Shown here piece after piece: positions 1 to 64,000 of a stretch of DNA of 64,000 nucleotides. Position 1 is the first letter of the stretch, and every line of letters starts with the position of its first letter. The DNA lies in IMG/VR virus record IMGVR_UViG_3300025325_000017, one strand, 5' to 3'. Source of the DNA: an uncultured virus (IMG/VR IMGVR_UViG_3300025325_000017) (taxonomy: Duplodnaviria; Heunggongvirae; Uroviricota; Caudoviricetes). The notes below the pieces were generated by a model. That model was given only the letters and a program-made list of their open reading frames with translations. It did no database searches and was not told the DNA's origin. A program made the translations under genes and the position numbers.

Positions 1-311
1 GGCGCGAACCGTATAAGGGATTTGTTAAAAATCTGTGTTTATTGGCTATACAGGAAACAGCCTCTCCGCAGATTTGTCTATGGTGCGAGGGGGTTGGATC
101 AAGCAAGAATGATTCCAAAATTTATCAATGTGCCGCTTGCCGGGGGACCGGCCGTAAATGCCATTCAGATCGCGCCAGGGCTGCCGTGATGCATGTTCCA
201 CGTGGAACATGGCGATATGTGTGGCAAGACCGTTATCGAGCCATACAAGCGTTTCTAGGGCGTTGGGAGGCAGTGGCTTTACAGCGCACCGCCACGCGGC
301 TTGACTTTTAG
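1..311 (+). CDS. 3' part of Q-like antiterminator, copy 1 (truncated by window start)
   Basis: CLWCEGVG...CAACRGTG zinc finger; near-identical to the C-terminus of 41297..41896. Confidence 0.6.
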   Translation, partial: REPYKGFVKNLCLLAIQETASPQICLWCEGVGSSKNDSKIYQCAACRGTGRKCHSDRARAAVMHVPRGTWRYVWQDRYRAIQAFLGRWEAVALQRTATRLDF

Positions 312-328
312 CCCAGTTCGGCTAGTAT
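301..328 (+). promoter_or_regulatory. Putative sigma70 late promoter (pR'-like) overlapping the end of Q
   Basis: TTGACT-16-TAGTAT; the second copy reads TTGACA-16-TATTAT at 41886-41913. Confidence 0.45.
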
Positions 329-346
329 TTTTCTAACCTGCCAGTA

Positions 347-451
347 TTATTCCAGTTTCACGAGCAAAATCACTAGCAAATATACCCACCAGGGTATAAA
401 CGCCCCGGTGAATATATCTGCCAGCGCGAGAATGATTAGAACAATTACCAT
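347..451 (-). CDS. 34-aa hydrophobic membrane peptide (MVIVLIILALADIFTGAFIPWWVYLLVILLVKLE)
   Basis: Translated by hand; start overlaps the stop of 445..660; absent from the second copy. Confidence 0.45.
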   Translation of the reverse strand: MVIVLIILALADIFTGAFIPWWVYLLVILLVKLE

Positions 452-660
452 ATAGCCGTTAGAGATTGCCCACTTTCCGGGCAAGTTGCCGCTTCCAGGT
501 GTTCAGTATGCGGGCAGGCGTAAAACGCCTGAACATATTCGCCGTGAAGCGCCCGCCCAAGCTCACAAGGCGAGTCATACAGATAAGCTGCGTTGTGGCA
601 ATGGTCGCACGTCTGGAGATGTAGCTCCCAGATTTTTCGACAAGATTCGATATGCGTCAT
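445..660 (-). CDS. Cys/His-rich hypothetical protein
   Basis: Conserved paralog at 41910..42140. Confidence 0.6.
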   Translation of the reverse strand: MTHIESCRKIWELHLQTCDHCHNAAYLYDSPCELGRALHGEYVQAFYACPHTEHLEAATCPESGQSLTAIW

Positions 661-664
661 TTGA

Positions 665-964
665 TTAGTCCCTGGCATTTTTAACGATTGATTCAGCCAG
701 GATCGCGGCTTTCTGCCACGCCGTGCTGTCAGTCTCTTGGCGCGCCATGCCGATCATTCCCTCAAGTGCCGCCAGTAGTTCATAATGCGAGTTACAGGCG
801 CGGACGATAGCGCGGGCGTTGGCGTAGGTGTCCTCCCAATCCACCGCGCACGAATCATCCGGGGTTGCTGCGGTTGCCACGAGTATCCCGGCACTGTTGG
901 TAATGTACTGGGTCCCAGTCTCGTTTTTCCACGGCCAGGGGGTATGTGTAGTTTTCATGATCAT
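665..964 (-). CDS. Phage hypothetical protein (HTPxPW...ANARxI type)
   Basis: Common phage motif; near-identical copy at 43601..43900. Confidence 0.7.
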   Translation of the reverse strand: MIMKTTHTPWPWKNETGTQYITNSAGILVATAATPDDSCAVDWEDTYANARAIVRACNSHYELLAALEGMIGMARQETDSTAWQKAAILAESIVKNARD

Positions 965-1051
965 CCTCTACGTTGGAATAAGTGCCCCTCTATCGCCGGC
1001 ACAACCGGAGGGGCGCGGTTGCTTGGAGACCGATTATCGGTCTGCCGGGTT

Positions 1052-1381
1052 TTACTTGTGGATCAGTTTCCAGGTCGTGAACTCGCGTTGCGTCAGATAG
1101 CGCGCCTGAAAGAGGCTGCCGCCGCTCCCGTTTGGAAGCTCGGCGAAACACGCATAAACCGGCTCATTTGCGGCGTTGTGGTATTGTGCCTCGCCGACCA
1201 GAAAACCGCCGCTGCCCATATCCTGCGGCGGTACAGCCTCAAGCATGCTGTAAAACATATCCTCAGTTGTCAGAATCCACGGATGCGGTACTGCCCGCAT
1301 AGCGTCCCATAGCTCGTTCCATTCGAGCGGTATTTCGTCTTTCTCGGAAACTACATCGAACCTAGATTTAAAATCGCTCAT
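1052..1381 (-). CDS. Hypothetical protein (repeat-led small gene)
   Basis: GGAGGG SD inside the upstream repeat. Confidence 0.65.
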   Translation of the reverse strand: MSDFKSRFDVVSEKDEIPLEWNELWDAMRAVPHPWILTTEDMFYSMLEAVPPQDMGSGGFLVGEAQYHNAANEPVYACFAELPNGSGGSLFQARYLTQREFTTWKLIHK

Positions 1382-1388
1382 CGTGTAA

Positions 1389-1426
1389 CCCTCCAAGGTT
1401 AAGCCGGATCCGCCGGCGCGGTGCTA
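1389..1426 (-). repeat. Hairpin+SD leader repeat, copy 1
   Basis: CCCTCCAAGGTTAAGCCGGATCCGCCGGCGCGGTGCTA. Confidence 0.8.
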
Positions 1427-1450
1427 GACGCATTAGGGATGCAAAATTGT

Positions 1451-1729
1451 TCATTTTTGCGGATACCAACCATTACCACGTTTAATAAAACCGTCCTGAT
1501 TTCCCATGTAGGAATTGAACTCATCGTCGGAGGACGAAATTATCCTGAATCCGCCGTCAATACGCTGGTTGGAGAGCAGGTTTTCAACGGCCCGGAACGT
1601 CATTCCGCCCTGCACGCCCTCGGGAGATTCGAGCCATTTGCGCGCGTCGGAGATTGCCTGTTTGCGAGTGTAACCCGCGCCGAACACGCAATAGCCGGAT
1701 TGGATGAATGCGAATTTGAGAGATTTCAT
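1451..1729 (-). CDS. Hypothetical protein (repeat-led small gene)
   Basis: ORF with SD supplied by repeat copy 2. Confidence 0.65.
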   Translation of the reverse strand: MKSLKFAFIQSGYCVFGAGYTRKQAISDARKWLESPEGVQGGMTFRAVENLLSNQRIDGGFRIISSSDDEFNSYMGNQDGFIKRGNGWYPQK

Positions 1730-1735
1730 TGTGTA

Positions 1736-1775
1736 CCCTCCAAGGTTTCACCGGGATCCGCCCGGCACGGTGCTA
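1736..1775 (-). repeat. Hairpin+SD leader repeat, copy 2
   Basis: CCCTCCAAGGTTTCACCGGGATCCGCCCGGCACGGTGCTA. Confidence 0.8.
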
Positions 1776-1842
1776 CATAGGGTGGGATCGGGCTCGACAC
1801 ACCGTAGCGTGTCGGCCCGATGCATCAGGGAGGCGAAATTAC

Positions 1843-2118
1843 TCACTCCGCGTCCCACCAGCCCTCTCCAACGGAGGCGACGGCCTGCTCAACGTCGTCG
1901 CGTATAATCTCGACGAAATCGTCATCCATAGGACCTACCTGGTTTATTTCGCAGGTGCTGGCGTTGCAGAAACTAGAGTTGCCCACGTAGACATCGGCGT
2001 CAGGGAATGCGGACTCGATTGCTGTCAGCGCCAGAGATTTGAACGCCCTGTATTGCGCGTCTGTCGTGCCGTCGCCGAGGTTTTCACGGCATGCGTTGTA
2101 GATGATTTTGGTTTTCAT
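1843..2118 (-). CDS. Acidic hypothetical protein (repeat-led small gene)
   Basis: ORF downstream of repeat copy 3. Confidence 0.6.
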   Translation of the reverse strand: MKTKIIYNACRENLGDGTTDAQYRAFKSLALTAIESAFPDADVYVGNSSFCNASTCEINQVGPMDDDFVEIIRDDVEQAVASVGEGWWDAE

Positions 2119-2132
2119 TTTGGCGTCCTCGT

Positions 2133-2167
2133 CTCCAAGGTTAAGCCGGGTCCGCCGGCACGGTGTC
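2133..2167 (-). repeat. Hairpin+SD leader repeat, copy 3
   Basis: CTCCAAGGTTAAGCCGGGTCCGCCGGCACGGTGTC. Confidence 0.75.
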
Positions 2168-2542
2168 ACAAGGGGATAATAGGGTAAGCCGATTTACAGT
2201 TCAAGTGTTACATCAACCGCCCGTCAGTCCGCTTATGCCGTCCGTCAGCCCAAACCGACCGCTTGTAAAGCCCCACAGTGCCTGTAAAATGGCAGGGACA
2301 TGCAAGGATAGCGGGTGGGGTAGAGATCACGCCCCAGCCGGCAAGGCAGACGGTATAATCCAGCCGATAAACGGTATATGAGGAAATGCTAATACCAACA
2401 GCGTAGTTACGGGCAGATTGTCTTTAAGAATTAGTCTAGTTAGGACGATGTGTGCGGTGAGATGCGTGCTGAGCGTGTGCTGAGGGAGACGTGTGTTGAA
2501 TGTGCTGAGGCTGAGGCTTATCCTTTCCGCCCCCTCTTCCTC

Positions 2543-2615
2543 CTGGAATTCAATTAATCCTGGACTGGAATTCAATTAATCCTGGACTTGATCTAAATTA
2601 ATGACTTGATCTAAA
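2543..2615. repeat. Tandem repeats (2x 22 bp, 2x 13 bp) upstream of late module A
   Basis: CTGGAATTCAATTAATCCTGGA x2, then GACTTGATCTAAA x2. Confidence 0.85.
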
Positions 2616-2791
2616 CATGCCTATAAATCTAGTCTCAAGTCAGTCTTGGATAGGCTTAGGCAGATAGGCTAAATTAGTTATGAATATTAGAATATTCGGA
2701 TATAGGGGCCCCCCCTCTGTGGGGGCGATTAGGTTTAGGTTCTACACCCTCCACATTTTTCATAACTAATTCCTAGACATAAATATATTTA

Positions 2792-3835
2792 ATGACCACT
2801 AAATCGCATTGGGCTGATGTTTATGAATCTTTTGAAGAAGATTTAAAACATTGTCAGTGGAAAGACCTTACTGCTTTAAAGTGGCAAAGGATGAAAAAAT
2901 TCCTAAGAAAAACTATCAAAAGATCAGGAGGGATTAATTATTCGGCTTTTCCGATAAATTTTAGATGGCATTTATGTTCCACAAGGCTTTCCTTGGGGAA
3001 GTTCGATAATTGGGATGGATGGGAATATAGAAGTGATTGGTCCATTACTTTCCAGGGATGGAATGGTGGGCCGAAAGGCGGTATGACTGTTCCGAAATGG
3101 AATGGCAATAAAGTTAAACATCTAATTATTGCCTCAGAGCAAGGAATAGGAGATGAAATTTTATATGCCTCGGCTATTCCAGAATTAATTGTCAGACTTG
3201 GCCATGACCCCCTGGAATTGCAGTGTCATCCCAGACTTTTCCCGGTTTTTCGGAGATCGTTCGGAATTAAATGCACTCCCAGAAGAGTTCTTTCTCAGAT
3301 CGAGGGAGAGGCAAGCGTGGTTGCGCTCGCGGATTTATTCATGTTTTATCGAAGGAACAAATCGCATTTTCCGAGGAAGCCTTTTTTAAAACCCGACCAG
3401 AATATAAGAAAAGCGTGGCTGGAAAGACTTTGGCAATACCCAAAACCATGGATCGGAGTGGCTTGGAAAGCGAGACATGGAATTCTGGATGTAAACAAAC
3501 TAATAGACAAAATTTCCCCGAGAGGGACGCTGTTTAATGTTCAATATGAAGGGAAACACGAAAAATTGGTTGAAATCCAACCAAACTCCATGTTGGATAT
3601 GGAAAATCATCTAAACTTCATCTCCTGTCTGGACAGGGTTGTTTCCGTGACGCAGACGGTTGTGCATGAATGCGGAGGGTTGGGGGTGCTCTGTGACGCT
3701 ATCAAACCCCCCAAGGGAACGGGGAAAGTAGACCCGGCGCTTTGGTATTACGGTATTGGAAACGATGTTTCTCACATGATTTATGGATCGGTGAAGGTAT
3801 TCAACTCTCTGGAGGAATATGAGTATCGTCAATGA
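2792..3835 (+). CDS. Glycosyltransferase-like protein (GT-B, GT9/TPR-associated type)
   Basis: GWEYR, EQGIGDEI, IGVAW and SVTQTVVH motifs. Confidence 0.65.
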   Translation: MTTKSHWADVYESFEEDLKHCQWKDLTALKWQRMKKFLRKTIKRSGGINYSAFPINFRWHLCSTRLSLGKFDNWDGWEYRSDWSITFQGWNGGPKGGMTVPKWNGNKVKHLIIASEQGIGDEILYASAIPELIVRLGHDPLELQCHPRLFPVFRRSFGIKCTPRRVLSQIEGEASVVALADLFMFYRRNKSHFPRKPFLKPDQNIRKAWLERLWQYPKPWIGVAWKARHGILDVNKLIDKISPRGTLFNVQYEGKHEKLVEIQPNSMLDMENHLNFISCLDRVVSVTQTVVHECGGLGVLCDAIKPPKGTGKVDPALWYYGIGNDVSHMIYGSVKVFNSLEEYEYRQ

Positions 3836-4124
3836 AATTTATGGGGAAATCGAGACTTTGCGTGGTATGTTAACGGCCTTGATGGTGAATTGGCCCGATC
3901 TCAGACCGAGAATGGAGCCGGCGATCTCGAAAGTTGACGCCGTTCTTTCCAACCCATCGGATCAGACGATTCATTTTTTGATAGAAGACATGTTGGATAT
4001 GAATGAATTTTTCATTGACGTTCTTTACATGATTCAAGATGAACATCTAGACAAAAATATCCGCCAAACCATGAGCCTGACCAATAGATTATTGGGCCCG
4101 GAGGAACGGGTGGGCTTGCATTGA
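3819..4124 (+). CDS. Hypothetical protein
   Basis: Overlaps both neighbours in the operon. Confidence 0.55.
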   Translation: MSIVNEIYGEIETLRGMLTALMVNWPDLRPRMEPAISKVDAVLSNPSDQTIHFLIEDMLDMNEFFIDVLYMIQDEHLDKNIRQTMSLTNRLLGPEERVGLH

Positions 4125-4729
4125 AAACCATTATCGTCGGACATGGACCTTCTCTTGAAGGACAAGGATTGGGTGAATGGATAGACAGTTTCGATAATGT
4201 CGTTCGTTTGAAACGGGCCGAGTATCTGATTAGGACCAATCCCAAGGATTATGGCGTAAAAACAGATTATCTTTGCGCCTCCACGGAAGTTCTGGGTTGT
4301 TTCAAGACTATAAAGGTTCATGAATTTTGGGGATACCCCAAAAGGGGCTGGTACGACGAAAACGCAGTCGAGGCGGCGAAAAAAGAACTCAATGCCTATC
4401 TTTGGATTCCATTGAATCTCTGCAACACCTGGAACGCAAAATTCAGAAATCTTGGGGCAAAGCATCCGAATGTCTCGACCGGTATGGCTTCTATCGTCAT
4501 GGCATTGGAACGGTTCAGGCCCGAGACTTTACAGATCGCGGGATTCGATACTTTATTCAACCCCGAACTGCCATTTACCCGCGCCGAACTTCCACGCACC
4601 GGAACCGGAGCGATAAACCATGACTGGATTAAAGAGAATCAACTTTTAACCATGTTGAGAGATTTTTATAAGGTTTCATTTGAAACCAATATAAATCGAA
4701 CGAATGAAGGAAATTTAAAATATGGGTGA
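4121..4729 (+). CDS. GT29 (sialyltransferase-like) glycosyltransferase
   Basis: IIVGHGPSL...IDSFDNVVRL resembles sialylmotif L; STGM...GFD resembles motif S. Confidence 0.6.
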   Translation: MKTIIVGHGPSLEGQGLGEWIDSFDNVVRLKRAEYLIRTNPKDYGVKTDYLCASTEVLGCFKTIKVHEFWGYPKRGWYDENAVEAAKKELNAYLWIPLNLCNTWNAKFRNLGAKHPNVSTGMASIVMALERFRPETLQIAGFDTLFNPELPFTRAELPRTGTGAINHDWIKENQLLTMLRDFYKVSFETNINRTNEGNLKYG

Positions 4730-4913
4730 TGCTATTTTGACTGCGAAATTGCGTAAGGAATATGGAGGACTGAATTTAGAAGCTCAAGTCGCCGGCAATC
4801 CATTTCCGATATGGAGAACTTGGCTGAACTCAAAAGGATACGATCTCGACCGGAACGATCTGGTAATTCCATTGAAAAAACAACTGAATCCCGCCGATCC
4901 TTCGTTGAGATAA
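4722..4913 (+). CDS. Hypothetical protein
   Basis: Short ORF coupled to the upstream gene. Confidence 0.4.
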   Translation: MGDAILTAKLRKEYGGLNLEAQVAGNPFPIWRTWLNSKGYDLDRNDLVIPLKKQLNPADPSLR

Positions 4914-4947
4914 TTCGTTGAGATAATTCGTTTTCAGAGAGATAACC

Positions 4948-5343
4948 ATGACGTTAAAAGGCAAGTCATTCAGCCCGATCAAAGCTTTGGCCGCAAGTAA
5001 GACATGGAGGCAACAGTCTGAAATGACGCGCGCCAAGATCAAAACGACGATGATTGTCGAGTCTCTGCAAAAACATCTAGCCGGCGAATGTGAATTGAAA
5101 GCTACTCAGGTCAAGGCGGCGCAAATTCTGCTTGATCGCGTTCTTCCCACCATGTCCATGCAGGACGTGGTTCAGACCGTAACCAATGAAACGGCGAATT
5201 ACGACGATATGCTGGTCAGACTGAAATTTCTTTTAGGCGAAGCCACGGTCGATTTATTGCTCGACAAGCTCAGTAAATCGCCCGATATTGGGGCCGGACC
5301 TATCGGAGAAAAGACGGATCAATCGCAGGAAATGCCACATTGA
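4948..5343 (+). CDS. Possible terminase small subunit
   Basis: TQVKAAQILLDRVLP motif seen in phage TerS-like proteins; upstream of TerL. Confidence 0.45.
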   Translation: MTLKGKSFSPIKALAASKTWRQQSEMTRAKIKTTMIVESLQKHLAGECELKATQVKAAQILLDRVLPTMSMQDVVQTVTNETANYDDMLVRLKFLLGEATVDLLLDKLSKSPDIGAGPIGEKTDQSQEMPH

Positions 5344-6077
5344 TTGCGGTTACGACTTTTTCCCATTCGGGATACGAGGCTTATGGACGGGAGATGTTGA
5401 AATCCGCTATTAACAATTGGCCTTTCAGCATCGTTTGTTATATCGAATCCGATATTGATCTGAATGACGCGAAACTGGAAAAGCGGAATTTTTTCGACAT
5501 CGAAGGCGTGATGGGATTTTATCAAAACATCAAAAATGTTCCTATCTGTCACGGTAGAACAAAAGATGGATACAATTACAATTACGATCTTTGGAAGTTT
5601 TCCCGCAAGATGTTCGCTCAATGGGATGTGTTGAAGGAATACAAGGGAAAGGTTTTCTGGCTCGATGCCGATAGTTTTATTCGCAAGCCGATCCCGGAGG
5701 AGTTTCTGGTTTCGTTGTTCGACGACAAAGGGCTGACCTATCTCGGACGCGAAGGGGTTTACACGGAAACCGGTTTCGTCGGATTTGACACGGAGAATGA
5801 AAAATTCCCGGAATTCCTAAAGCAATATATCGGATTTATCCGTCACGGATGGTTTATGGATCATGCCCGCTGGCACGATTGCGAGGCTTTCGATTTCGCG
5901 CGCCGAACCTCCGGCATTCCCAGCCATAACCTGTCGCCATTTTTCAAAATTCCCAAAAACAGGCAAATGTCCCTGGATGATTTGGATGTTTTCGGTAAAT
6001 CGGTTCTTGGGGAATATATCGTGCATTTAAAGGGCAAACGCAAGGAAGTCGTCGAGAAGTATGCCGTTAATCAGTGA
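5340..6077 (+). CDS. GT-A glycosyltransferase
   Basis: WLDAD DxD motif, ETGFVGF, HLKG. Confidence 0.7.
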   Translation: MIAVTTFSHSGYEAYGREMLKSAINNWPFSIVCYIESDIDLNDAKLEKRNFFDIEGVMGFYQNIKNVPICHGRTKDGYNYNYDLWKFSRKMFAQWDVLKEYKGKVFWLDADSFIRKPIPEEFLVSLFDDKGLTYLGREGVYTETGFVGFDTENEKFPEFLKQYIGFIRHGWFMDHARWHDCEAFDFARRTSGIPSHNLSPFFKIPKNRQMSLDDLDVFGKSVLGEYIVHLKGKRKEVVEKYAVNQ

Positions 6078-6564
6078 CTCCTATCGGGGTCTATTGCTGA
6101 AAATGCATCGGAAGAATAGAAACTTCGGCATGGGATCGAAACGGAGAAAAGAGTATATCGAATCCTTGGGATATTCCGATATTCTCGATTACGGCTGTGG
6201 CAAGGGGAAACTCGGAATCGGGAAGCGATACGATCCTGGAATCCCCGATTTTTCCGCCGATCCGGACCCCGCAGACCTTTTGGTTTGTACCGACGTTCTT
6301 GAACATATAGAACCGGAATATCTTGACGATGTTTTGAACCACATGGCTTCCAAGATGAAACACGCCGGCTATATCACCATCGGTTGTGGTCCGGCGGCGA
6401 AGAAACTTCCCGATGGAAGAAACGCGCATCTTATTGTCAAACCCCCGGCGTGGTGGCTGGAGAAGCTGGCCGAATATTTTATTGTCACTGGTTATTCCGT
6501 GCATCCGGATTCCAAAAAACGCAGGGAATCGCTGGAACTCGAAGTGCATTTGAAACTGCGATGA
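6061..6564 (+). CDS. Class I SAM-dependent methyltransferase
   Basis: ILDYGCGKG, DVLEHI. Confidence 0.85.
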   Translation: MPLISDSYRGLLLKMHRKNRNFGMGSKRRKEYIESLGYSDILDYGCGKGKLGIGKRYDPGIPDFSADPDPADLLVCTDVLEHIEPEYLDDVLNHMASKMKHAGYITIGCGPAAKKLPDGRNAHLIVKPPAWWLEKLAEYFIVTGYSVHPDSKKRRESLELEVHLKLR

Positions 6565-7508
6565 GGGCTTTTATTACCGGACTTACCGGACAGGATGGCC
6601 GTTATCTCTCGAAATTATTGATTGAAAAGGGATATGAAGTTCATGGGCTTGTCAGAAGAACTTCGCAACCTAAACAAGTTCCGATTGGCGTGGGAATCGT
6701 CGAGGGAGACGTTACCGATCCACGAATCACCGATATTATCCAGAGGATCAATCCTTCGGAAATCTATCATCTCGCGGCGATGTCTCATGTTGGGGAGTCT
6801 TTCAAAATACCGAGGACGACTTTTGAAATCAACGCGATTGGAACTCTTAACTGCCTGGAAGGGGCCAAGATGTGCGGCGCAAGATTTTATCAAGCGTCCA
6901 CCTCGGAGCTTTACGGGGCGTCCAAGCCGCCGCAATCTGAAATGACATCTTTCCATCCTCGAAGCCCTTACGGTGTGGCGAAACTTGCCGCTTATTGGCT
7001 TACGGTCAATTATCGGGAAGCTTATGGGCTTTTTGCTTGTAATGGAATTCTATTCAATCATGAATCTCCGATACGAGGCTTGGATTTTGTCACCCGGAAA
7101 ATCTGTCGTGGCGTGGCGAGGATTAAATTCGGCCTGGATCGGTATATCGTATTGGGGAATCTCGATGCCAGACGCGATTGGGGGCATGCGGAAGATTTTG
7201 TCGAATCCATGTGGATTATGATGCAACAGGAGACCCCCAGTGATTACGTCGTAGCTATGGGGGAATCGAGATCAATCAGGGATTTGTTGACCGAGGCATT
7301 CCAGCATATCGGAATTTCGGATTGGTCGGAATATGTAAAACAGGATATAAATAGTTATCGTCCGGCGGATGTGGATAGCCTGATTGGGGATGCTTCCAAG
7401 ATCAGAGCATTAGGTTGGAAACCAAAATATTCCTTTGAACAAATCATCAAAGAGATGGTGGAATCTGAAATTGAGCAAATCAGAAATTATTCACCCGTTA
7501 TCGCTTAA
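6561..7508 (+). CDS. gmd: GDP-mannose 4,6-dehydratase
   Basis: ITGLTGQDG, QASTSELYG, SPYGVAK, GILFNHESP, RDWGHA. Confidence 0.95.
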   Translation: MRAFITGLTGQDGRYLSKLLIEKGYEVHGLVRRTSQPKQVPIGVGIVEGDVTDPRITDIIQRINPSEIYHLAAMSHVGESFKIPRTTFEINAIGTLNCLEGAKMCGARFYQASTSELYGASKPPQSEMTSFHPRSPYGVAKLAAYWLTVNYREAYGLFACNGILFNHESPIRGLDFVTRKICRGVARIKFGLDRYIVLGNLDARRDWGHAEDFVESMWIMMQQETPSDYVVAMGESRSIRDLLTEAFQHIGISDWSEYVKQDINSYRPADVDSLIGDASKIRALGWKPKYSFEQIIKEMVESEIEQIRNYSPVIA

Positions 7509-8568
7509 TACCTGGGGACAGGAGGAGAAAAACGCAATTCTGAAAGTTCTTGATTCCGGGAATTTCACGATGGGAAAGAATGTAAGAGCTTTTGAAAAGG
7601 CTTACGCCGATTGGTGCGGGACCAAATACGCAGTCATGGTCAATTCCGGTTCTTCGGCCAATCTTCTGATGGTTGCTGCTTTTACTATCCAGAATGGTCC
7701 CGGTGTCGTTATTGTCCCGGCGGTCTCATGGGCGACATCTTATTCTCCGTTCCAGCAATACGACTGGGCGCTGAAATTCGTGGATATTGATCCGGATACA
7801 CTGAATTATGATTTGGATCGGCTTCACGAAGCTTATACCGGAGAAGAATTGATTCTCGCCGTTAATCTTTTGGGAAATCCGAACGATTATAAACGATTTC
7901 CGAATCATGCGACTCTGGAAGATAATTGCGAATCCATGGGAGCCGAATATGAAGGAATGAAAACCGGTAATTTCGGGATCATGGCGTCACACTCAATGTT
8001 TTTCTCCCATCATATTCAGACGATGGAAGGGGGAATCGTCACGACGGATGATGAATATTATTATCAGATGCTTCTTTGTCTTCGTTCCCATGGATGGACG
8101 CGGCATTTGCCGGAAAAGAATGTTTTCAATATCGAGCCATCGGCTTATGAATTCCTGTTTCCCGGATATAACGTCCGCCCCGTGGAAATGTCCGCCGCCG
8201 TCGGGTTGGAGCAGTTGAAAAAACTCTATGGTTTTATTGCCGGCAGAAGAGAAAACGCCGAACGATGGAGAGAAGTTTGTCGGAAACGCCGATGGTGGAT
8301 GCAGAAGGAAACAGGGGAATCATCCTGGTTTGCCTTCGCCATCGTGGACGATGAAATAGAATCAATCAAGAAGGAATTCGACGAGAAAGGGGTCGAATAT
8401 CGCCCGATTGTCGGTGGCAATTTCACCAAATCCAAATCAATCGAATATTATGATCATGAAATCGTCGGTGAGTTGGGAAACGCCGATAGAATACATGAGA
8501 AAGGCGTTTATATCGGTAATTTTCATCAACCCATGATAGGAGCCATTGATGCCCTTAGCCAAAGGTAA
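7435..8568 (+). CDS. colD: PLP-dependent DegT-family enzyme, ColD-like GDP-4-keto-6-deoxymannose 3-dehydratase (start uncertain)
   Basis: [29 protein letters not shown] with His at the usual Lys position, LRSHGW. Confidence 0.75.
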
Positions 8569-8680
8569 ATCGGACAAAGCTGTTTCCAAAAACATCAGAA
8601 TTTTAAAAAAGGAGGGTTATCCGCAAAAACAAGCAGTCGCCATTGCTATACGTAAAGCCGGTAAAAGTAAAAAGAAGTAA
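8549..8680 (+). CDS. Small basic phage protein (MPLAKGKS...QAVAIA)
   Basis: Translated by hand; SD AGGAG; recurrent phage motif. Confidence 0.65.
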
Positions 8681-8688
8681 TTTATTTT

Positions 8689-9648
8689 ATGACAAGCAAT
8701 CAAATTACGAAAAGAATAGACGCAATTACCGGTATCCCGGAAAATTACAGGAAAACGGTTCTTCCGGCCCCCAAGTCAGTGAAGATTGAGCTTACCAGTC
8801 AATGTAATTTCCGCTGCGGATTTTGCGCGCATCATCTCCGGATCAAGAAACGCGGAGACATGGATTGGGAATTATTTATGCGTTTAGCCAATGAGATGCG
8901 CGCGGCGGGGGTCGAAGAGCTCGGGGTTTTTTATATCGGCGAGCCGTTTTCCCGTCCGCAGATTCTGGTTGACGCCATTCGTTATGCGAAAAGAGTCGTT
9001 GGGTTCCCCTATGTTTTTTGCACTACCAATGGCAGTCTGGCTTGGCCATACAGGGTTGCGGCGGCGATGGAAGCTGGCTTGGATTCCTTGAAATTTTCTT
9101 TGAATAACTCCACGCCTGAACAATTGTCGGAAATCGCGCAGGTAAAGGGGGATATTTTTTACGATATTAAAAATAATTTACAAACAGCGTGGCGACTTCG
9201 TAAAGACCTCGGTTATAAAACCGGGCTTTATGCCTCATCCATCATGTATGACGGGGATCAACAACAGGCGATGGAGAGACTGGTACAAGAGATTAGACCG
9301 TTCGTGGATCAGCATTATTGGTTGCCCTTGTATTCAATGGGCAGCCTTGCCACCAAGAGAGAGGAAGAGTTGGGATTCCGGCCTATTGCGGGGAATCAGG
9401 GCCGGATCGAGAACTTGCGCGATCCCTTGCCTTGTTGGTCGGCTTTTACCGAAGGTCATATAACCTACGATGGCAAGCTCTCGGCCTGTTGTTTCGATGC
9501 TGGGGATAAATGGACTATGGCCGACCTGACCAGAACGAGTTTCATGGAAGGATGGAACTCCGAGATATTTCAGACTTTGCGCGCTGTGCATTTGAAAAAA
9601 GACGTGACCGGGACTATTTGTGAAGATTGCGTGGCGTATCGAGGATGA
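8689..9648 (+). CDS. Radical SAM protein with C-terminal SPASM/Twitch domain
   Basis: CNFRCGFC; C-terminal C..CC..CxxC. Confidence 0.9.
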   Translation: MTSNQITKRIDAITGIPENYRKTVLPAPKSVKIELTSQCNFRCGFCAHHLRIKKRGDMDWELFMRLANEMRAAGVEELGVFYIGEPFSRPQILVDAIRYAKRVVGFPYVFCTTNGSLAWPYRVAAAMEAGLDSLKFSLNNSTPEQLSEIAQVKGDIFYDIKNNLQTAWRLRKDLGYKTGLYASSIMYDGDQQQAMERLVQEIRPFVDQHYWLPLYSMGSLATKREEELGFRPIAGNQGRIENLRDPLPCWSAFTEGHITYDGKLSACCFDAGDKWTMADLTRTSFMEGWNSEIFQTLRAVHLKKDVTGTICEDCVAYRG

Positions 9649-9651
9649 TTT

Positions 9652-11115
9652 ATGGATGTTGCCGAAGAAGTAGTTCATCTCATTTCCAAGATGGAGCAAT
9701 ATCAAAAAATACACCGATTGGAATTTTATAATCCTTATGAATTCCAAAAAAAGTTTCATCATGTTTTCGGCGAGGGTGATTTCGTTCCGGTAAAATCAGA
9801 CAAGAATAAATCGCATCTTGCGATCATGCGCGCTTTACAGTGTGCGAATCAAATTGGGAAATCCACTTGCGGCGCGATGGAAACAGCGATGCATCTTACG
9901 GGGAGGTATCCCGACTGGTGGCAAGGCCATGTTTTCGATTATCCGGTCGAATGGATGGCTTCTTCCAATACCAATGAGACGACCAGGGATCGTTGTCAAA
10001 AGGAATTATTCGGCGAGCCGGCCGATCCGACCGCCCTGGGAACTGGGGCCATACCGAAAGAATGCCTCGGCGAGACCACGCGCAAAGCCGGTGTCCCCAA
10101 TGCGTTTGAAATCTGCCTGGTGAAGCACGCCAGCGGTGGTTGGTCGAAGATTTATCTTAAACCTTACGAACAAGGCGCAAAGAAATTCATGGGGTACAGG
10201 CTTCATGGGTTCTGGGATGACGAAGAGCCGCCGGAAGATATTTTATCGCAACAGAAACGCGCCACGCTTTCCACCGACGGCATAGGGTATCTTACCTATA
10301 CGCCGGAAGATGGGATCACGCGCACGGTGCATCAGATCATGTATTCCCGTAATCCAGGAGAAGCCCTGATTACGGCCACATGGGACGACGCGCCGCATAT
10401 GACTCCGGATAAGAGACGACAATCGTTGTTGAAATTCCCGGAACATGAACGGGAAATGCGGTCTCAAGGCAAGCCCATGATTGGTACCGGCATGGTTTAT
10501 CCAGTTGACGAAGGAAAGATAATCATCGATCCATTCCGTATCCCCGGTCATTGGCCGAGGATCATCGGCGTGGATTTTGGATGGGAACACGCTGCCACGC
10601 TTGTTTGCCTGACATGGGATCGGGATACGGATATTCTCTATTTATACGATTGCTGGAAGCAATCCAGAGCATTGACTGAAATTCATGCTCAGGCGATTAG
10701 AAGCCGTGGTGAATGGGTTCCCGTTGTTTGGCCGCATGACGGCATGAAACATGATCCCAAATCGGGGAAACCCATGGCAGATCTGTATCGGTCCATGGGA
10801 GTCAATATGCATTTTCAGCCATTTTCCAATCCACCTTCTATCGGCCAGAAGGAAGGACAAGGCGGGAATGGAGTGGAGATCGGAATTCAGGAAATACTTT
10901 CGCGCATGGAAACCGGACGATTCAAAGTATTTTCCAATCTCAAGGATTGGTTCGACGAATGGCGCATGTACCATCGCAAGAATGGTGAGATCGCCAAATT
11001 TAATGATGATCTGATGGATGCCACTCGTTATGCGATTATGATGCGAAGGCATGCCATAACCCAACCGATCAGGCAAAAACCTCAACAATCTTATGCAGGA
11101 TTAAGCAACTGGTGA
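9652..11115 (+). CDS. terL: Terminase large subunit (module A)
   Basis: ANQIGKS Walker A, WDDEEP, GVDFG, DDLMDATRY. Confidence 0.92.
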   Translation: MDVAEEVVHLISKMEQYQKIHRLEFYNPYEFQKKFHHVFGEGDFVPVKSDKNKSHLAIMRALQCANQIGKSTCGAMETAMHLTGRYPDWWQGHVFDYPVEWMASSNTNETTRDRCQKELFGEPADPTALGTGAIPKECLGETTRKAGVPNAFEICLVKHASGGWSKIYLKPYEQGAKKFMGYRLHGFWDDEEPPEDILSQQKRATLSTDGIGYLTYTPEDGITRTVHQIMYSRNPGEALITATWDDAPHMTPDKRRQSLLKFPEHEREMRSQGKPMIGTGMVYPVDEGKIIIDPFRIPGHWPRIIGVDFGWEHAATLVCLTWDRDTDILYLYDCWKQSRALTEIHAQAIRSRGEWVPVVWPHDGMKHDPKSGKPMADLYRSMGVNMHFQPFSNPPSIGQKEGQGGNGVEIGIQEILSRMETGRFKVFSNLKDWFDEWRMYHRKNGEIAKFNDDLMDATRYAIMMRRHAITQPIRQKPQQSYAGLSNW

Positions 11116-13247
11116 GCACAGAAAATATAAAGAAACGGAAAATCAGTCAAAAAGACTGGGATGTAGTCGCGGGGAAAATCCGCGATGAATTAAAAAGCCG
11201 TCAGAATCAAAAATTTCGCAAAACGCATGAATTGATTTGGAAAGAAGTTGATCGTCAATTGGCGATGGAGCCAATGAAGCGTTTTGCCAAAGATGGAAAG
11301 AAAATTGATCCGGAATGGAGATCGGTACTTGAACTTGGTGAATTGGCAAAAGCTTCAGAGATTATTGCCGCTGATGTTATGCGGCTTACTTTCCCCACGA
11401 CACGCTCCTGGTTCGAGGTTCACTCTGAAATTCCGGCGGTACTCGACGATACTGGCACGAAACAAGTAGACGCCAAAGCGCAAGATTTTATTGATCGCGC
11501 TTATCGTGCATTATTGGTGCAGCAACATCTTGATTTCGGCCTAAAGGCACGTTATGAGCTTTCGGTTAAGGAATCGCTGCATCATGGGTCTTATGTCACC
11601 GAAATTCGCTGGGAGAATCGTATTCGATTGCATGGTGGTACTGGGGTAGAACAAGTCTCCGCGCCCATTTGGGTTCCGTATTCCATGTGGAATTCTTATC
11701 CCGACCCCTCGCCATCGGTAATTGGTACCGACTTGTTTTATACCGGCTCGATGATCTTGGTGGATTATCTTCCGCTTTATCTTTTAAAGAACATGGCGCA
11801 AGGCGAAGGCTGGATGTTGGAGAATTTGAATAGAATCAAAAAGAAAACAAATCAGAACAAAGATGTTGAAACCGAGGATGTGGAGTTAATCAAGTATTAC
11901 GGTGATCTGGAAATAGAAAGAGGAGACGGCAATATCTTGTTGCCGAATTCCAAGGTTATTCTTGCAAACGATGTGATTGTCTATTTTGCACCGAATGATC
12001 TTGCTTCCCCATCTATTATTTATTCCGGTTATGAGCGCGTGGATGTACGCGACCCATATTATACTTCGCCGTTGATAAAACTCTCGCCAATGCAAAAATT
12101 GGGAAGTCAAATGGCGAATAAGCTGATTGATTCCATGGCAATGAGAGTGGAGCCGCCAATAGCTTATGATGCCAACGATCCGCAACTTGTCTTGGACGGC
12201 GGGCCACGCATGGCTCCGGGAGCGAAGATCGGGGTCAAGGGAAGTTATGGCGTCAAGGAAATACAAGCGGGTGATCCGCAAGCGGCGATGGTCGGTTTAG
12301 AATTCATAATTGCACAATTGAATCAAGGATTGGGAATAAATGCCATTCGTTCCGGCGCGGGAGACGACAGGACGGACAAAACGGCCACGGAGATCACGAC
12401 ATCGGATGTCAAGGCCGAGATCAGAACGGCGGAATTCGTGGACAAACAAGAGCGTCATGCGTTGCGGCCATTTCTTTATATGCAACATGAATTGAACAAA
12501 AAATATCTCCAAAATTATACGTTTTACAATCCAGAGATGGATGCTCCTGATTTTATGCAAGTTACCGCCGAAGACATCCCGGTGAATGTGGTTTTCGATG
12601 TTGTCGGTTCGCGCGGAGCCTTGGGGGAGAGAGCCAGGGCGCAACGAGTCGGTGAAGTCACGGCTTTCCTGTTATCCAATCCCATGACACAAAAGCTCCC
12701 GAATGTCGTGGAATTGGCTAAACAGGCTTATCAGGATGCCGGGGTTAAGAATCCAGAGAGATTCTTGAATCTCGATCAGGGGTTGCCGCAGGAAGCCATG
12801 ATGATCGCGCAGGAAGCAGAACAGATGATTCAGCAGGCGCAACAGCGTATTGGCGAATTGGAAAAAGAATTGGCTATTACCAAGGCCGTCAATGAAGCAA
12901 AAGTCATGGAAGCACAGATGCGCGCGGAAACACAAATAAATATCACCGAATTCAAGACTCAACTTGAAGGAGAATTGAGCGTGCTTAAGGCGCAATTGGA
13001 AGTGGCGAAATCCGCCGGAAGCCAGCAGGGACCGGCCATCTCCATATCGGAGATAAACTCCATTGTCGGTTCGCTCGATAAGATTCTGTCTATTTCCGAG
13101 AAACAGACATCGGAAGTGGACAACAAATTATCGGAAATGAATAAGACAGTAAGCTCTCTTGTCAATCACATGAGCAGGCCGATTAAGGTCAAAGTTACAC
13201 GCGATGCCAATGGCAAATTGGCCGAAGCAACTGGAGCTAGGGAATAA
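11112..13247 (+). CDS. Portal protein (module A)
   Basis: Follows terL; 711 aa; KTATEI motif; coiled-coil C-terminus. Confidence 0.8.
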   Translation: MSTENIKKRKISQKDWDVVAGKIRDELKSRQNQKFRKTHELIWKEVDRQLAMEPMKRFAKDGKKIDPEWRSVLELGELAKASEIIAADVMRLTFPTTRSWFEVHSEIPAVLDDTGTKQVDAKAQDFIDRAYRALLVQQHLDFGLKARYELSVKESLHHGSYVTEIRWENRIRLHGGTGVEQVSAPIWVPYSMWNSYPDPSPSVIGTDLFYTGSMILVDYLPLYLLKNMAQGEGWMLENLNRIKKKTNQNKDVETEDVELIKYYGDLEIERGDGNILLPNSKVILANDVIVYFAPNDLASPSIIYSGYERVDVRDPYYTSPLIKLSPMQKLGSQMANKLIDSMAMRVEPPIAYDANDPQLVLDGGPRMAPGAKIGVKGSYGVKEIQAGDPQAAMVGLEFIIAQLNQGLGINAIRSGAGDDRTDKTATEITTSDVKAEIRTAEFVDKQERHALRPFLYMQHELNKKYLQNYTFYNPEMDAPDFMQVTAEDIPVNVVFDVVGSRGALGERARAQRVGEVTAFLLSNPMTQKLPNVVELAKQAYQDAGVKNPERFLNLDQGLPQEAMMIAQEAEQMIQQAQQRIGELEKELAITKAVNEAKVMEAQMRAETQINITEFKTQLEGELSVLKAQLEVAKSAGSQQGPAISISEINSIVGSLDKILSISEKQTSEVDNKLSEMNKTVSSLVNHMSRPIKVKVTRDANGKLAEATGARE

Positions 13248-13690
13248 TGGCTAGGGGCGACATCGTCGTATTCAACGAGGCCCTGGCCCTGATTCAGGAC
13301 GGCGGGTGGGAGGCAGCCGACGACATCAAGGTCGCCGTTTGCGACAACACGACTACCCCGGCGCAGACAACGGTCACGCCGGCTCTCGGTGATTTCACGG
13401 AAGTCGGCGCGGCCGGGAGTTATATCGCCGGGGGAACGTCTCTGGGAACGTGGGGAACGATCATAACTCAATCCGGCGCGGTGGCGACGGCCGATTCATC
13501 CACTAACCCATCCTGGGCGCAACACGCCTCGAACGACACCGATGCCTATTGGGGAATTCTGTACAATGACACACAGGTCGGCGATCCCGCTTTTGCCTAT
13601 GTTGATCTGGGGGGGCCCGTGAACATGTCCGCCGGCAGCCTGACAATCAACTGGAACGCCTCCGGTTTTTACACGATAACCAATACCTGA
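13247..13690 (+). CDS. Virion structural protein
   Basis: Distant homolog of 49785..50246. Confidence 0.6.
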   Translation: MARGDIVVFNEALALIQDGGWEAADDIKVAVCDNTTTPAQTTVTPALGDFTEVGAAGSYIAGGTSLGTWGTIITQSGAVATADSSTNPSWAQHASNDTDAYWGILYNDTQVGDPAFAYVDLGGPVNMSAGSLTINWNASGFYTITNT

Positions 13691-13691
13691 T

Positions 13692-14924
13692 ATGGCCGAT
13701 ACTCTAACAAAAACTCAGTGGGACGCCGGCGCAGTGGTAGCTACTGACGACATCGCCGGTATTCACTTTCCGAGAGTCAAACTGGTACATGGCGCGGACG
13801 GCACCAATGCCGGCGATGTGGCGGACGCTAATCCGTTTCCGACCGCCCCGCCTATAGATGTCGCCACGCATATCGACACCACGATAGTCACGTTAGCCGT
13901 CGGCGCGACCTATAATTCGCCCGCGTTCGATACGACCGTAGTGGGCAAATTTGTCACGCACTACATCTATGCCGATGTCGCCGGCACGCACAATTATCAG
14001 GAATCGCACGATAACGCGACCTGGCGAACCGTTGACGGCGATGCCGTGTCGGCGGGAGCGGTGTTCGTCGAGGAACATATCTGCAATGCGCGGTACCACC
14101 GCGCCCAGTATGTGAACGGTGGAACGATTCAGGCGACGTTTAATCATCAGGTCGTTTGTTCCTTTGTCGGTGTCCCCCATGAAGTCGGTTTTCGTCCCGG
14201 CGATAACATCGTCCAGGGCGACAAGACCACTAACACCAGCGCCCCCTCGGCCGAAGCACACGAGGTCATCGGTTGCATTGCCAACGCCGCCGCCCCGTCC
14301 TACACGGAAGGCAACGTGGTCATGCCGCGAGTCACCCTCGCCGGAGACACCGCCGTTACGCTCGACGGCGAATCCGTGGTTGTTACGGCCACGAATCTTG
14401 ATGTTCGTGACTTAACCTCGGCCTCCGATTCCGTGGCCGCAGTCTCAGCGGGAGACGTGGCTCACGATGGGGTGGACTCGGGCAATCCAGTAAGCGTGGG
14501 CGGTATCGCCAGATCGGCGCTTACCTCGGTCGCCGCACTTGACCGCGTCAAGGCAATTTTCGATCTTCAGGGCAGACAGATTGTCAGAGCCAATGTCCCG
14601 CGTGGTTTAAGAATCAAGAATACCATCACGCTGACTTCAACCACGGAAACGACTTTACTTGCGGCGGCAGCGGCGACTTTTCACGATCTCACGAAACTTT
14701 GGATTTGCAATACCTCGGCTACGGCGGTGCGTGTGGATTTTCGAGATACAACGGCGGGTTCGGTATTATTTTCATGGTATGTCCCGGCCGGACAATCAGT
14801 GGGATTCACGGATTCTAACGATCCAATAGAGCAAACGACGGTTAATACCGCATGGACGGCGCAACTGTCGGCGGCGGTGACTGACGTAAGAATTTTCGCG
14901 GCTGCTGTAAAGAACATAGCCTAA
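13692..14924 (+). CDS. Virion decoration/fiber-like protein
   Basis: Ala/Thr-rich, beta-rich; paralog at 50247..51473. Confidence 0.55.
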   Translation: MADTLTKTQWDAGAVVATDDIAGIHFPRVKLVHGADGTNAGDVADANPFPTAPPIDVATHIDTTIVTLAVGATYNSPAFDTTVVGKFVTHYIYADVAGTHNYQESHDNATWRTVDGDAVSAGAVFVEEHICNARYHRAQYVNGGTIQATFNHQVVCSFVGVPHEVGFRPGDNIVQGDKTTNTSAPSAEAHEVIGCIANAAAPSYTEGNVVMPRVTLAGDTAVTLDGESVVVTATNLDVRDLTSASDSVAAVSAGDVAHDGVDSGNPVSVGGIARSALTSVAALDRVKAIFDLQGRQIVRANVPRGLRIKNTITLTSTTETTLLAAAAATFHDLTKLWICNTSATAVRVDFRDTTAGSVLFSWYVPAGQSVGFTDSNDPIEQTTVNTAWTAQLSAAVTDVRIFAAAVKNIA

Positions 14925-15652
14925 TGTCCATCTCGCTCAGAGCGGTCGGGACCTACACGAACGGCACGGCGAACCTCACGCCGGGCATTCCAGCGGGTGC
15001 CGTAACCGGCGACATGATGCTGTGCTTCTACGGCACCAAGCCCTATAGCGACGCCCCAACCATAAATCAAAGCTGGAACAATTACGGGAGCGCGACGGAC
15101 GGCACGGTGGCGGCTGGCGTGGATGTTGGCTCCATGCAGATACGAGTCTTCTGGAAGCAGCACACCGGCAGTGAGACGAACCCGACGGTTACCAATGCGA
15201 CGAACAACGTTTCCGGTTGCGTCATCATAGTATTTCAAAATGCTACAAATTCGTGGGAGATAGCCGGAGCGGGAGGTGGAGATAATACCGCCGGTACGGG
15301 ATTCTCGGTGACTGCCAGCAGCAACCCGGGCATTACTGCCGGGGACATGCTTGTGGCTTACGCCGCGCTCCGCTCAGACGCGGCCACGCAGTCGGCAATC
15401 GGCGTCACCGCGACCAGTGCGACCATAGCGGCTTTCACGGAGTCACCTGCGGCTGACCTGGTGACGACCGCCGGTGGCGACATGGCGATGTCCGGTGGGT
15501 ACGCCGCCTGCACGGCGGGGACGGCCACCGCCGCGCCGGTGTACGCCTCGACGCTGGCCGCCGCGCATACAGGTTCGGCGTATATCATGCGACTGCGCGA
15601 GGCGGCGGCTACGTTCATGAAAACACAAACTCTGCCGATGATGGGAGTCTAA
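14924..15652 (+). CDS. Virion structural protein (Ala/Gly/Thr-rich)
   Basis: Near-identical paralog at 51732..52460. Confidence 0.6.
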   Translation: MSISLRAVGTYTNGTANLTPGIPAGAVTGDMMLCFYGTKPYSDAPTINQSWNNYGSATDGTVAAGVDVGSMQIRVFWKQHTGSETNPTVTNATNNVSGCVIIVFQNATNSWEIAGAGGGDNTAGTGFSVTASSNPGITAGDMLVAYAALRSDAATQSAIGVTATSATIAAFTESPAADLVTTAGGDMAMSGGYAACTAGTATAAPVYASTLAAAHTGSAYIMRLREAAATFMKTQTLPMMGV

Positions 15653-15924
15653 TGGCAACCGTAACGATTACAGCTATCGTGGAAACAGACGATCATGTGG
15701 AATTCGCGTGCTCATTTTCAGTAACGACTCCTGCGCTTTCATGGGCTGAAACATTGGCGTTTGGGCGCGCCCGCCTGAAAGGTCTGACTCAGGCACAGAT
15801 GCGCGATGAAGTTTTGTTTCCTCTGTGTCAAGAAATAGTGCTGGGGCGAATAGGCGTTAACAGGGCGCAACTTGCCGGGAACTCTATATTGAACGTGGCG
15901 CAGACGATTCCTAATACGCCCTGA
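15652..15924 (+). CDS. Hypothetical protein
   Basis: Near-identical paralog at 52460..52732. Confidence 0.65.
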   Translation: MATVTITAIVETDDHVEFACSFSVTTPALSWAETLAFGRARLKGLTQAQMRDEVLFPLCQEIVLGRIGVNRAQLAGNSILNVAQTIPNTP

Positions 15925-15935
15925 GACGTAAGTAA

Positions 15936-16463
15936 ATGTTTTCCCCCATACTAGCCACCACAACGGCGGGAAACGTCGAGGTCAATGCCTCGACTGACGC
16001 GCTGGTATTGACAGAATATTCTGCAACGGTATCGCTGGATTTAACTATTTCAGCAACGGTTGATGCATTGGTCCTAGCGGAATATTCTGCAATCGTGGAC
16101 GTACCGGGAGAAATACCAGCGATAATTGATCGCGGAGGAGCGCCGATCAGGAGATATTACTATATTCCTGAAAAAAGACGCATCCTGACTGTAGAGAAAA
16201 ATTACGATGAACAAGAATTAGTCGAACTTATTCGGCGTGCCGCTGAAAAAGAAGATCGGTTGGCGGCGAGAAAGCTGGAACAAAAAGCCCGTTTCGTTTC
16301 CGATATGGAAACAGCGATGGTGGATTTTCACGATGCTTTTGTAAAGGCTGAACAACAAATTAAAAATAAATATAATCAGTCACAGAAAAGATTACGCGAG
16401 ATTCAGGAAGAAATGAATGAAGAAGAACATTTGATTCTCCAAATACTTCTTGAAGCTGCATGA
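15936..16463 (+). CDS. Hypothetical protein
   Basis: N-terminus shared with 52745..53320. Confidence 0.55.
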   Translation: MFSPILATTTAGNVEVNASTDALVLTEYSATVSLDLTISATVDALVLAEYSAIVDVPGEIPAIIDRGGAPIRRYYYIPEKRRILTVEKNYDEQELVELIRRAAEKEDRLAARKLEQKARFVSDMETAMVDFHDAFVKAEQQIKNKYNQSQKRLREIQEEMNEEEHLILQILLEAA

Positions 16464-16708
16464 AACACGAAAACTTATTATATGAGTTGCGTTCCGACCC
16501 GCGTTTCATGGATTTTGTCGCGGATGTAATGAAACAGCGGCCTGTCATCCCGTCTTACGACGCGCGACTTGATAATACTGAAATCTGGAAATTTGAATCG
16601 GCCAAACAACAAGGGTTCGATGTCTGGCTGGTATTTTTAAAGATAACCCCGACACTGGAGATTAAACATGGTAAACGAAAATACTCAGCCGAGCGAAAAG
16701 CCGGTTGA
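16460..16708 (+). CDS. Hypothetical protein
   Basis: ATGA-coupled ORF. Confidence 0.55.
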   Translation: MKHENLLYELRSDPRFMDFVADVMKQRPVIPSYDARLDNTEIWKFESAKQQGFDVWLVFLKITPTLEIKHGKRKYSAERKAG

Positions 16709-17360
16709 AGTAACGGAAGTTACGGCCCAGCAACAACCAGCGGAAAATTTACCGCCGGAGAACCAACCCGCCACTATGGCGGAAATTGCCAAGAAATACA
16801 ATCTTGAGCAAGAGATCAAACAATTCACTTCGCAAACTCAACAGCCTGTTACACAGGCTCCGTCCTATTCGCCAACGGCGGTTGATCCCATCACCGATCC
16901 GGAAACCTGGAATAGATTGTATCGTGAAAACACGACGCAGATGAACAACACCCTGCGCGAGTTGACAAATACAGTTTCGGAAATGAGGCAACGAACCGAG
17001 CAGGAGCGGTTGAATGTGGAAGTGAACAAGGCGGTCGAGCGCGTCAATCAAAAGTTAAAGATTGATCCGATGTATACTGAAATTTTGCTGGAAAAGAAAT
17101 ATCGGGATGATCCCATTTTCCGGCGAATTTGGGACAATCGGCATATCAATCCCAATGCCTTGAATGAGGCTTTGGAAGTCATATCCACGGAAGCATCGAG
17201 AACTTTTCAAGTGCTTCCCGATCCTCAATTGATTGAAAATCAGCGCGCGGCCAAAGCAAGTCAAAAAGCCATGTCATCGCGGACCCCGACCGGGCAGGAC
17301 GATGTAATGAAACTGACCGATACGGAATTCGACCGATGGTGGTTAACGAATAGAAGGTAA
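16668..17360 (+). CDS. Capsid scaffolding protein
   Basis: Acidic/Gln-rich coiled coil directly upstream of the capsid gene. Confidence 0.65.
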   Translation: MVNENTQPSEKPVEVTEVTAQQQPAENLPPENQPATMAEIAKKYNLEQEIKQFTSQTQQPVTQAPSYSPTAVDPITDPETWNRLYRENTTQMNNTLRELTNTVSEMRQRTEQERLNVEVNKAVERVNQKLKIDPMYTEILLEKKYRDDPIFRRIWDNRHINPNALNEALEVISTEASRTFQVLPDPQLIENQRAAKASQKAMSSRTPTGQDDVMKLTDTEFDRWWLTNRR

Positions 17361-17366
17361 AAACAA

Positions 17367-18452
17367 ATGGCAATAGTACGTACTACGCAGGCTTCGGATT
17401 TACCCGGAGAAGTAAATGTTGTTTATATCCGGGGACTTCTGAGCGCCGCGCGAAAAGTGCTGCCGTTCTTTAATGGCACCCGACCGGGGGTTCTTGAAAA
17501 GAAAGGCGGTTCATCCACTGTGCTCTGGCGGCGTATTGAAAATCTCGCCGCTGTTACCACGGCTCTCGGCCAAGGTTCACCCGGCGGCACGATAGCTTTT
17601 GGCAACAGCAGAGACACGGTTCGTCCAACCTACACCAACATCTCCAAGGCTGTCGCTAAATATGCCAATGGCATAACGGTGGTCGAAGAGATTGATCTGT
17701 TCAATATTGATTCCGATACGATGGCTCTCATGGATGTTCTCGGGGCCAACGCCGGGGAATCGTTGAATAGCGTCGCTCGAATCGAGTTCGATACTGCATC
17801 TCAAGTTCGACTCGCTTCCGGCGCGAGCACCACTGCCGGCATTATTGCGGAGATAAAGGCGAATGACATTAAATATTGTGTCAATCTTCTGAATCGGAAT
17901 TCCGCTCTGAAAATGTTCACGATGGCAACTGGATCGCAAAATATCGCCACTTCTCCTGTCCGCGCCAGTTATTTCGGCACTACTCATCCGGACGTGGAAG
18001 AGGATATTCGCGGTTTGACTGGGTTTATCGGAGTGGAGCAATACGGCGGTTATACCGAAACTCTGGTCGGTGAATTCGGAGCCGTGAATGGTGTACGGTG
18101 GGTTTCGACCGAGATCGCTCCTATCCAGACCGGGGCCGGCACAACCTCGACTTCCAACGTCTTTCGCGGTACTTCCGTGGATACCAACGATGTTTACACA
18201 TCGTATATCTATGGTAAGGATGCCGTGGGAACGGTGGGGCTTGGAGTTGCTTTCGGTACTTCCGTCAAAACGATGTCGGAGAATCGAGACAAGCCTATTG
18301 AGATTATTTATCATAAACCCGGATCATCGGGAGTGGGCGATCCGTTTAACGAGATTGGTTCTGTCTCATGGAAAGCTTGGCACGCAACAAAAATCCTGAA
18401 TGGGAGATGGATCACCAAGATTCATACACTCGCCAAGGATTTAACCACATAA
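17367..18452 (+). CDS. Major capsid protein (N4-gp56-like)
   Basis: THPDVEEDIR, GEFGAVNGVRWV, GDPFNEIGSVSWK. Confidence 0.85.
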   Translation: MAIVRTTQASDLPGEVNVVYIRGLLSAARKVLPFFNGTRPGVLEKKGGSSTVLWRRIENLAAVTTALGQGSPGGTIAFGNSRDTVRPTYTNISKAVAKYANGITVVEEIDLFNIDSDTMALMDVLGANAGESLNSVARIEFDTASQVRLASGASTTAGIIAEIKANDIKYCVNLLNRNSALKMFTMATGSQNIATSPVRASYFGTTHPDVEEDIRGLTGFIGVEQYGGYTETLVGEFGAVNGVRWVSTEIAPIQTGAGTTSTSNVFRGTSVDTNDVYTSYIYGKDAVGTVGLGVAFGTSVKTMSENRDKPIEIIYHKPGSSGVGDPFNEIGSVSWKAWHATKILNGRWITKIHTLAKDLTT

Positions 18453-18474
18453 CATAACCCCACAACAACAAGTC

Positions 18475-18512
18475 AGGGGGCACCCGTGACCGGCTCTGCC
18501 CCCTATTTTTTT
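18475..18512 (+). terminator. Rho-independent terminator after capsid A
   Basis: AGGGGGCA...TGCCCCCT stem followed by a T run. Confidence 0.65.
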
Positions 18513-18519
18513 ACAAATT

Positions 18520-19212
18520 ATGGCTACATTCATAGATGGCGTGAACCGTTTATTGCGAAGCAATAATGTCATATCGGGCGATGACGACAACATAACGAGT
18601 TTTTCTGAAACGCAACATGCGTCTGACATACAATTGGCGCAAATTTCCATTCAGGATGAACTCGCGGAAATAGTTTCGGAAAGGCTTATCCCTTATGAAA
18701 AGACTTCCGGATCGGTGAATCTTGTGACAAGCACCAGGACATATTCATTGGCAGCCGATTTTGTCCGGTTTTTCGGGTTGGCGTCATTTTACGATACCAC
18801 CGACAATCAACGGATTTACGAATGGCCCGGAGGTGAGGAAAAATTACAGCATCAGGATTATAAATATAAAACCACCGAAGGTGCCCCGAATTACTGGTAT
18901 TGGGAGAATTCAACCACGAAGCAAGTGGCTTTTTACAATGTTCCTAATTCCACTTATAACAATCGTTCACTTTCTTATGATTATGAAAAATCGGTGATGG
19001 TCGTGAATTCTACGGATACACTGCCGTTTCATAATAATGAGGAATATTATTCCTTTATTTCAATGGCTGCGCGTAGATTTTTTATTATGCTTTCTCAACA
19101 GCCACTAGCGCAGTTATCAGCAGATGCCACGTATAATAATGCAAAAGCCCGTTTGTATGCTTTTCTTCGGCATGATAACGCTTCCGATTTTTATGGTTAT
19201 GGGTATCGCTGA
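18520..19212 (+). CDS. Head-tail adaptor / tail tubular A-like protein
   Basis: Synteny; size; GxP..W motif. Confidence 0.6.
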   Translation: MATFIDGVNRLLRSNNVISGDDDNITSFSETQHASDIQLAQISIQDELAEIVSERLIPYEKTSGSVNLVTSTRTYSLAADFVRFFGLASFYDTTDNQRIYEWPGGEEKLQHQDYKYKTTEGAPNYWYWENSTTKQVAFYNVPNSTYNNRSLSYDYEKSVMVVNSTDTLPFHNNEEYYSFISMAARRFFIMLSQQPLAQLSADATYNNAKARLYAFLRHDNASDFYGYGYR

Positions 19213-20750
19213 TGGCTGTTCTTACATTCGAGGGTGGGTTGAACGAACAGGATATGACCTTGGTTTTGGATCAGGAGTGTATTGAAGGATATAATTTTGA
19301 ACTCGGATCACCAGATACTCATTTTCGTCCCAGAAAGCCCTTCGATAAACTGGGAACCGCGACAAATGCGCTTTCGATCAATGGGTTTATCCAACTAATC
19401 AAGTCGGACGATACTGAAACTACGCTGATACAAGCCGGAGATACAATTTATCAATGGGATGGAACAACTGGCTTTACTTCACGCGGAACGGTTAACTTAA
19501 ACAGCAGGTTACGAGGCACGACATGGAATCTCGGTGGGTATGCCGTAATTACCGATCTGGCGAAAGCGACTGTCATAAAAAAATGGGACGGAACGACATT
19601 TTCAACCTTAACGACAGGATTGGGAAGCTCGCTATATGCTAAATATGGCATTGTTCATCTTGGCAGAATTTGGTTATTCAATGTAACCGCTGGTACCAAT
19701 ACGCCGCATTTGCTAGTAGTTTCGGCATTTGAAAATCCTGAATCCTATGACACCGCCAAGCGCGCCCAGGATTCCTCATTTTCGACTGGGAATGAGGCGT
19801 TTTATATGGTTACACCTGATCTTAGGCCGATTAACGGTATTGCTTTGTTTTTTGGCGTGCTCATTATCTCCACGACAAATGGCGGCCTTTGGAAGCTGAC
19901 TGGCACGGATTCGATGGGATTTGCATGGAGTCCTTTTTATTCGGGCTCGCAAGCGATTGGCACCGAAACAGTAACCAGCATCGGGGATGATGTTGTTTAT
20001 ATGAAAAAGAACGGAAGTATCGAATCAATCCGCGCCGTGCAAGCATATGGAGATATTAAGACCGACGATTTATCGAGATGGATTAGAAATACCGCCAATA
20101 ATATTACCGATTGCATTACAGTATACGATCAAGAACGACAAAAGGTTTATTTCTTTATCGGTAACAATAAAATTCTTGTGCTTTATAAGGATTTATTGAC
20201 AGCAAATTTTTCTCCCTGGTCGGTTTATCAGACGGGGCATTCCTCGTCTTTTGCCATCAATAGCGCGATTTATATGAGAAACCCCGGAGGAACGGATTGG
20301 TATGTTTATTTTGGTGATTCCGAAGGAAATATTTATCAGTTAGAAGGTGTTGGGGATGGAGATGCCGGAACCACCGATATTAGTGTATATCGCAAGACAA
20401 AATTCATCGAAACGATTGACGATTTTAATCCACAATTACAGCGATTGCGCGGCAGGATTTATTATCGGCGAATCGCCGATATTGATTTACTGATGGATTT
20501 CGAGTGGGGAGACGATTACGCCATAAATCGCTGTACCGTTCCATTGGAAGGCCCGCCTCTCGGGGACCTCGCTATGTATTGGGGGGGTAGCTGGTATTTC
20601 GGAGGAGCGTATTATTGGAATAGTGGGTTTTTTTATTCGGAACGAGTAAGCACCAAGGGCTTTAGTCCGATAGGCCGAGGGGTTGGATTTTATCTTAGTT
20701 TGTCAGCAACATCTTCACAATTATTCGATGTAATGAAAATTGAAGCTTGA
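19212..20750 (+). CDS. Tail nozzle / DNA stabilization protein
   Basis: FEGGLN start; beta-propeller-like; synteny. Confidence 0.65.
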   Translation: MAVLTFEGGLNEQDMTLVLDQECIEGYNFELGSPDTHFRPRKPFDKLGTATNALSINGFIQLIKSDDTETTLIQAGDTIYQWDGTTGFTSRGTVNLNSRLRGTTWNLGGYAVITDLAKATVIKKWDGTTFSTLTTGLGSSLYAKYGIVHLGRIWLFNVTAGTNTPHLLVVSAFENPESYDTAKRAQDSSFSTGNEAFYMVTPDLRPINGIALFFGVLIISTTNGGLWKLTGTDSMGFAWSPFYSGSQAIGTETVTSIGDDVVYMKKNGSIESIRAVQAYGDIKTDDLSRWIRNTANNITDCITVYDQERQKVYFFIGNNKILVLYKDLLTANFSPWSVYQTGHSSSFAINSAIYMRNPGGTDWYVYFGDSEGNIYQLEGVGDGDAGTTDISVYRKTKFIETIDDFNPQLQRLRGRIYYRRIADIDLLMDFEWGDDYAINRCTVPLEGPPLGDLAMYWGGSWYFGGAYYWNSGFFYSERVSTKGFSPIGRGVGFYLSLSATSSQLFDVMKIEA

Positions 20751-21282
20751 AACATACAAGGAAAAGAGAGATAGACTTTTTGGAAAGAATCGCCCGCATA
20801 TTCGGTTATTTGACCCGAATAAAAACGAGGATATGGCGATATTGTGGGTGGCTCATAAACATAAGCCGTTTTACGAATTATCGGAAAAGATAGAACAATC
20901 TATTTTTTGTGAAAAAATCAAGAGCCTGGCGCGGGAGACCGAAATACTTATCATAGACGATGACAATGAACAATTCCCGTCGCGCACCGGCCCGGTGGTC
21001 GTTATATGGATGTTTTCTGACGGCTGGCGATATGAGCCTCATGCTGAATTTTTTCCATGGGCGTCGAAACGAAATATTTTTCGGACCAGCGTGGCTTTTC
21101 TGCAATTTATACGCTATCAACGCCAAGTCGGCGTATGTTTTATTCGCAGCCTGGAAGAATCGAAAAATTTATTGGAACATTGTTGCGAATATGGCGTTCT
21201 CCGCCCCGTTGGTCGTGTTATCTGTGGCGATCCGCGAGGAAATGAATATTTATTCAGCATCGAAGGGAAAAAGAAACCATGA
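20740..21282 (+). CDS. Possible GNAT-like virion assembly protein
   Basis: Position between nozzle and ejection genes. Confidence 0.4.
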   Translation: MKLETYKEKRDRLFGKNRPHIRLFDPNKNEDMAILWVAHKHKPFYELSEKIEQSIFCEKIKSLARETEILIIDDDNEQFPSRTGPVVVIWMFSDGWRYEPHAEFFPWASKRNIFRTSVAFLQFIRYQRQVGVCFIRSLEESKNLLEHCCEYGVLRPVGRVICGDPRGNEYLFSIEGKKKP

Positions 21283-22046
21283 GTAAATTGAAAAATGAAT
21301 TTAGAGGTCTTAAGCGATTGTCCAATGTTTTTGGCAGAGAAGGGACCGATCCGGATTATGCCGCTGGCGAATACGCTGGACCGAAAAATTATTATACTCA
21401 ATTTTCGAGTTTGGAGGATGGTAGACTTAAACTCGATCCTTCCATTCGATCTCTCCAGGAAACGGCGTTAAAGCGTACCGGAGAAGGATTGGGCGATTAT
21501 TTGACGAGATCGGAGGATATTCGCAACCGTTTTCTAGGAAATCAATCGGCTTTCCGCCAAGCACGGCTTAATCCCTTACAGTCGCAAATGGCGCAGCGCA
21601 GGGGAGAAATACAACGCTCCATCGGTTTACGAGGTTTAGGCGGTTCCAGCTTTGGGGAACAATCTCTTACCGGGTTCGATGTCGAATCGCAAAGAGCCTT
21701 GGCGGATCAATCCGCAATTGCGGAAATGGAGGATTTACAGGCATTAACCGGATTAGACACACAGCGTTTGGGGGCGATTATAGACGTTGGTAATATAGAC
21801 ATGAATACCGCCATGGCAAGGCTCAATGAAGAAATGACCGGATTGGGAATGGCGCAAGGACAAATTCAAGCGGCGATGACTGCATTTGAGATGTCACAAC
21901 AGCGAAAATTGCAGCAGCTTCAGAATATTGCTAAATCTGCGGAAACCTGGCATACACTTGTAACCGATTGGGGGGATTTCGCCAGCATCGGCAAAGGCAA
22001 AGGCGGCAAAAAGCCCGAAGCCGGAGGCGGCAGCTGGGGGAATTAA
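21279..22046 (+). CDS. Internal virion/ejection protein
   Basis: RGLGGSSFG; Gln/Ala-rich; synteny. Confidence 0.55.
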   Translation: MSKLKNEFRGLKRLSNVFGREGTDPDYAAGEYAGPKNYYTQFSSLEDGRLKLDPSIRSLQETALKRTGEGLGDYLTRSEDIRNRFLGNQSAFRQARLNPLQSQMAQRRGEIQRSIGLRGLGGSSFGEQSLTGFDVESQRALADQSAIAEMEDLQALTGLDTQRLGAIIDVGNIDMNTAMARLNEEMTGLGMAQGQIQAAMTAFEMSQQRKLQQLQNIAKSAETWHTLVTDWGDFASIGKGKGGKKPEAGGGSWGN

Positions 22047-22888
22047 TGCAAACTAAAAAATTCATGCGCGATCTTCCAACACCGGAAGATGCGGAAGAAC
22101 AATCTGTTCATCTCAATCTATGGATTGAAGGAATGAAAAAACCAGGGAATATGGACCCGAATGATCCTCAACATTTGCCGCAGATTCAAACCATGGCTGA
22201 ATATATCGCCAATGGCCTGATAACCGAGAAAAATGCCATTCGGTTGATGCAATTGAACGAAAAAACAACTCCATATCTTAGCGCCGCGCTCGATGTGCAA
22301 AGAAAAAGACGTGGACAGATAGCGCCCGTGGAATACGAGGGGGAAAAAGAATATTCACCCGAAGGCGATGTTTATCGGCAAGTGAAAGGCGGACCTTTTG
22401 TCAAAATCCCAGTTGAGGGAGGCATGAAACTCGGCCCTTATGTTAAAGAACGACATAAAGAATACGAACAGAAACAAGAAGACCTTGCAAAACTCGATCA
22501 TGCGCTTGAACAATATGAAGGTTTCCTAAAAGAACATGGCACTCAAGTGGGAGCAGGGCCGTTGGCATGGAATCCGAGCCTGCGTAAACAAGCTCAAAGT
22601 TTGCATGCGGCGGTACAGAGCGGAGTACGCACTATTGACCAGATGGGCGTTTTGCAACCGGGTGAATTGCCGTTTACAGAAAAATTCGTGGATAATGCAG
22701 CTAAATTGACAAGTATCGGACAAGCGGAGGGAATCCAGGCGCAAATTTCAAGAGTACGAGAACGAAGCCGGAATTATAAGGAAATACTTGCCACAAGATA
22801 TAAGAATGTTCCCGGTGTTTTTGAACCTCCGGCCTCCAAGTCGGGTCGCGTCGAGCGTTTAAACAGACTGCTTAAAAAGAAGCCATGA
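22046..22888 (+). CDS. Internal virion/ejection protein
   Basis: TAATG coupling; synteny. Confidence 0.5.
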   Translation: MQTKKFMRDLPTPEDAEEQSVHLNLWIEGMKKPGNMDPNDPQHLPQIQTMAEYIANGLITEKNAIRLMQLNEKTTPYLSAALDVQRKRRGQIAPVEYEGEKEYSPEGDVYRQVKGGPFVKIPVEGGMKLGPYVKERHKEYEQKQEDLAKLDHALEQYEGFLKEHGTQVGAGPLAWNPSLRKQAQSLHAAVQSGVRTIDQMGVLQPGELPFTEKFVDNAAKLTSIGQAEGIQAQISRVRERSRNYKEILATRYKNVPGVFEPPASKSGRVERLNRLLKKKP

Positions 22889-24858
22889 ACAGATCCGAAG
22901 AAATAAAACAAATCTGGGGAGAAATGACGGACGATGAGCGTAGGCAATATGCCGATTCATTATCGGACACCGAGTTTAACGAACTGGAACAGTCTTTAAC
23001 TGATCCAGGCATGGAGACAAAACCTCCGGAGACTTTTCTGTCTGGATTCGTGCGTTCGGCAAAAGATGGCAGCCCCGTCACGCGAGCAACCGCAGCTACA
23101 CTCATGGGCTTGCGGGGTATGGGAAGGCCCGTCCTGGGTATGGCGCAAAGCGGATTGGAACAACTGGATAAGTACGCCGGCACGAATTATGAACCCGCTT
23201 TCACCGAAAGGATAGATAGATCGGACGCGGCATATCGCGCAGCTTTGCAATCCTTGTCACCGGGAGAACAAAGAGCGGCCAAATCTGTTGGAATGGCGGG
23301 TGAAATTGCGCCGTACTTTGCCATTCCTGGAGGGCCGGCGAAAGGCTTGATGGGAGTGCTTTATACCGGTGCCGTCGGGGGCGCAGCAAGCGCACTTAGT
23401 TATATCCCCGCCGAGGAGAGATCAAAGACATCGCGTTTAGATCGGTTCAGAACCGGCGCAGCCGCTGGAATGTTGTTGCGTGGTGGATTGGAAGCGGGAA
23501 GACATTATCCGCTGAAATATCAGAATATTCTTGCAACTCAAGCCGCCCGTGAAGGGGAAGACATCTCGAAAATTACCGGAGTGAAATTGACAGCAGGACA
23601 AAAATCCGGGCATCCGGGGTTAGTGGACTTGGAAGCTGGAGCCTCTGGAGCCGCTTCTGGCAGGGAATTCATGAATAAACAGTTACTCGACGCTGAACAA
23701 TATATGGAGAAAACAGCGCGAGTTTTCAGCAATAAATCCAAAGAAGGGCTGACTACTGCATCGGGGAAAACTCTAGGAAAGATATATTCACAAGGAATAA
23801 CGCGATACAAAACACAACAAAGCATACTTGGGCGAACGGAATATGGGAAATTCCGTCATGTTGTCGGGAAACAACCAGCAATTGAAATGCCGAAATTTCA
23901 AGCCGCCATAGATGATATGGCGAATATTGCTGTGCCCGGATCAGCGGAAGCCAAAGCTGCGGCGACGACGATTCAAAAAACATTGGCGGCTCAATTGGAA
24001 AGCGGTCAAGGCAAGCTCACGGCGGATCAATTTCTTCAATGGCGGGAAAAGATTGCACGAGAATTATTTCAAAATCTAGATAAACAAGGTCGTGGGCGGG
24101 CACAGAAAGAACTCATGACAGCCCTGCTTATTGATGCCGAAAATTATTCTGGTGTAGCATCCACTCAATTGAAACGAGCGGTTAATATATGGCATCGTGG
24201 TGGCATACAGATAGATAAATTCAATAAAGACGCTATGGCGTCTTTATTCGCAAAAGAAACTTTTGATCCCTACAAAATTTCCGAGACTATACCTAAAATG
24301 ACCCCCTCCCGCATCAAAGGGATGCATGAAGCCATGCGGAAAATACCCGGCGGAGAACAGGCGTGGAATGATATGACCGCTGCATATATTTATCGCGCCA
24401 TGGATAAATCGTCTCAGCATCCAGAACGCCTCGTGGGTCAAAGCCGTTTTAATCCAAATCAATTCTTCGAGAACGTGGCCAACCGCGAAAGGATTCTCGC
24501 GCTCATGCCCGATGCTGCAAAACGAACGCAATTCCTGACGGGGATGAAATTGCTGGATCGCGCGGCGGATAAACACGGGTACTCAGCGAAGGCTATTGGC
24601 ATAAGACAGACATTCGCTGATGTGATGGGAAATTTATTCAGCGGTAACCCCATTTTTATTGCGCGCATGACCGGTAAGATATTCGGGCCAATGGGGTTGT
24701 CATGGGTATTATTCTCGGAAAAAGGAAATAAGGCTCTACGAATCCTAGCGACACAGCCGAAAAATACACCTGCTTATCAACAAGCATTGGGACAAATATA
24801 CGATCTTCTGGAAGAAGATACCTCAAATGAAAATTCTCAATTTATTCGAGATGAATAA
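22885..24858 (+). CDS. Large internal virion/ejection protein
   Basis: 657 aa, Ala/Gly-rich, helical; synteny. Confidence 0.55.
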   Translation: MNRSEEIKQIWGEMTDDERRQYADSLSDTEFNELEQSLTDPGMETKPPETFLSGFVRSAKDGSPVTRATAATLMGLRGMGRPVLGMAQSGLEQLDKYAGTNYEPAFTERIDRSDAAYRAALQSLSPGEQRAAKSVGMAGEIAPYFAIPGGPAKGLMGVLYTGAVGGAASALSYIPAEERSKTSRLDRFRTGAAAGMLLRGGLEAGRHYPLKYQNILATQAAREGEDISKITGVKLTAGQKSGHPGLVDLEAGASGAASGREFMNKQLLDAEQYMEKTARVFSNKSKEGLTTASGKTLGKIYSQGITRYKTQQSILGRTEYGKFRHVVGKQPAIEMPKFQAAIDDMANIAVPGSAEAKAAATTIQKTLAAQLESGQGKLTADQFLQWREKIARELFQNLDKQGRGRAQKELMTALLIDAENYSGVASTQLKRAVNIWHRGGIQIDKFNKDAMASLFAKETFDPYKISETIPKMTPSRIKGMHEAMRKIPGGEQAWNDMTAAYIYRAMDKSSQHPERLVGQSRFNPNQFFENVANRERILALMPDAAKRTQFLTGMKLLDRAADKHGYSAKAIGIRQTFADVMGNLFSGNPIFIARMTGKIFGPMGLSWVLFSEKGNKALRILATQPKNTPAYQQALGQIYDLLEEDTSNENSQFIRDE

Positions 24859-24860
24859 TA

Positions 24861-26108
24861 ATGGGCACAAAATATTCAACTAATTCCACAACCGGGTATA
24901 ATGCCACGCCTCCGCCGGACGACGGCACGGTAAGTGAAGCCAACAAAGGCAAATATAGCACTATCAAAACCAAACTCGCCGATCCGATAAAAAATCTCGC
25001 TGACACAATTAATTCCGAATTAGTAACGCATTTCGATACTGGCCCAATCGCCATTACGACAAGCACCACGTTGGATGCCTCGCATTTCAACAAAATTATC
25101 CAAGTTTCCGGTTCCGGTGTCACGCTTACTTTATCGGATGCAAATTCATTAACTGCTGGATGGTTTTGCAATATTATTTCCACAGATACGACTAATAGCG
25201 CGATATTAGCTAGAGCTACGGCATCGAATACGATAAATGAGACATCGGCGGATGTTACAATACTTTCGTTACAATCAATTCGCGTTATTGTCAATGCTGC
25301 TGCAAATGGCTTTTTGGTTGATTTACAATCTAGACATTCAAAAGAGTTTAAATTATCGAATGCATCAATAATTGACGCCAATGCCTCCATCGCCGCCCAC
25401 GCCACGACTATGAACCCGTGGAGTCTTGGGAACTACGTTACCGCCACCGGCACGGCAGTTACTTTCACCGATCTCGCCGATGCCCCACAAGCAGGCGCGG
25501 AGGCGGAGATTTACATGAACGCCGCCCATATCTGGACGAACAACGCCAACCTTGAAGTGGACGGGGATGCTAACTGGACGGCGGAAGTGGGGGACAGGGT
25601 TCTGGCCCGTGCAAAGGCCGTGACGGGGCCGTTTACGATTCGGCCGATAAAGAAAACCGGATACGCGGTAATTACTACCGTCGGGAACCATTCCGTGGTC
25701 GTTCACACGGGCAACGGTTGGGGGTCTACCAACATAATGATACGCAGATATACCACCGTCTTGACAAACGTGGGTACTGCCATTACCTATGCCGACAGCG
25801 CCGCCAACGGCGCATCGTTTACGATCAATGAGACTGGGATATACAATTTATTCATGTCAGACATCCGTGATGCAGCCGTGGAAATATTTGGTGCTTCCGT
25901 AAACTCGTCGCAACTCTCAACATATATTGAGAACATTGATATCGCCAACAGGGTAATGATGGGCGAAGAAAATGTTTTAGCGAGGATGGGGAATTGCTCG
26001 ATAACAAGACGTTTTTCCTCCGGCGATGTAATCCGCCCTCACGGCGATGGGAATAGCGGTAACACAACCAATAAAGTATTTTTCTCCGTAGTAAAGGTTG
26101 GCACATGA
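24861..26108 (+). CDS. Tail fiber protein
   Basis: Thr/Asn/Ala-rich; C-terminal beta domain; precedes lysis genes. Confidence 0.65.
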   Translation: MGTKYSTNSTTGYNATPPPDDGTVSEANKGKYSTIKTKLADPIKNLADTINSELVTHFDTGPIAITTSTTLDASHFNKIIQVSGSGVTLTLSDANSLTAGWFCNIISTDTTNSAILARATASNTINETSADVTILSLQSIRVIVNAAANGFLVDLQSRHSKEFKLSNASIIDANASIAAHATTMNPWSLGNYVTATGTAVTFTDLADAPQAGAEAEIYMNAAHIWTNNANLEVDGDANWTAEVGDRVLARAKAVTGPFTIRPIKKTGYAVITTVGNHSVVVHTGNGWGSTNIMIRRYTTVLTNVGTAITYADSAANGASFTINETGIYNLFMSDIRDAAVEIFGASVNSSQLSTYIENIDIANRVMMGEENVLARMGNCSITRRFSSGDVIRPHGDGNSGNTTNKVFFSVVKVGT

Positions 26109-26491
26109 AACTAATCGTAAATGCTCCGGCTGGTCGCCACGAGGTTACCGAAATAGGTGATGGTGGTTACTACTTTGATCCGTCAAGAATATTATGGAGA
26201 GAAGATGTAAACGGACAGCTACCGCCGCGCCCAGCAGGATTTGTTTTGTCGAGCGACTGGCAACTTGACCCAATGAACCCTGCGGTCTGCTGGAGACTCA
26301 AAACACCCGCCGAGCTAGATGCCGAAAAAGTCATCGAATACACCTCCCGTCTCGATGACAAAACCCAACGACTTCTGTTCGAGATCAACTTCGACCAGGA
26401 GAACCGGGTGCGAGTATTGGAAGGAAAACCGGCTATCGCCAAAACCCAGTATCATGATGTTTTAATCAACGTGTGGAAGGGGCTGACATGA
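26105..26491 (+). CDS. Tail fiber-associated protein
   Basis: Coupled to the fiber gene. Confidence 0.5.
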   Translation: MKLIVNAPAGRHEVTEIGDGGYYFDPSRILWREDVNGQLPPRPAGFVLSSDWQLDPMNPAVCWRLKTPAELDAEKVIEYTSRLDDKTQRLLFEINFDQENRVRVLEGKPAIAKTQYHDVLINVWKGLT

Positions 26492-26621
26492 GTGACTTCG
26501 ACAAGGCCCTGACCTTCGTATTTGAATAATCTGCTCGCTAAATCGGCGGCGGTGCAGGCGGCGACAACAGAGGCGGAAATAAATGCTGTTAGCTGGTGAA
26601 TCAATCGAGGAAGAATGGTGA

Positions 26622-26918
26622 ATGAATCAGGAAGAAATAAAACGGCTGGCGACGGTACTGGCGCCGCAAATCATCGCGTCCATCCGCGAATCAAAGCATG
26701 ATTTCTGGATAGACCCGGAGAACCATTTCAGGGCGCACATCGTAATGGACCAATTCGCCGAATGTCTCGACATGGAGACATTACAGACCTTGCGCGATCT
26801 ACTCAAGGCGTATCGCAAGGGAAGAAAGCTGTTCTTCGCGGCGTTCGTCGGGTTGATGATCGTCGGCGCGCTCGGACTAGTCGCTATCGCAATCGGAATG
26901 AAACCGCCATGGAAATGA
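26622..26918 (+). CDS. Membrane protein, putative holin
   Basis: One C-terminal TM segment; precedes endolysin. Confidence 0.5.
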   Translation: MNQEEIKRLATVLAPQIIASIRESKHDFWIDPENHFRAHIVMDQFAECLDMETLQTLRDLLKAYRKGRKLFFAAFVGLMIVGALGLVAIAIGMKPPWK

Positions 26919-27382
26919 ACAAATTCGATAGGGCAATCGATCTTATTTTGGCCGAGGAAGGAGGATATGTAATAGACCCGCTTGATCCTGGCGGAGAAAC
27001 AAAATATGGAATTTCCAAACGCGCGTATCCTGAAATCAACATTCCCAGCCTGACAACAGATCAAGCAAAAGCCATCTATATGCGCGATTATTGGAACCCG
27101 TGTAAATGCGAGGAGCTTCCTTGGCCGCTATCCCTGTTCGTTTTCGACGCGGCGATCAATCAGGGAACCGATGCTGCAATCAAGATGTTGCAACATACGT
27201 TACAGACTAATCAAGACGGCATTATCGGAGTCGTGACTCTAAGGCTCGCCAAGGAATCTCGGAAGTGGCACTGGGCGCGCTTTATGGCCTTCCGGACCAT
27301 GCGCTATCAGGGCACTCGTAATTATGATCGTTTCGGTGAAAACTGGTTGATCCGCATATTTCGGATCGCTATGGGGGCCTAG
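26915..27382 (+). CDS. Endolysin, GH108 family
   Basis: EEGGY..DP.DPGGETKYGIS; FDAAINQG; DGIIG. Confidence 0.9.
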   Translation: MNKFDRAIDLILAEEGGYVIDPLDPGGETKYGISKRAYPEINIPSLTTDQAKAIYMRDYWNPCKCEELPWPLSLFVFDAAINQGTDAAIKMLQHTLQTNQDGIIGVVTLRLAKESRKWHWARFMAFRTMRYQGTRNYDRFGENWLIRIFRIAMGA

Positions 27383-27383
27383 G

Positions 27384-27761
27384 ATGGAAACTATTCTCGC
27401 GTCACTTGTCGCCCCCGCTGCTGTTGATATGCTCAAAAATCTATTCGCGTCAGCTTCCCGCAAATGGATCGGGTTATCGGTGGACGATCAGATCAAATTA
27501 GAGAACGCTAATATAGAGAGGCTGAAAGCCCTGGCGCTGTTGGATAATCCCAACGGAACACCTTCTCAATGGGTTATAAACCTCCGTGGGGCCTCCAGGT
27601 ACGTCGCAGTCATCCTGTCCGTGGGGGTAGGGGCGGGGATGATGTTAAAGGCCACCACGCCCGAACTGGAGGTCTTGGGCTTTGAGCTTGTCGCCATGCC
27701 TGTCAGCTTCCTTTTCGGCGAAAGAATGTATCTTGGATTCAAAGGTAATATGGCTAAATAA
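27384..27761 (+). CDS. Holin-like membrane protein
   Basis: Hydrophobic segments; FLFGER C-terminal motif. Confidence 0.6.
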   Translation: METILASLVAPAAVDMLKNLFASASRKWIGLSVDDQIKLENANIERLKALALLDNPNGTPSQWVINLRGASRYVAVILSVGVGAGMMLKATTPELEVLGFELVAMPVSFLFGERMYLGFKGNMAK

Positions 27762-27775
27762 CATTTGAATCTCTG

Positions 27776-28009
27776 TTAGGGCGCATTCGCGGCCTCTGAC
27801 ATCGCTGTATCAATCGCGGCTCGAATTGATTCCCCGTGCCCTTGAAATACAATATCGCTGCCGAGCGAGCGGGCATACAGCGAACATCTATCCGGCCCGT
27901 GAATATGTATATCGGCAGGCTGGTAATAAGCAGGATTTTTCTTGTTCACGAACACCGTTCTGTTTCTGAGTGTTTCCAGAAAATCTATACGCTCTGAGTC
28001 TGTTGGCAT
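27776..28009 (-). CDS. Cassette-borne hypothetical protein
   Basis: TDSERIDFL...R.AID phage motif; TAA stop lies in the GTTAGGG core. Confidence 0.7.
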   Translation of the reverse strand: MPTDSERIDFLETLRNRTVFVNKKNPAYYQPADIHIHGPDRCSLYARSLGSDIVFQGHGESIRAAIDTAMSEAANAP

Positions 28010-28027
28010 GTCACAATCTCCGATGCG

Positions 28028-28085
28028 CCCTAACAAATCAATCCACGGGACCGGCTACGCCGGCCCGTGATCTCCGGCGTTAGGC
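28028..28085 (+). other. attC-like site (58 bp)
   Basis: CCCTAAC...ATC(C)ACGGG(A)CCGG-loop-CCGGCCCGTGAT...GTTAGGC with two extrahelical bases. Confidence 0.85.
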
Positions 28086-28112
28086 GGAATTCTGTCTAAT
28101 ACACTGTTATGC
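28084..28112 (+). other. attI-like site 1
   Basis: GCGGAATTCT-GTCTAAT-ACACT-GTTATGC; repeated at 33490 and, inverted, at 38899. Confidence 0.7.
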
Positions 28113-28370
28113 CCGCGCCCGCTTGTACACAGAAATGCGAAACTTATCGTCGGGGCATTTCTTCTGCCATTGTGGCAAATCCTGGATTTCCGAAACGCTT
28201 CGCTCAATTTGGGCGCTCGTCGTTGGTGCCCACAGTGAGTGAGCTTCTCCGTCTACATGCACATCACACCACATTTCAACAACATACAATTCTGGAGCGA
28301 ACGGGTATAACCTCGCCTTCAAAGCGGACTGGCCTCTGCGGCGTTTGGTTACTTTCTGGGGGTTAGTCAT
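28107..28370 (-). CDS. Cassette-borne hypothetical protein
   Basis: Paralog of 34338..34592; stop lies in the R box. Confidence 0.7.
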   Translation of the reverse strand: MTNPQKVTKRRRGQSALKARLYPFAPELYVVEMWCDVHVDGEAHSLWAPTTSAQIERSVSEIQDLPQWQKKCPDDKFRISVYKRARA

Positions 28371-28372
28371 TT
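28305..28372 (+). other. Half attC (left arm only)
   Basis: GTATAAC plus an arm homologous to 34527 onward; no right arm or GTT partner. Confidence 0.6.
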
Positions 28373-29058
28373 CTCTGCCTCAGCCTCTCGGCATAACCAG
28401 TAGTTCCAAGTGGGCACGATGCGTCAGCAATAAATTCTCGTTTGAGCGAGGCAACTTTGTCTCCCTGGAATTGCCAGGGCGGGTACAAAGCGATGATCCA
28501 CAGGCGATCACCCCTCCATTTTGGAGGATCCAGTGTTCCGTGGAGGGCATTTTTCGTGCAAATGGCGAGCGGCCCTGAAATTTCCTCGACAAGACCGACC
28601 CTCGCTTTTGTGCCGCCGCCGCCGTTGGCCGGAGTTCCGTCTGCATGGGATCGCCAGTACGCTAAGATCGCTCCGGCTTTCTCCGCTGCTGGGGCGAACC
28701 TGGGTAGCGTTCGCATCCAATAGACAATACTTTCGCTATTGTCGCCGTCGCCGCCGCCGTCGCCGTCGCCGTAGCTGTGGCCGTAGTCGCCGCCGTAGCC
28801 GTAGCTGTGGCCGCCGCCGCCGTAGCCGCCGTCGCCGCCGCCGTAGCCGCCGTCGCCGTAGCCGCCGCCGCCGTAGCCGCCGTCGCCGTAGCCGTAGCCG
28901 TAGCCGTAGCCGCCGCCGTCGCCGTCGCCGTCGCCGTCGCCGTAGCCGTAGCCGCCGTCGCCGTCGCCGTAGCCGTAGCCGCCGCCGCCGCCGTCGCCGT
29001 CGCCGTCGCCGCACAACAACTCCATTTCCGAAGAAATACTTCCGCGTAATACGCGCAT
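28363..29058 (-). CDS. Gly/Tyr/Asp-repeat (GYGDG) phage protein
   Basis: Low-complexity tract 28741-29010; TAATG coupling to the upstream gene. Confidence 0.7.
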   Translation of the reverse strand: MRVLRGSISSEMELLCGDGDGDGGGGGYGYGDGDGGYGYGDGDGDGDGGGYGYGYGYGDGGYGGGGYGDGGYGGGDGGYGGGGHSYGYGGDYGHSYGDGDGGGDGDNSESIVYWMRTLPRFAPAAEKAGAILAYWRSHADGTPANGGGGTKARVGLVEEISGPLAICTKNALHGTLDPPKWRGDRLWIIALYPPWQFQGDKVASLKREFIADASCPLGTTGYAERLRQRND

Positions 29059-29333
29059 TACCAATGTCCCTTTTCCCAGGCCGCAACGGCAACCGGCGTA
29101 CATTCGGCGACGCACGAAATCCCCCGTAATTCTATGTCGGCAGGAGGACCGACTCTACAATCTTTTGTCGGTCCCGTCTCGGCCAAAGCTAAGAACCCCT
29201 TAATGCCGCGCCAGTAGATACAATTGCGGGCTCGGCTTAGCTTAATAGTCTCTCCGTCAGTGTTGCCCGCATAACCGAAAAATACGCCACGATGCACAGT
29301 TGTCACGAGCACTGCACGATGTTTCTTTGCCAT
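29058..29333 (-). CDS. DUF6948-like protein
   Basis: VTTVHRGVFFGY, LAETGP; usual partner of GYGDG proteins. Confidence 0.65.
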   Translation of the reverse strand: MAKKHRAVLVTTVHRGVFFGYAGNTDGETIKLSRARNCIYWRGIKGFLALAETGPTKDCRVGPPADIELRGISCVAECTPVAVAAWEKGHW

Positions 29334-29602
29334 ATTACTATCTCCTTTTACCTGTTGGTTTTCGGTTGCGCCGATTAAGGCGGCGTCCGGATGCTCGTAG
29401 CCAAAGGTGGCCCTAAACCAAGCGCGGTCTCTCTTCAACAACTATTATCTTTCCGCACTTGTGGCAAGCACACTCAACATCCCCGTCTGGCCGCCGACGT
29501 AGATCTACATCGTAATAACAAACATGGGAACACAAAATAGAGCGCAGCCACCTACTCATAGCCTGACACCGATTCGTTTCAAATTTCTTGTTTCGGAGCA
29601 TG

Positions 29603-29842
29603 TTAATAGTCTCGTGAAGCTGTTGATGTCCAGTATTGCCCGATGACAATAACTGGTCGCGCGTGCTCGTGTTCGTCCACTTTTGTTTCAAGCTCCTGTA
29701 ATTTGCAGCCGACGAAATAAAGCGCCTCACGCAAATCTGAAACAGTCTTGGCTTCATTTATGGTGTCCCATACCGGGATGCTGCGCTTGCCTGAAAATAT
29801 CGTATTCATGTTCATCTTCATTCCCCTATCTCGAATATTCAA
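29603..29842 (-). CDS. Hypothetical protein
   Basis: ORF in the leftward operon. Confidence 0.4.
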   Translation of the reverse strand: MNIRDRGMKMNMNTIFSGKRSIPVWDTINEAKTVSDLREALYFVGCKLQELETKVDEHEHARPVIVIGQYWTSTASRDY

Positions 29843-30483
29843 ATCCTCGCAATAGCCTTGATCCGCGCGCGACGATTGCGGATTTGCTCCACGTACCCTG
29901 ATTCACCGCCGCTGTATCTATGTTGCGCCCGCGCGACTGATCTGAAAGCCTGTAGATGCCGGGACATATACCGCGCTCCCGCCTCCAAGCTAGCCTCGAT
30001 ATGGAATCGCTGGCTCCAATCCAGCCCGAGAGAACGCGCGGTAGCCGGCATGATCTGAGCCAACCCTGCCGCGCCTGCACGACTGATTGCGTATGGGTCA
30101 AAGTGCGATTCTTGCTCGATCTGCGCCGCCCACCAGGTCACATCCAGCCCATGAGCTTCGGCGGAGACCACCAGGGCGCGGGCGATGCGCGACGCCGGGA
30201 CACGAGGATTTACGCCAGCGACATATCGGGTCAGTCGTTCAATTGTCTGCTCGCGCTTGGCGTCCGCAAGTTCGGCGGCGAGACTGATCGCCAGATCAAC
30301 TGACTTCTCGGCGGTATCGGAGGCTTGCTGTGCCAGTCCGTGAGCGGCGAAATATTCACCACGCAGAAAGCCAATCTCACGATCACGCTCCAGGACCACG
30401 GTATAGAGCAACGCCATGCCGAAAACAGCGCCTATCGCGGCGTGGATCACCGCGTCGCGCAAGCCGTGTTTGTTCGGCGTCAT
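29839..30483 (-). CDS. Membrane-anchored lytic transglycosylase (SLT domain)
   Basis: QESHFDP.AIS.AGAAGLAQIMP; N-terminal TM segment. Confidence 0.85.
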   Translation of the reverse strand: MTPNKHGLRDAVIHAAIGAVFGMALLYTVVLERDREIGFLRGEYFAAHGLAQQASDTAEKSVDLAISLAAELADAKREQTIERLTRYVAGVNPRVPASRIARALVVSAEAHGLDVTWWAAQIEQESHFDPYAISRAGAAGLAQIMPATARSLGLDWSQRFHIEASLEAGARYMSRHLQAFRSVARAQHRYSGGESGYVEQIRNRRARIKAIARI

Positions 30484-30502
30484 TTGTGTGTCCCAGGTGT
30501 TA

Positions 30503-31156
30503 TTAAAATCTCCATCCCAGCACGATCACATTCGTTTGCCCTACCCCCGCCATGTAGCCGTTACCCCCAAAACGTCCACCGATGTCGGTAATGTAGGTAT
30601 ATAATCCAAATGATAGATTTTCTCTCCGCGCACCTACGCCTACCATCCATCCAAAGCCATGCAGCGTCTCATCGTATGTGTATCCATCGTCTTTCCACAG
30701 GGCGAAAGACTGTCTGAATCTACCCGCGCCAAGCTCCACGAAGGCATGCTGGCCGAATACGCGCGAGATCAGAAAGGCGCGCATGGAGCCAGTGGTGTGA
30801 TAAAAATCAATGGGCCCCGGGCAACTCTGCCCGCCTCCGGCAAGAATACAATCCTCGTTTTGAGAAGCGTAGCCGGCAAGCGAATAGACACCCAAATCGG
30901 CATACGAAAGTCTCCAACCATCGTGATCCAATCCGATTCTGAACATTGAGGGCTTCATGTTCCAATCCACCCCATAATCCGCGCATTCCTGATGCCACAA
31001 CCCGCATGGAGGCTTTTCGTATTTCGATTGCCCGATTTCGATGAAAGGCGTGGCGGCGCAGGCGTCCTTGACAAACAAAAATGCCGCCAGGATCAACGTC
31101 AACACGATCCAAAATGCGGTATAGGATTTGATTAACAATTTTGTATCTTCATCCAT
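30503..31156 (-). CDS. Outer-membrane beta-barrel-like exported protein
   Basis: Signal-like N-terminus; alternating beta strands; ends VLGWRF. Confidence 0.55.
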   Translation of the reverse strand: MDEDTKLLIKSYTAFWIVLTLILAAFLFVKDACAATPFIEIGQSKYEKPPCGLWHQECADYGVDWNMKPSMFRIGLDHDGWRLSYADLGVYSLAGYASQNEDCILAGGGQSCPGPIDFYHTTGSMRAFLISRVFGQHAFVELGAGRFRQSFALWKDDGYTYDETLHGFGWMVGVGARRENLSFGLYTYITDIGGRFGGNGYMAGVGQTNVIVLGWRF

Positions 31157-31165
31157 TTCAGTCTC

Positions 31166-31465
31166 CTACGGTCGGTTATAAGCGCGCAATACACCTTTTG
31201 CTTCATCTCGTTCGGCGACATATTCCAACAATAGACCAAGCCAAGCTCTTAGCGGCCAGTCGGGGTTGTATGTACGAAAATCTTCCAAACTTTTATACCC
31301 CGTTGCTTCCAGATATTGCGTTTCTGTTACCCGGAAACGTCTCAGCCAGCGCCTCATGTTTTCATTCGTGGGCTCCGTCCTCCAGTTAGGCAACCTGACG
31401 TAAAAACGCCTTGCAAGACTTACCCATGTCTCGTTGTCAACAAATTGGTTTCGTAGCGTGTCCAT
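31166..31465 (-). CDS. Hypothetical protein
   Basis: ORF in the leftward operon. Confidence 0.5.
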   Translation of the reverse strand: MDTLRNQFVDNETWVSLARRFYVRLPNWRTEPTNENMRRWLRRFRVTETQYLEATGYKSLEDFRTYNPDWPLRAWLGLLLEYVAERDEAKGVLRAYNRP

Positions 31466-31658
31466 TCTCAAGTAGGGGTGCTGAACGCTGTAACTATGGC
31501 ACTTAGGCTTAGTCGAGTCAAGTTTTAGGCTAACCTGATCTTGCCCGACGCTAGTTGCCTCAGGCGCAATCGCCTGACACGCGCAAGCGGTAGCCACATG
31601 ATGCGCGCGCATAATTTACGTCCTCGCGCGCGAACTACGATTTTGACGGCGTTGGGGT

Positions 31659-32432
31659 TCATGTTTTCTCCAGATATTTTTTGTCCAGTTGCCAGTAAGC
31701 AAGTAGTAATCGGAACTTTTCAAATCCAGTATCGAGTAACGATTGGTCCCATTCGTGGACACGGGTCAGGCCGGGGTTATTGACTGAAATAAATATATTT
31801 ATTCCCCTGGCGTCGAGTGGCATTCCAAGCCCCGCACGATAAGCGGCCAATTGCATGCATTGTTCCGGCCAAGCAAGGTTATCGCTGGTTTCGGAAAATT
31901 CCTTGGTTTTGAAATCAATCACCATCTTGTCGTTATGCAAATCCACCTTCCCCCCGTAACCCAAGGGCGAAGCAAACGATCTTTCGCTATGCCATCCATC
32001 GCCTAATTTTTTCAGTTCCTCCAATACGGCGGTAACAAATTTTTCATGGGCAGGGTTAAAATCCTTGTGTTGCAAAGCACGATCTATCGAGCCATGAATT
32101 GCAGACCCTTCCTCGGCTCTTTTTCGTGACTGTTCCTTGGCGTCCCGCGTGACTCGAACCGCGAAATCATCCAATGTTTCGTCCGGATTCATAGGAAGCG
32201 TCAAGGCCGCCAAAATCGCCTGCCGCAGTTTCCATTTTTCTAAGCCCGGCTTGGACAGAAGAGAAATAATCATCGTCACGCTGGGGAACAACCCCAAACG
32301 GCGGGCATCGCGTAGCGTAGTCGGGCGCTCCGGTTTATCCCCAACACGGATTGTGTACATCGGAGAGCCGTCAGGCATATACCAGTGGCCCGATTCAACG
32401 GCAAATTCCTTCTTGAGTTCGTTCATGGTCAA
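31659..32432 (-). CDS. PD-(D/E)XK exonuclease-like protein
   Basis: PSVT, GSAIH, GGKVDL..IDFKT, QLAAY. Confidence 0.85.
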   Translation of the reverse strand: MTMNELKKEFAVESGHWYMPDGSPMYTIRVGDKPERPTTLRDARRLGLFPSVTMIISLLSKPGLEKWKLRQAILAALTLPMNPDETLDDFAVRVTRDAKEQSRKRAEEGSAIHGSIDRALQHKDFNPAHEKFVTAVLEELKKLGDGWHSERSFASPLGYGGKVDLHNDKMVIDFKTKEFSETSDNLAWPEQCMQLAAYRAGLGMPLDARGINIFISVNNPGLTRVHEWDQSLLDTGFEKFRLLLAYWQLDKKYLEKT

Positions 32433-32815
32433 AATGGAATTCCGTCATCGAACGGGAGCGGTTCTTTATTCTGTTCCGGTTGCTGTTGTGTGCCGGGTCG
32501 CGGCGCGCGGCAACGAATACCGCCCACGAGCTTGCCGCCGAAAGACACGTTATCGTCTTCGTAGATAACAATCTTTTTGCCCTTCCATTCGTCTGTTTCT
32601 TCGGTATCGAGAGCCTTAGCAATAAGCTGGATATTGGTCCAGTTCAGGACCATGCCCTTCGAGAACTCATGAAAGTGGATGACCCACTTCATTTCCGGCG
32701 GCTGATCCTCCATCGCAACGTTGGCCTGCTCGATGTCGGCAATGGTCACCAGTTTGCCGGTACCAACGTCTTCTTTTTTCAGGTACTTCGATTCGCGCAT
32801 CGTGCCAATTTTCAT
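32429..32815 (-). CDS. Single-stranded DNA-binding-like protein
   Basis: SKYLK...LNWTN...GGIR; acidic FDDGIPF tail. Confidence 0.7.
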   Translation of the reverse strand: MKIGTMRESKYLKKEDVGTGKLVTIADIEQANVAMEDQPPEMKWVIHFHEFSKGMVLNWTNIQLIAKALDTEETDEWKGKKIVIYEDDNVSFGGKLVGGIRCRAPRPGTQQQPEQNKEPLPFDDGIPF

Positions 32816-33033
32816 TTCGTGCTCCTTTTTCAGTTTGGGTTTAAGTGCGTCTCAAGTTCAATCTTCGTCAGTTCACAATCTCCTCATAATTGATTCCACA
32901 CTCGAAACATAAATGTTTAAATTCCTCAGTCACCCCGGAATGTTTGATCGCAGCATAGACTTTACGCAAACATTCAAAGGTATAATGTTCCCGTTCTTCA
33001 AGATCGCGCCGTTGTTCCTCGTTCCAATCCGTT

Positions 33034-33345
33034 TCACCCATCATTTCTTTCATCTGCGACCTCCTTTTCTGCTTGTCGAAAAGCATAATCCGCCAAGTAG
33101 TCCTTGACGAGCCCAACCAACAGCGCGCCGACGTAAGCATTATCTATTTTGAGACTGTCGGCGATTTCAGACATCTCTTTTCTGTCGCGGCCATAAGCCC
33201 AGGTAACTGCCTGAGAGACGATGTAAGCGTCAATGTGTCGCAGATTCAGTGCATAGATTTCATCCGCGCGGCCGGTAATGTCCTGTCGGTTCTCAGATTC
33301 CACGTCATAGATCGGATGTGCTTCCATAAGATTCTCCTTGTTCAA
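33034..33345 (-). CDS. Hypothetical protein
   Basis: ORF with an AAGGAG SD near the start. Confidence 0.5.
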   Translation of the reverse strand: MNKENLMEAHPIYDVESENRQDITGRADEIYALNLRHIDAYIVSQAVTWAYGRDRKEMSEIADSLKIDNAYVGALLVGLVKDYLADYAFRQAEKEVADERNDG

Positions 33346-33472
33346 AGATTCTCGCCACCCTCCGACGAGACACCCAATAAGGGCGGAGCTTCGGGAAGAC
33401 CCCAGGAACGCTGCTCATCACGTCGAATTTTAGTCGCCTCCGAGACAACTCATAGTACCGTTCGTCGGCTGA

Positions 33473-34033
33473 TTATTGCCGTTCATCATGCGGAATTCTG
33501 TCTAATACACTGTTAGGAGGCTCAAGAATGAATGCAGCAACGTGTCGCCCCGTTCCATTGCCCTTGGATCCGTCCTCCGTAGCCAACCATTTCACATCCC
33601 CAAGGTTCCGAACCTCGGCCCCTGCCGCCAAGAGCATCAATACCCATTTGTCAATCGGGTACACCAAAACCACCCGCTTGCCCTTGCTGTTTTCCTGAAT
33701 CGCTTTCCTTGCCCATGCTGTTGGACCCTTCTTCTTGCCTTCGTGCAAAATTGATCCAAATGGGGGGTTCACATAGTTCGAGGATCCCCACTCGCAAGTG
33801 AGTCCGTCAAACTCCTCTGGCTTCGGGTAAGGGCAAGGGTCAAAGTCAAAAGCAAACTCTGCCTGTAGGGGTGCCAGAACTTCTGGTGGGGTCAGCCAAT
33901 AGTGTTTACCGTCGTCGCCGTTACCCTGGTGGAACTTGTTGTCGTGAGGGTGCAAGCGCCTCCTAACAACGTGCTCCACCTGACCGGCTACGTCGGCGGA
34001 CCTTGCTGTCTCTATGGTTTCGTCTGGCTTCAT
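33473..34033 (-). CDS. Phage Dam-type DNA N6-adenine methyltransferase (cassette-borne)
   Basis: WLTPPE, FDFDPCP, YVNPPF. Confidence 0.8.
   Translation of the reverse strand: MKPDETIETARSADVAGQVEHVVRRRLHPHDNKFHQGNGDDGKHYWLTPPEVLAPLQAEFAFDFDPCPYPKPEEFDGLTCEWGSSNYVNPPFGSILHEGKKKGPTAWARKAIQENSKGKRVVLVYPIDKWVLMLLAAGAEVRNLGDVKWLATEDGSKGNGTGRHVAAFILEPPNSVLDRIPHDERQ
33490..33518 (+). other. attI-like site 2
   Basis: GCGGAATTCT-GTCTAAT-ACACT-GTTAGGA. Confidence 0.7.
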
Positions 34034-34081
34034 TGTTTCTCGTGCTCTTTGTCCGCCGTCAGGTGAGCTTGGCCGTTAGCC
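33961..34081 (+). other. attC-like site (121 bp)
   Basis: TCCTAAC..GCTC(C)ACCTGAC(C)GG / CCGTCAGGTGAGC..GTTAGCC. Confidence 0.85.
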
Positions 34082-34320
34082 GTCAACTTCCGCAAGCACT
34101 TCCGGCAAGTGATTTCTGTTCCTATGTGCGACGACCATCCGGCGCTTCTGCGCCCTGGCTTAGCCCCGCACATTGCCGCCCAGTGCCCATTATGGATCGC
34201 ATGCCAAAGCGCACCGCTATCTCGCTCTGCACCGTTCGCACATCGTCCTGACAATCTCATGGCTAACACGTCGCTGGAGCCGACGGTTTTGTCAGCGGAC
34301 TCCTGTTTGTCATTTTGCAT
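34030..34320 (-). CDS. Cassette-borne small Cys/His protein
   Basis: H..C..CxxC; start and stop both lie inside attC loops. Confidence 0.65.
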   Translation of the reverse strand: MQNDKQESADKTVGSSDVLAMRLSGRCANGAERDSGALWHAIHNGHWAAMCGAKPGRRSAGWSSHIGTEITCRKCLRKLTANGQAHLTADKEHEKQ

Positions 34321-34343
34321 CGCGGCTCACCTCTGCGTTATAC
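34261..34343 (+). other. attC-like site (83 bp)
   Basis: GGCTAAC..GCTG(G)AGCCG(A)CG / CGCGGCTCACC..GTTATAC. Confidence 0.8.
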
Positions 34344-34592
34344 CGCTTCATATCTCTTGATCCGAAATTTATCCTGTGGGTTCCTGTTGCTCCATTCTTT
34401 CTTCCTGGCTTTTGCTGAGGGCCAATCAAGTGCAATACCTACGGTAGGCCCCCACCCCGTATACCAGCCTTTCTCGCCACGAACATCGGCATATAACTCA
34501 ACTATAAACACTCGTGGGAGTTCTCGGTATAACACCGCCTTTGAGGCGGACTGGCCTCGGCGGCGCTTAGTTGCTTTCTTTGGCTTGGTCAT
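34338..34592 (-). CDS. Cassette-borne hypothetical protein
   Basis: Paralog of 28107..28370. Confidence 0.7.
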   Translation of the reverse strand: MTKPKKATKRRRGQSASKAVLYRELPRVFIVELYADVRGEKGWYTGWGPTVGIALDWPSAKARKKEWSNRNPQDKFRIKRYEAV

Positions 34593-34646
34593 TTCTCAGT
34601 CTCCTTTGTTTCTTTCCCCGGCCAGCCGCTCAAGGCGGCGTTAGAT
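34527..34646 (+). other. attC-like site (120 bp)
   Basis: GTATAAC..TTGA(G)GCGG(A)CTGGCC / GGCCAGCCGCTCAA..GTTAGAT. Confidence 0.8.
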
Positions 34647-34852
34647 GGCAAGAACCCCATCTGTTCCGGTATTCCTACGCAGGTCAGTAATCTCACGGCG
34701 CCGTCGCGCCACATAACAAAATAAAAATCATCTTGTCCATGGAGCAATCCGATGAAAATATGCTCTTTGCCTTCTTCATCGAGATACTTGTTCCCTATCA
34801 GGGGGTCGTATTCCTCAACCAGTTTTGTCCAATTGTCATTTGCGTATGTCAT
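34589..34852 (-). CDS. Cassette-borne hypothetical protein
   Basis: Reads through the R box into the attC arm. Confidence 0.65.
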   Translation of the reverse strand: MTYANDNWTKLVEEYDPLIGNKYLDEEGKEHIFIGLLHGQDDFYFVMWRDGAVRLLTCVGIPEQMGFLPSNAALSGWPGKETKETEK

Positions 34853-34888
34853 CTGACATCACCTTGAACCGGACGCGGATTACGCCGC
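34851..34888 (+). other. Degenerate attC (R'' AAC>GAC, right arm lost)
   Basis: GTCATCTGAC matches 8/10 of the complement of cassette start GTTAGATGGC; then TTGAACCGGACGCGG..CCGC. Confidence 0.5.
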
Positions 34889-34997
34889 CTCTCGAATAAT
34901 CTCGCCCACATATTCCTGTTCGTTTTCATCGAAAACGTAAATTTTATGAAAGTCGTCCTCGCAGCAGCTATAGACTATGCGATAAATCGGGCTGACT

Positions 34998-35204
34998 TCA
35001 GCCTGATACACGTCGCGCTCGTCGTATTGGTGAAGATACATCGTTTTTCCTGATTCCGAGTCTTTGTCTAGCGCCCATAATCCGATCGGTCTGAGATTGC
35101 GGGAGTATGTTGGGCCACATGTAAATAGCGTGTCGTCCTACCCCGAGTGCGGCGGCTAGGGCTTTAACCGAGCCAAACAGGGCTATTGCTTGCTGTTTTG
35201 TCAT
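34998..35204 (-). CDS. Cro-like HTH regulator
   Basis: AIALFGSVKALAAALGV..AIYMW. Confidence 0.8.
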   Translation of the reverse strand: MTKQQAIALFGSVKALAAALGVGRHAIYMWPNILPQSQTDRIMGARQRLGIRKNDVSSPIRRARRVSG

Positions 35205-35210
35205 AAGCCG

Positions 35211-35239
35211 AAGATAAGCGCAATTACACCTATTGTCAA
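35211..35239 (-). promoter_or_regulatory. sigma70 promoter for a leaderless cro-like mRNA
   Basis: TTGACA-17-TATCTT, 6 nt before the ATG, no SD. Confidence 0.65.
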
Positions 35240-35328
35240 ATGTTTTACTTATTCGGAATGTCCTAGTTTAAGGTAGTGATTGTCGTGGGTATGATGTTTC
35301 CGAATGGGAATTGCTATCCTACCAGCCC

Positions 35329-35976
35329 ATGGCTTACCAAAGCGCTGTCTTTCGTAAGGGCAAATACCGCCAGAAAAGTGTGCGGGCGAGAATTCTGGCC
35401 TTCTTTCTAGATAACCTAGGGAGGGTGGCATTGCGGGAGCAGATACAGGAGGCTGCGCGAGATCCCAAGACCGGGAAAATTCCAGAAAACTGGCACCAGC
35501 GACTATCAGAACTGCGCACCGACCATGGCTACACGATCCTGTCGCAGCGAAACCGCGGCGACCTTAAGGTCATGGAATACCTAATGCTAAATGCCGATAA
35601 GCGGCCGAAGGCGAGGGGCCGCATTCAGCCGACTTCGGCGACGTGGAGGGCAGTCCTACTCAGGGCGGGCGGCGCGTGCGAGTGGAGGGACCATGGCGCC
35701 GTGCCGTGTGGCCTCGCGGACGGGGCCATTGATCCAATCGGAGGTGGCACCGTCAAGCTCACGCCAGACCACCTTACGCCACACGAAATTGACCCCGATT
35801 CGGACCCTACCGAGCCGGGCCACTGGCAAGCTCTTTGTGGGCGCCACCAAGTAATCAAGAAAAACTTCTGGGATGACCGCAGCGGTAACCTGAATGTCTA
35901 CGCCATCATTCAGGCTGCGTCAGAAGTTGATAAGCAGAAGGTTTACGAGTTTTTGAAGACTTACTTCGGAGACTAA
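35329..35976 (+). CDS. HNH type II restriction endonuclease, R.KpnI-like
   Basis: PENWHQRLSELRTD, IDPIGGGTVKLTPDH, WQALCGRHQV.KKN match R.KpnI as recalled. Confidence 0.8.
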   Translation: MAYQSAVFRKGKYRQKSVRARILAFFLDNLGRVALREQIQEAARDPKTGKIPENWHQRLSELRTDHGYTILSQRNRGDLKVMEYLMLNADKRPKARGRIQPTSATWRAVLLRAGGACEWRDHGAVPCGLADGAIDPIGGGTVKLTPDHLTPHEIDPDSDPTEPGHWQALCGRHQVIKKNFWDDRSGNLNVYAIIQAASEVDKQKVYEFLKTYFGD

Positions 35977-36691
35977 CGCGAGTCGTATTGAGGCGCTTTT
36001 CGGTAATTTTCGTATAGTCTTCGGAGAGGTCCGAAAGGATCGCGTTGCGGCGGAGCGCCTTACAAGCGGCGCCGGTCGTGCCAGCCCCGCACATCGGGTC
36101 TAACACCGTGTCGCCCTCTACCGTCGTCATGAGGATGAGTGGCTCAATGGTCTTAATGGGTTTTTGTGAAGGATGGCCTGTTTGCTCAGCCCGCCCCACG
36201 AAGCCGATATTAAGTGGGACATTGAAAACACTTGGCGGGCCAGGCATGTAGCGGAGGGTCCCTGCCTTTTTTCGATCAAGTTGGGCCTCATTGAGAAAGT
36301 GCTCCGGATAGATACGCGCGCCAGTCTTCCCAAAGTGTAGGCAGGTATTTTGCGCTGATCTCCAGCCTTGAATAACTGACGGACAGTTCGGATAGTACCA
36401 TGTCAACCATGCCTTAAGATCGAAGCCTGGCGGGAGCCGATCAGCTTGTCGGTAGACGATCTCTGGGAAACCCCAGATGAATACATGTTCTGAAATGTCG
36501 GCGGCGGCGTGAATGAGTTTTGAAAGCCAGTCGTCGTAATCCGGTCTGGCACCACCGACGCCCTTGTTATACCAAGGGTCGAGGATCGTCGTCGTCACGC
36601 GCCTGCCGATAGTTGTAAGTGTTTCCAGCGCATCGGCTGGCGGGAGGATTTTGACCGAAGCGACGGCTCGGCGGTTAGGTGGCTTAGCCAT
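35906..36691 (-). CDS. Beta-class N6/N4 DNA methyltransferase
   Basis: DPWY, HPSQKP, VLDPMCGAGTT; convergent with the endonuclease. Confidence 0.88.
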   Translation of the reverse strand: MAKPPNRRAVASVKILPPADALETLTTIGRRVTTTILDPWYNKGVGGARPDYDDWLSKLIHAAADISEHVFIWGFPEIVYRQADRLPPGFDLKAWLTWYYPNCPSVIQGWRSAQNTCLHFGKTGARIYPEHFLNEAQLDRKKAGTLRYMPGPPSVFNVPLNIGFVGRAEQTGHPSQKPIKTIEPLILMTTVEGDTVLDPMCGAGTTGAACKALRRNAILSDLSEDYTKITEKRLNTTRVSLRSKSSKTRKPSAYQLLTQPE

Positions 36692-37598
36692 TGCGGTCCT
36701 CAGTATCTTCCAATGCGAGCGGAATCGTTTCATTTTTTTTTGGGAGCGCACGTTGCAATAATCGGTAAAAGTGTTCCCATGTTGCGCTTGCCCGCATAAG
36801 CGCAATAGTTGCATGTAGGTGTTGCGCTAGAGCCGGGTGTCCAACATCCTGAGTTAGCCACTGATGATGTTTTGCTGGACGATTACCTGTCTCGTTTTTC
36901 GGGTTACGGGATTTAAGCTCTTTTAGAATGCCTGGTGCTAATCGTTCGTAAACAATATCATTGGTGTAACGCCCGACTACACTAGGGCGGTTTATTTTCA
37001 TCCCCTGCCACTGCCAATTTTTGAGCCTGAAAATCTGCTCATAAAATTCATCAGGGAATTGGCGCGCCCAAGCCGCTAGTTCTTTCCTAAGATAGCGGTT
37101 AAGGATTGCCTCAAGTGCTCTCCTGTCCCGTATCTCTTGATAGCCGGTTGCCTCATCAACCAATGCAATAATTCCGACATGGGCGAAGCCGCGAATGAGC
37201 AAGTTCGCCATATCCGCAAAGCGCTTTTGATTGGTACGAAGTACACCGGCCTTTTCAGCATCGAGGATGACTTCGCAAATCTGTGGAAGTAGCTTCGCGT
37301 CGTAACCGAAGGCTGTGCGCCCCCCGTGTTTTGCGCGATAAGGAATTGGAGAGTTCAGGCGCACCATTAACTCATTGGAAATAAAAGAACTTATGCTTTT
37401 CGACGCCAAAAATGACGGGATATTGGGCGCGCCGATTCCGGATGATTCTGGGGTGCCAGTTCTACGTGAACCAATAGCTTTGCTAACGCCGCGTGTGGAC
37501 AAAACACGGGTGCCATCCTCAAGAACAGCGCATGGAATAACACGTCCCGCAACCTTAAGGTCACCATCATGTGTGGCTCGCAGGATTTTAGCATTCAT
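36684..37598 (-). CDS. P63C domain protein
   Basis: IPCAVLEDGTRV, GIIALVDEATGYQ, KHHQWLT. Confidence 0.88.
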   Translation of the reverse strand: MNAKILRATHDGDLKVAGRVIPCAVLEDGTRVLSTRGVSKAIGSRRTGTPESSGIGAPNIPSFLASKSISSFISNELMVRLNSPIPYRAKHGGRTAFGYDAKLLPQICEVILDAEKAGVLRTNQKRFADMANLLIRGFAHVGIIALVDEATGYQEIRDRRALEAILNRYLRKELAAWARQFPDEFYEQIFRLKNWQWQGMKINRPSVVGRYTNDIVYERLAPGILKELKSRNPKNETGNRPAKHHQWLTQDVGHPALAQHLHATIALMRASATWEHFYRLLQRALPKKNETIPLALEDTEDRNG

Positions 37599-38482
37599 AT
37601 GCTTGCTCCTACTGCGCGAGCAATTGTCAGGCCGAAGAGATCAGCGGTTGTGCGGTGATTGAACCGGTAGCAAAACTCATTCAGGTATTGCGGGAGGTGG
37701 CGCACGCTGACCTTGTGGTACTGGCCGACGATCCCACGCTTGAGAAGCGCCCAAAACGACTCAATGCCGTTAGTGTGAATATCGCCATTCACATACCAAA
37801 GCTGGTGATTGATGGTCTTATGTGGCATGAAGTATTTGATGCCAAGATAGCCTTTGTATTCGTCAGTAATGAGCACGGCATTTTGAACATCTACATGTTC
37901 GCGTACTAATGCGGAGAGGGATTTCGCCTTAAGCTTATCCTTACGAACAACCCTTGCTTTTACGTTCCCACCGCGCTGGATCATTCCGACAACCGGGGTT
38001 TTCCTGGTGCCGCGTCCGCGCTTCGGCGCTCCGCCGCCACCGCCTTTGCGGGGCTTGCCGCCGACATAGGTTTCGTCCATTTCGACTACACCTTGGAGTA
38101 GTTGACGTTGCGCGCCTTCGGCCATTGCTTTACGTATCTGCATACCCATGCGCCAAGCCGTACTCTTATTAACTTCGAGATCGCGGGCAAGTTGACGAGC
38201 GGAAATGCCTTTCTTGGCATTCAGGATTAACGAAACTGCAAGGAACCATTTTTGAAGCGGTAAGTGCGTATGATGAAAGATAGTTCGTATGGTCACGCTA
38301 AAAGTGGTCTTACAGGCATTGCAGTGGTGCCGTTGTTCTTTCGGCATTGGCGTGGAATTACCGACCACGCTACAATATGGACAAAATGGCTTACCCTGCC
38401 AGCGCACAGTCTCAAGATGGGCGATGCAATCCGCCTCGGTCGGGAACAGTTTATAGACTTGGATGATGTTCATTGTCTGCAC
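37595..38482 (-). CDS. IS1595-family transposase
   Basis: Zn ribbon; VEMDETYVGG; TDEY; HTNGIESFW; YLNEFCYRFN. Confidence 0.95.
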   Translation of the reverse strand: MQTMNIIQVYKLFPTEADCIAHLETVRWQGKPFCPYCSVVGNSTPMPKEQRHHCNACKTTFSVTIRTIFHHTHLPLQKWFLAVSLILNAKKGISARQLARDLEVNKSTAWRMGMQIRKAMAEGAQRQLLQGVVEMDETYVGGKPRKGGGGGAPKRGRGTRKTPVVGMIQRGGNVKARVVRKDKLKAKSLSALVREHVDVQNAVLITDEYKGYLGIKYFMPHKTINHQLWYVNGDIHTNGIESFWALLKRGIVGQYHKVSVRHLPQYLNEFCYRFNHRTTADLFGLTIARAVGASI

Positions 38483-38508
38483 CTTTCATCACTACCATTA
38501 CAGCAGAC

Positions 38509-38537
38509 AGTATAAACCCTTTGTTTCTGTTTGTCAA
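38509..38537 (-). promoter_or_regulatory. Promoter of the transposase-P63C-MTase operon
   Basis: TTGACA-17-TATACT abutting the TIR. Confidence 0.65.
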
Positions 38538-38571
38538 CTACCTTAAACTAGGACATTCCGAATTAGTTTAC

Positions 38572-38689
38572 CATTAACGCAGAGCGCGGCCACAGGAGGA
38601 AAAGATGAGCACCGCTGACGAAGATCATGCTTGCCAAGCGACTCCGCACTCTGAGTTGATGGCGCAGTTGCTGGAGCGCAGTGTTAGAA
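38572..38689 (-). other. attC-like site, inverted, with imperfect L boxes
   Basis: Minus strand TTCTAAC-ACTGC-GCTC(C)AGC ... GCCGCGC-TCTGC-GTTAATG. Confidence 0.6.
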
Positions 38690-38700
38690 CTGGAGGATGA

Positions 38701-38904
38701 ATGAGATTGAAAATGACTATAGACGAATGTATGGCCTTTGCGGACGAGTGGAGCCGTGGCATGACACTGCATGAAGATTCACAAGGTTGGCGGGTGGTTT
38801 GCATGTTACTGGCCGAGGAAGTGAAAACCCTGCGAAAAGGCGAATACATTTGCCGGAAATGTGGGCTACGCAAAGATGACGAACATGAGCGTGGTGAGTT
38901 CTAA
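38701..38904 (+). CDS. Cassette-borne small Zn-ribbon protein
   Basis: CRKCG; TAA stop in the R box of attI-like site 3. Confidence 0.65.
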   Translation: MRLKMTIDECMAFADEWSRGMTLHEDSQGWRVVCMLLAEEVKTLRKGEYICRKCGLRKDDEHERGEF

Positions 38905-38927
38905 CAGTGTATTAGACGGAATTCCGC
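38899..38927 (-). other. attI-like site 3 (inverted)
   Basis: Minus strand GCGGAATTCC-GTCTAAT-ACACT-GTTAGAA. Confidence 0.7.
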
Positions 38928-38939
38928 CTATCCCCAAGT

Positions 38940-38963
38940 AAAAAGCCCCCTTGCGGGGGCCTT
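38940..38963. terminator. GC hairpin, probable terminator (A-run suggests minus-strand use)
   Basis: AAAAAGCCCCC-TTGC-GGGGGC. Confidence 0.5.
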
Positions 38964-39387
38964 CTACCAGCACTAGCGCCGGAGAAGCGTTTGTGCTATT
39001 TTGCGAGTGTCAAGATCGCGTAATCGTTATACGCCTTCCGACTTCGAAACGCAACCTTGACCGGACTCCCCTCGATAGTGGTAGCGCGCATCATGTCGCG
39101 GCCGGGAAGAAAAGCATGATTGGCCTTGGAAAACAAGGCACTGGCTCAGAACCGGCCTTCGGAGGCGTCATGGTTATGACCTCCGGCGAAACAGGTAAGC
39201 TTTAAGCCCGTCCATACTTACGCGGCCTCGGCGACGCTCCTTTAGAATAACAAGGGAGGCAATACAGAGGGGCGGGGCGTCTGGCCCACGATATAGGGCA
39301 CCTGATAGCGCGCAACCATCTCCAAAGCATCCGCCGGCGGGCGGGGAGTGCGGTGCGGTGGTATGTCCTAAAAAGGAGAACTACTTT

Positions 39388-40032
39388 ATGTCAAAAAAAA
39401 CCGATGAAGAAAAAGATCAAAGAAAACTTGAAGTCCGTCAAATTATCGAAAATGAACTGATTCCAATCTGGCGCGGTCAACAGCAACGGATGGAATATGC
39501 GATCACATGGATCGTAACTAAAACTGGATATTCATCGGAAATATTCCGGAGTGAAGTCATTCCCTGGTTGAAAGAATGGAACCGCCAGACCGACATGGCG
39601 GACAGATCCGGCAAGCGGGAGTTTTACGCACCGCTGCCGAACCTGTATACTTTCGTCAGTGAGAAACGCTGGAAAGACAAGCTGCCTTTCGATAGTTTCG
39701 CCGAACTGACATCGGATGACAAGATTCAGACATCGTGTTCCTGCGGCAAGAAAGCGATCATCAAGATCGGTCCCGAGTGGTTTTGTTCCTGGCACTACTC
39801 CCATCAGTTTTGCAACACCGGACCTACGGGGCTGGATAAACTTCGTCACGCTTGGAAAACCAGAATCCCCCACAAGCCGAACGAGTCCGGACTTGAGTAT
39901 ATCGCGCGCGTCTACGGTGGAGGAAAAAAGCAAAGCCTGGGAGAAGATAAAACAGAAATCACCCGATCTGGCGGCGTTTCTGACTACGGTCCGGAAGACG
40001 CTTGGGCCTACGGCGGTGAGGATCTGGTTTAA
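39388..40032 (+). CDS. Putative replication-region protein
   Basis: SD AAGGAG; F.....RW.D motif; C-terminal Zn ligands. Confidence 0.45.
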   Translation: MSKKTDEEKDQRKLEVRQIIENELIPIWRGQQQRMEYAITWIVTKTGYSSEIFRSEVIPWLKEWNRQTDMADRSGKREFYAPLPNLYTFVSEKRWKDKLPFDSFAELTSDDKIQTSCSCGKKAIIKIGPEWFCSWHYSHQFCNTGPTGLDKLRHAWKTRIPHKPNESGLEYIARVYGGGKKQSLGEDKTEITRSGGVSDYGPEDAWAYGGEDLV

Positions 40033-40482
40033 GTGAACGAGAAGCATTTTATTCTTCGCTCCAACGCCGTGAGAGATTTTATTTGCGATACGTTGGAATC
40101 CCTGCCATTCAAGCCAGAATACGAAATTATCATCCGCCCTTTTGAAAAACACCGCACCGATGGGCAAAATGCCCGTTACTGGGCTACACTTGCGGAATAT
40201 TTAAGACAGATCAATCAGACTGTTCATAGCATAGCTGAAAGTTCCGGGCATACTCCGCTGGAAATCAAACGCCTGATCGCGGCGGATTTATTGCCTGAGC
40301 AAATAGCGATTTTATTCGCCAAAACTCCTGAAACAGCGCATGATGTCCTGAAAGAAATCTGTGACGTACCGACCAGCACCAGGCTGGGGACCAAAGAATT
40401 TCAGCGATTTGAGGAACGTATGGAGCAAACGATAGCCGAGATTGCGGGGCACGTCGAGGCGTTTAGGGGGCGATTTGAGTAG
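40033..40482 (+). CDS. NinB-like protein
   Basis: RTDGQNARYW, STRLGTKEF. Confidence 0.65.
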   Translation: MNEKHFILRSNAVRDFICDTLESLPFKPEYEIIIRPFEKHRTDGQNARYWATLAEYLRQINQTVHSIAESSGHTPLEIKRLIAADLLPEQIAILFAKTPETAHDVLKEICDVPTSTRLGTKEFQRFEERMEQTIAEIAGHVEAFRGRFE

Positions 40483-40855
40483 TGATCGTCGCAAGCTGGA
40501 AAAAAAACTGGATGTTGTTTTTTCGCGTTATATACGCATGCGAGATAAATTAACTTGCCGGCGATGCCGGAAAAAATACGACAGGTTCTGTACCGGAATA
40601 CAGTGCAGTCATTTTTGGGGCCGCCGGCATCGCGCGACCAGGTGGAACGAGTTAAATTGTATCGCTCTTTGTGCTGGCTGCCACCTGCACCTGACTGCTA
40701 ATCCCGCGATACATCATGCCTGGTACATGGAGCTTATCGGCCCTGGGGCGTATATACGGTTGGAGCATTTGCATAACAGCTCGCCGAAATTCACCGCTAA
40801 CGATTTATCACTTTTGCTGCGAGACTACCGCAAAAAACTGGAGGCATTTTCGTGA
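40475..40855 (+). CDS. NinG/Rap-like endonuclease
   Basis: FSRYIRMRD..CxxC, CSHF, TRWNELNC..LC..CH. Confidence 0.85.
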   Translation: MSSDRRKLEKKLDVVFSRYIRMRDKLTCRRCRKKYDRFCTGIQCSHFWGRRHRATRWNELNCIALCAGCHLHLTANPAIHHAWYMELIGPGAYIRLEHLHNSSPKFTANDLSLLLRDYRKKLEAFS

Positions 40856-41085
40856 AAATCTGCGTTTCTTGTAAGTCTCATCTCATCCGCCAGCCCGAGT
40901 GTTCCGAAGCAAATTGGCGAAGAAAAAAATATTGCAGTAAACAATGCAACGACGCATCTCGAAAATTCCGACAAAGTGCCCAAAAGAAAAAACATATAAA
41001 ACGAGTGAAACAGGAATTTCACGAGAAAAAACAAGCTCGGGAAACAAGCATACAGTCCTTGTTGTGCTCAAATTGGCGGCTGTAG
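40852..41085 (+). CDS. Small Zn-finger protein
   Basis: CxxC..KYCSKQC. Confidence 0.5.
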   Translation: MKICVSCKSHLIRQPECSEANWRRKKYCSKQCNDASRKFRQSAQKKKHIKRVKQEFHEKKQARETSIQSLLCSNWRL

Positions 41086-41296
41086 TGGCTTTCCCTTCGC
41101 GGTTTTATCACGATCCTGCAAATGTATTGCAGTATAATGACCGCTATAAGAGCGGCTGCCCGGCCTGTTTGCATTCTCGCTATTTTCGCAAAGGCGATAT
41201 ATGGTATTGTGCCCTTCATATTCAAGGTTTTCCGAAACTGGGAAAAGATGGTTGTAAATCATGGAAAAAATCGAATAAAAAATCCTGGGAGAAAAG

Positions 41297-41896
41297 ATGG
41301 GACCAGATCGCGCAGCGGAGTTGATCGCCAGATTGTCCGATCAATGTTCTCAATCCTTGTCTCAATTTCAGACGTGGGGGCAGACCATTCGAGGAGATTT
41401 CAAGGGCCTGGGCCCGCCCGACATAGCCGCCGCCCTAGCGGGGGCGCCGGGCGCATCCGGTTTAGTTGTGCGGATCAAATACGCTGGACAATATCGTTAT
41501 GCTGACGATTTACTTGCGGCTCTAGTGCAAGCCATTATGCATGACAGACTGTTGGAGCTATCCCGGATTCACCCATATCGAAAATGGCGCGAACCGTATA
41601 AGGGATTTGTTAAAAATCTGTGTTTATTGGCTATACAGGAAACAGCCTCTCCGCAGATTTGTCTATGGTGCGAGGGGGTTGGATCAAGCAAGAATGATTC
41701 CAAGATTTATCAATGCGCCGCCTGCCGGGGGACCGGCCGTAAATGCCATTCTGACCGCGCCAGAGCCGCCGTGATGCATGTTCCACGTGGAACCTGGAGG
41801 TATGTGTGGCAAGACCGTTATCGAGCCATACAAGTGCTCCTAGGGCGTTGGGAGGCAGTGGCTTTACAGCGCACGGTAAAACGCCTTGACATATAG
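41297..41896 (+). CDS. Q-like late antiterminator
   Basis: DIAAALAG; CxxCxGxG x2; position after the nin genes. Confidence 0.7.
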   Translation: MGPDRAAELIARLSDQCSQSLSQFQTWGQTIRGDFKGLGPPDIAAALAGAPGASGLVVRIKYAGQYRYADDLLAALVQAIMHDRLLELSRIHPYRKWREPYKGFVKNLCLLAIQETASPQICLWCEGVGSSKNDSKIYQCAACRGTGRKCHSDRARAAVMHVPRGTWRYVWQDRYRAIQVLLGRWEAVALQRTVKRLDI

Positions 41897-41909
41897 CCCA
41901 TCTCGTCTA

Positions 41910-42140
41910 TTATTTTCCTAACCTTACCATGATAGCCGTTAGAGATTGCCCACTTACCGGGCAAGTTGTCGCTTCCAGATGTTCAATGTGTGGGCAGGCG
42001 TAAAACGCCTGGACATACTCGCCGTGGAAGGCCCGCCCAAGCTCACAAGGCGAGTCATCCAGATAAGCTGCATTGTGGCAATGGTCGCACGCCTGGAGAT
42101 GTAGCTCCCAGATTTTTCGACAAGATTCGATATGCGTCAT
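41910..42140 (-). CDS. Cys/His-rich hypothetical protein, copy 2
   Basis: Paralog of 445..660; IS inserted immediately upstream. Confidence 0.55.
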   Translation of the reverse strand: MTHIESCRKIWELHLQACDHCHNAAYLDDSPCELGRAFHGEYVQAFYACPHIEHLEATTCPVSGQSLTAIMVRLGK

Positions 42141-42282
42141 TTGATTGGGAATTATATAGATGACTCCCTCTGAGCTTTCTTCTTCCGGCGTGCGCGCTTC
42201 TTGGCCGGTTTGCTCTTGGGCTTCGGCCGATAGGACAGAACCTTGTCCACGATTCGGTCAAGTACGGCGGGCGGCTTCTTGC

Positions 42283-43203
42283 TCATTGCGTCAGCGCCTT
42301 GTAGGTGATGCGCTTGCCAACGGTCGCACACACGAAACTATCGAGGCGTTCCAGCGTGTGCCGCTTCACGTTGCCGTCATTCAGCCGGAACGCAAACTCG
42401 TTGACGTATCGGCCCAAGTGCTTGCGGCTGGTGTGGTGGTAAACGCCGAGTACCCCGCGCTTCATGACCGCGAACACGCTCTCGATGCTGTTGGTCGTGA
42501 CGTTGCCGCGCACGTATTCCCCACCGCTGTGGTTGATCGCTTCGTGGCGGAAGAACAGGCCATCAAGCCCACTGTAAGCCGTCGCCTCGTCGGTGTGCAG
42601 CGTCGAGCCAACCGCAACACGCGCATGAATTGCACGGTGTACGGTGTCCAGGTTCACGTCGGCAATCGGCGTGGCAATCGTCTTGCCACCGCGCTCACGC
42701 ATGCCGAGCACCGCAGCCTTACCGACTGCGCCGCGCCCGGCATTGAGTTTTTTTACGGTGTGCTTGTTCGCCTCCTTGCCGCCAAAATAGGTTTCGTCAA
42801 TTTCAATGATGCCTTGCAGCTTGGCCAGATCATCGCCGCACGCCTCACGCAGGCGATGCAGGACGAACCACGCGGATTTTTGGGTGATGCCGATCTCCTT
42901 GGACAGTTGCAGCGAGGAAATGCCCTTACGGCTCGTTACAAGCAGGTACATGGCATAAACCCACTTTTGCAGCGGAACATGCGACCGCTCGAAAATAGTG
43001 CCGGTGCGAACGGTGAAATCCTCGCGGCAGGCATTGCAACGGTAATAGCCATCCTTGCGATTCGTCACACGTTCGCCACTGGCGCAGATTGGGCATTTCA
43101 CGCCGTTCGGCCAAAGGCGCGACTCCAAATAGAGCCGCGCCGATTCTTGGTCGGGGAACAGCTTGAAAAGCTGAAATGTGCTGATAGTCAGGCTGTCGTT
43201 CAT
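42283..43203 (-). CDS. IS1595-family transposase
   Basis: Zn ribbon; IEIDETYFGG; HTDE; TTNSIESVF; YVNEFAFRLN. Confidence 0.95.
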   Translation of the reverse strand: MNDSLTISTFQLFKLFPDQESARLYLESRLWPNGVKCPICASGERVTNRKDGYYRCNACREDFTVRTGTIFERSHVPLQKWVYAMYLLVTSRKGISSLQLSKEIGITQKSAWFVLHRLREACGDDLAKLQGIIEIDETYFGGKEANKHTVKKLNAGRGAVGKAAVLGMRERGGKTIATPIADVNLDTVHRAIHARVAVGSTLHTDEATAYSGLDGLFFRHEAINHSGGEYVRGNVTTNSIESVFAVMKRGVLGVYHHTSRKHLGRYVNEFAFRLNDGNVKRHTLERLDSFVCATVGKRITYKALTQ

Positions 43204-43206
43204 AAA

Positions 43207-43473
43207 TCAGTCCTGCGACACGAGGTCTTGCAAATCGCAGAATCGTTGCGCCGCTGCGTCATCCTCAACAGACTCAGCGTGCCAGTAATTGCCGGGATTG
43301 CGCAGCGGTTGCTTAACTGCCGCGTCAAACAATTCTTCGGGCGAGAAATCACGCAGGTCATACCCGCTGTTCGCATCTTGGCCAAAGCCTTGTTCTTGCA
43401 GATAAATACCGGCATCGGCTTTAAACTCGAACATTTCGCATTCGCCTTTCTTGCCTGTGATGATGAATTTCAT
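43207..43473 (-). CDS. IS passenger, acidic hypothetical protein
   Basis: SD AAGGAG; lies inside the TIRs. Confidence 0.6.
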   Translation of the reverse strand: MKFIITGKKGECEMFEFKADAGIYLQEQGFGQDANSGYDLRDFSPEELFDAAVKQPLRNPGNYWHAESVEDDAAAQRFCDLQDLVSQD

Positions 43474-43600
43474 GATCTGAACTCCTTGGTTGATTTACCT
43501 AACCTACAATCAACATTGTACATAACTCCCTTGGGGAGTCAAGTACCTAACCAGACCAGCCGACGAACGGTAGGGAGTCATGTATATAAGTCCCATTTGA

Positions 43601-43900
43601 TTAGTCCTTAGCATTTTTAACGATTGATTCAGCCAGGATCGCGGCTTTAATCCACGCCGTGCTGTCAGTCTCAAAGCGCGCCATGCCGATCATTCCCTCA
43701 AGTGCCGCCAGTAGTTCATAATGCGAGTTACAGGCGCGGACGATAGCGCGGGCGTTGGCGTAGGTGTCCTCCCAATCCACCGCGCAGGAATCGTTCGGGG
43801 TTGCTGCGGTTGCCACGAGGATCCCAGCACTGTTGGTAATGTACTGGGTCCCAGTCTCGTTTTTCCACGGCCAAGGGGTATGTGTAATTTTCATGATCAT
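43601..43900 (-). CDS. Phage hypothetical protein, copy 2
   Basis: Near-identical to 665..964. Confidence 0.7.
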   Translation of the reverse strand: MIMKITHTPWPWKNETGTQYITNSAGILVATAATPNDSCAVDWEDTYANARAIVRACNSHYELLAALEGMIGMARFETDSTAWIKAAILAESIVKNAKD

Positions 43901-43993
43901 CCTCCACGTTGGAATAAGTGCCCCTCTATCGCCGGCATAACCGGGGGGGCGCGGTTGCTTGGAGACCGGTTGTCCGGTCTGCCGGGCCGGTGG

Positions 43994-44287
43994 CTAGCAA
44001 ATCCCAGCCGATAGAGACTTTCCTGGCCTTTCCGTGGGCATGTCAAAAAACCTGTTGAGCAGTCCGGCGCGGATAGGGACTGAATCATCACTGGGAATGC
44101 GCGCAGTGCCGAAGGCATAAAAGTGTGCCTTCGGATCAATTTCGCATGCTTTCTTGCGCACCGCGTCCACCATATCCAGCGCCGCTTGATGGTTATTAGT
44201 GAATGGTCCTAAGAGCCGGTTCCACCTGTCGCCGTCAATGACAGTGACATAGTATTCGCCTGGCCTGCTATCCGCTGTCTGTGTCAT
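43994..44287 (-). CDS. Hypothetical protein (repeat-led small gene)
   Basis: SD in repeat copy 4; occupies the slot of the three genes in copy 1. Confidence 0.65.
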   Translation of the reverse strand: MTQTADSRPGEYYVTVIDGDRWNRLLGPFTNNHQAALDMVDAVRKKACEIDPKAHFYAFGTARIPSDDSVPIRAGLLNRFFDMPTERPGKSLSAGIC

Positions 44288-44295
44288 TTTCCTAA

Positions 44296-44338
44296 CCCTC
44301 CAAGGTTTACCGGGATCCGCCCGGCATCTACATAGGGT
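44296..44338 (-). repeat. Hairpin+SD leader repeat, copy 4
   Basis: CCCTCCAAGGTTTACCGGGATCCGCCCGGCA..CTACATAGGGT. Confidence 0.8.
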
Positions 44339-44554
44339 AGTGTAAGCCGTTTTACTGTTCAAGCTTCGCATCAACCGCTCGTCAGCCCATCGTAGCCATC
44401 CGTCAGTCCAAACCGACCGCTTGTAAAGCCCTACAGCGTCTGTAAAATGGCAGGGACAGGCAACGCTAGCGGGTATGGCAGAGATAACGCCCCAGCCGGC
44501 AAGGCAGGCGGTATAATCCAACCGATAAACGGTATATGAGGGAATGTTAATATC

Positions 44555-45049
44555 ATGAGCGCGCAGGCATTGAGGAAATATATTCCTGGCCGGTCCACTC
44601 CCGGAAAACTCGCAGGAATAGACCCCGAGCGCCTCCTAGACCGCATTGCCAATGGTGATTACCCCGCTAATATTGCGCGTGAGCTGGACGTTTCACGCCC
44701 CGCGTTGCATTACAAGATTAGCGGCCACCCTGAATATCAATTATGCCGCGAGATAGGCATGGAGATCCGACTGGATGATGGGTTGGAGAAAGTGCACTCC
44801 GCGCCGGACCTTAACATTGCCCGCATGGAAGAGGTCAAACTCCGCCGCCTGGAATGGCGCGCAGAGCGCGAATTCCCGCACCGATGGGGCGTAAAACAGA
44901 TGATCGCCGTAGTCCCGATTGCACTTGATCAGGTGATGACAGCTCGTGCTGCCGAGCTGCTTGCAATCATCGAGGGTGGGATAATCGCCGACGACAGCGA
45001 GATAATCGCCAGCGCTGACGTACATGCCGTGCAGGTACAGGGTACGTAA
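44555..45049 (+). CDS. Terminase small subunit (module B)
   Basis: HTH; W.AER.FP.RWG motif. Confidence 0.7.
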   Translation: MSAQALRKYIPGRSTPGKLAGIDPERLLDRIANGDYPANIARELDVSRPALHYKISGHPEYQLCREIGMEIRLDDGLEKVHSAPDLNIARMEEVKLRRLEWRAEREFPHRWGVKQMIAVVPIALDQVMTARAAELLAIIEGGIIADDSEIIASADVHAVQVQGT

Positions 45050-45286
45050 CCGCGAGCGCATGGCCAGCAAGCGCAAGGCCCCCTCCGATCCACATAGCTA
45101 GGCTAGGTCAGTAGCTGGCGGGGGCGGGGTAGGGGTGAAATGGCAGAAAGCGTAGGGGTGTGTTTAGGGGTCCCCACACCCCCACACTCCCGCTATCCTC
45201 ACACTCCCGCTATTCCCTCTACACCCCCACATTCCCTTTCTATTTTTTGGCGCGTAAAATTTTTTGATCAACTATTGGAGAGATTC

Positions 45287-45484
45287 ATGGCTATACCTGG
45301 AGAACAAGAACATCTTGAGTATCTCGATTACGTCGAGAGACATGCAATGGGCGAGTTTGCCGGAAAGCTCATGACCAAGCCGGAATGGAGAGAGTGGAGA
45401 AAAACGCAAGCCCCTCCGAAACCAGCCCCGACTCCTCCAATTCCTCCCGGGGACCCCAGAACAGTGGGCGAAATGATTCAGTAG
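45287..45484 (+). CDS. Hypothetical protein
   Basis: SD GGAG; Pro-rich tail. Confidence 0.45.
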   Translation: MAIPGEQEHLEYLDYVERHAMGEFAGKLMTKPEWREWRKTQAPPKPAPTPPIPPGDPRTVGEMIQ

Positions 45485-45494
45485 CAAGGCTTTT

Positions 45495-47513
45495 ATGGAA
45501 TTGACGGCTCGCTTGCGTTCTCTTTCGATGGGGAAAGTGATTTCCTACTGGGACCTTGTGGAGGAGGAAGGAAGAAAGACGAATAAACTACCGCAAGCGG
45601 TAAGGTTCTTGTGTCTGTCGGATTTGTTTTATCTGCTGGTTCGGGTTTGTGGCCGGAAGGATATGTTGAATGACTTCGCTTTTAGCCGGGTCAGGGAGAT
45701 TGAGAAGGGGCCGGATGGTTATTTGGATCTTTGGTCCCGGGAGCATTATAAGGACCTAGCTGATTACACGCCAATGCTTACGGCAAATCGCGGTTGGACA
45801 ACGCACGGCGAATTGAAGATTGGTGACCGGGTTTTCGCTCCGAGCGGCAAGGACGTTCCGGTCATTGCGCTTTCGGACAGATACACGACATCGGAATGTT
45901 ACGAAATTACGTTCAGCGACGGTGCCAGGATCGTGGCCGGGGCGGGGCACCTGTGGAGATTGCGCCGCAAGATCAGGCGCCGCGTTGCAAACAACGATTT
46001 GGTTGAATTCGAGGAATACATTGCGAGCACCGCCGATATGATTGCAATCGGTGGAAGGCTGGACGTTGGGACAAGCGCCCCACTGGAGTTTGCCAGGGCG
46101 AATCTTTCCATTGATCCGTATTTACTCGATCGTGTGGTGCAGAAGATCGAGCGAGTACCTTCTGTGCCAACTCGCTGCATCCAAGTGGTTGGTGGGATGT
46201 ACGTCGCCGGCCGTGAATTGGTCCCGACGCATAACAGCTCGATAATCACGTTTGGGCTGACCATTCAAGATATTCTGAAAGACCCTGAAATCACTTTCGG
46301 GATTTTCAGTCATACTCGGCCCATAGCCAAGGCTTTTCTCAGACAGATCATGCGCGAACTGGAGACCAATAGGGTTTTGCAGGGAGCTTTCCCGGATATT
46401 CTGTGGGGGGAGAATTTGAAGGAATCTCCGAAGTGGGCGGAAGACGATGGAATCATCGTCAGGAGGAAATCCAATCCGAACGAGGCGACGGTCGAGGCCT
46501 GGGGGTTGGTCGACGGACAGCCGGTATCCAAACATTTCAAGGTGTTGCTGTATGACGACATCGTGGTGCAGGCGTCGGTCAGCACTCCGGAGATGATCTC
46601 CAAAACCATGTCTCGCCTGGAGGAGTCGTATTCGCTTGGAACGGCTACCGGAAAAAGAAGATTCGCCGGCACCCGCTGGCACTTCAACGACGCCTACGGG
46701 ACCATTGCGGAACGAAAAACCGCCGTTGTGCGGGAGCATCCCGGACGTATCGGGGGGACGGAAGACGGCGAATCGGTGTTCTGGACGGAAGATGTACACC
46801 GTCGGAAAAGACGGGACATGGGACCATATGTATATAGCGCGCAGGTTCTTCTACGACCGAAGGCCGACGCCTTGCAGGGGTTCAAGCGGGAATGGTTGAG
46901 AACTTATCAAACGATCAAGATGGAGGAATTGAATTGGTATCTTCTTTTCGACGCCGCCAATTCAAAGAAACGATCTAGTGATTACACGGCGGGTTGGGCC
47001 GTCGGGCTGGGACGGGATGAAAATTATTATTGTATCCCCATCGTCCGGGACCGATTGAATCTCAAGGAACGCGGCGACAGGGTTTTCGAGGCCCACAGAA
47101 AATACAAACCGAAACAGGTGCGTTATGAAAAATATGGCATGATGGCGGACATAGAACATCTTCATTCACGCATGGAGTATGAAAACTATCGCTTTGGAAT
47201 CACGGAAGTCGGCGGCCAGACATCCAAATCGGATCGCATCAAGCGCCTGATCCCGCTATTCGTGGCCGGGAGAATCTGGCTGCCGGAATCCATGTATGTC
47301 ACCAATTGGGAGCGCACTCCGATTGATCTGGTGCGATCCTTCATCGAGGAGGAATACATGGCGTTTCCGGTGGGGATGCACGAAGACGGGCTGGATTCGC
47401 TGTCTCGCATCTGCGAACCCGACCTGACCCTGATCTGGCCGATGGAAAAAAAGAAAGAAACAGGCAGACAATCTCCCAGTTACAACAATCAACACGTCGG
47501 TTGGATGGGATAA
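45495..47513 (+). CDS. terL: Terminase large subunit (module B) with intein
   Basis: REHYK/S Walker A split by a Hint domain; LLYDD; GTRW; HEDGLDSL. Confidence 0.9.
   Translation: MELTARLRSLSMGKVISYWDLVEEEGRKTNKLPQAVRFLCLSDLFYLLVRVCGRKDMLNDFAFSRVREIEKGPDGYLDLWSREHYKDLADYTPMLTANRGWTTHGELKIGDRVFAPSGKDVPVIALSDRYTTSECYEITFSDGARIVAGAGHLWRLRRKIRRRVANNDLVEFEEYIASTADMIAIGGRLDVGTSAPLEFARANLSIDPYLLDRVVQKIERVPSVPTRCIQVVGGMYVAGRELVPTHNSSIITFGLTIQDILKDPEITFGIFSHTRPIAKAFLRQIMRELETNRVLQGAFPDILWGENLKESPKWAEDDGIIVRRKSNPNEATVEAWGLVDGQPVSKHFKVLLYDDIVVQASVSTPEMISKTMSRLEESYSLGTATGKRRFAGTRWHFNDAYGTIAERKTAVVREHPGRIGGTEDGESVFWTEDVHRRKRRDMGPYVYSAQVLLRPKADALQGFKREWLRTYQTIKMEELNWYLLFDAANSKKRSSDYTAGWAVGLGRDENYYCIPIVRDRLNLKERGDRVFEAHRKYKPKQVRYEKYGMMADIEHLHSRMEYENYRFGITEVGGQTSKSDRIKRLIPLFVAGRIWLPESMYVTNWERTPIDLVRSFIEEEYMAFPVGMHEDGLDSLSRICEPDLTLIWPMEKKKETGRQSPSYNNQHVGWMG
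45753..46235 (+). mobile_element. Class 3 mini-intein (161 aa)
   Basis: Starts with Asp; GELKIGDRV, HLW, TRCIQV, PTHN/S. Confidence 0.85.
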
Positions 47514-49783
47514 TGGAAGAAGAAGATTTCCTGAAACTTGTTCGTGACCGATACAGCCGTTGTGTCGAGGCCGACAGGGAGAATCACGCGCGGGCGCGGG
47601 AGGCTCTCGATTTCCGCGATCTCAAGCAATGGGATGAACAGGTTAGAGCGGAGCGCGAAAACGACCCGGAGGGGAAAAGACCGTGCCTTGTCGTTGATAA
47701 GCTCAATCAACACATCATGCAGGTTGTCAACGACGGACGGCAAAATCGTCCACAGATCAAGGTCAGACCCGTTGACGATGGCGGGGACATCGAGGTCGCC
47801 AGAATTTACGACGGAATATTGAGACACATCCAGGACAGGTCGAGGGCGGATGTTGCTTATGACACGGCCTTTGAATGCGCGGTGGACGGCGGTTTCGGGT
47901 TTTGGAGAATCCTGACGGAGTACAGCGATCCGAAATCCTTTGATCAGGAAATCAAGATCAAGCGAATAAGAAACAGGTTTTCCACCTATTTGTCTCCGGA
48001 AAGACAGGAGCCGGACGGCTCTGACGCGGAATACGGTTTCATTCTTTACAAAGTCCCGAAGAAAGACTTCGAGGTTGAATTCGGCGTGAAAGGCAAGGAC
48101 GCCCTTCAGGGATTCGAGACCGAGGGAAAAGAATTCACCGAATGGTATGGCGGTGACTGGGTTATCTACGCGGAATATTTCTGGAAAGAACGAACGAAAA
48201 TAAAGATCGTTCTTCTGGAAGACGGGTCAATAGGGGAAGAACACGAATTTCCCGGAGCCCCCATCAAGGCTGAACGTGAAAGCGAGAAGATAAAAATTCG
48301 CTGGAGAAAGCTGACCGCCACGAAAATCCTCGAAGATGGGGAATGGATAGGAGACTCCATTCCCATCTATGAGGTCATCGGTAACGAACTGGATGTCGAA
48401 GGCAAAATCTTGCGTTCCGGCCTTATCCGGCCGGCGATGGACGCGCAACGGGCAGATAATTACGCGGTTTCGGCCTTCATTGAAAACGTCGCCTTAGCTC
48501 CGAGGGCGTCCTATGTCGCCGCCGTCGGGCAGGTGGAGGATAACGCCGATTTATGGAAGTCCGCGAATCGAAGAAACATCTCGGTTCTTCCGTATAAGCC
48601 CGTCTCCGTGGACGGCGTTCTGGTCGGCGCGCCACGGCGTGAAGCACCTCCCGGAGTCAGTACCGGATGGCTGTCCGTTATGGAGCAGTCGGAACACAAT
48701 ATCCAGGCTTCGATGGGGCGCTATAACGCGACTCTTGGGGCGCCGTCGAATGAGACTTCCGGCAAGGCCATTCAGGCTAGAAACCGCGAGGGGGATACCG
48801 GAAGTTTCCATTTTTCGGATAATTTTGCGAGAACCCTCCGGAGAACCGGGCAGGACATCGTTGACATCATTCCGAAGATTTACGATACCAAGAAAATCGC
48901 CCGCATCATCGGCGAGGACGGTGAATTGAGCAACGCCATGATTGATTCGAGTCTCGCGGACGAAAACGGGAATCCAGTCCCTTCCGCTGAAAAATCCATC
49001 AACGGAAAGATTCAAAAAATCTATAATCTCGGAGTCGGAAAATATGACGTGACGATAGTCGCCGGTCCCTCCTACACGACCCGAAGACTCGAATCCGCCG
49101 ATGCCATGATGGAGATTTCTCGTGGGAACAAGGAATTCATGTCGCAATTCGGAGATATTATCTTCAAGGCTCAGGATTGGCCGGGCGCGGAGAAGATTTC
49201 CGAGCGATTCAAAAAAATGCTTCCTCCGGAATTGAAAGACGAAGAACCGAATAATCTGGAAAAACAAAAAGGGCAAATTCAGCAGGCGACTCAAATGCTG
49301 GGACAAAAAGAGGCGGAAATAAACAACGCTATGCAACAGATTCAAGAACAGTCCCAAATGATCGCGGGGCAAGAACAACAGTCTCGGGAAGCGGAGCAAA
49401 AAGCAAAAGACGCGATGTCCAGGGTCCAGCAAGAGGTTGAGAAATTGAATACGATCATGGCTTCAATCGAAAATGAAAAATCCCTGTTCGCGCTGCAAAA
49501 GAAACTTGCGGAAAAAGAATTCGAAATCAAATCCGCCACGCTGGAATCCGAAAAAGAAATCGCGGCTGCGGAAGCCAATTTACTGAAGGCGCAACTGGAC
49601 GCCAAACTGAAGGAAATAAACGATCTTCAAAAAGAATCGCTGGAAAACACGCAGTCCGCTGAAACCATCCAAAAAGCAGTTCTGGAAGCCCTGGATAGAG
49701 TAGCTCAGGTCGTGACGGCCCCCCGCCGGCTGATTTATGACGAGGCCGGTAATCCGGTGGCTTCCGAGTCCACGTTGAACTGA
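47513..49783 (+). CDS. Portal protein (P22-like)
   Basis: RPCLVVDKL, SGKAI, GPSYTTRR. Confidence 0.9.
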   Translation: MEEEDFLKLVRDRYSRCVEADRENHARAREALDFRDLKQWDEQVRAERENDPEGKRPCLVVDKLNQHIMQVVNDGRQNRPQIKVRPVDDGGDIEVARIYDGILRHIQDRSRADVAYDTAFECAVDGGFGFWRILTEYSDPKSFDQEIKIKRIRNRFSTYLSPERQEPDGSDAEYGFILYKVPKKDFEVEFGVKGKDALQGFETEGKEFTEWYGGDWVIYAEYFWKERTKIKIVLLEDGSIGEEHEFPGAPIKAERESEKIKIRWRKLTATKILEDGEWIGDSIPIYEVIGNELDVEGKILRSGLIRPAMDAQRADNYAVSAFIENVALAPRASYVAAVGQVEDNADLWKSANRRNISVLPYKPVSVDGVLVGAPRREAPPGVSTGWLSVMEQSEHNIQASMGRYNATLGAPSNETSGKAIQARNREGDTGSFHFSDNFARTLRRTGQDIVDIIPKIYDTKKIARIIGEDGELSNAMIDSSLADENGNPVPSAEKSINGKIQKIYNLGVGKYDVTIVAGPSYTTRRLESADAMMEISRGNKEFMSQFGDIIFKAQDWPGAEKISERFKKMLPPELKDEEPNNLEKQKGQIQQATQMLGQKEAEINNAMQQIQEQSQMIAGQEQQSREAEQKAKDAMSRVQQEVEKLNTIMASIENEKSLFALQKKLAEKEFEIKSATLESEKEIAAAEANLLKAQLDAKLKEINDLQKESLENTQSAETIQKAVLEALDRVAQVVTAPRRLIYDEAGNPVASESTLN

Positions 49784-49784
49784 A

Positions 49785-50246
49785 ATGGCCGCCGGCGACA
49801 TCACGTTTTATAATAAATGGAAAAAAGCCCAGTGGGACGCCGGGCTTACTTCCACGCCGGTTGATCTCGATACCGATACAGTCTCGGTTGCGGTGATGAA
49901 CGATACATTTTCACCGGATACCGGAGATTCATCCGCCCAAGTCTACTGGGGGGACATCTCGGCCAATCAGGTTGCGACCGGAGCGGCTTATACCGGACCA
50001 ATCGCCCTTGCCACGAAAACCGTGACGTTATCCAGCGGGGTAGCTGTATTCGATGCAGATAACATCGTCATCGCCCAAGACGCCACCGGGTTTACGAACG
50101 GAAGGCGGCTCGTGATATTCAAAAACACAGGCACTCCTTCGACTTCGCCGTTATTGGCGGTTGGCGATTTGGGAGCGAATAAGTCTATAGTCTCCGGTTC
50201 GCTGACATTCTCCTGGGCCGCAACCGGTATCTTTAGGAAAACATAA
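49785..50246 (+). CDS. Virion structural protein
   Basis: Homolog of 13247..13690. Confidence 0.6.
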   Translation: MAAGDITFYNKWKKAQWDAGLTSTPVDLDTDTVSVAVMNDTFSPDTGDSSAQVYWGDISANQVATGAAYTGPIALATKTVTLSSGVAVFDADNIVIAQDATGFTNGRRLVIFKNTGTPSTSPLLAVGDLGANKSIVSGSLTFSWAATGIFRKT

Positions 50247-51473
50247 ATGACTGATACTCTAACAAAAACTCTGTGGGACGCCGGCGCGGTGGTAGCCTCC
50301 GACGACATTGGAGGTATTCACTATCCAAGGGTAAAGCTGACTTCTGGCGCGGATGGCGCGGCTAACGATGCATCGCCGGTCAATGCTATTCCCGTGGCTT
50401 TCTTCCGCGACGCCGCTACTCATTCCGACCTGACTACTACTCCGCTCGCGGGAAGCGGATCGTATACCACAGCCTCGTTTGATTCGTTCAGTAAAGGTGC
50501 TTTTGTAACTCATCATATTTTTGCGGATCAGAATGGCACTCATTATTTCGAGGAATCCGTTAATGATGTGAATTGGAATATTCTGGACGCCGACTCAGTA
50601 ATAGCAAACGATCCGTTCGATGAACACCATATTGTCGGTGCGCGGTATTCAAGAATCAGATACGTAAACGGCGCTGTCGCGCAGACGGTATTCCGGCACC
50701 AAAATATCAGTCGCGTCGTAGGCGCGCCACACAATGTAGGCATTTCTCCAGCCGATAACGTAATTGCCGGAGACTATACAAACAACGGAAGTGCTCCCGG
50801 CGCAGACGCCCAGCTTGTCTTGTCAGCAATCGCCAACGCGGCCGCACCAAGCTACACAGAAGGTAATGTAGTTCTCCCGAGAGTCACCCTGTCGGGAGAC
50901 ACCGCCGTTACGCTCGACGGCGAATCCGTAGTTGTTACGGCCACAAATCTCGATGTCAGGGATTTAACCTCGGCGTCCGATTCCGTGGCGGCAGTCTCGG
51001 CGGGAGACATTGCTCACGATGCGGCGGACTCCGGCAATCCGGTAAGCATGGGTGGCATCGCCAGATCGGCGCTTACCTCGGTTGCCGCACTTGACCGCGT
51101 CAAGTCTGTTTTCGATCTTCAAGGCCGTCAGATTGTCAGAGCCAATGCCCCGCGCGGTTTAAGAGTCACGAATACCATCACGCTGACTTCAACCACGGAA
51201 ACAACACTACTTGCGGCGGCAGCTTCGACTTTCCATGACCTCACCAAACTTTGGATTAGCAATACATCGGCAACGGCTGTGCGCGTGGATTTTCGAGATA
51301 CAACAGCCGGTGCAGTAAGATTTTCATGGTATGTCCCGGCCGGACAGCCAGTGGGGTTCACGGATTCTAACGACCCAATAGAGCAAGCGTCGGTGAATAC
51401 CAACTGGACGGCGCAACTGTCGGCGGCGGTGACTGACGTAAGAATTTTCGCGGCTGCTGTAAAAAATATTTGA
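50247..51473 (+). CDS. Virion decoration/fiber-like protein, copy 2
   Basis: Mosaic paralog of 13692..14924. Confidence 0.55.
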   Translation: MTDTLTKTLWDAGAVVASDDIGGIHYPRVKLTSGADGAANDASPVNAIPVAFFRDAATHSDLTTTPLAGSGSYTTASFDSFSKGAFVTHHIFADQNGTHYFEESVNDVNWNILDADSVIANDPFDEHHIVGARYSRIRYVNGAVAQTVFRHQNISRVVGAPHNVGISPADNVIAGDYTNNGSAPGADAQLVLSAIANAAAPSYTEGNVVLPRVTLSGDTAVTLDGESVVVTATNLDVRDLTSASDSVAAVSAGDIAHDAADSGNPVSMGGIARSALTSVAALDRVKSVFDLQGRQIVRANAPRGLRVTNTITLTSTTETTLLAAAASTFHDLTKLWISNTSATAVRVDFRDTTAGAVRFSWYVPAGQPVGFTDSNDPIEQASVNTNWTAQLSAAVTDVRIFAAAVKNI

Positions 51474-51483
51474 GGAATAGCGA

Positions 51484-51732
51484 ATGAAACTACAACTGAT
51501 TGGAACGACCCTCCTGAAAAAGAAAGGAGTGCCTTTATATAGGATGGCAAAATATCTTTTCCTGAACGCAGATCATGTGGAGCCGATGGAGTTCAGTCAT
51601 CCACCGGAAATGACCGAAGAGGAGATTATTAAAGATATTCCGCAGATGCTAGCTAAGATCATAGAGCATCATGCGAATTTGATTGCCGATGGTTATAAAT
51701 GGCACGTCTACGAACAGAAATGGCATAAGTAA
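51484..51732 (+). CDS. Hypothetical protein found only in module B (start uncertain)
   Basis: No counterpart between the module A paralogs. Confidence 0.45.
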   Translation: MKLQLIGTTLLKKKGVPLYRMAKYLFLNADHVEPMEFSHPPEMTEEEIIKDIPQMLAKIIEHHANLIADGYKWHVYEQKWHK

Positions 51733-52460
51733 TGGCGGTCTCGCTCAGAGCAGTAGGCACCTATACCAGCGGCACGGCGAATCTCACGCCGGGCATTCCT
51801 GCGGGTGCCGTAACCGGCGATATGATGCTATGTTTCTACGGCACCAAGCCCTACAGCGATGCGCCTACTATAAACCAAGCCTGGAACACCTATGGGAGTG
51901 CGACTGACGGCACGGTGGCGGCAGGCGTAGATGTCGGTTCGATGCAGGTAAGGGTTTTCTGGAAGAAGCACACCGGTAGCGAGACAAACCCGACGATCAC
52001 CAATGGTACTAATAACGTTTCCGGCTGCGTCATCATCGTGTTTCAAAATGCGACAGGATCGTGGGAGATAGCCGGAGCGGGAGGTGGAGATAATACCGCC
52101 GGTACGGGATTTTCGGTGACTGCCGGGAGTAATCCCGGTATTACTGTCGGGGACATGCTCGTGGCTTACGCCGCGCTCCGCTCCGACGCGGCTACTCAGT
52201 CTGCGATCGGTGTCACCGCGACCAGTGCGACCATAGCGGCTTTCACGGAATCACCTGCGGCTGACCTGGTGACTACTGCCGGCGGCGACATGGCGATGTC
52301 GGGTGGGTACGCCGCCTGCACGGCGGGCACGGCCACCGCCGCGCCGGTGTATGCCTCGACGCTGGCTGCTGCGCACACGGGTTCGGCATACATAATGCGG
52401 CTGCGCGAGGCGGCGGCTACATTTATACGTGCCTCTACTTTACCGATGATGGGAGTCTAA
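51732..52460 (+). CDS. Virion structural protein, copy 2
   Basis: Near-identical to 14924..15652. Confidence 0.6.
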   Translation: MAVSLRAVGTYTSGTANLTPGIPAGAVTGDMMLCFYGTKPYSDAPTINQAWNTYGSATDGTVAAGVDVGSMQVRVFWKKHTGSETNPTITNGTNNVSGCVIIVFQNATGSWEIAGAGGGDNTAGTGFSVTAGSNPGITVGDMLVAYAALRSDAATQSAIGVTATSATIAAFTESPAADLVTTAGGDMAMSGGYAACTAGTATAAPVYASTLAAAHTGSAYIMRLREAAATFIRASTLPMMGV

Positions 52461-52732
52461 TGGCAACCGTAACAATTACATCCATTGTTGAAACAGACGA
52501 TCACGTGGAGTTCGCATGCTCATTTTCAGTAACTACTCCCGTGCTTTCGTGGGCCGAAACATTAGTGTTTGGGCGCGACCGCGTGAGAGGACTGACTCAG
52601 GCGCAGATGCGTGATGAAGTTTTGTTCCCCTTGTGTCAAGAAATAGTGTTGGGACGAATAGGCGTCAATAGGGCGCAAATTGCAGGGAATTCTATATTGA
52701 ACGTGGCACAGACGATTCCTAATACGCCCTGA
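52460..52732 (+). CDS. Hypothetical protein, copy 2
   Basis: Near-identical to 15652..15924. Confidence 0.65.
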   Translation: MATVTITSIVETDDHVEFACSFSVTTPVLSWAETLVFGRDRVRGLTQAQMRDEVLFPLCQEIVLGRIGVNRAQIAGNSILNVAQTIPNTP

Positions 52733-52744
52733 GACAGTAAGTAA

Positions 52745-53320
52745 ATGTTTACCCCCATATTAGCCACTACCGGAGCGGCTGGGGAAACGGTTAATTTCAA
52801 TGCCACGACAATCGCATTAACCGCCCCCTCATTCGGGATTGATGAGGCGTTTGTATTCAATCCGGCGACACTGACGCTTACTTCTCCGTCGTTCAGTATT
52901 GATGAGGCGATTGTTTTTCTTTCTTCCGAGATTCTTGTTTCCGGAGAGGTTTTCACCGTTGAGAGCGCGGAAGAAATCACGGAAACATTCAGCGGTGGAT
53001 ACATCCACGCCACTCTTGCGGAAAGAAACCTCCTTCGATCCAGAAATAAAAAAGAAGATGATCTCGCGCTTCCAATCGAATTGAGGCAAGTAGCCGAACA
53101 AGCGGTAAAAGATTCGATTAGCGCGTCTTTTTTTGACGGATGTTTGACGGATGAGAGAGAGCATCTTCTTCAGGCGATGGAAGCGTGGGAATCTTATGAC
53201 GAAGCTTACAGGCGGGCGTATAAAGACGCCTATATAGCCGAAATCGTCAAAGATCGCTGGCTGGCGGAAATAAAAAGAGCCAGACGCAATCGGGCGGTAG
53301 CATTACTTTTATTACATTAA
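52745..53320 (+). CDS. Hypothetical protein
   Basis: Same start as 15936..16463, then divergent. Confidence 0.55.
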   Translation: MFTPILATTGAAGETVNFNATTIALTAPSFGIDEAFVFNPATLTLTSPSFSIDEAIVFLSSEILVSGEVFTVESAEEITETFSGGYIHATLAERNLLRSRNKKEDDLALPIELRQVAEQAVKDSISASFFDGCLTDEREHLLQAMEAWESYDEAYRRAYKDAYIAEIVKDRWLAEIKRARRNRAVALLLLH

Positions 53321-53339
53321 AGCCAACAGGAGACCATTC

Positions 53340-54122
53340 ATGGCTGAAGTAGAAGCAGTTGTAGCTGATGCTGGAGTTCCCCCGGAAACACCTGAAATAA
53401 AAGAAGTCCCGGAAGAAAAAAAGGAGATTCCTCCTCCTAGAACTTATACTCAGGAGGAACTGGATCGCATCACCGCGAAGGTGAAAAAGAACGCCCGCTA
53501 TCAAACTCGCAAGGAGATAGAGGCGTTCTATCAGGGTCGTGATTCAAGACCGGAGCCCAGAATCGAAGCCGACGGAACTAAACCTCCGGAACGTGGAGAT
53601 TATGGCACCTACGAAGATTTTCTGGATGCAAAAGCCGCCTTCATGGGCGGCAAGGCCGCACAAGAAGAGCGTGCAAGAATTGACGAACAGACAATGGAAG
53701 CGAAATTTATCGAAGAACAGCAGAAAATCTTCGATGGATTTCGGTCTAAGACGCAAGAAAAGTATCCGGACTTGGAAGAGCGGCTGGAGGAAATCTCCGA
53801 TGTCGTCATGCCGGCGGGCATGGGACGAGCCATCGCCGAATCCGATGTCGGGCCGGATATTCTCGATTTCTTTGCAAGAAACCCCAAAGACTGCAAGCGC
53901 ATCGCGGCGCTTTCACCGTCTTCCGCCGTGCGCGAGATCGGCAAGCTGGAAGCCAAATTAGAGGCTAAGCCGGAACCGAAAAGACAAGCACCATCCGCCC
54001 TGCCTTCTCCCATAAAACCAGGCTCTGGAAATGAGTCAGCTACGCCAAAAAAGTTGATTGAAATCTCCAGCCAGGAAGAATTCGAGAAAAGAAGAAGGGC
54101 GCAAATCGCCGCAAGGCATTGA
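53340..54122 (+). CDS. Capsid scaffolding protein
   Basis: TYTQEELD, GPDIL, REIGKLEAKL; upstream of the coat gene. Confidence 0.8.
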   Translation: MAEVEAVVADAGVPPETPEIKEVPEEKKEIPPPRTYTQEELDRITAKVKKNARYQTRKEIEAFYQGRDSRPEPRIEADGTKPPERGDYGTYEDFLDAKAAFMGGKAAQEERARIDEQTMEAKFIEEQQKIFDGFRSKTQEKYPDLEERLEEISDVVMPAGMGRAIAESDVGPDILDFFARNPKDCKRIAALSPSSAVREIGKLEAKLEAKPEPKRQAPSALPSPIKPGSGNESATPKKLIEISSQEEFEKRRRAQIAARH

Positions 54123-54144
54123 TTAGCATTCCAAGGAGTAAATA

Positions 54145-55365
54145 ATGTCAAATATTTTCAAAGTTACCGATTTAGTAGCGAAAGAATCGCTCAGAATCGC
54201 CCATGAAAAACTTCAGATGATTGGCACCGTTGATCGCCAATACGATGAAGATTTCAAAATGAACGGCCGGAGTTCGCCCCATGGGGCCACTCTCCGCGTC
54301 AAAGATCCCAACCAGTATACCCGCCGCACGGGCAACGCCATGGCGGTTCAGACTCAGGCGGAAAGCACTCAGACCATTACCGTCGCCACCCTGGATGGCG
54401 TGGACATGGGGTTTACCGCGTCTGAGTTGATTCAATCGGTTGATAACGACGGCGCGTTCGACGATTTGTCCAAGAACTATATCCAACCGGCCATTTCGGG
54501 GCTTTGCTCCGGCATTGAATCGGATGCGATTGCGTACTGGACAAAAGCCACGGCGAATATCGCCGGGACTGCCGGCACCGCTCTCACCGATCTTGTCGTC
54601 CCCGGTGCTGCGCGCGCCAAGCTGAACCAGAATGCCGCCCCCAAAGACGGCAATCGGTACATCATGGCCGATTCCGTGACGATGGGTGGGATGGTCAATG
54701 GCCTGAAGGGTCTCTTCCAAGATTCGGCTCAAATCAAGGAACAGTATCGTGAGGGCATGATGGGCCGTACCGCGATGGCGGATTGGTACGAAAATGACCG
54801 TATGTGGACTATGCCTAACAGTGCTGACGTGGCTGGTGAAATAAATGCCGGTACGTTAACTTCAGGCATTACTTCACTGACCGTTGATGGTTTTACCGCT
54901 GCGCCGGTGGAAGGAATGGTTTTTACCATTGAAGGAACGTATGACGTTCACCCTGAAACCAAAGCGGCGTTTTCTAACCTGAAACAATTCGTATGTTCCG
55001 CCGGATGCACCACGACTAACCTTGTGTTCACACCGGCTGTAATTTACGACACGACCAATCCCAAGCAGAACTGTTCCGGCGCTCCGACAGATAACGACGA
55101 CATTACATTTGTGGGTGCTTTATCCACCAACTATGTCCAAAACCTGATGTACCACAAGGAGGCGTTTCAGTTCATCACGGCTCCGTTGCCGGTTCTGGAC
55201 GATGCTCAAAAATGCGTCAGGGTTACTAAAGACAATCTTAGTCTTCGCGTCTGGATGGCGTCCGATATTCGCAATAATGAGTTGCTGATGCGGGTGGACA
55301 TTCTATACGGTTTGGCGGCGCTGCGTCCTTCATGGGCTTGCCGCATGATCGGTGCTGCCGGCTAA
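54145..55365 (+). CDS. Major capsid protein (P22 coat-like)
   Basis: VDRQYDEDF, YHKEAF, RVDILYG..LRP. Confidence 0.9.
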   Translation: MSNIFKVTDLVAKESLRIAHEKLQMIGTVDRQYDEDFKMNGRSSPHGATLRVKDPNQYTRRTGNAMAVQTQAESTQTITVATLDGVDMGFTASELIQSVDNDGAFDDLSKNYIQPAISGLCSGIESDAIAYWTKATANIAGTAGTALTDLVVPGAARAKLNQNAAPKDGNRYIMADSVTMGGMVNGLKGLFQDSAQIKEQYREGMMGRTAMADWYENDRMWTMPNSADVAGEINAGTLTSGITSLTVDGFTAAPVEGMVFTIEGTYDVHPETKAAFSNLKQFVCSAGCTTTNLVFTPAVIYDTTNPKQNCSGAPTDNDDITFVGALSTNYVQNLMYHKEAFQFITAPLPVLDDAQKCVRVTKDNLSLRVWMASDIRNNELLMRVDILYGLAALRPSWACRMIGAAG

Positions 55366-55390
55366 CACAACTTATTATAGGAGCTAAAAC

Positions 55391-55885
55391 ATGACTACAC
55401 CTACGGATATTGAACGTATTTCCTATGGCGGCCCCACGGGGTCTTTGCAACTCGGCGAACATCGTCAAGTCATTCAGGGCGTCGGGGCGACCCGCACTCT
55501 GTTGGCAAAGGAATCCGGCGCTCTCTGCCTGCTCGATAGAGCGGCGGGCGTCGTTTATACCTTGCCAACCCCGGTTGAGGGGATGCGGTTCGAATTTCTG
55601 GCGACAGTCGTCAGAACCTCGAACTCCTATAAAGTCATCACGGCTGCGATTACCACGCAGTTCATGGTCGGAGCAGTAATGGCTGGCGATCCGGCTATTG
55701 CCACTTCGGGTGATGTCTTCACGGCTGATGGCACGACTATCGCCGCCATTACTTGTGACGGTGATACCAAAGGCGGGTTTATCGGCGAACATTATACCCT
55801 CACGGCCATTAGTGCTACTCAGTGGGCGATTGAGGGCATGGTGATCGGGACCGGCACGATGGTTACTCCGTTTACCGCCACTTGA
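55391..55885 (+). CDS. Capsid decoration-like protein
   Basis: Follows the coat gene; ESG..YTLP motif. Confidence 0.55.
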   Translation: MTTPTDIERISYGGPTGSLQLGEHRQVIQGVGATRTLLAKESGALCLLDRAAGVVYTLPTPVEGMRFEFLATVVRTSNSYKVITAAITTQFMVGAVMAGDPAIATSGDVFTADGTTIAAITCDGDTKGGFIGEHYTLTAISATQWAIEGMVIGTGTMVTPFTAT

Positions 55886-55898
55886 TTGTTTAACTAAC

Positions 55899-55932
55899 AA
55901 CCCCGCCTCGATAATGGGGCGGGGATTTTTTT
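55899..55932 (+). terminator. Rho-independent terminator
   Basis: CCCCGCCTC..GGGGCGGGG followed by a T run. Confidence 0.75.
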
Positions 55933-55941
55933 GGGTGAAAA

Positions 55942-56286
55942 ATGGATACACTTTTTCAAACACAATCTCCTGGCATATCTATTTCAGTAACGTCAACGGC
56001 GTCAACGGCCGTTGCGCTCCCAGTGACAGACATTTTGGATAGTCTTGTCCAAGGACAATCTCATCTAAGGGTTGTCAATGAAGGGCCGAATATCGCCTTC
56101 ATCGCGGTCGGCAAAACAACGGCTACCGCGACCCTGCCAACGGCCACAGCGGCAAAAACTTGTGACGCTGTTTTAGCTGGTGAAGATATGATTCTAACTC
56201 TTTCTCCGAATGCTCGTTATATTTCGGCTATTTGCCGGGCGGCGGGAATTGCGACATTATCAGTTTACGTCGGGAGGGGCCAATAA
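55942..56286 (+). CDS. Virion structural protein
   Basis: Operon position; beta-rich. Confidence 0.5.
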   Translation: MDTLFQTQSPGISISVTSTASTAVALPVTDILDSLVQGQSHLRVVNEGPNIAFIAVGKTTATATLPTATAAKTCDAVLAGEDMILTLSPNARYISAICRAAGIATLSVYVGRGQ

Positions 56287-56744
56287 TGTTCAGGGGCGGC
56301 GGTTTTTCTCAAAATATCGGGGCGGCGACTTCAGCGACGGCGGTCATGGTCAATGGAGATACCATCTTTACCATTGCCAATGGTCCCATCGAGATTATTG
56401 ATCTTCTCTCAGAATGTATCACGGCCAACGGCGCAACGGCTTCAACCATGCAATATCAGTCAGTTCCCACGGTGGGAACTGCGACCACGTTTTCAGGCGC
56501 CTCGGCGGCCCTGACATCGGCAACGGCAGGAACCACGGTTCGCCTGGCTCCGACCGCTCTGACGACGGCTCCGGTCGTCGTGGCGGCTGCGGCCGGCGGC
56601 GTTCAACTGGGGACCAACGTCGCCAATCGAATTACCGCTCAGCCCGGCACGATCAAACTTGTCATCGGTGTTGGGTCAACCACGGGAACATGGAAGCATT
56701 ACTTGACCTATCTTCCGCTGGCTCCTAGTGTCACGGTTTCATAA
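56286..56744 (+). CDS. Virion structural protein
   Basis: TAATG coupling; Ala/Thr-rich. Confidence 0.5.
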   Translation: MFRGGGFSQNIGAATSATAVMVNGDTIFTIANGPIEIIDLLSECITANGATASTMQYQSVPTVGTATTFSGASAALTSATAGTTVRLAPTALTTAPVVVAAAAGGVQLGTNVANRITAQPGTIKLVIGVGSTTGTWKHYLTYLPLAPSVTVS

Positions 56745-56753
56745 GGATCATAC

Positions 56754-56942
56754 ATGCCTATCAGAATGACACACCCGCGCCACGGCACTACCCATGCCGT
56801 CGGCGCAGAAGTGGACTGGAACAAAAAACATGGATGGGTTATTGATGAGGGGCCAAAAATAGTCTCCGAGGTTAAGGAGATTGAGGAGATTAAACCGATG
56901 AGACGCGGGCCCGGCCGTCCAAGGGCAGTCAAGGCGGAATAA
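56754..56942 (+). CDS. Small protein with RGPGRPR motif
   Basis: AT-hook-like motif. Confidence 0.5.
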   Translation: MPIRMTHPRHGTTHAVGAEVDWNKKHGWVIDEGPKIVSEVKEIEEIKPMRRGPGRPRAVKAE

Positions 56943-56945
56943 ACG

Positions 56946-57662
56946 ATGGCGACTGCGCTAGCTATCATCACCAGGGCCATGCGGCTTGCGAGAGTTCTTC
57001 GTAAGGGAGAACCATTGGATTCCGATGAATCCACCGATGGATTGGTGGCCTTGAACACCATGTTGGATTCATGGCAACTAAGCCGGTTGTTTGTTTATCA
57101 GATAGTCCAAAATTCGCACACATGGCCCGCCTCGACATCTCTCCGCACTATTGGAATAGGCGGAAATTTCGCCGTACAGCGCCCCGTTAAAATAGACGGC
57201 GCTTTTGTCATGGATTCCAATTCTCAATGGTATCCGGTTGATGTTTTGACTGATCGCAATCAATATGACGCCATCGTCACAAAGACAGTAACAAGCACCC
57301 TGCCGAATTACCTGTTCATGGATTCCGCCTATCCACTGGCCTCAATTTATCTCTATCCCGTTCCTTCCGTTGTGGTCACACTTAAACTCAATACCTGGCA
57401 GACACTTCAATCGTTCGCTGGATTAACCACTGAGCTTGCGCTGCCTCCGGGTTATCAGCGCGCCATCGAATTCAGCTTGGCGGAGGAATTCGGGCCGGAA
57501 TTCGGAGTGGAAATTCCGGGGAAGGTGGAACAAATTGCCGTGCAAGCACGGGCAATCATACAAAACATGAATCGTCCCTCGATGATCGCGCAAGTAGATA
57601 GTGGGGCTGCATCGTTGGGTCAATCGGGCGGTAGGCGGAATATATATAGTGGTGGGCTATAA
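56946..57662 (+). CDS. Head-tail adaptor (P22 gp4-like)
   Basis: DGLVALNTMLDSW, LYPVP, LPPGY. Confidence 0.75.
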   Translation: MATALAIITRAMRLARVLRKGEPLDSDESTDGLVALNTMLDSWQLSRLFVYQIVQNSHTWPASTSLRTIGIGGNFAVQRPVKIDGAFVMDSNSQWYPVDVLTDRNQYDAIVTKTVTSTLPNYLFMDSAYPLASIYLYPVPSVVVTLKLNTWQTLQSFAGLTTELALPPGYQRAIEFSLAEEFGPEFGVEIPGKVEQIAVQARAIIQNMNRPSMIAQVDSGAASLGQSGGRRNIYSGGL

Positions 57663-59068
57663 TGCCCATTGTCCCGCTTTTTAGAGCCAATCAAGAAGGA
57701 AAATCCGTTGTCTCCACGGCTCAGCGACATCTTAATTTATATGCCGAGATAGACCCGGATGCGGAAAAATCCAGATTGATTTTTCATGGTACTCCTGGAT
57801 TGATTTTGAGGGCCGGGAGTTCGTTGGGGAATACGCCGATTCGAGGTTGGATTGCCGCCGGTGATTTATATTACCTTGTTCATCAAGGTACGTTTTACGA
57901 AGTCAATAATGCCGGAGCGAAAACATCAAGAGGCACTGTTAGCACCACTACCGGACGAGTGGACTTGGCTTATAACGGTTCGGTTATTTTATTGACTACC
58001 GGAACCAATGGATACACATATACCGTCGCTACCACGACGTTCGCGCAAATCGTGGCGGCGGGATTCCCGCAAATCGCAAAAACCTGTGCTTGGCTGGATG
58101 GGCAATTTATCGCCGATGACGGAGAATCTGATGAATTTTTCATCTCGGCGGATGGAGCGACTTGGAATGCGCTGGCTTTTGCCACCGCTGAATCAAATCC
58201 GGACGGAATAGTCCGGATCATTTCCGACAATGGTGAAATTCCTCTCTTTGGAAAAAGCACGACGGAATTTTGGGCGAATGTCGGCGCGTCTGATTTCCCA
58301 TTTCAACCCATTAAGGGGGCAACGCAGGAATTCGGACTGGTCGCCAGATGGTCGCTTGCAAAATTCAATTCCGGTCTAATTGCCTTGATGAAATCCAAGC
58401 AAGGACAAGCGCATGTCATGTTTTTTCAAGGATATGCTCCCAAGGTTGTTTCGACTCAGGAATTGGATTTTATAATAAATAATTATTCCGATGTCGCCGC
58501 CGCTACTGGGTATTCTTACATGCTGAACGGTCATCCGATGTACCAGCTCAATTTCCCGACCTCCGAAAAATCCTGGCTCTATGATGCATCCACCGGAATG
58601 TGGAGTGCATTGGAATATGGGCTTTCGGGAGACAGGCACCGTGGGGAAATGTGTTTGGATTATTTGAATAAATCCCTGATCGCGGATTATGCCACGGGCG
58701 ATATATATGAACTTAGTCCAGGTACATATACGGATAATGGCGTCGCCATCGCGCGGGAGATCATTGGGCGGCATATTTTTAAGAACGGCGATCCCATGAT
58801 CATAAATGAATTGTTTGTTGACATGGAAACCGGCGTGGGATTGGCGGCTGGACAGGGCGTGAACCCCCAAGCCATGCTTCAAATAAGCCGCGATAACGGC
58901 CATACGTGGGGGAATGAACTTTGGACCTCCATCGGTGCTATTGGGAAATATCTAACCAGGGTCGTATGGAGACGGCTGGGACTTGGAAGTGATTGGTTGT
59001 TCAAGATACGGATAACCGATCCGATCAAGGTGGTAATTACATACGCGGCGATGAAGGTATCCGGATGA
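57662..59068 (+). CDS. DNA stabilization / tail hub protein (P22 gp10-like)
   Basis: TPGL, FATAESNPD, SRDNGHTW, W.RLG. Confidence 0.85.
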   Translation: MPIVPLFRANQEGKSVVSTAQRHLNLYAEIDPDAEKSRLIFHGTPGLILRAGSSLGNTPIRGWIAAGDLYYLVHQGTFYEVNNAGAKTSRGTVSTTTGRVDLAYNGSVILLTTGTNGYTYTVATTTFAQIVAAGFPQIAKTCAWLDGQFIADDGESDEFFISADGATWNALAFATAESNPDGIVRIISDNGEIPLFGKSTTEFWANVGASDFPFQPIKGATQEFGLVARWSLAKFNSGLIALMKSKQGQAHVMFFQGYAPKVVSTQELDFIINNYSDVAAATGYSYMLNGHPMYQLNFPTSEKSWLYDASTGMWSALEYGLSGDRHRGEMCLDYLNKSLIADYATGDIYELSPGTYTDNGVAIAREIIGRHIFKNGDPMIINELFVDMETGVGLAAGQGVNPQAMLQISRDNGHTWGNELWTSIGAIGKYLTRVVWRRLGLGSDWLFKIRITDPIKVVITYAAMKVSG

Positions 59069-59439
59069 CCATCAATGCCCCCCCCCTTGCGAGTCAGATT
59101 TCGACGAGGAAAGAAACGGTGATATGGCCGAGGCCCTGGGGGAATTGGATGACACAGGTATTTTTGGCCCTGTTTGGGTGGACCAGGACTTATACCGGCG
59201 TCCTGACTTATGATTTTGGGTCAATAGCGGCACAATCCCAGGCGACCACCACGGCGACGATCACTGGCGTAAGATCGGGAGACGCTTTGATCGTAAGACC
59301 GGCCACGGCGGTAAACGGGGTCATTCTGGATGGATCCGTGACGGCTGATGATGTCGTGACGATTAGGGCGGTGAACTATAGTATCGGCGCGGTTGACCCT
59401 GGATCGCAAAATTATCGAATCATCGTTTTTCAACAATGA
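59065..59439 (+). CDS. Tail-associated protein
   Basis: ATGA coupling; synteny. Confidence 0.5.
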   Translation: MTINAPPLASQISTRKETVIWPRPWGNWMTQVFLALFGWTRTYTGVLTYDFGSIAAQSQATTTATITGVRSGDALIVRPATAVNGVILDGSVTADDVVTIRAVNYSIGAVDPGSQNYRIIVFQQ

Positions 59440-59526
59440 GGGGCTATGGTTGAATTCATGTTGCTCGCCGCCCCGCGTTCCGGCACGACTTGGTATAATA
59501 ATGGCTTACTTTCTAAGGAGTGCGCC

Positions 59527-60048
59527 ATGAAAGATTACCAATGCAGCGTTTATGGATGCGAAAAGAACTCATCAAGATTAAAAATGTGCGATATGCATTA
59601 CCGCAGGCTTAAACGACACGGGAATCCCGATATTGTTTTACAAGCTAAGGGGCTTTCTCTAAAGCAACGTTTTTATAATTCAGTAATAGTAAAAGATGGG
59701 TGTTGGGATTGGTCTAAAAAAATTAATAGCAATGGCTATGCAGCACTTTTTTTCGATGGGAAATGGATGACAGGAAACAGAGCTTCTTGGATATTACACA
59801 TAAGTAGTATTTTGCCTGGGATGCATGTTTTACATAAATGCGACAATAGAAAATGCACTAATCCTGATCATCTTTTTTTGGGATCAAATAGTGAGAATGT
59901 TGCCGATAAGGTAAGCAAGGGAAGGCAATATAGAAAATATGCCAGTATGTGCTCCATAAATGGATGTGAAAATTCATCTAGAAAACTAGGTCTTTGCGTT
60001 TCTCATTACAATAAGCAATATCACGAAAATGTTAAAAAACATGATTGA
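59527..60048 (+). CDS. Free-standing HNH homing endonuclease
   Basis: CWDW, VLHKCDNRKCTNPDHL..G...N; AT-rich; own SD. Confidence 0.9.
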   Translation: MKDYQCSVYGCEKNSSRLKMCDMHYRRLKRHGNPDIVLQAKGLSLKQRFYNSVIVKDGCWDWSKKINSNGYAALFFDGKWMTGNRASWILHISSILPGMHVLHKCDNRKCTNPDHLFLGSNSENVADKVSKGRQYRKYASMCSINGCENSSRKLGLCVSHYNKQYHENVKKHD

Positions 60049-60550
60049 ATTTATGGTATTGAGTGCGCCGAGATGCGGCAGTACATGGTGTGCTAACTGG
60101 TTGACTACGGACACAACCCTGTGTCTACACGACCCGTTGTTCACCAGACACTATACGGAATTGGATGAAATCCAGACAGAAAAACACCTTGGAATTTCTT
60201 GCACCGGGTTGGCTTTATTTCCGGAATGGGTGAATAAACATCCGGCGCGAAAAATCGTGCTGCATCGTGATATAAACGAAATCAACGAATCTCTCTCTGA
60301 TCTGGGGTTCCCCGAAGTGGACATTGATTTTATCTTGAAACTGGAATCCATCGAAGCCATTCATCTACCATGGACTGATTTATTTGATCGTCCTGATTTC
60401 ATCCACGAAACACTTTTACAATTGCCATTCGATGCTGAACGGCATGCCCTGTTGAAGGAAATTGAAATGCAACCGAAATTCGACAAACTTACCGTGAATC
60501 ACGATGTAACGCGGCGATTCTTGAATAAGATCGCAACAGGAGGATGCTGA
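60041..60550 (+). CDS. Sulfotransferase-fold (P-loop) protein
   Basis: APRCGSTW resembles the 5'-PAPS-binding loop; LHDP. Confidence 0.55.
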   Translation: MIEFMVLSAPRCGSTWCANWLTTDTTLCLHDPLFTRHYTELDEIQTEKHLGISCTGLALFPEWVNKHPARKIVLHRDINEINESLSDLGFPEVDIDFILKLESIEAIHLPWTDLFDRPDFIHETLLQLPFDAERHALLKEIEMQPKFDKLTVNHDVTRRFLNKIATGGC

Positions 60551-60551
60551 T

Positions 60552-61532
60552 ATGCCTTGGGGTTCATTGGTAGGAACAATCGTCGGCGGGATGATCGCGG
60601 GCGACGCCGCCGATGATGCTTCGTCGGCGATGACGGGCGCTTCCAAGGAAGCCATCGAGGAACAAAGACGACAATACGACCAGACACAAGCGAATCTCGC
60701 CCCATGGTTGACTTCCGGACGGGCGGGCCTTACGCGAATGTCTCAACTTCTCGGTCTTCCTGGATTTTCCGCCAAGGATCAGGCTTTGACCGCCTTGGGT
60801 GGGGAGCCATCACGGGAATCGTTTACCAGCGCGGGAGGAGGAATTTCCCCCGAACATTGGAATATTTTGGATCAAGCGGCAAAGGAAGAATATAACCGGC
60901 AGCACGGTCGCTTTATAATGAATTATGCCGCCCCAGATTATGAAAGAAAATTTGACCAAGCTGGATACGACGCGGCACTGAAGGACTGGAATTATAAAAG
61001 GACCGCTGCTGAGAGCCTTAAAGATGAAGCCGATTTCGGCGCACTGAACAAGAAATTCACCCTGGCGGATTTTTGGGATGATCCGATAACCAAGTCGTCT
61101 TATCAATCGGGATTGGACTTGGGAACCGAAGCCATTGATCGTATGACCGGAGCCAGGGGCACGCGAAAATCCGGCGCGACGCTGAAAGAACTGTCACGAT
61201 TCGGAACCGACTATACCGGACAGAAAGCCGGGGAATCCTATAATAGATTCTACGGCGATCAAGAAAGGACTTTGAATCGCTTGGCCGGCATCTCCGGCAC
61301 TGGGCAGACAACCGGGCAATATCTTGGCGATACGGGCGGTCGTACCAGCGCAAACATCGGTAATCTTTTGACTAATGCCGGTTCTGTCAGGGGCGCGGCG
61401 GCGATCCGACAAGGAAATATCTACGGCGGGATGGCGCAGAATATAGGAGATTGGTACACCCAAAAATCTTATAACGATGATGGTTCCCTCGATAGAAGCC
61501 AATCTTCAGCGACATCAACTTGGTATCCATAG
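60552..61532 (+). CDS. Ejection/DNA transfer protein (P22 gp7-like)
   Basis: Gly/Ala N-terminus; LAPWL.SG; SGATLKEL. Confidence 0.7.
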   Translation: MPWGSLVGTIVGGMIAGDAADDASSAMTGASKEAIEEQRRQYDQTQANLAPWLTSGRAGLTRMSQLLGLPGFSAKDQALTALGGEPSRESFTSAGGGISPEHWNILDQAAKEEYNRQHGRFIMNYAAPDYERKFDQAGYDAALKDWNYKRTAAESLKDEADFGALNKKFTLADFWDDPITKSSYQSGLDLGTEAIDRMTGARGTRKSGATLKELSRFGTDYTGQKAGESYNRFYGDQERTLNRLAGISGTGQTTGQYLGDTGGRTSANIGNLLTNAGSVRGAAAIRQGNIYGGMAQNIGDWYTQKSYNDDGSLDRSQSSATSTWYP

Positions 61533-61541
61533 GAACTAGCC

Positions 61542-62525
61542 ATGCCACTTGATCCATCAATTTTTAATCAACTCGAAATGCCTCGGGCTCCATTGAACCC
61601 GATGGACCTGGAAAGAGACAGGCTGGCAAATACCGCCTTGCAACAGAAGTCGGTCGCCGGCTCACTTGCCCTTCATAGGGAGGCGCTTGTCAACGTAACT
61701 GATCCGACCCAAGCCGCCAAATGGATAAGGGACGGGTTCAATGATCGCAATCTAAGTCCTATTCTGCAAAAAGCCGGCTCCCCGGAAGAAATAATTTCAC
61801 GAATCCCTCAAGACCCGAAAGGATTCGCCGACTGGATAAAACGAAATGCCCTTGGGCTGGAAAAGTATTATGAATTGACAATGAAGCCTCAGAAATCTGG
61901 GTCATCTCCCATGCAACAAAGAAAATTCGATAAACAAATTTCTGATGATTTTAAATCAACGGGACAAGCGATGCAGACAATGGCGGAAATAACCAACGCC
62001 ATAAAGACAGTCCGTGCATCCAAAGGATTATCGGCGAGAGAAGGTTATACCGGATATATTCCCTCCCTCCTTCAGGGCCCGGAAGCCATGAGCGCCCAAA
62101 ATCGCATCGAAACACTCAAGGGGAAAGTTACCCAAATGGGGAAAGCCATGGCCACGATGTCCGGCGCAATAGGACCAATGGCGGTCCAAGAATGGAAAAT
62201 CGTCGCTGATGCCATAAATGCAATAGACCCAACAGCGGGAAATTTGGAAGAACAACTTTCAAATATAGAAGCACAAGCGATGGGCGCGTCGGAAAGAATA
62301 AAAGATTCGTATGACAGAACTTATGAAAATAAGTTCGAGAATTATCCGCAGTTTGAAACTGGGAATATAAGAATATATCCATCAACAACATCCCCTCGAT
62401 CAAAACCAACGAATGTCCCCCTATCTCCAGCGCCAACGTCCCCGCCGCCTCAATCGCCTTCGCCGCCTCGTTACAGCAGAGAGCAAATCGAGGCTGAATT
62501 ACGTCGCAGAAAGGTCATAAAATGA
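61542..62525 (+). CDS. Ejection protein
   Basis: MPLDPSI start; synteny. Confidence 0.55.
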   Translation: MPLDPSIFNQLEMPRAPLNPMDLERDRLANTALQQKSVAGSLALHREALVNVTDPTQAAKWIRDGFNDRNLSPILQKAGSPEEIISRIPQDPKGFADWIKRNALGLEKYYELTMKPQKSGSSPMQQRKFDKQISDDFKSTGQAMQTMAEITNAIKTVRASKGLSAREGYTGYIPSLLQGPEAMSAQNRIETLKGKVTQMGKAMATMSGAIGPMAVQEWKIVADAINAIDPTAGNLEEQLSNIEAQAMGASERIKDSYDRTYENKFENYPQFETGNIRIYPSTTSPRSKPTNVPLSPAPTSPPPQSPSPPRYSREQIEAELRRRKVIK

Positions 62526-64000
62526 CCGACCTATCTTCCATGTCCACCAAGGACTTGATGAAGATGCGCGAGGAAGCATCGCTGACAGAGCTATCTTCCA
62601 TGTCCACCGAGGACTTGATGAAGATGCGTCCCCAGATAACGTCATCTCAAGTCATGTCCCTTTTTAAGGGGGGGAAGCCGGTTGACGATTATCCTGTTCT
62701 GGCTTCCCCCATCGCTCGCGCGGGGTTGGGGGCTTATCAAGCCTTTATGGCCCCCATCCAACTGGGGGCGAATGTAGGTGAAAAACTGGCTGATATATCC
62801 GGAGCTACCGATTTAAGTCGGCTGGTTAAAAAGAAGCTGGGCATACATACCGGCGGGAAGCCTCTTCTGAGCGCGGGGGGGCTTAATCAAACTTTAGGTG
62901 GATTGGAGGCCGCAAAACGCCAAGCCATGGCGGCAAGATCGGGAAGGCCGGTGGGAGAGGAATGGGATATAGCCGGGCTTCTTGGTTCTTTGTATCCTGG
63001 AACGATGGCCTATAAAAGCATAGCCGGAGCTTTGCCTAAGGTCATTTCAGAACAAGCCCCTTCCCTGACAGGTCGCACTGTCGGGAGGATGCTTACGGGC
63101 GGCGGCACGGCGGCGCTTACTATCCCAGTAACTTCAGGTGGCGAGGATTTCTTTAATGAGAAAGGAATTCAGACCGGGATCGGCGCGGCTGTCCCCGTGG
63201 CGGCGTCTACACTAATTTCACTTCTCAAGGGGACGGGAAAGATCGGCGGTAAGATTTATTCGACTTTGAGAGACGCCGCGCGTCTTCATACTAAGACAGG
63301 TCCGCAAAAAATAGCCGAAGCTCATTTCCAATCCATCGCCAAGGAAGGCGGAGAAGAAGCCACGGGAAAGACGGTTAAATCACTGTTACAAGCAGAGAAG
63401 ATATTAAATAAACCGACTTCTGCCGAGGCGATAGCGGCGGGGAATATCGGCAAGGGCGAAAGATTCGGTGGACCGGTGGTGCGTTTGCAGGAAGAACTTG
63501 CAAGCCTGCCGGAGACAACCACCAAACTTCGTAGTATCGAGGCTGCACAAGAACAAATCCGAAAAGGTGCTATTGAGAATATCGCCAAGGGCACATCGGC
63601 GGAATCGGCGCTGCTAGAGCGCACAATTGCGGCGGCGAAGAATTACGACAAGGCGTTTTATAGAACTATAGATGGAAAGAAAATTCCTCATACGGCAACT
63701 CCAGACCGAGAATTGCAAACAATTTTCGATAAATTTGGAAACGATACGCCTAAAATTCTTGGTCGCGCCAAGGATTTGGCTGTCAAAGACGGCAAACAAT
63801 TCAAAATTGGCGCGAAATATCCTATTGAATCTCTCCATTTTACAAAAATGGCGCTCGATGACGTGATAAAAAATCCAGAACAATTCGGCATCGGCGCTTC
63901 CGAGGCCAGAGCCTTGGCAAGAACGCAAGGGGAACTTGTAAAATGGATTGGAGCCAAATCCAAGGCTTATGATTTTGCCCGGCAGGAACACAAGCGGCTT
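62522..64000 (+). CDS. Large ejection protein, partial (runs off the window)
   Basis: ATGA-coupled start MTDLSSMSTKDLMKMR; Ala/Gly-rich; full frame continuity not checked codon by codon. Confidence 0.6.
   Translation, partial: MTDLSSMSTKDLMKMREEASLTELSSMSTEDLMKMRPQITSSQVMSLFKGGKPVDDYPVLASPIARAGLGAYQAFMAPIQLGANVGEKLADISGATDLSRLVKKKLGIHTGGKPLLSAGGLNQTLGGLEAAKRQAMAARSGRPVGEEWDIAGLLGSLYPGTMAYKSIAGALPKVISEQAPSLTGRTVGRMLTGGGTAALTIPVTSGGEDFFNEKGIQTGIGAAVPVAASTLISLLKGTGKIGGKIYSTLRDAARLHTKTGPQKIAEAHFQSIAKEGGEEATGKTVKSLLQAEKILNKPTSAEAIAAGNIGKGERFGGPVVRLQEELASLPETTTKLRSIEAAQEQIRKGAIENIAKGTSAESALLERTIAAAKNYDKAFYRTIDGKKIPHTATPDRELQTIFDKFGNDTPKILGRAKDLAVKDGKQFKIGAKYPIESLHFTKMALDDVIKNPEQFGIGASEARALARTQGELVKWIGAKSKAYDFARQEHKRL

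Follow-up and report, generated by a model that had tools for sequence, protein, structure and literature searches.

Sedentary chromosomal integrons combine an integron integrase (IntI), an attI site and a homogeneous array of attC sites, and groups of two or more neighbouring attC sites without a nearby intI are reportedly called CALINs, in the usage of Cury et al. 2016 and the IntegronFinder papers. Other short conserved elements, the promoter-early stem-loop (PeSL) modules of T4-type phages and the boundary sequences of lambdoid phages, mark module swaps between small early genes and operate by homologous recombination. CALINs in phages have already been published by Qi, Rajabal, Ghaly, Tetu and Gillings (Front Microbiol 2023, PMC9892861); in the parts of that article considered here, IntI1 recombined five of six tested phage attC sites, and a Shewanella prophage CALIN carried its own attI. 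IntI also catalyses cassette insertion outside att sites, according to the portion used here of a preprint by Loot and colleagues (bioRxiv 10.1101/2022.09.11.507474).

We analysed a 64,000-nt stretch of DNA (the window; coordinates are positions in it) for which the original prediction had proposed an integron-like cassette system without an integrase. The matches of its attI and attC sites to bacterial sites, the exchanges at G/TT and the absence of a recombinase bear this out, and the integron reading of the cassette region is supported at the level of sequence comparison. With a probability of roughly 0.7, positions 27775-28400, 33490-34886 and 38572-38927 represent three small integron-type arrays in the divergent early operons of an integrase-less lambdoid/P22-like phage, worked by a host integron integrase in trans. 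Every array would begin at an orphan attI-type site, and each cassette would pair a single small gene with a folded site of the attC type, with G/TT as the recombination point. The phage arrays have this site architecture. We verified the positions of seven attC-like sites, three 26-nt repeats and all quoted complementarities; the pairing between R'' and the cassette's own 5' end checks in both strings and coordinates for all five complete and both broken pairs. The features are as follows.

27775..28085, + strand: cassette C1 with attC site A (28028-28085, R'' extension from 28023); own-end complementarity 12 nt, GTTAGGGCGCAT at 27775 with ATGCGCCCTAAC at 28023-28034; antisense gene 27776-28036 (-), 86 aa, whose TAA stop is the TTA of the G/TTA core
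28080..28109, + strand: attI-type site 1 (core 28084-28109), exact 26-nt repeat immediately 3' of the R' box of hairpin 28028-28085; crossover predicted at G28106/T28107
28106..28400, + strand: cassette C2 with a broken attC (site B), R''-like GGGTATAAC at 28303-28311 pairing with GTTATGCC(C) at 28106, 3' half missing; direct repeat D4; antisense gene 28107-28370 (-), 87 aa
33490..33515, + strand: attI-type site 2, heading a four-cassette array; crossover predicted at G33512/T33513
33512..34081, + strand: cassette C3 with attC site C (33958-34081); own-end complementarity 10 nt, GTTAGGAGGC at 33512 with GCCTCCTAAC at 33958-33967
34075..34343, + strand: cassette C4 with attC site D (34261-34343); own-end complementarity 7 nt, GTTAGCC at 34075 with GGCTAAC at 34261-34267; antisense ORF 34030-34320, 96 aa
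34337..34646, + strand: cassette C5 with attC site E (34525-34646); own-end complementarity 9 nt, GTTATACCG at 34337 with CGGTATAAC at 34525-34533; antisense ORF 34338-34592, 84 aa, starting within the attC loop
34640..34886, + strand: cassette C6 with short degenerate site F, the right edge of the variable array (CATCTGAC at 34850-34857, 21 nt, ATTACGCC at 34879-34886); GTTAGATG at 34640 pairs with CATCTGAC; antisense ORF 34589-34852, 87 aa
35211..35239, - strand: promoter-like site TTGACA-17-TATCTT (10/12 consensus matches only), upstream of a Cro-like gene at 34998-35204 (PF14549)
38572..38905, - strand (inverted): cassette C7 with attC-like site G (38572-38691); own-end complementarity 9 nt, GTTAGAACT at 38683 with AGTTCTAAC at 38897-38905; gene 38701-38904 on the + strand, 67 aa, antisense relative to site polarity
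38902..38927, - strand (inverted): attI-type site 3 in the rightward operon, 25/26 identical; crossover predicted at G38905; repeat entries I2 and I3

These arrays resemble sedentary chromosomal integrons in their attI core (found beside IntI in locus L017), in their attC family (found in the IntI-linked array of locus L054), and in their G/TT boundaries, own-end complementarity, extra bases on one arm and single small gene per cassette. They differ in that the phage has neither intI nor a Pc-type arrangement, its genes point towards attI and not away from it, and its arrays are short (one to four cassettes) and embedded in phage operons. Four consecutive sites lie within 33958-34886 and the searched recombinase families were not found, which makes this array a CALIN, an assignment that rests on sites called by structure and a covariance model built here, not by IntegronFinder. 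The intI adjoining attI of a complete integron was not found: there was no tyrosine recombinase in the window ORFs or in nine related viral records. Like PeSL modules and lambdoid boundary elements, the phage sites are short and conserved, lie between small early genes and mark swap points; unlike them, they have a G/TT core, own-end complementarity and bacterial attI and attC homologues, none of which, to our knowledge, those elements possess.

With the published phage CALINs, as far as the relevant parts of that article go (PMC9892861), the window shares attC-bounded cassettes without intI and DNA methyltransferases among the cargo. The novelty hoped for in the original prediction is therefore smaller, since that article already describes CALINs in phages and the recombination of phage attC sites by IntI1. 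Compared with the same parts, what differs here is that three orphan attI sites and three arrays lie inside early operons of intact-looking phages (one relative is 96% complete), that the genes are systematically antisense (the words 'antisense' and 'opposite' are absent from the article's text), that one attC subtype spans viral contigs with otherwise unrelated flanks, and that G/TT cassette exchange is visible between relatives. The insertion described by Loot and colleagues (10.1101/2022.09.11.507474), in the portion used here, likewise offers cassettes a route into replicons without an integron, but the phage cassettes sit at bona fide attI-type sites and not at arbitrary secondary ones.

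All three predicted attI-like repeats were found, at 28084, 33490 and, inverted with one mismatch, 38902; the 26-nt sequence had no occurrence in 100 shuffles. Its 22-nt core is present exactly, in attI-position sites, in 12 bacterial contigs. In L017, 253 bp separate the core from an integron integrase that is intact (TIGR02249, 394 bits, cut-off 265), and one-mismatch copies adjoin a split IntI in L046/L050, loci that were drawn around the split IntI. The right flank after GTTA differs in each of the 12 exact-match loci; in 10 of them no IntI was found beside the site, an IS replacing it in some and others being short contigs. Bacterial copies thus show both marks of an attI, a place beside intI and variable cassettes after G/TT. 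No intI adjoins the phage copies, and six different cassettes were seen after attI in phages. By these matches and those of the attC family, the phage attI and attC sites are shown to be homologous to bacterial integron sites. The IntI-linked array that contains the attC relative has another attI than the phage type, which indicates that the phages' attI type comes from one bacterial integron and their hairpin attC type from another.

Sites A, C, D, E and G have the inverted core boxes R'' (RYYYAAC) and R' (GTTRRRY); in site F the boxes are mutated (GAC, ATTA), and site B is without its 3' half. Five complete and two broken hairpins had been predicted, and their coordinates and cores hold. As a single strand, an attC forms a stem (L''/L') with an unpaired spacer. 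Folding was expressed as z-scores relative to shuffles (bottom strand/top strand): -3.0/-3.8 for site A (28024-28089), -1.5/-1.9 for site C (33958-34084), with bulges on the R'' side, -2.1/-1.0 for site E (34524-34650) and about 0 on both strands, the shuffle level, for site D (34258-34346); site G (38569-38692) gave -1.4 on the + strand and +0.3 on the - strand. By these scores, three of the five 'complete' sites are convincing as hairpins, and two, D and G, are weak. In the proposed folding check, site A was clear, C and E were moderate, and D and G were no better than shuffles. Site G is the weakest of the sites; in its best fold CCATTAAC at 38571-38578 pairs with GTTGATGG at 38655-38662 and not with the outer R''.

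The extrahelical bases noted earlier, which in an attC set polarity from the R''/L'' arm, were seen on the R''-side arm at all three foldable sites (A, C and E). A set of 61 distinct bacterial-type copies aligns as canonical R''-stem-R', and these copies and site A have two extra R''-arm bases. They read C and A on the top strand and hence G and T on the bottom, the pair that is canonical for extrahelical bases of an attC bottom strand. A covariance model trained solely on the 61 bacterial-type copies, our version of the suggested attC-model check, gave a strong match to site A (28028-28085; 62.8 bits, E 2e-16 on the predicted + strand versus 15.1 bits on the - strand) and matched all phage copies searched at 58-68 bits. 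Site C was marginal (33961-34014, 17.7 bits, E 0.056), and sites D, E and G had no match to this model. What separates the phage subtype from the bacterial one is a set of paired changes, located at position 5 of the stem and in its outer part. One bacterial relative that shows a compensatory stem change sits within an IntI-linked array, and one bacterial copy is found 6.9 kb away from an IntI, in array direction.

Complementarity between a cassette's own 5' end and R'' is the footprint of a circular intermediate cut at G/TT. Across the whole window, GTT...AAC pairs of at least 7 were not enriched (106 vs 93 in shuffles). When the cassette region and nine related viral loci were taken together, GTTR/YAAC pairs of at least 8 numbered 48 against 10.1 expected, some of these loci sharing cassettes. 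Within the hairpin family, complementarity of at least 9 was found in 26 of 48 own pairs and in 45 of 2244 non-own pairs; eight distinct hairpin contexts gave own-pair values of 12, 9, 7, 12, 9, 14, 12 and 7, with a non-own mean of 6. Own-pair complementarity was similar in the bacterial and phage subtypes. These numbers bear on the idea that the hairpins serve regulation, as terminators or as signals for RNA processing or translation, and that their complementarity is due to chance or RNA structure. Gene starts and ribosome-binding sites in or beside several hairpin loops would fit that idea, as would the lack of window-wide enrichment, but own and non-own pairs differ in a highly non-random way, the sites have homologues in bacterial attI and attC, and the region has about as many terminator-like sites as its shuffles (15 vs 14.0). 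We consider it highly improbable and close to refuted.

Alignment of related phages showed that gene-content differences start exactly at the G/TT of attI and attC. Four cassettes stand between the flanks in the window, and three different ones between the same flanks in its relative L002. Homology between the window and L002-L006 crosses the repeat of attI-type site 2 and ends at 33517 after GTTAGG; with L002 it restarts at 34881. One cassette follows attI in L002 and attC in L043, with identity beginning at GTTAGCCC, and upstream the two junctions share only a few bases (GTTAG), too little for homologous exchange. The C4 element is kept in L005, L006 and L043, where another gene body follows GTTAG, and the C6 counterpart in L005 terminates in an intact GTTACGCC. 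In four other runs, contigs part from the window sequence at 28028/28030, 28082/28085, 28109 and 34887; those diverging after 28109 come from other samples and those after 34887 from two runs. All relatives are metagenome assemblies, in which a repeated 58-nt attC may cause misassembly; the junction sequences are therefore stronger evidence than the 'shuffled order' in L005, L006 and L043.

The prediction that content changes would map to G/TT was thus borne out at attI and attC; in the same operon, two of the four points where window/L002 homology breaks bear no GTT/AAC signature, which indicates that ordinary mosaicism also acts there. An ancestor might have captured part of a bacterial integron, attI with cassettes, whose sites are now dead to site-specific recombination, with the differences arising by homologous recombination across att sequences of 26-58 nt, for example through the phage exonuclease/annealase genes at 31659-32815. 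The operon does encode an exonuclease-like protein (phrog_298), the attC core, identical in otherwise unrelated viral contigs, provides 50-60 nt of homology, the two unmarked breaks are ordinary mosaic joints, and several sites are degenerate. We nevertheless judge such inert sites unlikely. The attI-cassette and attC-cassette junctions of one cassette have only GTTAG in common upstream, and phage attI is followed by six different cassettes. Own-end complementarity in the phage type equals that in bacteria and would decay without circle formation, and antisense genes are the general arrangement in the phage subtype, implying long evolution within phages.

The claim that the window encodes no tyrosine recombinase was confirmed and extended. 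A Pfam scan detected no recombinase among 86 window ORFs, and six-frame searches found PF00589 in none of nine related viral records (two of them 95-96% complete) and Resolvase and Y1_Tnp in none of five. These phages therefore have no recognisable recombinase. A phage-encoded recombinase of a family missed by profiles could work the sites without the host, and many early-operon proteins have no family match. This is still less likely than dead sites: the profiles found nothing even in nearly complete records, the phage attI core is the one beside bacterial IntI, and the hairpin is common to contigs with otherwise unrelated flanks.

On the preferred reading, a host integron integrase would act in trans on replicating phage DNA and insert circular cassettes at phage attI sites, and attC x attC exchange would excise or reshuffle them. 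Every gene had been described as antisense to attC, and we found this for six of seven window cassettes by longest ORF and for the seventh by paralogy. The C2 gene is paralogous to the C5 gene in the minus frame (40% identity, E 3e-21), with no similarity in the plus frame. In the hairpin family, bacterial-type cassettes were sense in 20 of 20, whereas four phage-type cassettes were antisense and two ambiguous. The antisense orientation is genuine and peculiar to the phage subtype.

The promoter-like site at 35211..35239 would drive the leftward operon through the cassettes toward attI site 2, and reversed orientation would let phage promoters express cassettes. Since attC fixes insertion polarity and the arrays are read from early promoters toward attI, only cassettes with antisense genes would be expressed, a limit that would have favoured a pool of 'backwards' cassettes adapted to phages. 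We tentatively suggest, with somewhat less than even confidence, that an integrase-less phage lineage keeps orphan attI docking sites in its early operons, exploits host IntI, which infection stress may itself switch on, and draws on a phage-only pool of backward cassettes whose orientation is functional. Reversed genes would then also put the recombinogenic attC bottom strand on the non-template strand, so early transcription would aid its folding. If true, the phage cassettes would amount to a bank of counter-defence genes, the mirror image of the defence bank of bacterial integrons.

The lack of a phage integrase, the integron-like cassettes and docking sites, and the backward, often DNA-modifying genes together suggest that the phage probably trades counter-defence genes through a host integron enzyme, the host-IntI step being one that we infer. 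DNA-modification genes, which would blunt host restriction, are abundant in the cargo; it includes Dam, N6_N4 MTase, phrog_757 MTase, MT-A70, Mom and HNH, with four methyltransferase families. In the window, the antisense ORF of C3 (33473-34033) encodes a Dam-type DNA methyltransferase (PF05869, E 1e-5, under the Pfam cut-off; phrog_111, 5e-15).

The hairpin at 28028-28085 is a predicted attC. Copies of its 26-nt core are present at 21 viral loci on 13 contigs, several of these loci resembling the window in the ~55-nt element only, and a degenerate pattern of the hairpin family recovers at least 120 metagenome stretches. These fall into two subtypes, a commoner one with CACGCG...CGCGTG and a phage one with CACGGG...CCCGTG, and differ by paired changes within the stem. 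Sixty-one distinct bacterial-type copies align as R''-AA-stem-TAC-stem-NNC-R', the R'' arm carrying two extra bases. The original prediction had proposed attC-like sites in this region, with strings and coordinates that were all correct on re-check. A covariance model built here from the 61 bacterial-type copies only agreed with it at 28028-28085, giving 62.8 bits on the plus strand versus 15.1 on the minus strand, and matched each phage copy searched at 58-68 bits. The bacterial subtype was found in 2 of 401 genomes sampled from the class of Gilvimarinus chinensis (a reversed-pattern control gave one match). An IntI gene (488 bits) lies 6.9 kb from one of these copies, in the array direction; the attI motif described below was absent from that IntI-linked locus.

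Five hairpins had been predicted to be complete, and three of them do fold as single-stranded DNA (28024-28089, 33958-34084 and 34524-34650), whereas those at 34258-34346 and 38569-38692 have shuffle-level energies. A naive attC scanner (R''/R' boxes matching at 6 of 7, plus fold energy) was set aside, as its 28 window matches were mostly spurious and only 28028-28085 was convincing. Reading the hairpins as terminators was also rejected, a terminator scan being at shuffle level, and no Rfam family matched in the window at the gathering threshold.

A 26-nt repeat present three times in the window (28084, 33490 and, inverted, 38902) and in none of 100 shuffles is, judged from its sequence, an attI-type site. 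Exact copies of its 22-nt core, which ends in G|TTA, were found in 12 bacterial contigs, from Gilvimarinus (five loci) and from MAGs of Gammaproteobacteria, Pseudomonadota, Ectothiorhodospiraceae, Acidiferrobacterales, Desulfobulbaceae and Chlorobiota, and the sequence right of GTTA differs in each bacterial locus. The classic intI-attI layout is seen in Gilvimarinus chinensis, where the core has an intact integron integrase (TIGR02249, 394 bits, cut-off 265) on the opposite strand, 253 bp to its left. An Acidiferrobacterales MAG has a one-mismatch copy of the core in a locus drawn around a split IntI, and in other bacterial loci an IS or unrelated genes occupy the integrase position. Three Gilvimarinus loci (L014, L015 and L021) conserve the intergenic sequence left of the core and have an ICE replication-type gene, an IS3 transposase fragment or an ISL3 transposase in place of the integrase; they are attI-headed bacterial arrays that have lost it. 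The bacterial copies carry, upstream, a direct repeat of the AGGCAGAATTC part, and the phage version resembles these two repeats fused compactly. In the integron of Gilvimarinus chinensis, the first attC (8632-8754 in locus L017) forms a long, near-perfect palindrome in which one R''/R' pair, AGCCAAC/GTTGGCT, is nested within another, AGCTAAC/GTTAGCT.

We then examined complementarity between each R'' and the GTT site at the cassette's own end, sought in the 2.5 kb left of R''. The phage hairpin, in eight distinct contexts, gave best matches of 12, 9, 7, 12, 9, 14, 12 and 7 nt, while non-own pairs averaged 6 nt, with a single 13 that came from an R'' common to the window and its relative L002. 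Over the 48 contexts with enough flank, own pairs of at least 9 nt numbered 26 of 48, compared with 45 of 2,244 non-own pairs. Both subtypes, bacterial and phage, behaved alike, which makes the bacterial set a positive control. GTT...AAC pairs were not enriched across the whole window (106 versus 93 in shuffles). GTTR/YAAC pairs of at least 8 nt numbered 48 against 10.1 expected in the region and nine related viral loci, some of which share cassettes, and this signal is confined to the arrays, which it tiles.

The arrays lie in phage DNA (window GC content 50%) within the following early region.

27776-35204, minus strand: leftward early operon, which also holds small ORFs, a Dam-type methyltransferase and an SLT transglycosylase
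31659-32432, leftward operon: exonuclease-like gene
34998-35204, leftward operon: Cro-like regulator
35239-35211: promoter-like site directly upstream of the leftward operon
35239-38575: IS1595-family element with 39-nt inverted repeats
35311-35976, plus strand: 221-aa ORF without family match, in the element
35906-36814, minus strand: N6_N4 DNA methyltransferase, in the element
36684-37598, minus strand: P63C-domain protein, in the element
37595-38482, minus strand: transposase, in the element
from ~38606: rightward operon, followed by NinB, NinG and Q-like genes, a large terminase and a P22-type portal

Lysis and tail genes belonging to a late module lie 14 bp beyond the left end of the leftward operon, and this junction is spanned by three independent viral contigs 100% identical to the window. 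The IS1595-family element sits in the divergent promoter region separating the two early operons and adjoins the R' box of the attC-like site at 38572-38691; its insertion position is uninterrupted in L002. A joint from 35276 to 38538 (run X6) that would represent an IS-less form was discarded, its short side being 23 letters inside the IS inverted repeats.

Genes had been predicted to run antisense to attC polarity, and this was borne out by the best-fitting ORF in six of the seven window cassettes. In the fifth cassette the real gene lies in the antisense frame: its protein is 40% identical to that of the second (E 3e-21), and the sense frames are unrelated. In four of the seven cassettes, the TTA of the G|TTA core provides the TAA stop of the antisense gene, and several cassette genes start inside the attC loop. 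Across the hairpin family, 20 of 20 bacterial-type cassettes are in sense orientation, whereas phage-type ones comprise four antisense and two ambiguous; a reversed gene with its stop in G|TTA and its start in the hairpin loop was not seen among the family's bacterial members. Recognisable cargo includes Dam in the window and, in related viral loci, an N6_N4 methyltransferase (L009), a phrog_757 methyltransferase with an HNH protein (L026), MT-A70 (L039) and Mom (L002), as well as further HNH proteins and a protease. It leans towards DNA methyltransferases and Mom-type modification. A tRNA-Trp (CCA) gene occupies a cassette position in locus L005 (9262-9403), preceded by the start of the junction element seen at the window site 34261-34343.

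Comparison with relatives provided evidence of cassette exchange. L002, a 39.9-kb record rated 96% complete, is ~87% identical to the window over conserved early genes, and their homology ends at 33517, immediately past GTTAGG. Four cassettes separate the second attI-type site from the conserved gene at 34881 in the window; in L002 this interval contains three unrelated ones, with own-end complementarity of 9, 8 and 6 nt. The cassette beginning GTTAGCCCTCT lies behind attI in L002 and behind the hairpin attC in the viral locus L043; identity between the two copies begins at GTTAGCCC, with nothing common upstream, and this junction shares too little to be either an assembly artefact or homologous exchange. 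Contigs of four other metagenome runs leave the window sequence at 28028/28030, 28082/28085, 28109 and 34887. The prediction that gene content changes at G|TT holds for attI/attC junctions among relatives, but of the four breaks between the window and L002 in the leftward operon, two fall at plain gene boundaries (30467/30502 and 32411/32860) and count against a purely integron picture. Module order is permuted in L005, L006 and L043, and assembly across repeated attC could affect it.

No window ORF matched a tyrosine recombinase, as had been predicted, and a six-frame PF00589 search found none in nine related viral records, of which two are 95-96% complete and one has terminal repeats. Resolvase and Y1_Tnp gave no match in a six-frame search of five of the nine. 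These phages carry predicted integron-type sites and G|TT cassette boundaries without a recognisable recombinase of their own. We infer that phage DNA would be a substrate for a host IntI working in trans, which would insert cassettes at the orphan attI sites and reshuffle them. Genes for intI are commonly under SOS control, which would fit activation upon infection. The antisense orientation would follow from phage promoters reading the arrays towards attI; speculatively, transcription might also expose the recombinogenic strand.

An earlier paper (PMC9892861) already describes phage CALINs, their methyltransferase cargo, a prophage CALIN that has an attI of its own, and the recombination of phage attC sites by IntI1. 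The literature searched yielded nothing on orphan attI sites in integrase-less phages, on bacterial attC families with a phage subtype or on systematic antisense cassettes, and a string search for the attI core sequence found no paper. Integrons are bacterial gene banks, and recent work indicates that many cassettes are anti-phage defences. A group of phages from soil, sediment and groundwater that carries integron-type recombination sites without the enzyme represents the other side. If host IntI works the phage sites, phages and hosts would have one recombination system in their arms race, infection would be a route of cassette traffic, and attI specificity could indicate the hosts of uncultured phages. 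The phage sites and a candidate IntI are defined well enough for direct assays.

Megablast found no near relative among GenBank phages. The early region is flanked by two different late modules, a left one (1-27761) with a Terminase_6N/6C terminase and an untyped portal and a right one (45495-64000) with a P22-type portal and coat. Going by shared matches to L002, window 1-606 is similar to the Q-like region at ~41.6-42.1 kb. The two modules may reflect an assembly path through two related phages with common early genes, or a tandem arrangement. On the minus strand at 28363-29115, a Gly/Asp/Tyr-rich ORF of 250 aa contains a long stretch of GCC/GTC/GTA repeats with a 9-15-nt period; several independent assemblies stop within this ORF (contigs cut at 28735-29017). 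Upstream of the left terminase, 2792-9648 is a sugar/modification block encoding a sialyltransferase-like glycosyltransferase, a DegT-family aminotransferase, a radical SAM/SPASM protein and a methyltransferase-like ORF, and the right late module includes an HNH/His-Me homing-endonuclease-like gene (59446-60048).

What the first reader, a model, noticed from the sequence alone, without database searches (positions are those of the whole stretch)
33961..34646. attC sites double as frame-standardised translational couplers
Seen: genes either stop at the TAA of the core (27776, 28107, 34338, 38904) or read through it with AAC as an in-frame Asn (PPN, TAN, PSN). In that AAC frame, the attC arm ends in TGA overlapping the next ATG at 34030-33, 34589-92 and 38605-08. 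At 34310-20 it reads ATGCAAAATGA. Purine-rich SD-like sequences sit in at least two loops (AAGGAG near 34600, AGGAGG at 38594). Inference: any cassette order preserves coupled translation, ribosomes would melt the hairpins, and shuffling would swap C-terminal tails. This looks like a design rule for antisense cassettes expressed from phage operons.
Basis: partly seen in the sequence, partly recalled or inferred. Interest (0 to 1): 0.8.

Follow-up and report, generated by a model that had tools for sequence, protein, structure and literature searches.

The report
Integron cassettes inside a phage operon
The hairpins are genuine integron recombination sites that bound small gene cassettes in a phage's early operon, and the gene ends run into them, but the proposed universal frame rule for coupled translation holds at only some junctions.

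Summary
33961-34646 holds three integron attC sites (33961-34081, 34261-34343, 34527-34646). They lie downstream of an attI-type site (33490-33515) in the leftward early operon of a P22-like phage that has no recombinase. A covariance model built on a bacterial integron array finds them on the minus strand only (E 3e-5 and 4e-5 for the two sites not used in training). The same 23-nt attI motif sits about 250 bp from an integron integrase gene in Gilvimarinus chinensis.

All cassette genes lie on the attC bottom strand, co-directional with the operon. Genes either stop at the core TAA or read through with AAC in frame (23 of 26 junctions in four phage records). ATGA overlaps occur at 34030-33 and 34589-92. 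The 38605 example is not an attC.

Tail swapping is well supported: ORF87 and Dam homologues share a core ending at ...SN or ...PN, then diverge.

The "frame standard" is not general. Only 5 of 11 AAC read-throughs end in ATGA. ATGA motifs in the attCs are split 11, 10 and 1 among the three frames. The SD-like loop motif and TAA-in-core stops also occur in ordinary bacterial arrays.

This is a new variant of a known kind.

The parts
33490..33515 (+). attI-type site (copy 2). It is conserved up to GTTA, and the sequence to its right varies between records. The crossover point is inferred at G33512|T33513.
   Evidence: The 23-nt motif is found 3 times in the window, against 0.17 expected. In 12 viral and 6 bacterial loci the flanks diverge right after GTTA. 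In L016 it lies about 250 bp from an integron integrase gene (TIGR02249, 394 bits against a cut-off of 265).
33473..34033 (-). Dam-like N6-adenine methyltransferase ORF (cassette 1 body, 33513-34075). It reads PPN through the attI core and ends 13 codons later at a TAA. Its ATG at 34033 lies in the loop of attC e. An alternative TTG start lies near 33955, just after AGGAGG.
   Evidence: Pfam Dam and phrog_111 hits. Frames. Homologue N- and C-termini. Annotated phage homologues.
33961..34081 (-). attC site e (121 bp; the bottom strand is the minus strand). One bulged G lies at the 17th position from the outer end, on the 3' arm. The loop holds ATG 34033, which overlaps the stop of the upstream ORF.
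   Evidence: Model R1 hit 33957-34085, minus strand, E 3.1e-5, not in the training set. DNA and RNA folds.
34030..34320 (-). 96-aa ORF (cassette 2, 34076-34337). It reads TAN through the core of e and stops at a TGA that overlaps ATG 34033.
   Evidence: Weak phrog_4304 hit.
34261..34343 (-). attC site f (83 bp). The upstream ORF stops at the TAA of its core. The next ATG (34320) lies 17 nt downstream, after GAGGTGA.
   Evidence: Model R1 hit 34257-34347, 60 bits; this site was in the training set. Its homologue in G003 at 15096-15186 scores E 1e-7. Its MFE fold is weak.
34338..34592 (-). 84-aa ORF (cassette 3, 34338-34640). Its start lies in the loop of attC g, and codons 12-24 are encoded by the attC 3' arm. 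It stops at the TAA in the core of f.
   Evidence: The paralogue 28107-28370 is 40% identical over 82 aa and starts with the same N-terminus.
34527..34646 (-). attC site g (120 bp). It has three bulged bases on the 3' arm of the minus strand. The loop holds AAGGAG and ATG 34592, which overlaps the upstream TGA.
   Evidence: Model R1 hit 34523-34650, minus strand, E 4.3e-5, not in the training set. Duplex energy -24.8 kcal/mol. RNA fold -44.4 kcal/mol, z -2.4.
34589..34852 (-). 87-aa ORF (cassette 4). It reads PSN through the core of g, and 17 further codons come from the attC arm and loop.
   Evidence: In the family alignment the conserved core ends at ...SN and the tails then vary.
34853..34888 (-). 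Truncated attC (one arm only) of cassette 4, joined to the phage backbone.
   Evidence: Window 34619-34888 matches G002 1829-2099. The match ends inside G002 attC A4 (2058-2152, E 7.8e-18). The backbone match starts at 34881.
28028..28085 (-). Short attC site b (58 bp), with bulged G and T on the 3' arm of the minus strand.
   Evidence: training member. Near-identical copies occur at other places in G002 and G003.
28087..28109 (+). attI-type site (copy 1). ORF 28107-28370 stops at its core TAA.
38902..38924 (-). attI-type site (copy 3), inverted, in the rightward operon. ORF 38701-38904 (+) stops at its core TAA.
27775..27781 (+). Lone GTTAGGG core at the distal end of the array. ORF 27776-28009/28036 stops at its TAA. 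Its 12-nt extension is complementary to 28024-28035.

Best explanation
The interval holds three integron attC recombination sites that separate four small gene cassettes: a Dam-like methyltransferase and three unknown proteins of 96, 84 and 87 aa. The cassettes were inserted next to an attI-type site in the leftward early operon of a P22-like phage.

The phage carries the sites but no recombinase. Cassette gain, loss and reshuffling would therefore be carried out in trans by a host integron integrase (inferred).

All cassettes are inverted relative to the usual integron layout. Their genes lie on the attC bottom strand, so phage early transcription reads them from the cassettes towards attI.

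The genes are packed against the cassette boundary (YTAA|C on the coding strand). Each one therefore either uses the TAA of the core as its stop, or has no stop of its own and reads on in the AAC frame. In the second case it borrows a tail of 2 to about 50 residues and a stop from whatever lies downstream.

In one subfamily of long attC sites the loop carries a start codon. That start opens the next gene or a bridging mini-ORF of 31-35 aa, and it overlaps the borrowed stop (ATGA). Upstream ribosomes then unwind the 5' arm and hand over to the next start.

This is local translational coupling of the ordinary phage-operon kind. It is not a frame standard valid for any cassette order.
For: Identity of the sites:
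- Model R1 was built from 7 attCs of a bacterial array (L018) and 7 phage sites.
- Its hairpin is supported by covariation: 83% of cells paired against 29-45% when slid, and 11 of 20 pairs with compensatory changes.
- It hits the window 4 times, all on the minus strand. Sites e and g were not in the training set.

attI:
- The 23-nt motif occurs 3 times in the window.
- Sequence varies directly after GTTA in 18 other loci.
- It lies next to an integron integrase gene in L016.
- Integron integrase scores above the cut-off in 2 of 5 bacterial genomes that carry the motif.

Orientation:
- The polarity of the model hits agrees with the attI polarity in 6 bacterial loci and 4 phage records.
- Bulged bases lie on the same arm as in the L016 control.

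Phage context:
- P22 portal and coat, terminase, Cro, NinB and NinG are present.
- No tyrosine recombinase was found in 0 of 5 viral records, including one that is 96% complete; the control matched in 14 of 14 genomes.

Mobility:
- The cassette array between attI and the backbone differs between the window and G002.
- The ORF87 cassette sits in another array in G002.
- G002 10721-11117 equals G003 14725-15121 at 99% identity, in another operon.
- The G002/G003 homology breakpoint lies exactly at the core.
- Metagenome contigs of 3 runs show a form that lacks 27760-28072.

Frames:
- 12 junctions are TAA stops and 11 are AAC read-throughs, of 26 junctions in all.

Tails:
- ORF87 family: 12 of 18 sequences have N at the boundary, followed by unrelated tails of 0-51 aa.
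- Dam family: 10 of 25 have ...PN followed by diverse tails.

Coupling:
- ATGA overlaps occur at e, g and G002 A2, A3 and A5.
- The G002 A3 mini-ORF of 31 aa ends in TGA directly before the next ATG.
Against: - No recombination, transcription or translation was measured.
- The window's own genome is not held, so no host integrase could be sought.
- attC f folds poorly.
- The strict 7-nt consensus GTTRRRY is met by only 2 of the 4 window sites.
- The right end of the array is a truncated attC joined to the backbone. That is not an integrase product.
- The dataset is small: four phage records and about 21 distinct attCs, several of them homologous.
- Gene calls rest mostly on ORF length.
Confidence: 0.8

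Rival explanations
1. The attC sites are built to a frame standard: AAC in frame, with the arm ending in a TGA that overlaps the next ATG. Any cassette order would then keep translation coupled, with ribosomes melting each hairpin.
For: - 5 junctions (e, g, G002 A2, A3, A5) follow the rule, although the arms differ in length (27-51 nt from AAC to TGA, always a multiple of 3).
- The same ORF87 gene stays ATGA-coupled in front of two different attCs: g in the window and A3 in G002.
- The first AAC-frame stop lies in an ATGA context in 7 of 20 phage attCs against 0 of 20 bacterial attCs of the same family (Fisher P=0.008). A recount with the corrected core of L058 C1 gives 8 of 21.
- The third frame is almost unused: at most 3 of 26 junctions. 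The binomial P is 0.02 for <=3 of 24.
Against: - 6 of 11 AAC read-throughs do not end in ATGA: window attI copy 2, G002 A4b, A6, A7, A10 and L058 C3.
- All 5 ATGA attCs have an AAC-class gene upstream. No TAA-class gene is seen in front of one, which fits adaptation junction by junction rather than a standard (my tally).
- ATGA motifs are split 11, 10 and 1 between the frames (P=0.08).
- e, A3 and A5 are homologous sites and do not count as independent cases.
- Short attCs have no loop start, and the next gene starts outside them.
- The SD-like loop motif is inherited from bacterial attCs.
Confidence: 0.17
2. The hairpins are not integrase substrates. They are generic intergenic palindromes (terminators, REP-like repeats) or chance structures within coding sequence.
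For: - attC f and the hairpin at 38571-38663 fold weakly or are not recognised.
- RNA fold z-scores are modest: -0.9 to -2.6.
- e and g lie largely inside ORFs.
Against: - Model hits are strand-specific, with E about 1e-5 for untrained sites.
- Covariation is seen across the bacterial and phage sites.
- The sequence consensus is shared with a bacterial cassette array.
- The cassette start is complementary to the inner core of that cassette's own attC: 10 nt at 33512/33960 and 9 nt at 34337/34521.
- 14 of 18 loci of more distant relatives have no such hairpin.
- No minus-strand terminator-like site lies inside 33961-34646.
Confidence: 0.02
3. The array belongs to a bacterial chromosomal integron that merely lies next to, or was mis-assembled with, phage DNA.
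For: - The window comes from metagenome assemblies.
- Contigs break at the repeated attI and attC b sites.
- Identical attI and related attCs occur in bacterial genomes.
Against: - The cassettes lie between phage backbone genes (exonuclease side and Cro side). Those genes are collinear in several independent viral contigs, including one genome that is 96% complete.
- Single contigs of 1408 nt in three runs span 33458-34865.
- Arrays occur in both early operons, each co-directional with transcription.
Confidence: 0.01

Closest known systems
Integron attC sites and gene cassettes of chromosomal integrons in Gammaproteobacteria (attI next to intI, as in Gilvimarinus chinensis; the array in an Acidiferrobacterales MAG)
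   Same: Same attI motif and same attC sequence and structure family. Cassette boundaries lie at G|TT. Bulged bases lie on the bottom strand. Gene stops lie inside the TAA of a core.
   Different: No integrase in the element. Several attI copies occur per genome. Every cassette gene lies on the bottom strand rather than the top strand. Starts lie inside attC loops. Many genes have no stop of their own.
Clusters of attC sites (CALINs) and attI sites in phage genomes (Qi et al. 2023, PMC9892861; abstract and the first two of three parts of the Results and discussion section read)
   Same: Phages and prophages carry attC arrays without an integrase. One Shewanella prophage has such an array with its own attI. 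Methyltransferase cassettes are present. Phage attCs are recombined by IntI1 in an assay.
   Different: In the passages I read, that paper describes arrays oriented as in bacteria, or with divergent attCs. It does not describe inverted cassettes fused into phage operons, read-through tails or loop-borne starts.
ORF-11, ORF-18 and ORF-17 in attI1, and short ORFs inside attC sites of class 1 integrons (Hanau-Bercot 2002 and Jacquier 2009, as summarised in review PMC8876359; passages read)
   Same: Short ORFs cross the recombination site. They take their stop from the core or from the neighbouring cassette. They relieve the attC stem-loop by termination-reinitiation. This is the same coupling logic.
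   Different: Those ORFs run on the top strand, from the Pc promoter. Here the coupling is on the bottom strand, between full-length phage-operon genes, and the borrowed part is the C-terminal tail of a real protein.
PeSL promoter/stem-loop cassettes that mediate modular shuffling in T4-type phages (PMC2839356, PMC4122927; search listing only)
   Same: Conserved stem-loop motifs flank small variable genes in plastic regions of phage genomes and mark the boundaries of shuffled modules.
   Different: PeSLs are promoter-terminator motifs thought to act through homologous recombination. They are not sites of an integron-type tyrosine recombinase.

Membership tests
Integron attC site | Inverted outer cores with conserved AAC ... 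GTT triplets (RYYYAAC / GTTRRRY) | tested here: met
   AAC and GTT are present in b, e, f and g. The strict 7-nt GTTRRRY pattern fits only b and g.
Integron attC site | Imperfect hairpin with inner boxes and extrahelical bases on the bottom strand | tested here: met
   Bulged bases lie on the 3' arm of the minus strand in b, e and g, on the same side as in the L016 control. In f the fold is weak.
Integron attC site | Structure conserved through compensatory changes across the family | tested here: met
   83% of cells paired against 29-45% when slid. 11 of 20 pairs have changes on both sides. 0 of 500 shuffles reach the score.
Integron attC site | Cassette boundary at G|TT, with the cassette start complementary to the inner core of its own attC | tested here: met
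   Complementary pairs at 33512/33960 (10 nt), 34337/34521 (9 nt) and 27775/28024 (12 nt). Homology breakpoints between records lie at cores.
Integron attC site | Recombined by an integron integrase | not testable with these tools
   No assay was possible. No integrase is present in the window or in 5 viral records.
Complete integron | intI gene adjacent to attI | tested here: not met
   The window has no tyrosine recombinase. 0 of 5 related viral records have one. The structure is therefore an integrase-less array with attI-type sites.
attI site | Conserved site next to intI, with variable cassettes starting at its GTT | tested here: met
   The motif lies next to intI in L016. The flanks vary after GTTA in 18 other loci. 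Integrase binding was not tested.
Translational coupler (termination-reinitiation element) | Upstream stop overlaps or abuts the downstream start | tested here: inconclusive
   Met at e and g and at G002 A2, A3 and A5. Not met at 6 other AAC junctions or at the TAA-class junctions with short attCs.
Translational coupler (termination-reinitiation element) | Downstream expression depends on upstream translation | not testable with these tools
   No RNA holder was listed. No ribosome profiling data were available.

The most novel reading that the evidence does not exclude
A lineage of temperate phages without any recombinase keeps attI and attC platforms in both early operons. It uses the host's integron integrase to trade early accessory genes, such as the Dam methyltransferase (plausibly counter-defence genes), with bacterial integrons and with other phages.

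To make inverted cassettes work inside a polycistronic operon, the attC family has evolved two features: loop-borne starts or bridging mini-ORFs, and cassette genes without their own stops. Translation then runs through the hairpins, and every move gives the protein a new C-terminal tail.
Probability: 0.3. Interest if true: 0.8.

Novelty: new variant of a known kind. Interest (0 to 1): 0.6.

Why it matters
Integrons are known as bacterial gene-capture devices, and recent work shows that their cassettes store anti-phage defences. Here the same recombination sites appear on the phage side. They sit in early operons, in the opposite gene orientation, and without an integrase. This suggests that phages can borrow the host's integrase to reshuffle early accessory genes.

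The finding also gives a natural example of protein C-termini being exchanged as a by-product of site-specific recombination. It extends the known attI/attC short-ORF coupling of class 1 integrons to the other strand.

The data are comparative only. The coupling claim and the recombination claim both need experiments.

Tried and rejected
- The window's own genome is not held. The nearest viral record, G001, lacks the region.
I used my own hairpin scan instead.
- RNAalifold on the MAFFT alignment gave no structure. I supplied a structure by hand and tested it.
- A 15-nt version of the attI motif gave 61 viral loci, almost all chance matches without the GAATTC part. Only L058 was new.
- 18 loci of more distant relatives of the exonuclease gene had 6 weak hairpin hits in 4 loci and none in the other 14. 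They added no junctions.
- The hairpin at 40551-40654 (-18.4 kcal/mol) lies in the NinG-like gene and is not hit by the model. I treat it as chance.
- I assumed that the G002 gene upstream of attC A6 was the DUF6948 homologue. That was wrong. Its frame was instead judged from the plausible CxxCxxCC-type translation.
- The homologue search for the 84-aa ORF found only itself.
- No RNA holder is listed for the region.
- In the laid contigs, the joints 28109->34896 and 28109->35247 rest on only 28-29 letters of the repeated attI motif, so they were not used.
- The promoter and terminator scan found no more sites than shuffles give.
- Supplements of PMC9892861 were not opened. They may list phage attC orientations relevant to the novelty claim.
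Full report
**Observation.** I read 33500-35200, 27650-28450 and 38400-39400 and listed the ORFs.
- All four claimed stops at a core TAA are real: 27776, 28107, 34338 and 38904.
- All three AAC read-throughs are real: PPN, TAN and PSN.
- The ATGA overlaps at 34030-33 and 34589-92 are real.
- The example at 38605-08 fails. No ORF enters that frame, because a TAG lies at 38564-66. The hairpin 38571-38663 is not recognised by the attC model. Its left end is the inverted repeat of a 3.3-kb IS1595-like element, with repeats at 35239-35277 and 38537-38575.

**What the hairpins are.** Three lines of evidence identify them as attC sites.
- Fold and energy. Single-strand DNA folding gives long imperfect hairpins for b (28028-28085), e (33961-34081) and g (34527-34646), with bulged bases on the 3' arm of the minus strand. 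A scan of the whole window for TAAC...GTTA-ended hairpins ranks g (-24.8) and e (-20.6 kcal/mol) first. The best value in 5 shuffles was -17.0.
- An attI-type motif. A 23-nt motif ending in GTTA occurs three times: 28087 (+), 33493 (+) and 38924 (-). The chance expectation is 0.17. Exact copies occur in 12 viral loci and 6 bacterial loci, and in all of them the sequence diverges directly after GTTA. In Gilvimarinus chinensis (L016) the motif lies about 250 bp from a divergent integron integrase gene (TIGR02249, 394 bits against a cut-off of 265). In five of the six bacterial loci attC-like hairpins follow it on the cassette side. The motif is therefore an attI-type site.
- A shared attC family. 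The phage hairpins align with the attCs of a bacterial array (L018, an Acidiferrobacterales MAG). The shared features include the loop motif ACAGGAAAC. A hand-drawn hairpin on that alignment is paired in 83% of cells, against 29-45% when slid, with compensatory changes in 11 of 20 pairs. The covariance model built from it gives 50 matches at E<=1 in 184,198 bases. Four of them are in the window, all on the minus strand. Sites e (E 3.1e-5) and g (E 4.3e-5) were not in the training set.

**Orientation.** In every bacterial locus and phage record, the strand of the model hits agrees with the polarity of the nearby attI. The bulges lie on the same arm as in the L016 control. The plus strand is therefore the attC "top" strand, and the minus-strand genes are antisense to the usual cassette orientation. 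In L018, by contrast, long ORFs run on the top strand.

**Context.**
- The window holds two related P22-like phage genomes in tandem.
- The interval lies in the leftward early operon, downstream of a Cro-like gene.
- No tyrosine recombinase is present in the window or in 0 of 5 related viral records, one of them 96% complete. The control matched in 14 of 14 genomes.
- Integron integrase scores above the cut-off in 2 of 5 bacterial genomes that carry the motif, and fragments occur in a third.

**Cassette behaviour.**
- Between the attI-type site (33515) and the backbone (34881), the window has about 1.36 kb in four cassettes. G002 has about 0.7 kb of other sequence at the same place.
- The 87-aa ORF cassette lies in a different array in G002 (1829-2099).
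- An attC plus cassette of G002's rightward operon (10721-11117) recurs at 99% identity in the other operon of G003.
- One cassette follows attI in G002 and an attC in G003, with the homology ending at the core.
- Contigs from three metagenome runs show a form that lacks 27760-28072, and many loose ends fall at 28030-28109. This evidence is weak, because those sites are repeated.
- 14 of 18 loci of more distant relatives have no such hairpins.

**Frames.** I tallied 26 junctions in the window, G002, G003 and L058 where an upstream gene could be called.
- 12 stop at the core TAA.
- 11 read through in the AAC frame. These are 10 distinct genes, because ORF87 is counted twice.
- 2 stop a few bases before the core (L058 C2 and C4).
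- 1 doubtful 50-aa ORF uses the third frame (G002 A8).
- One ambiguous case was settled by 8 synonymous against 5 non-synonymous differences in the TAA frame.
- Three or fewer "other" cases in 24 has a binomial P of 0.02.
- Top-strand genes of the bacterial arrays show the same preference, mostly stopping at the TAA of the inner core. The dichotomy is therefore a general property of integron cassettes, mirrored onto the other strand.

**The ATGA rule.**
- Of the 11 AAC read-throughs, 5 end in a TGA that overlaps an ATG: e, g and G002 A2, A3 and A5. Six do not: window attI copy 2, G002 A4b, A6, A7, A10 and L058 C3.
- The first AAC-frame stop lies in an ATGA context in 7 of 20 phage attCs against 0 of 20 bacterial ones (Fisher P=0.008). 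A recount with a corrected core gives 8 of 21.
Twenty bacterial attCs hold only 3.
- The five ATGA sites all have an AAC-class gene upstream, and three of them (e, A3, A5) are homologous.
- After TAA-class stops the hairpin is left untranslated. The next start is either 17 nt on (f) or beyond the whole attC (G002 A4, 80 nt).

**Where genes start.**
- ORF84. The start in the loop of g is supported by a paralogue (28107-28370; 40% identity over 82 aa) with the same N-terminus.
- Dam. 12 of 24 close homologues start within 5 residues of the conserved block. One has Met exactly where the window has a TTG preceded by AGGAGG. Only two share the loop-encoded extension. The true Dam start may therefore lie outside attC e.
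- Bridging mini-ORFs. In G002 the loop ORFs of A3 and A5, which are homologous to that of e, are mini-ORFs of 31 and 35 aa. The first ends in TGA directly before the next ATG. The second overlaps the next start. These mini-ORFs are the best support for a coupling function.

**Tails.**
- In the ORF87 family (17 database clusters plus G002), the conserved core ends at ...PSN. 12 of 18 sequences have the Asn, followed by unrelated tails of 0 to 51 residues. Seven of the 12 tails begin with Ala, as expected from the family consensus AAC-GCC.
- In the Dam family, 10 of 25 sequences end their core with ...PN followed by diverse tails.
- The inference that shuffling swaps C-terminal tails is therefore well supported.

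**Comparison with the literature.**
- Phage-borne attC clusters, including a prophage array with its own attI and methyltransferase cassettes, were reported by Qi et al. 2023 (PMC9892861).
- Coupling by short ORFs that cross attI1 or sit in attC sites is described for class 1 integrons (review PMC8876359).
- My searches found no description of integrase-less phage arrays with inverted, translationally fused cassettes.
- PeSL elements of T4-type phages are a functional analogue (listing only).

**Limits.**
- The junction set is small and partly non-independent.
- Gene calls are ORF-based.
- There are no expression or recombination data.
- The host is unknown. One Dam homologue is labelled Sulfuricaulis, and the runs that hold the region are sediment, groundwater and soil metagenomes.

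Noticed in passing
window 35239-38575: A 3.3-kb IS1595-like element bounded by 39-nt inverted repeats. It carries a transposase (37595-38482) and passenger genes: a DNA methylase (35906-36814), a P63C/anti-repressor-like protein (36684-37598) and two small ORFs. It is inserted between the Cro-like gene and the rightward operon. A second IS1595-family transposase lies at 42283-43203.
   Followed up: partly
window 1-27761 and 27776-64000: Two related but distinct P22-like phage genomes lie head to tail, with segments at 80-95% identity offset by about 37-43 kb. No integrase or bacterial DNA lies between them. The junction at 27761/27776 is identical in three other viral contigs.
   Followed up: partly
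L013-L018 (bacterial loci) and the window attI copies: An exact 23-nt attI-type motif is shared by genomes labelled Gilvimarinus, Ectothiorhodospiraceae, Acidiferrobacterales and uncultured Gammaproteobacteria. That is unusually strict conservation across orders for an attI site.
   Followed up: partly
L019 (G002) 1717-1809 and 2692-2797, minus strand: Mini-ORFs of 31 and 35 aa start in attC loops, share a K-P...D-E-T motif with the N-terminus of the window's Dam ORF, and bridge to the next gene.
   Followed up: partly
window 28107-28370 and 34338-34592: Two paralogous small proteins (40% identity) both sit in cassettes. The first has lost the outer arm of its attC, and its ATG is followed directly by a CTAAC core in which the upstream 250-aa ORF stops.
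   Followed up: partly
window 32373-32865: Contigs of three metagenome runs join 32372 to 32866 (69 letters on the shorter side). This skips the 128-aa ORF 32429-32815, and G002 has other sequence there. It is a variable backbone segment with no recognised attC.
   Followed up: no
window 6384-9648: Sugar-modification genes (GDP-mannose 4,6-dehydratase, a DegT-type aminotransferase, a radical SAM/SPASM protein) lie just upstream of the terminase of the first phage.
   Followed up: no
window 59446-60048: An HNH / His-Me homing-endonuclease-like ORF lies among the late genes of the second phage.
   Followed up: no
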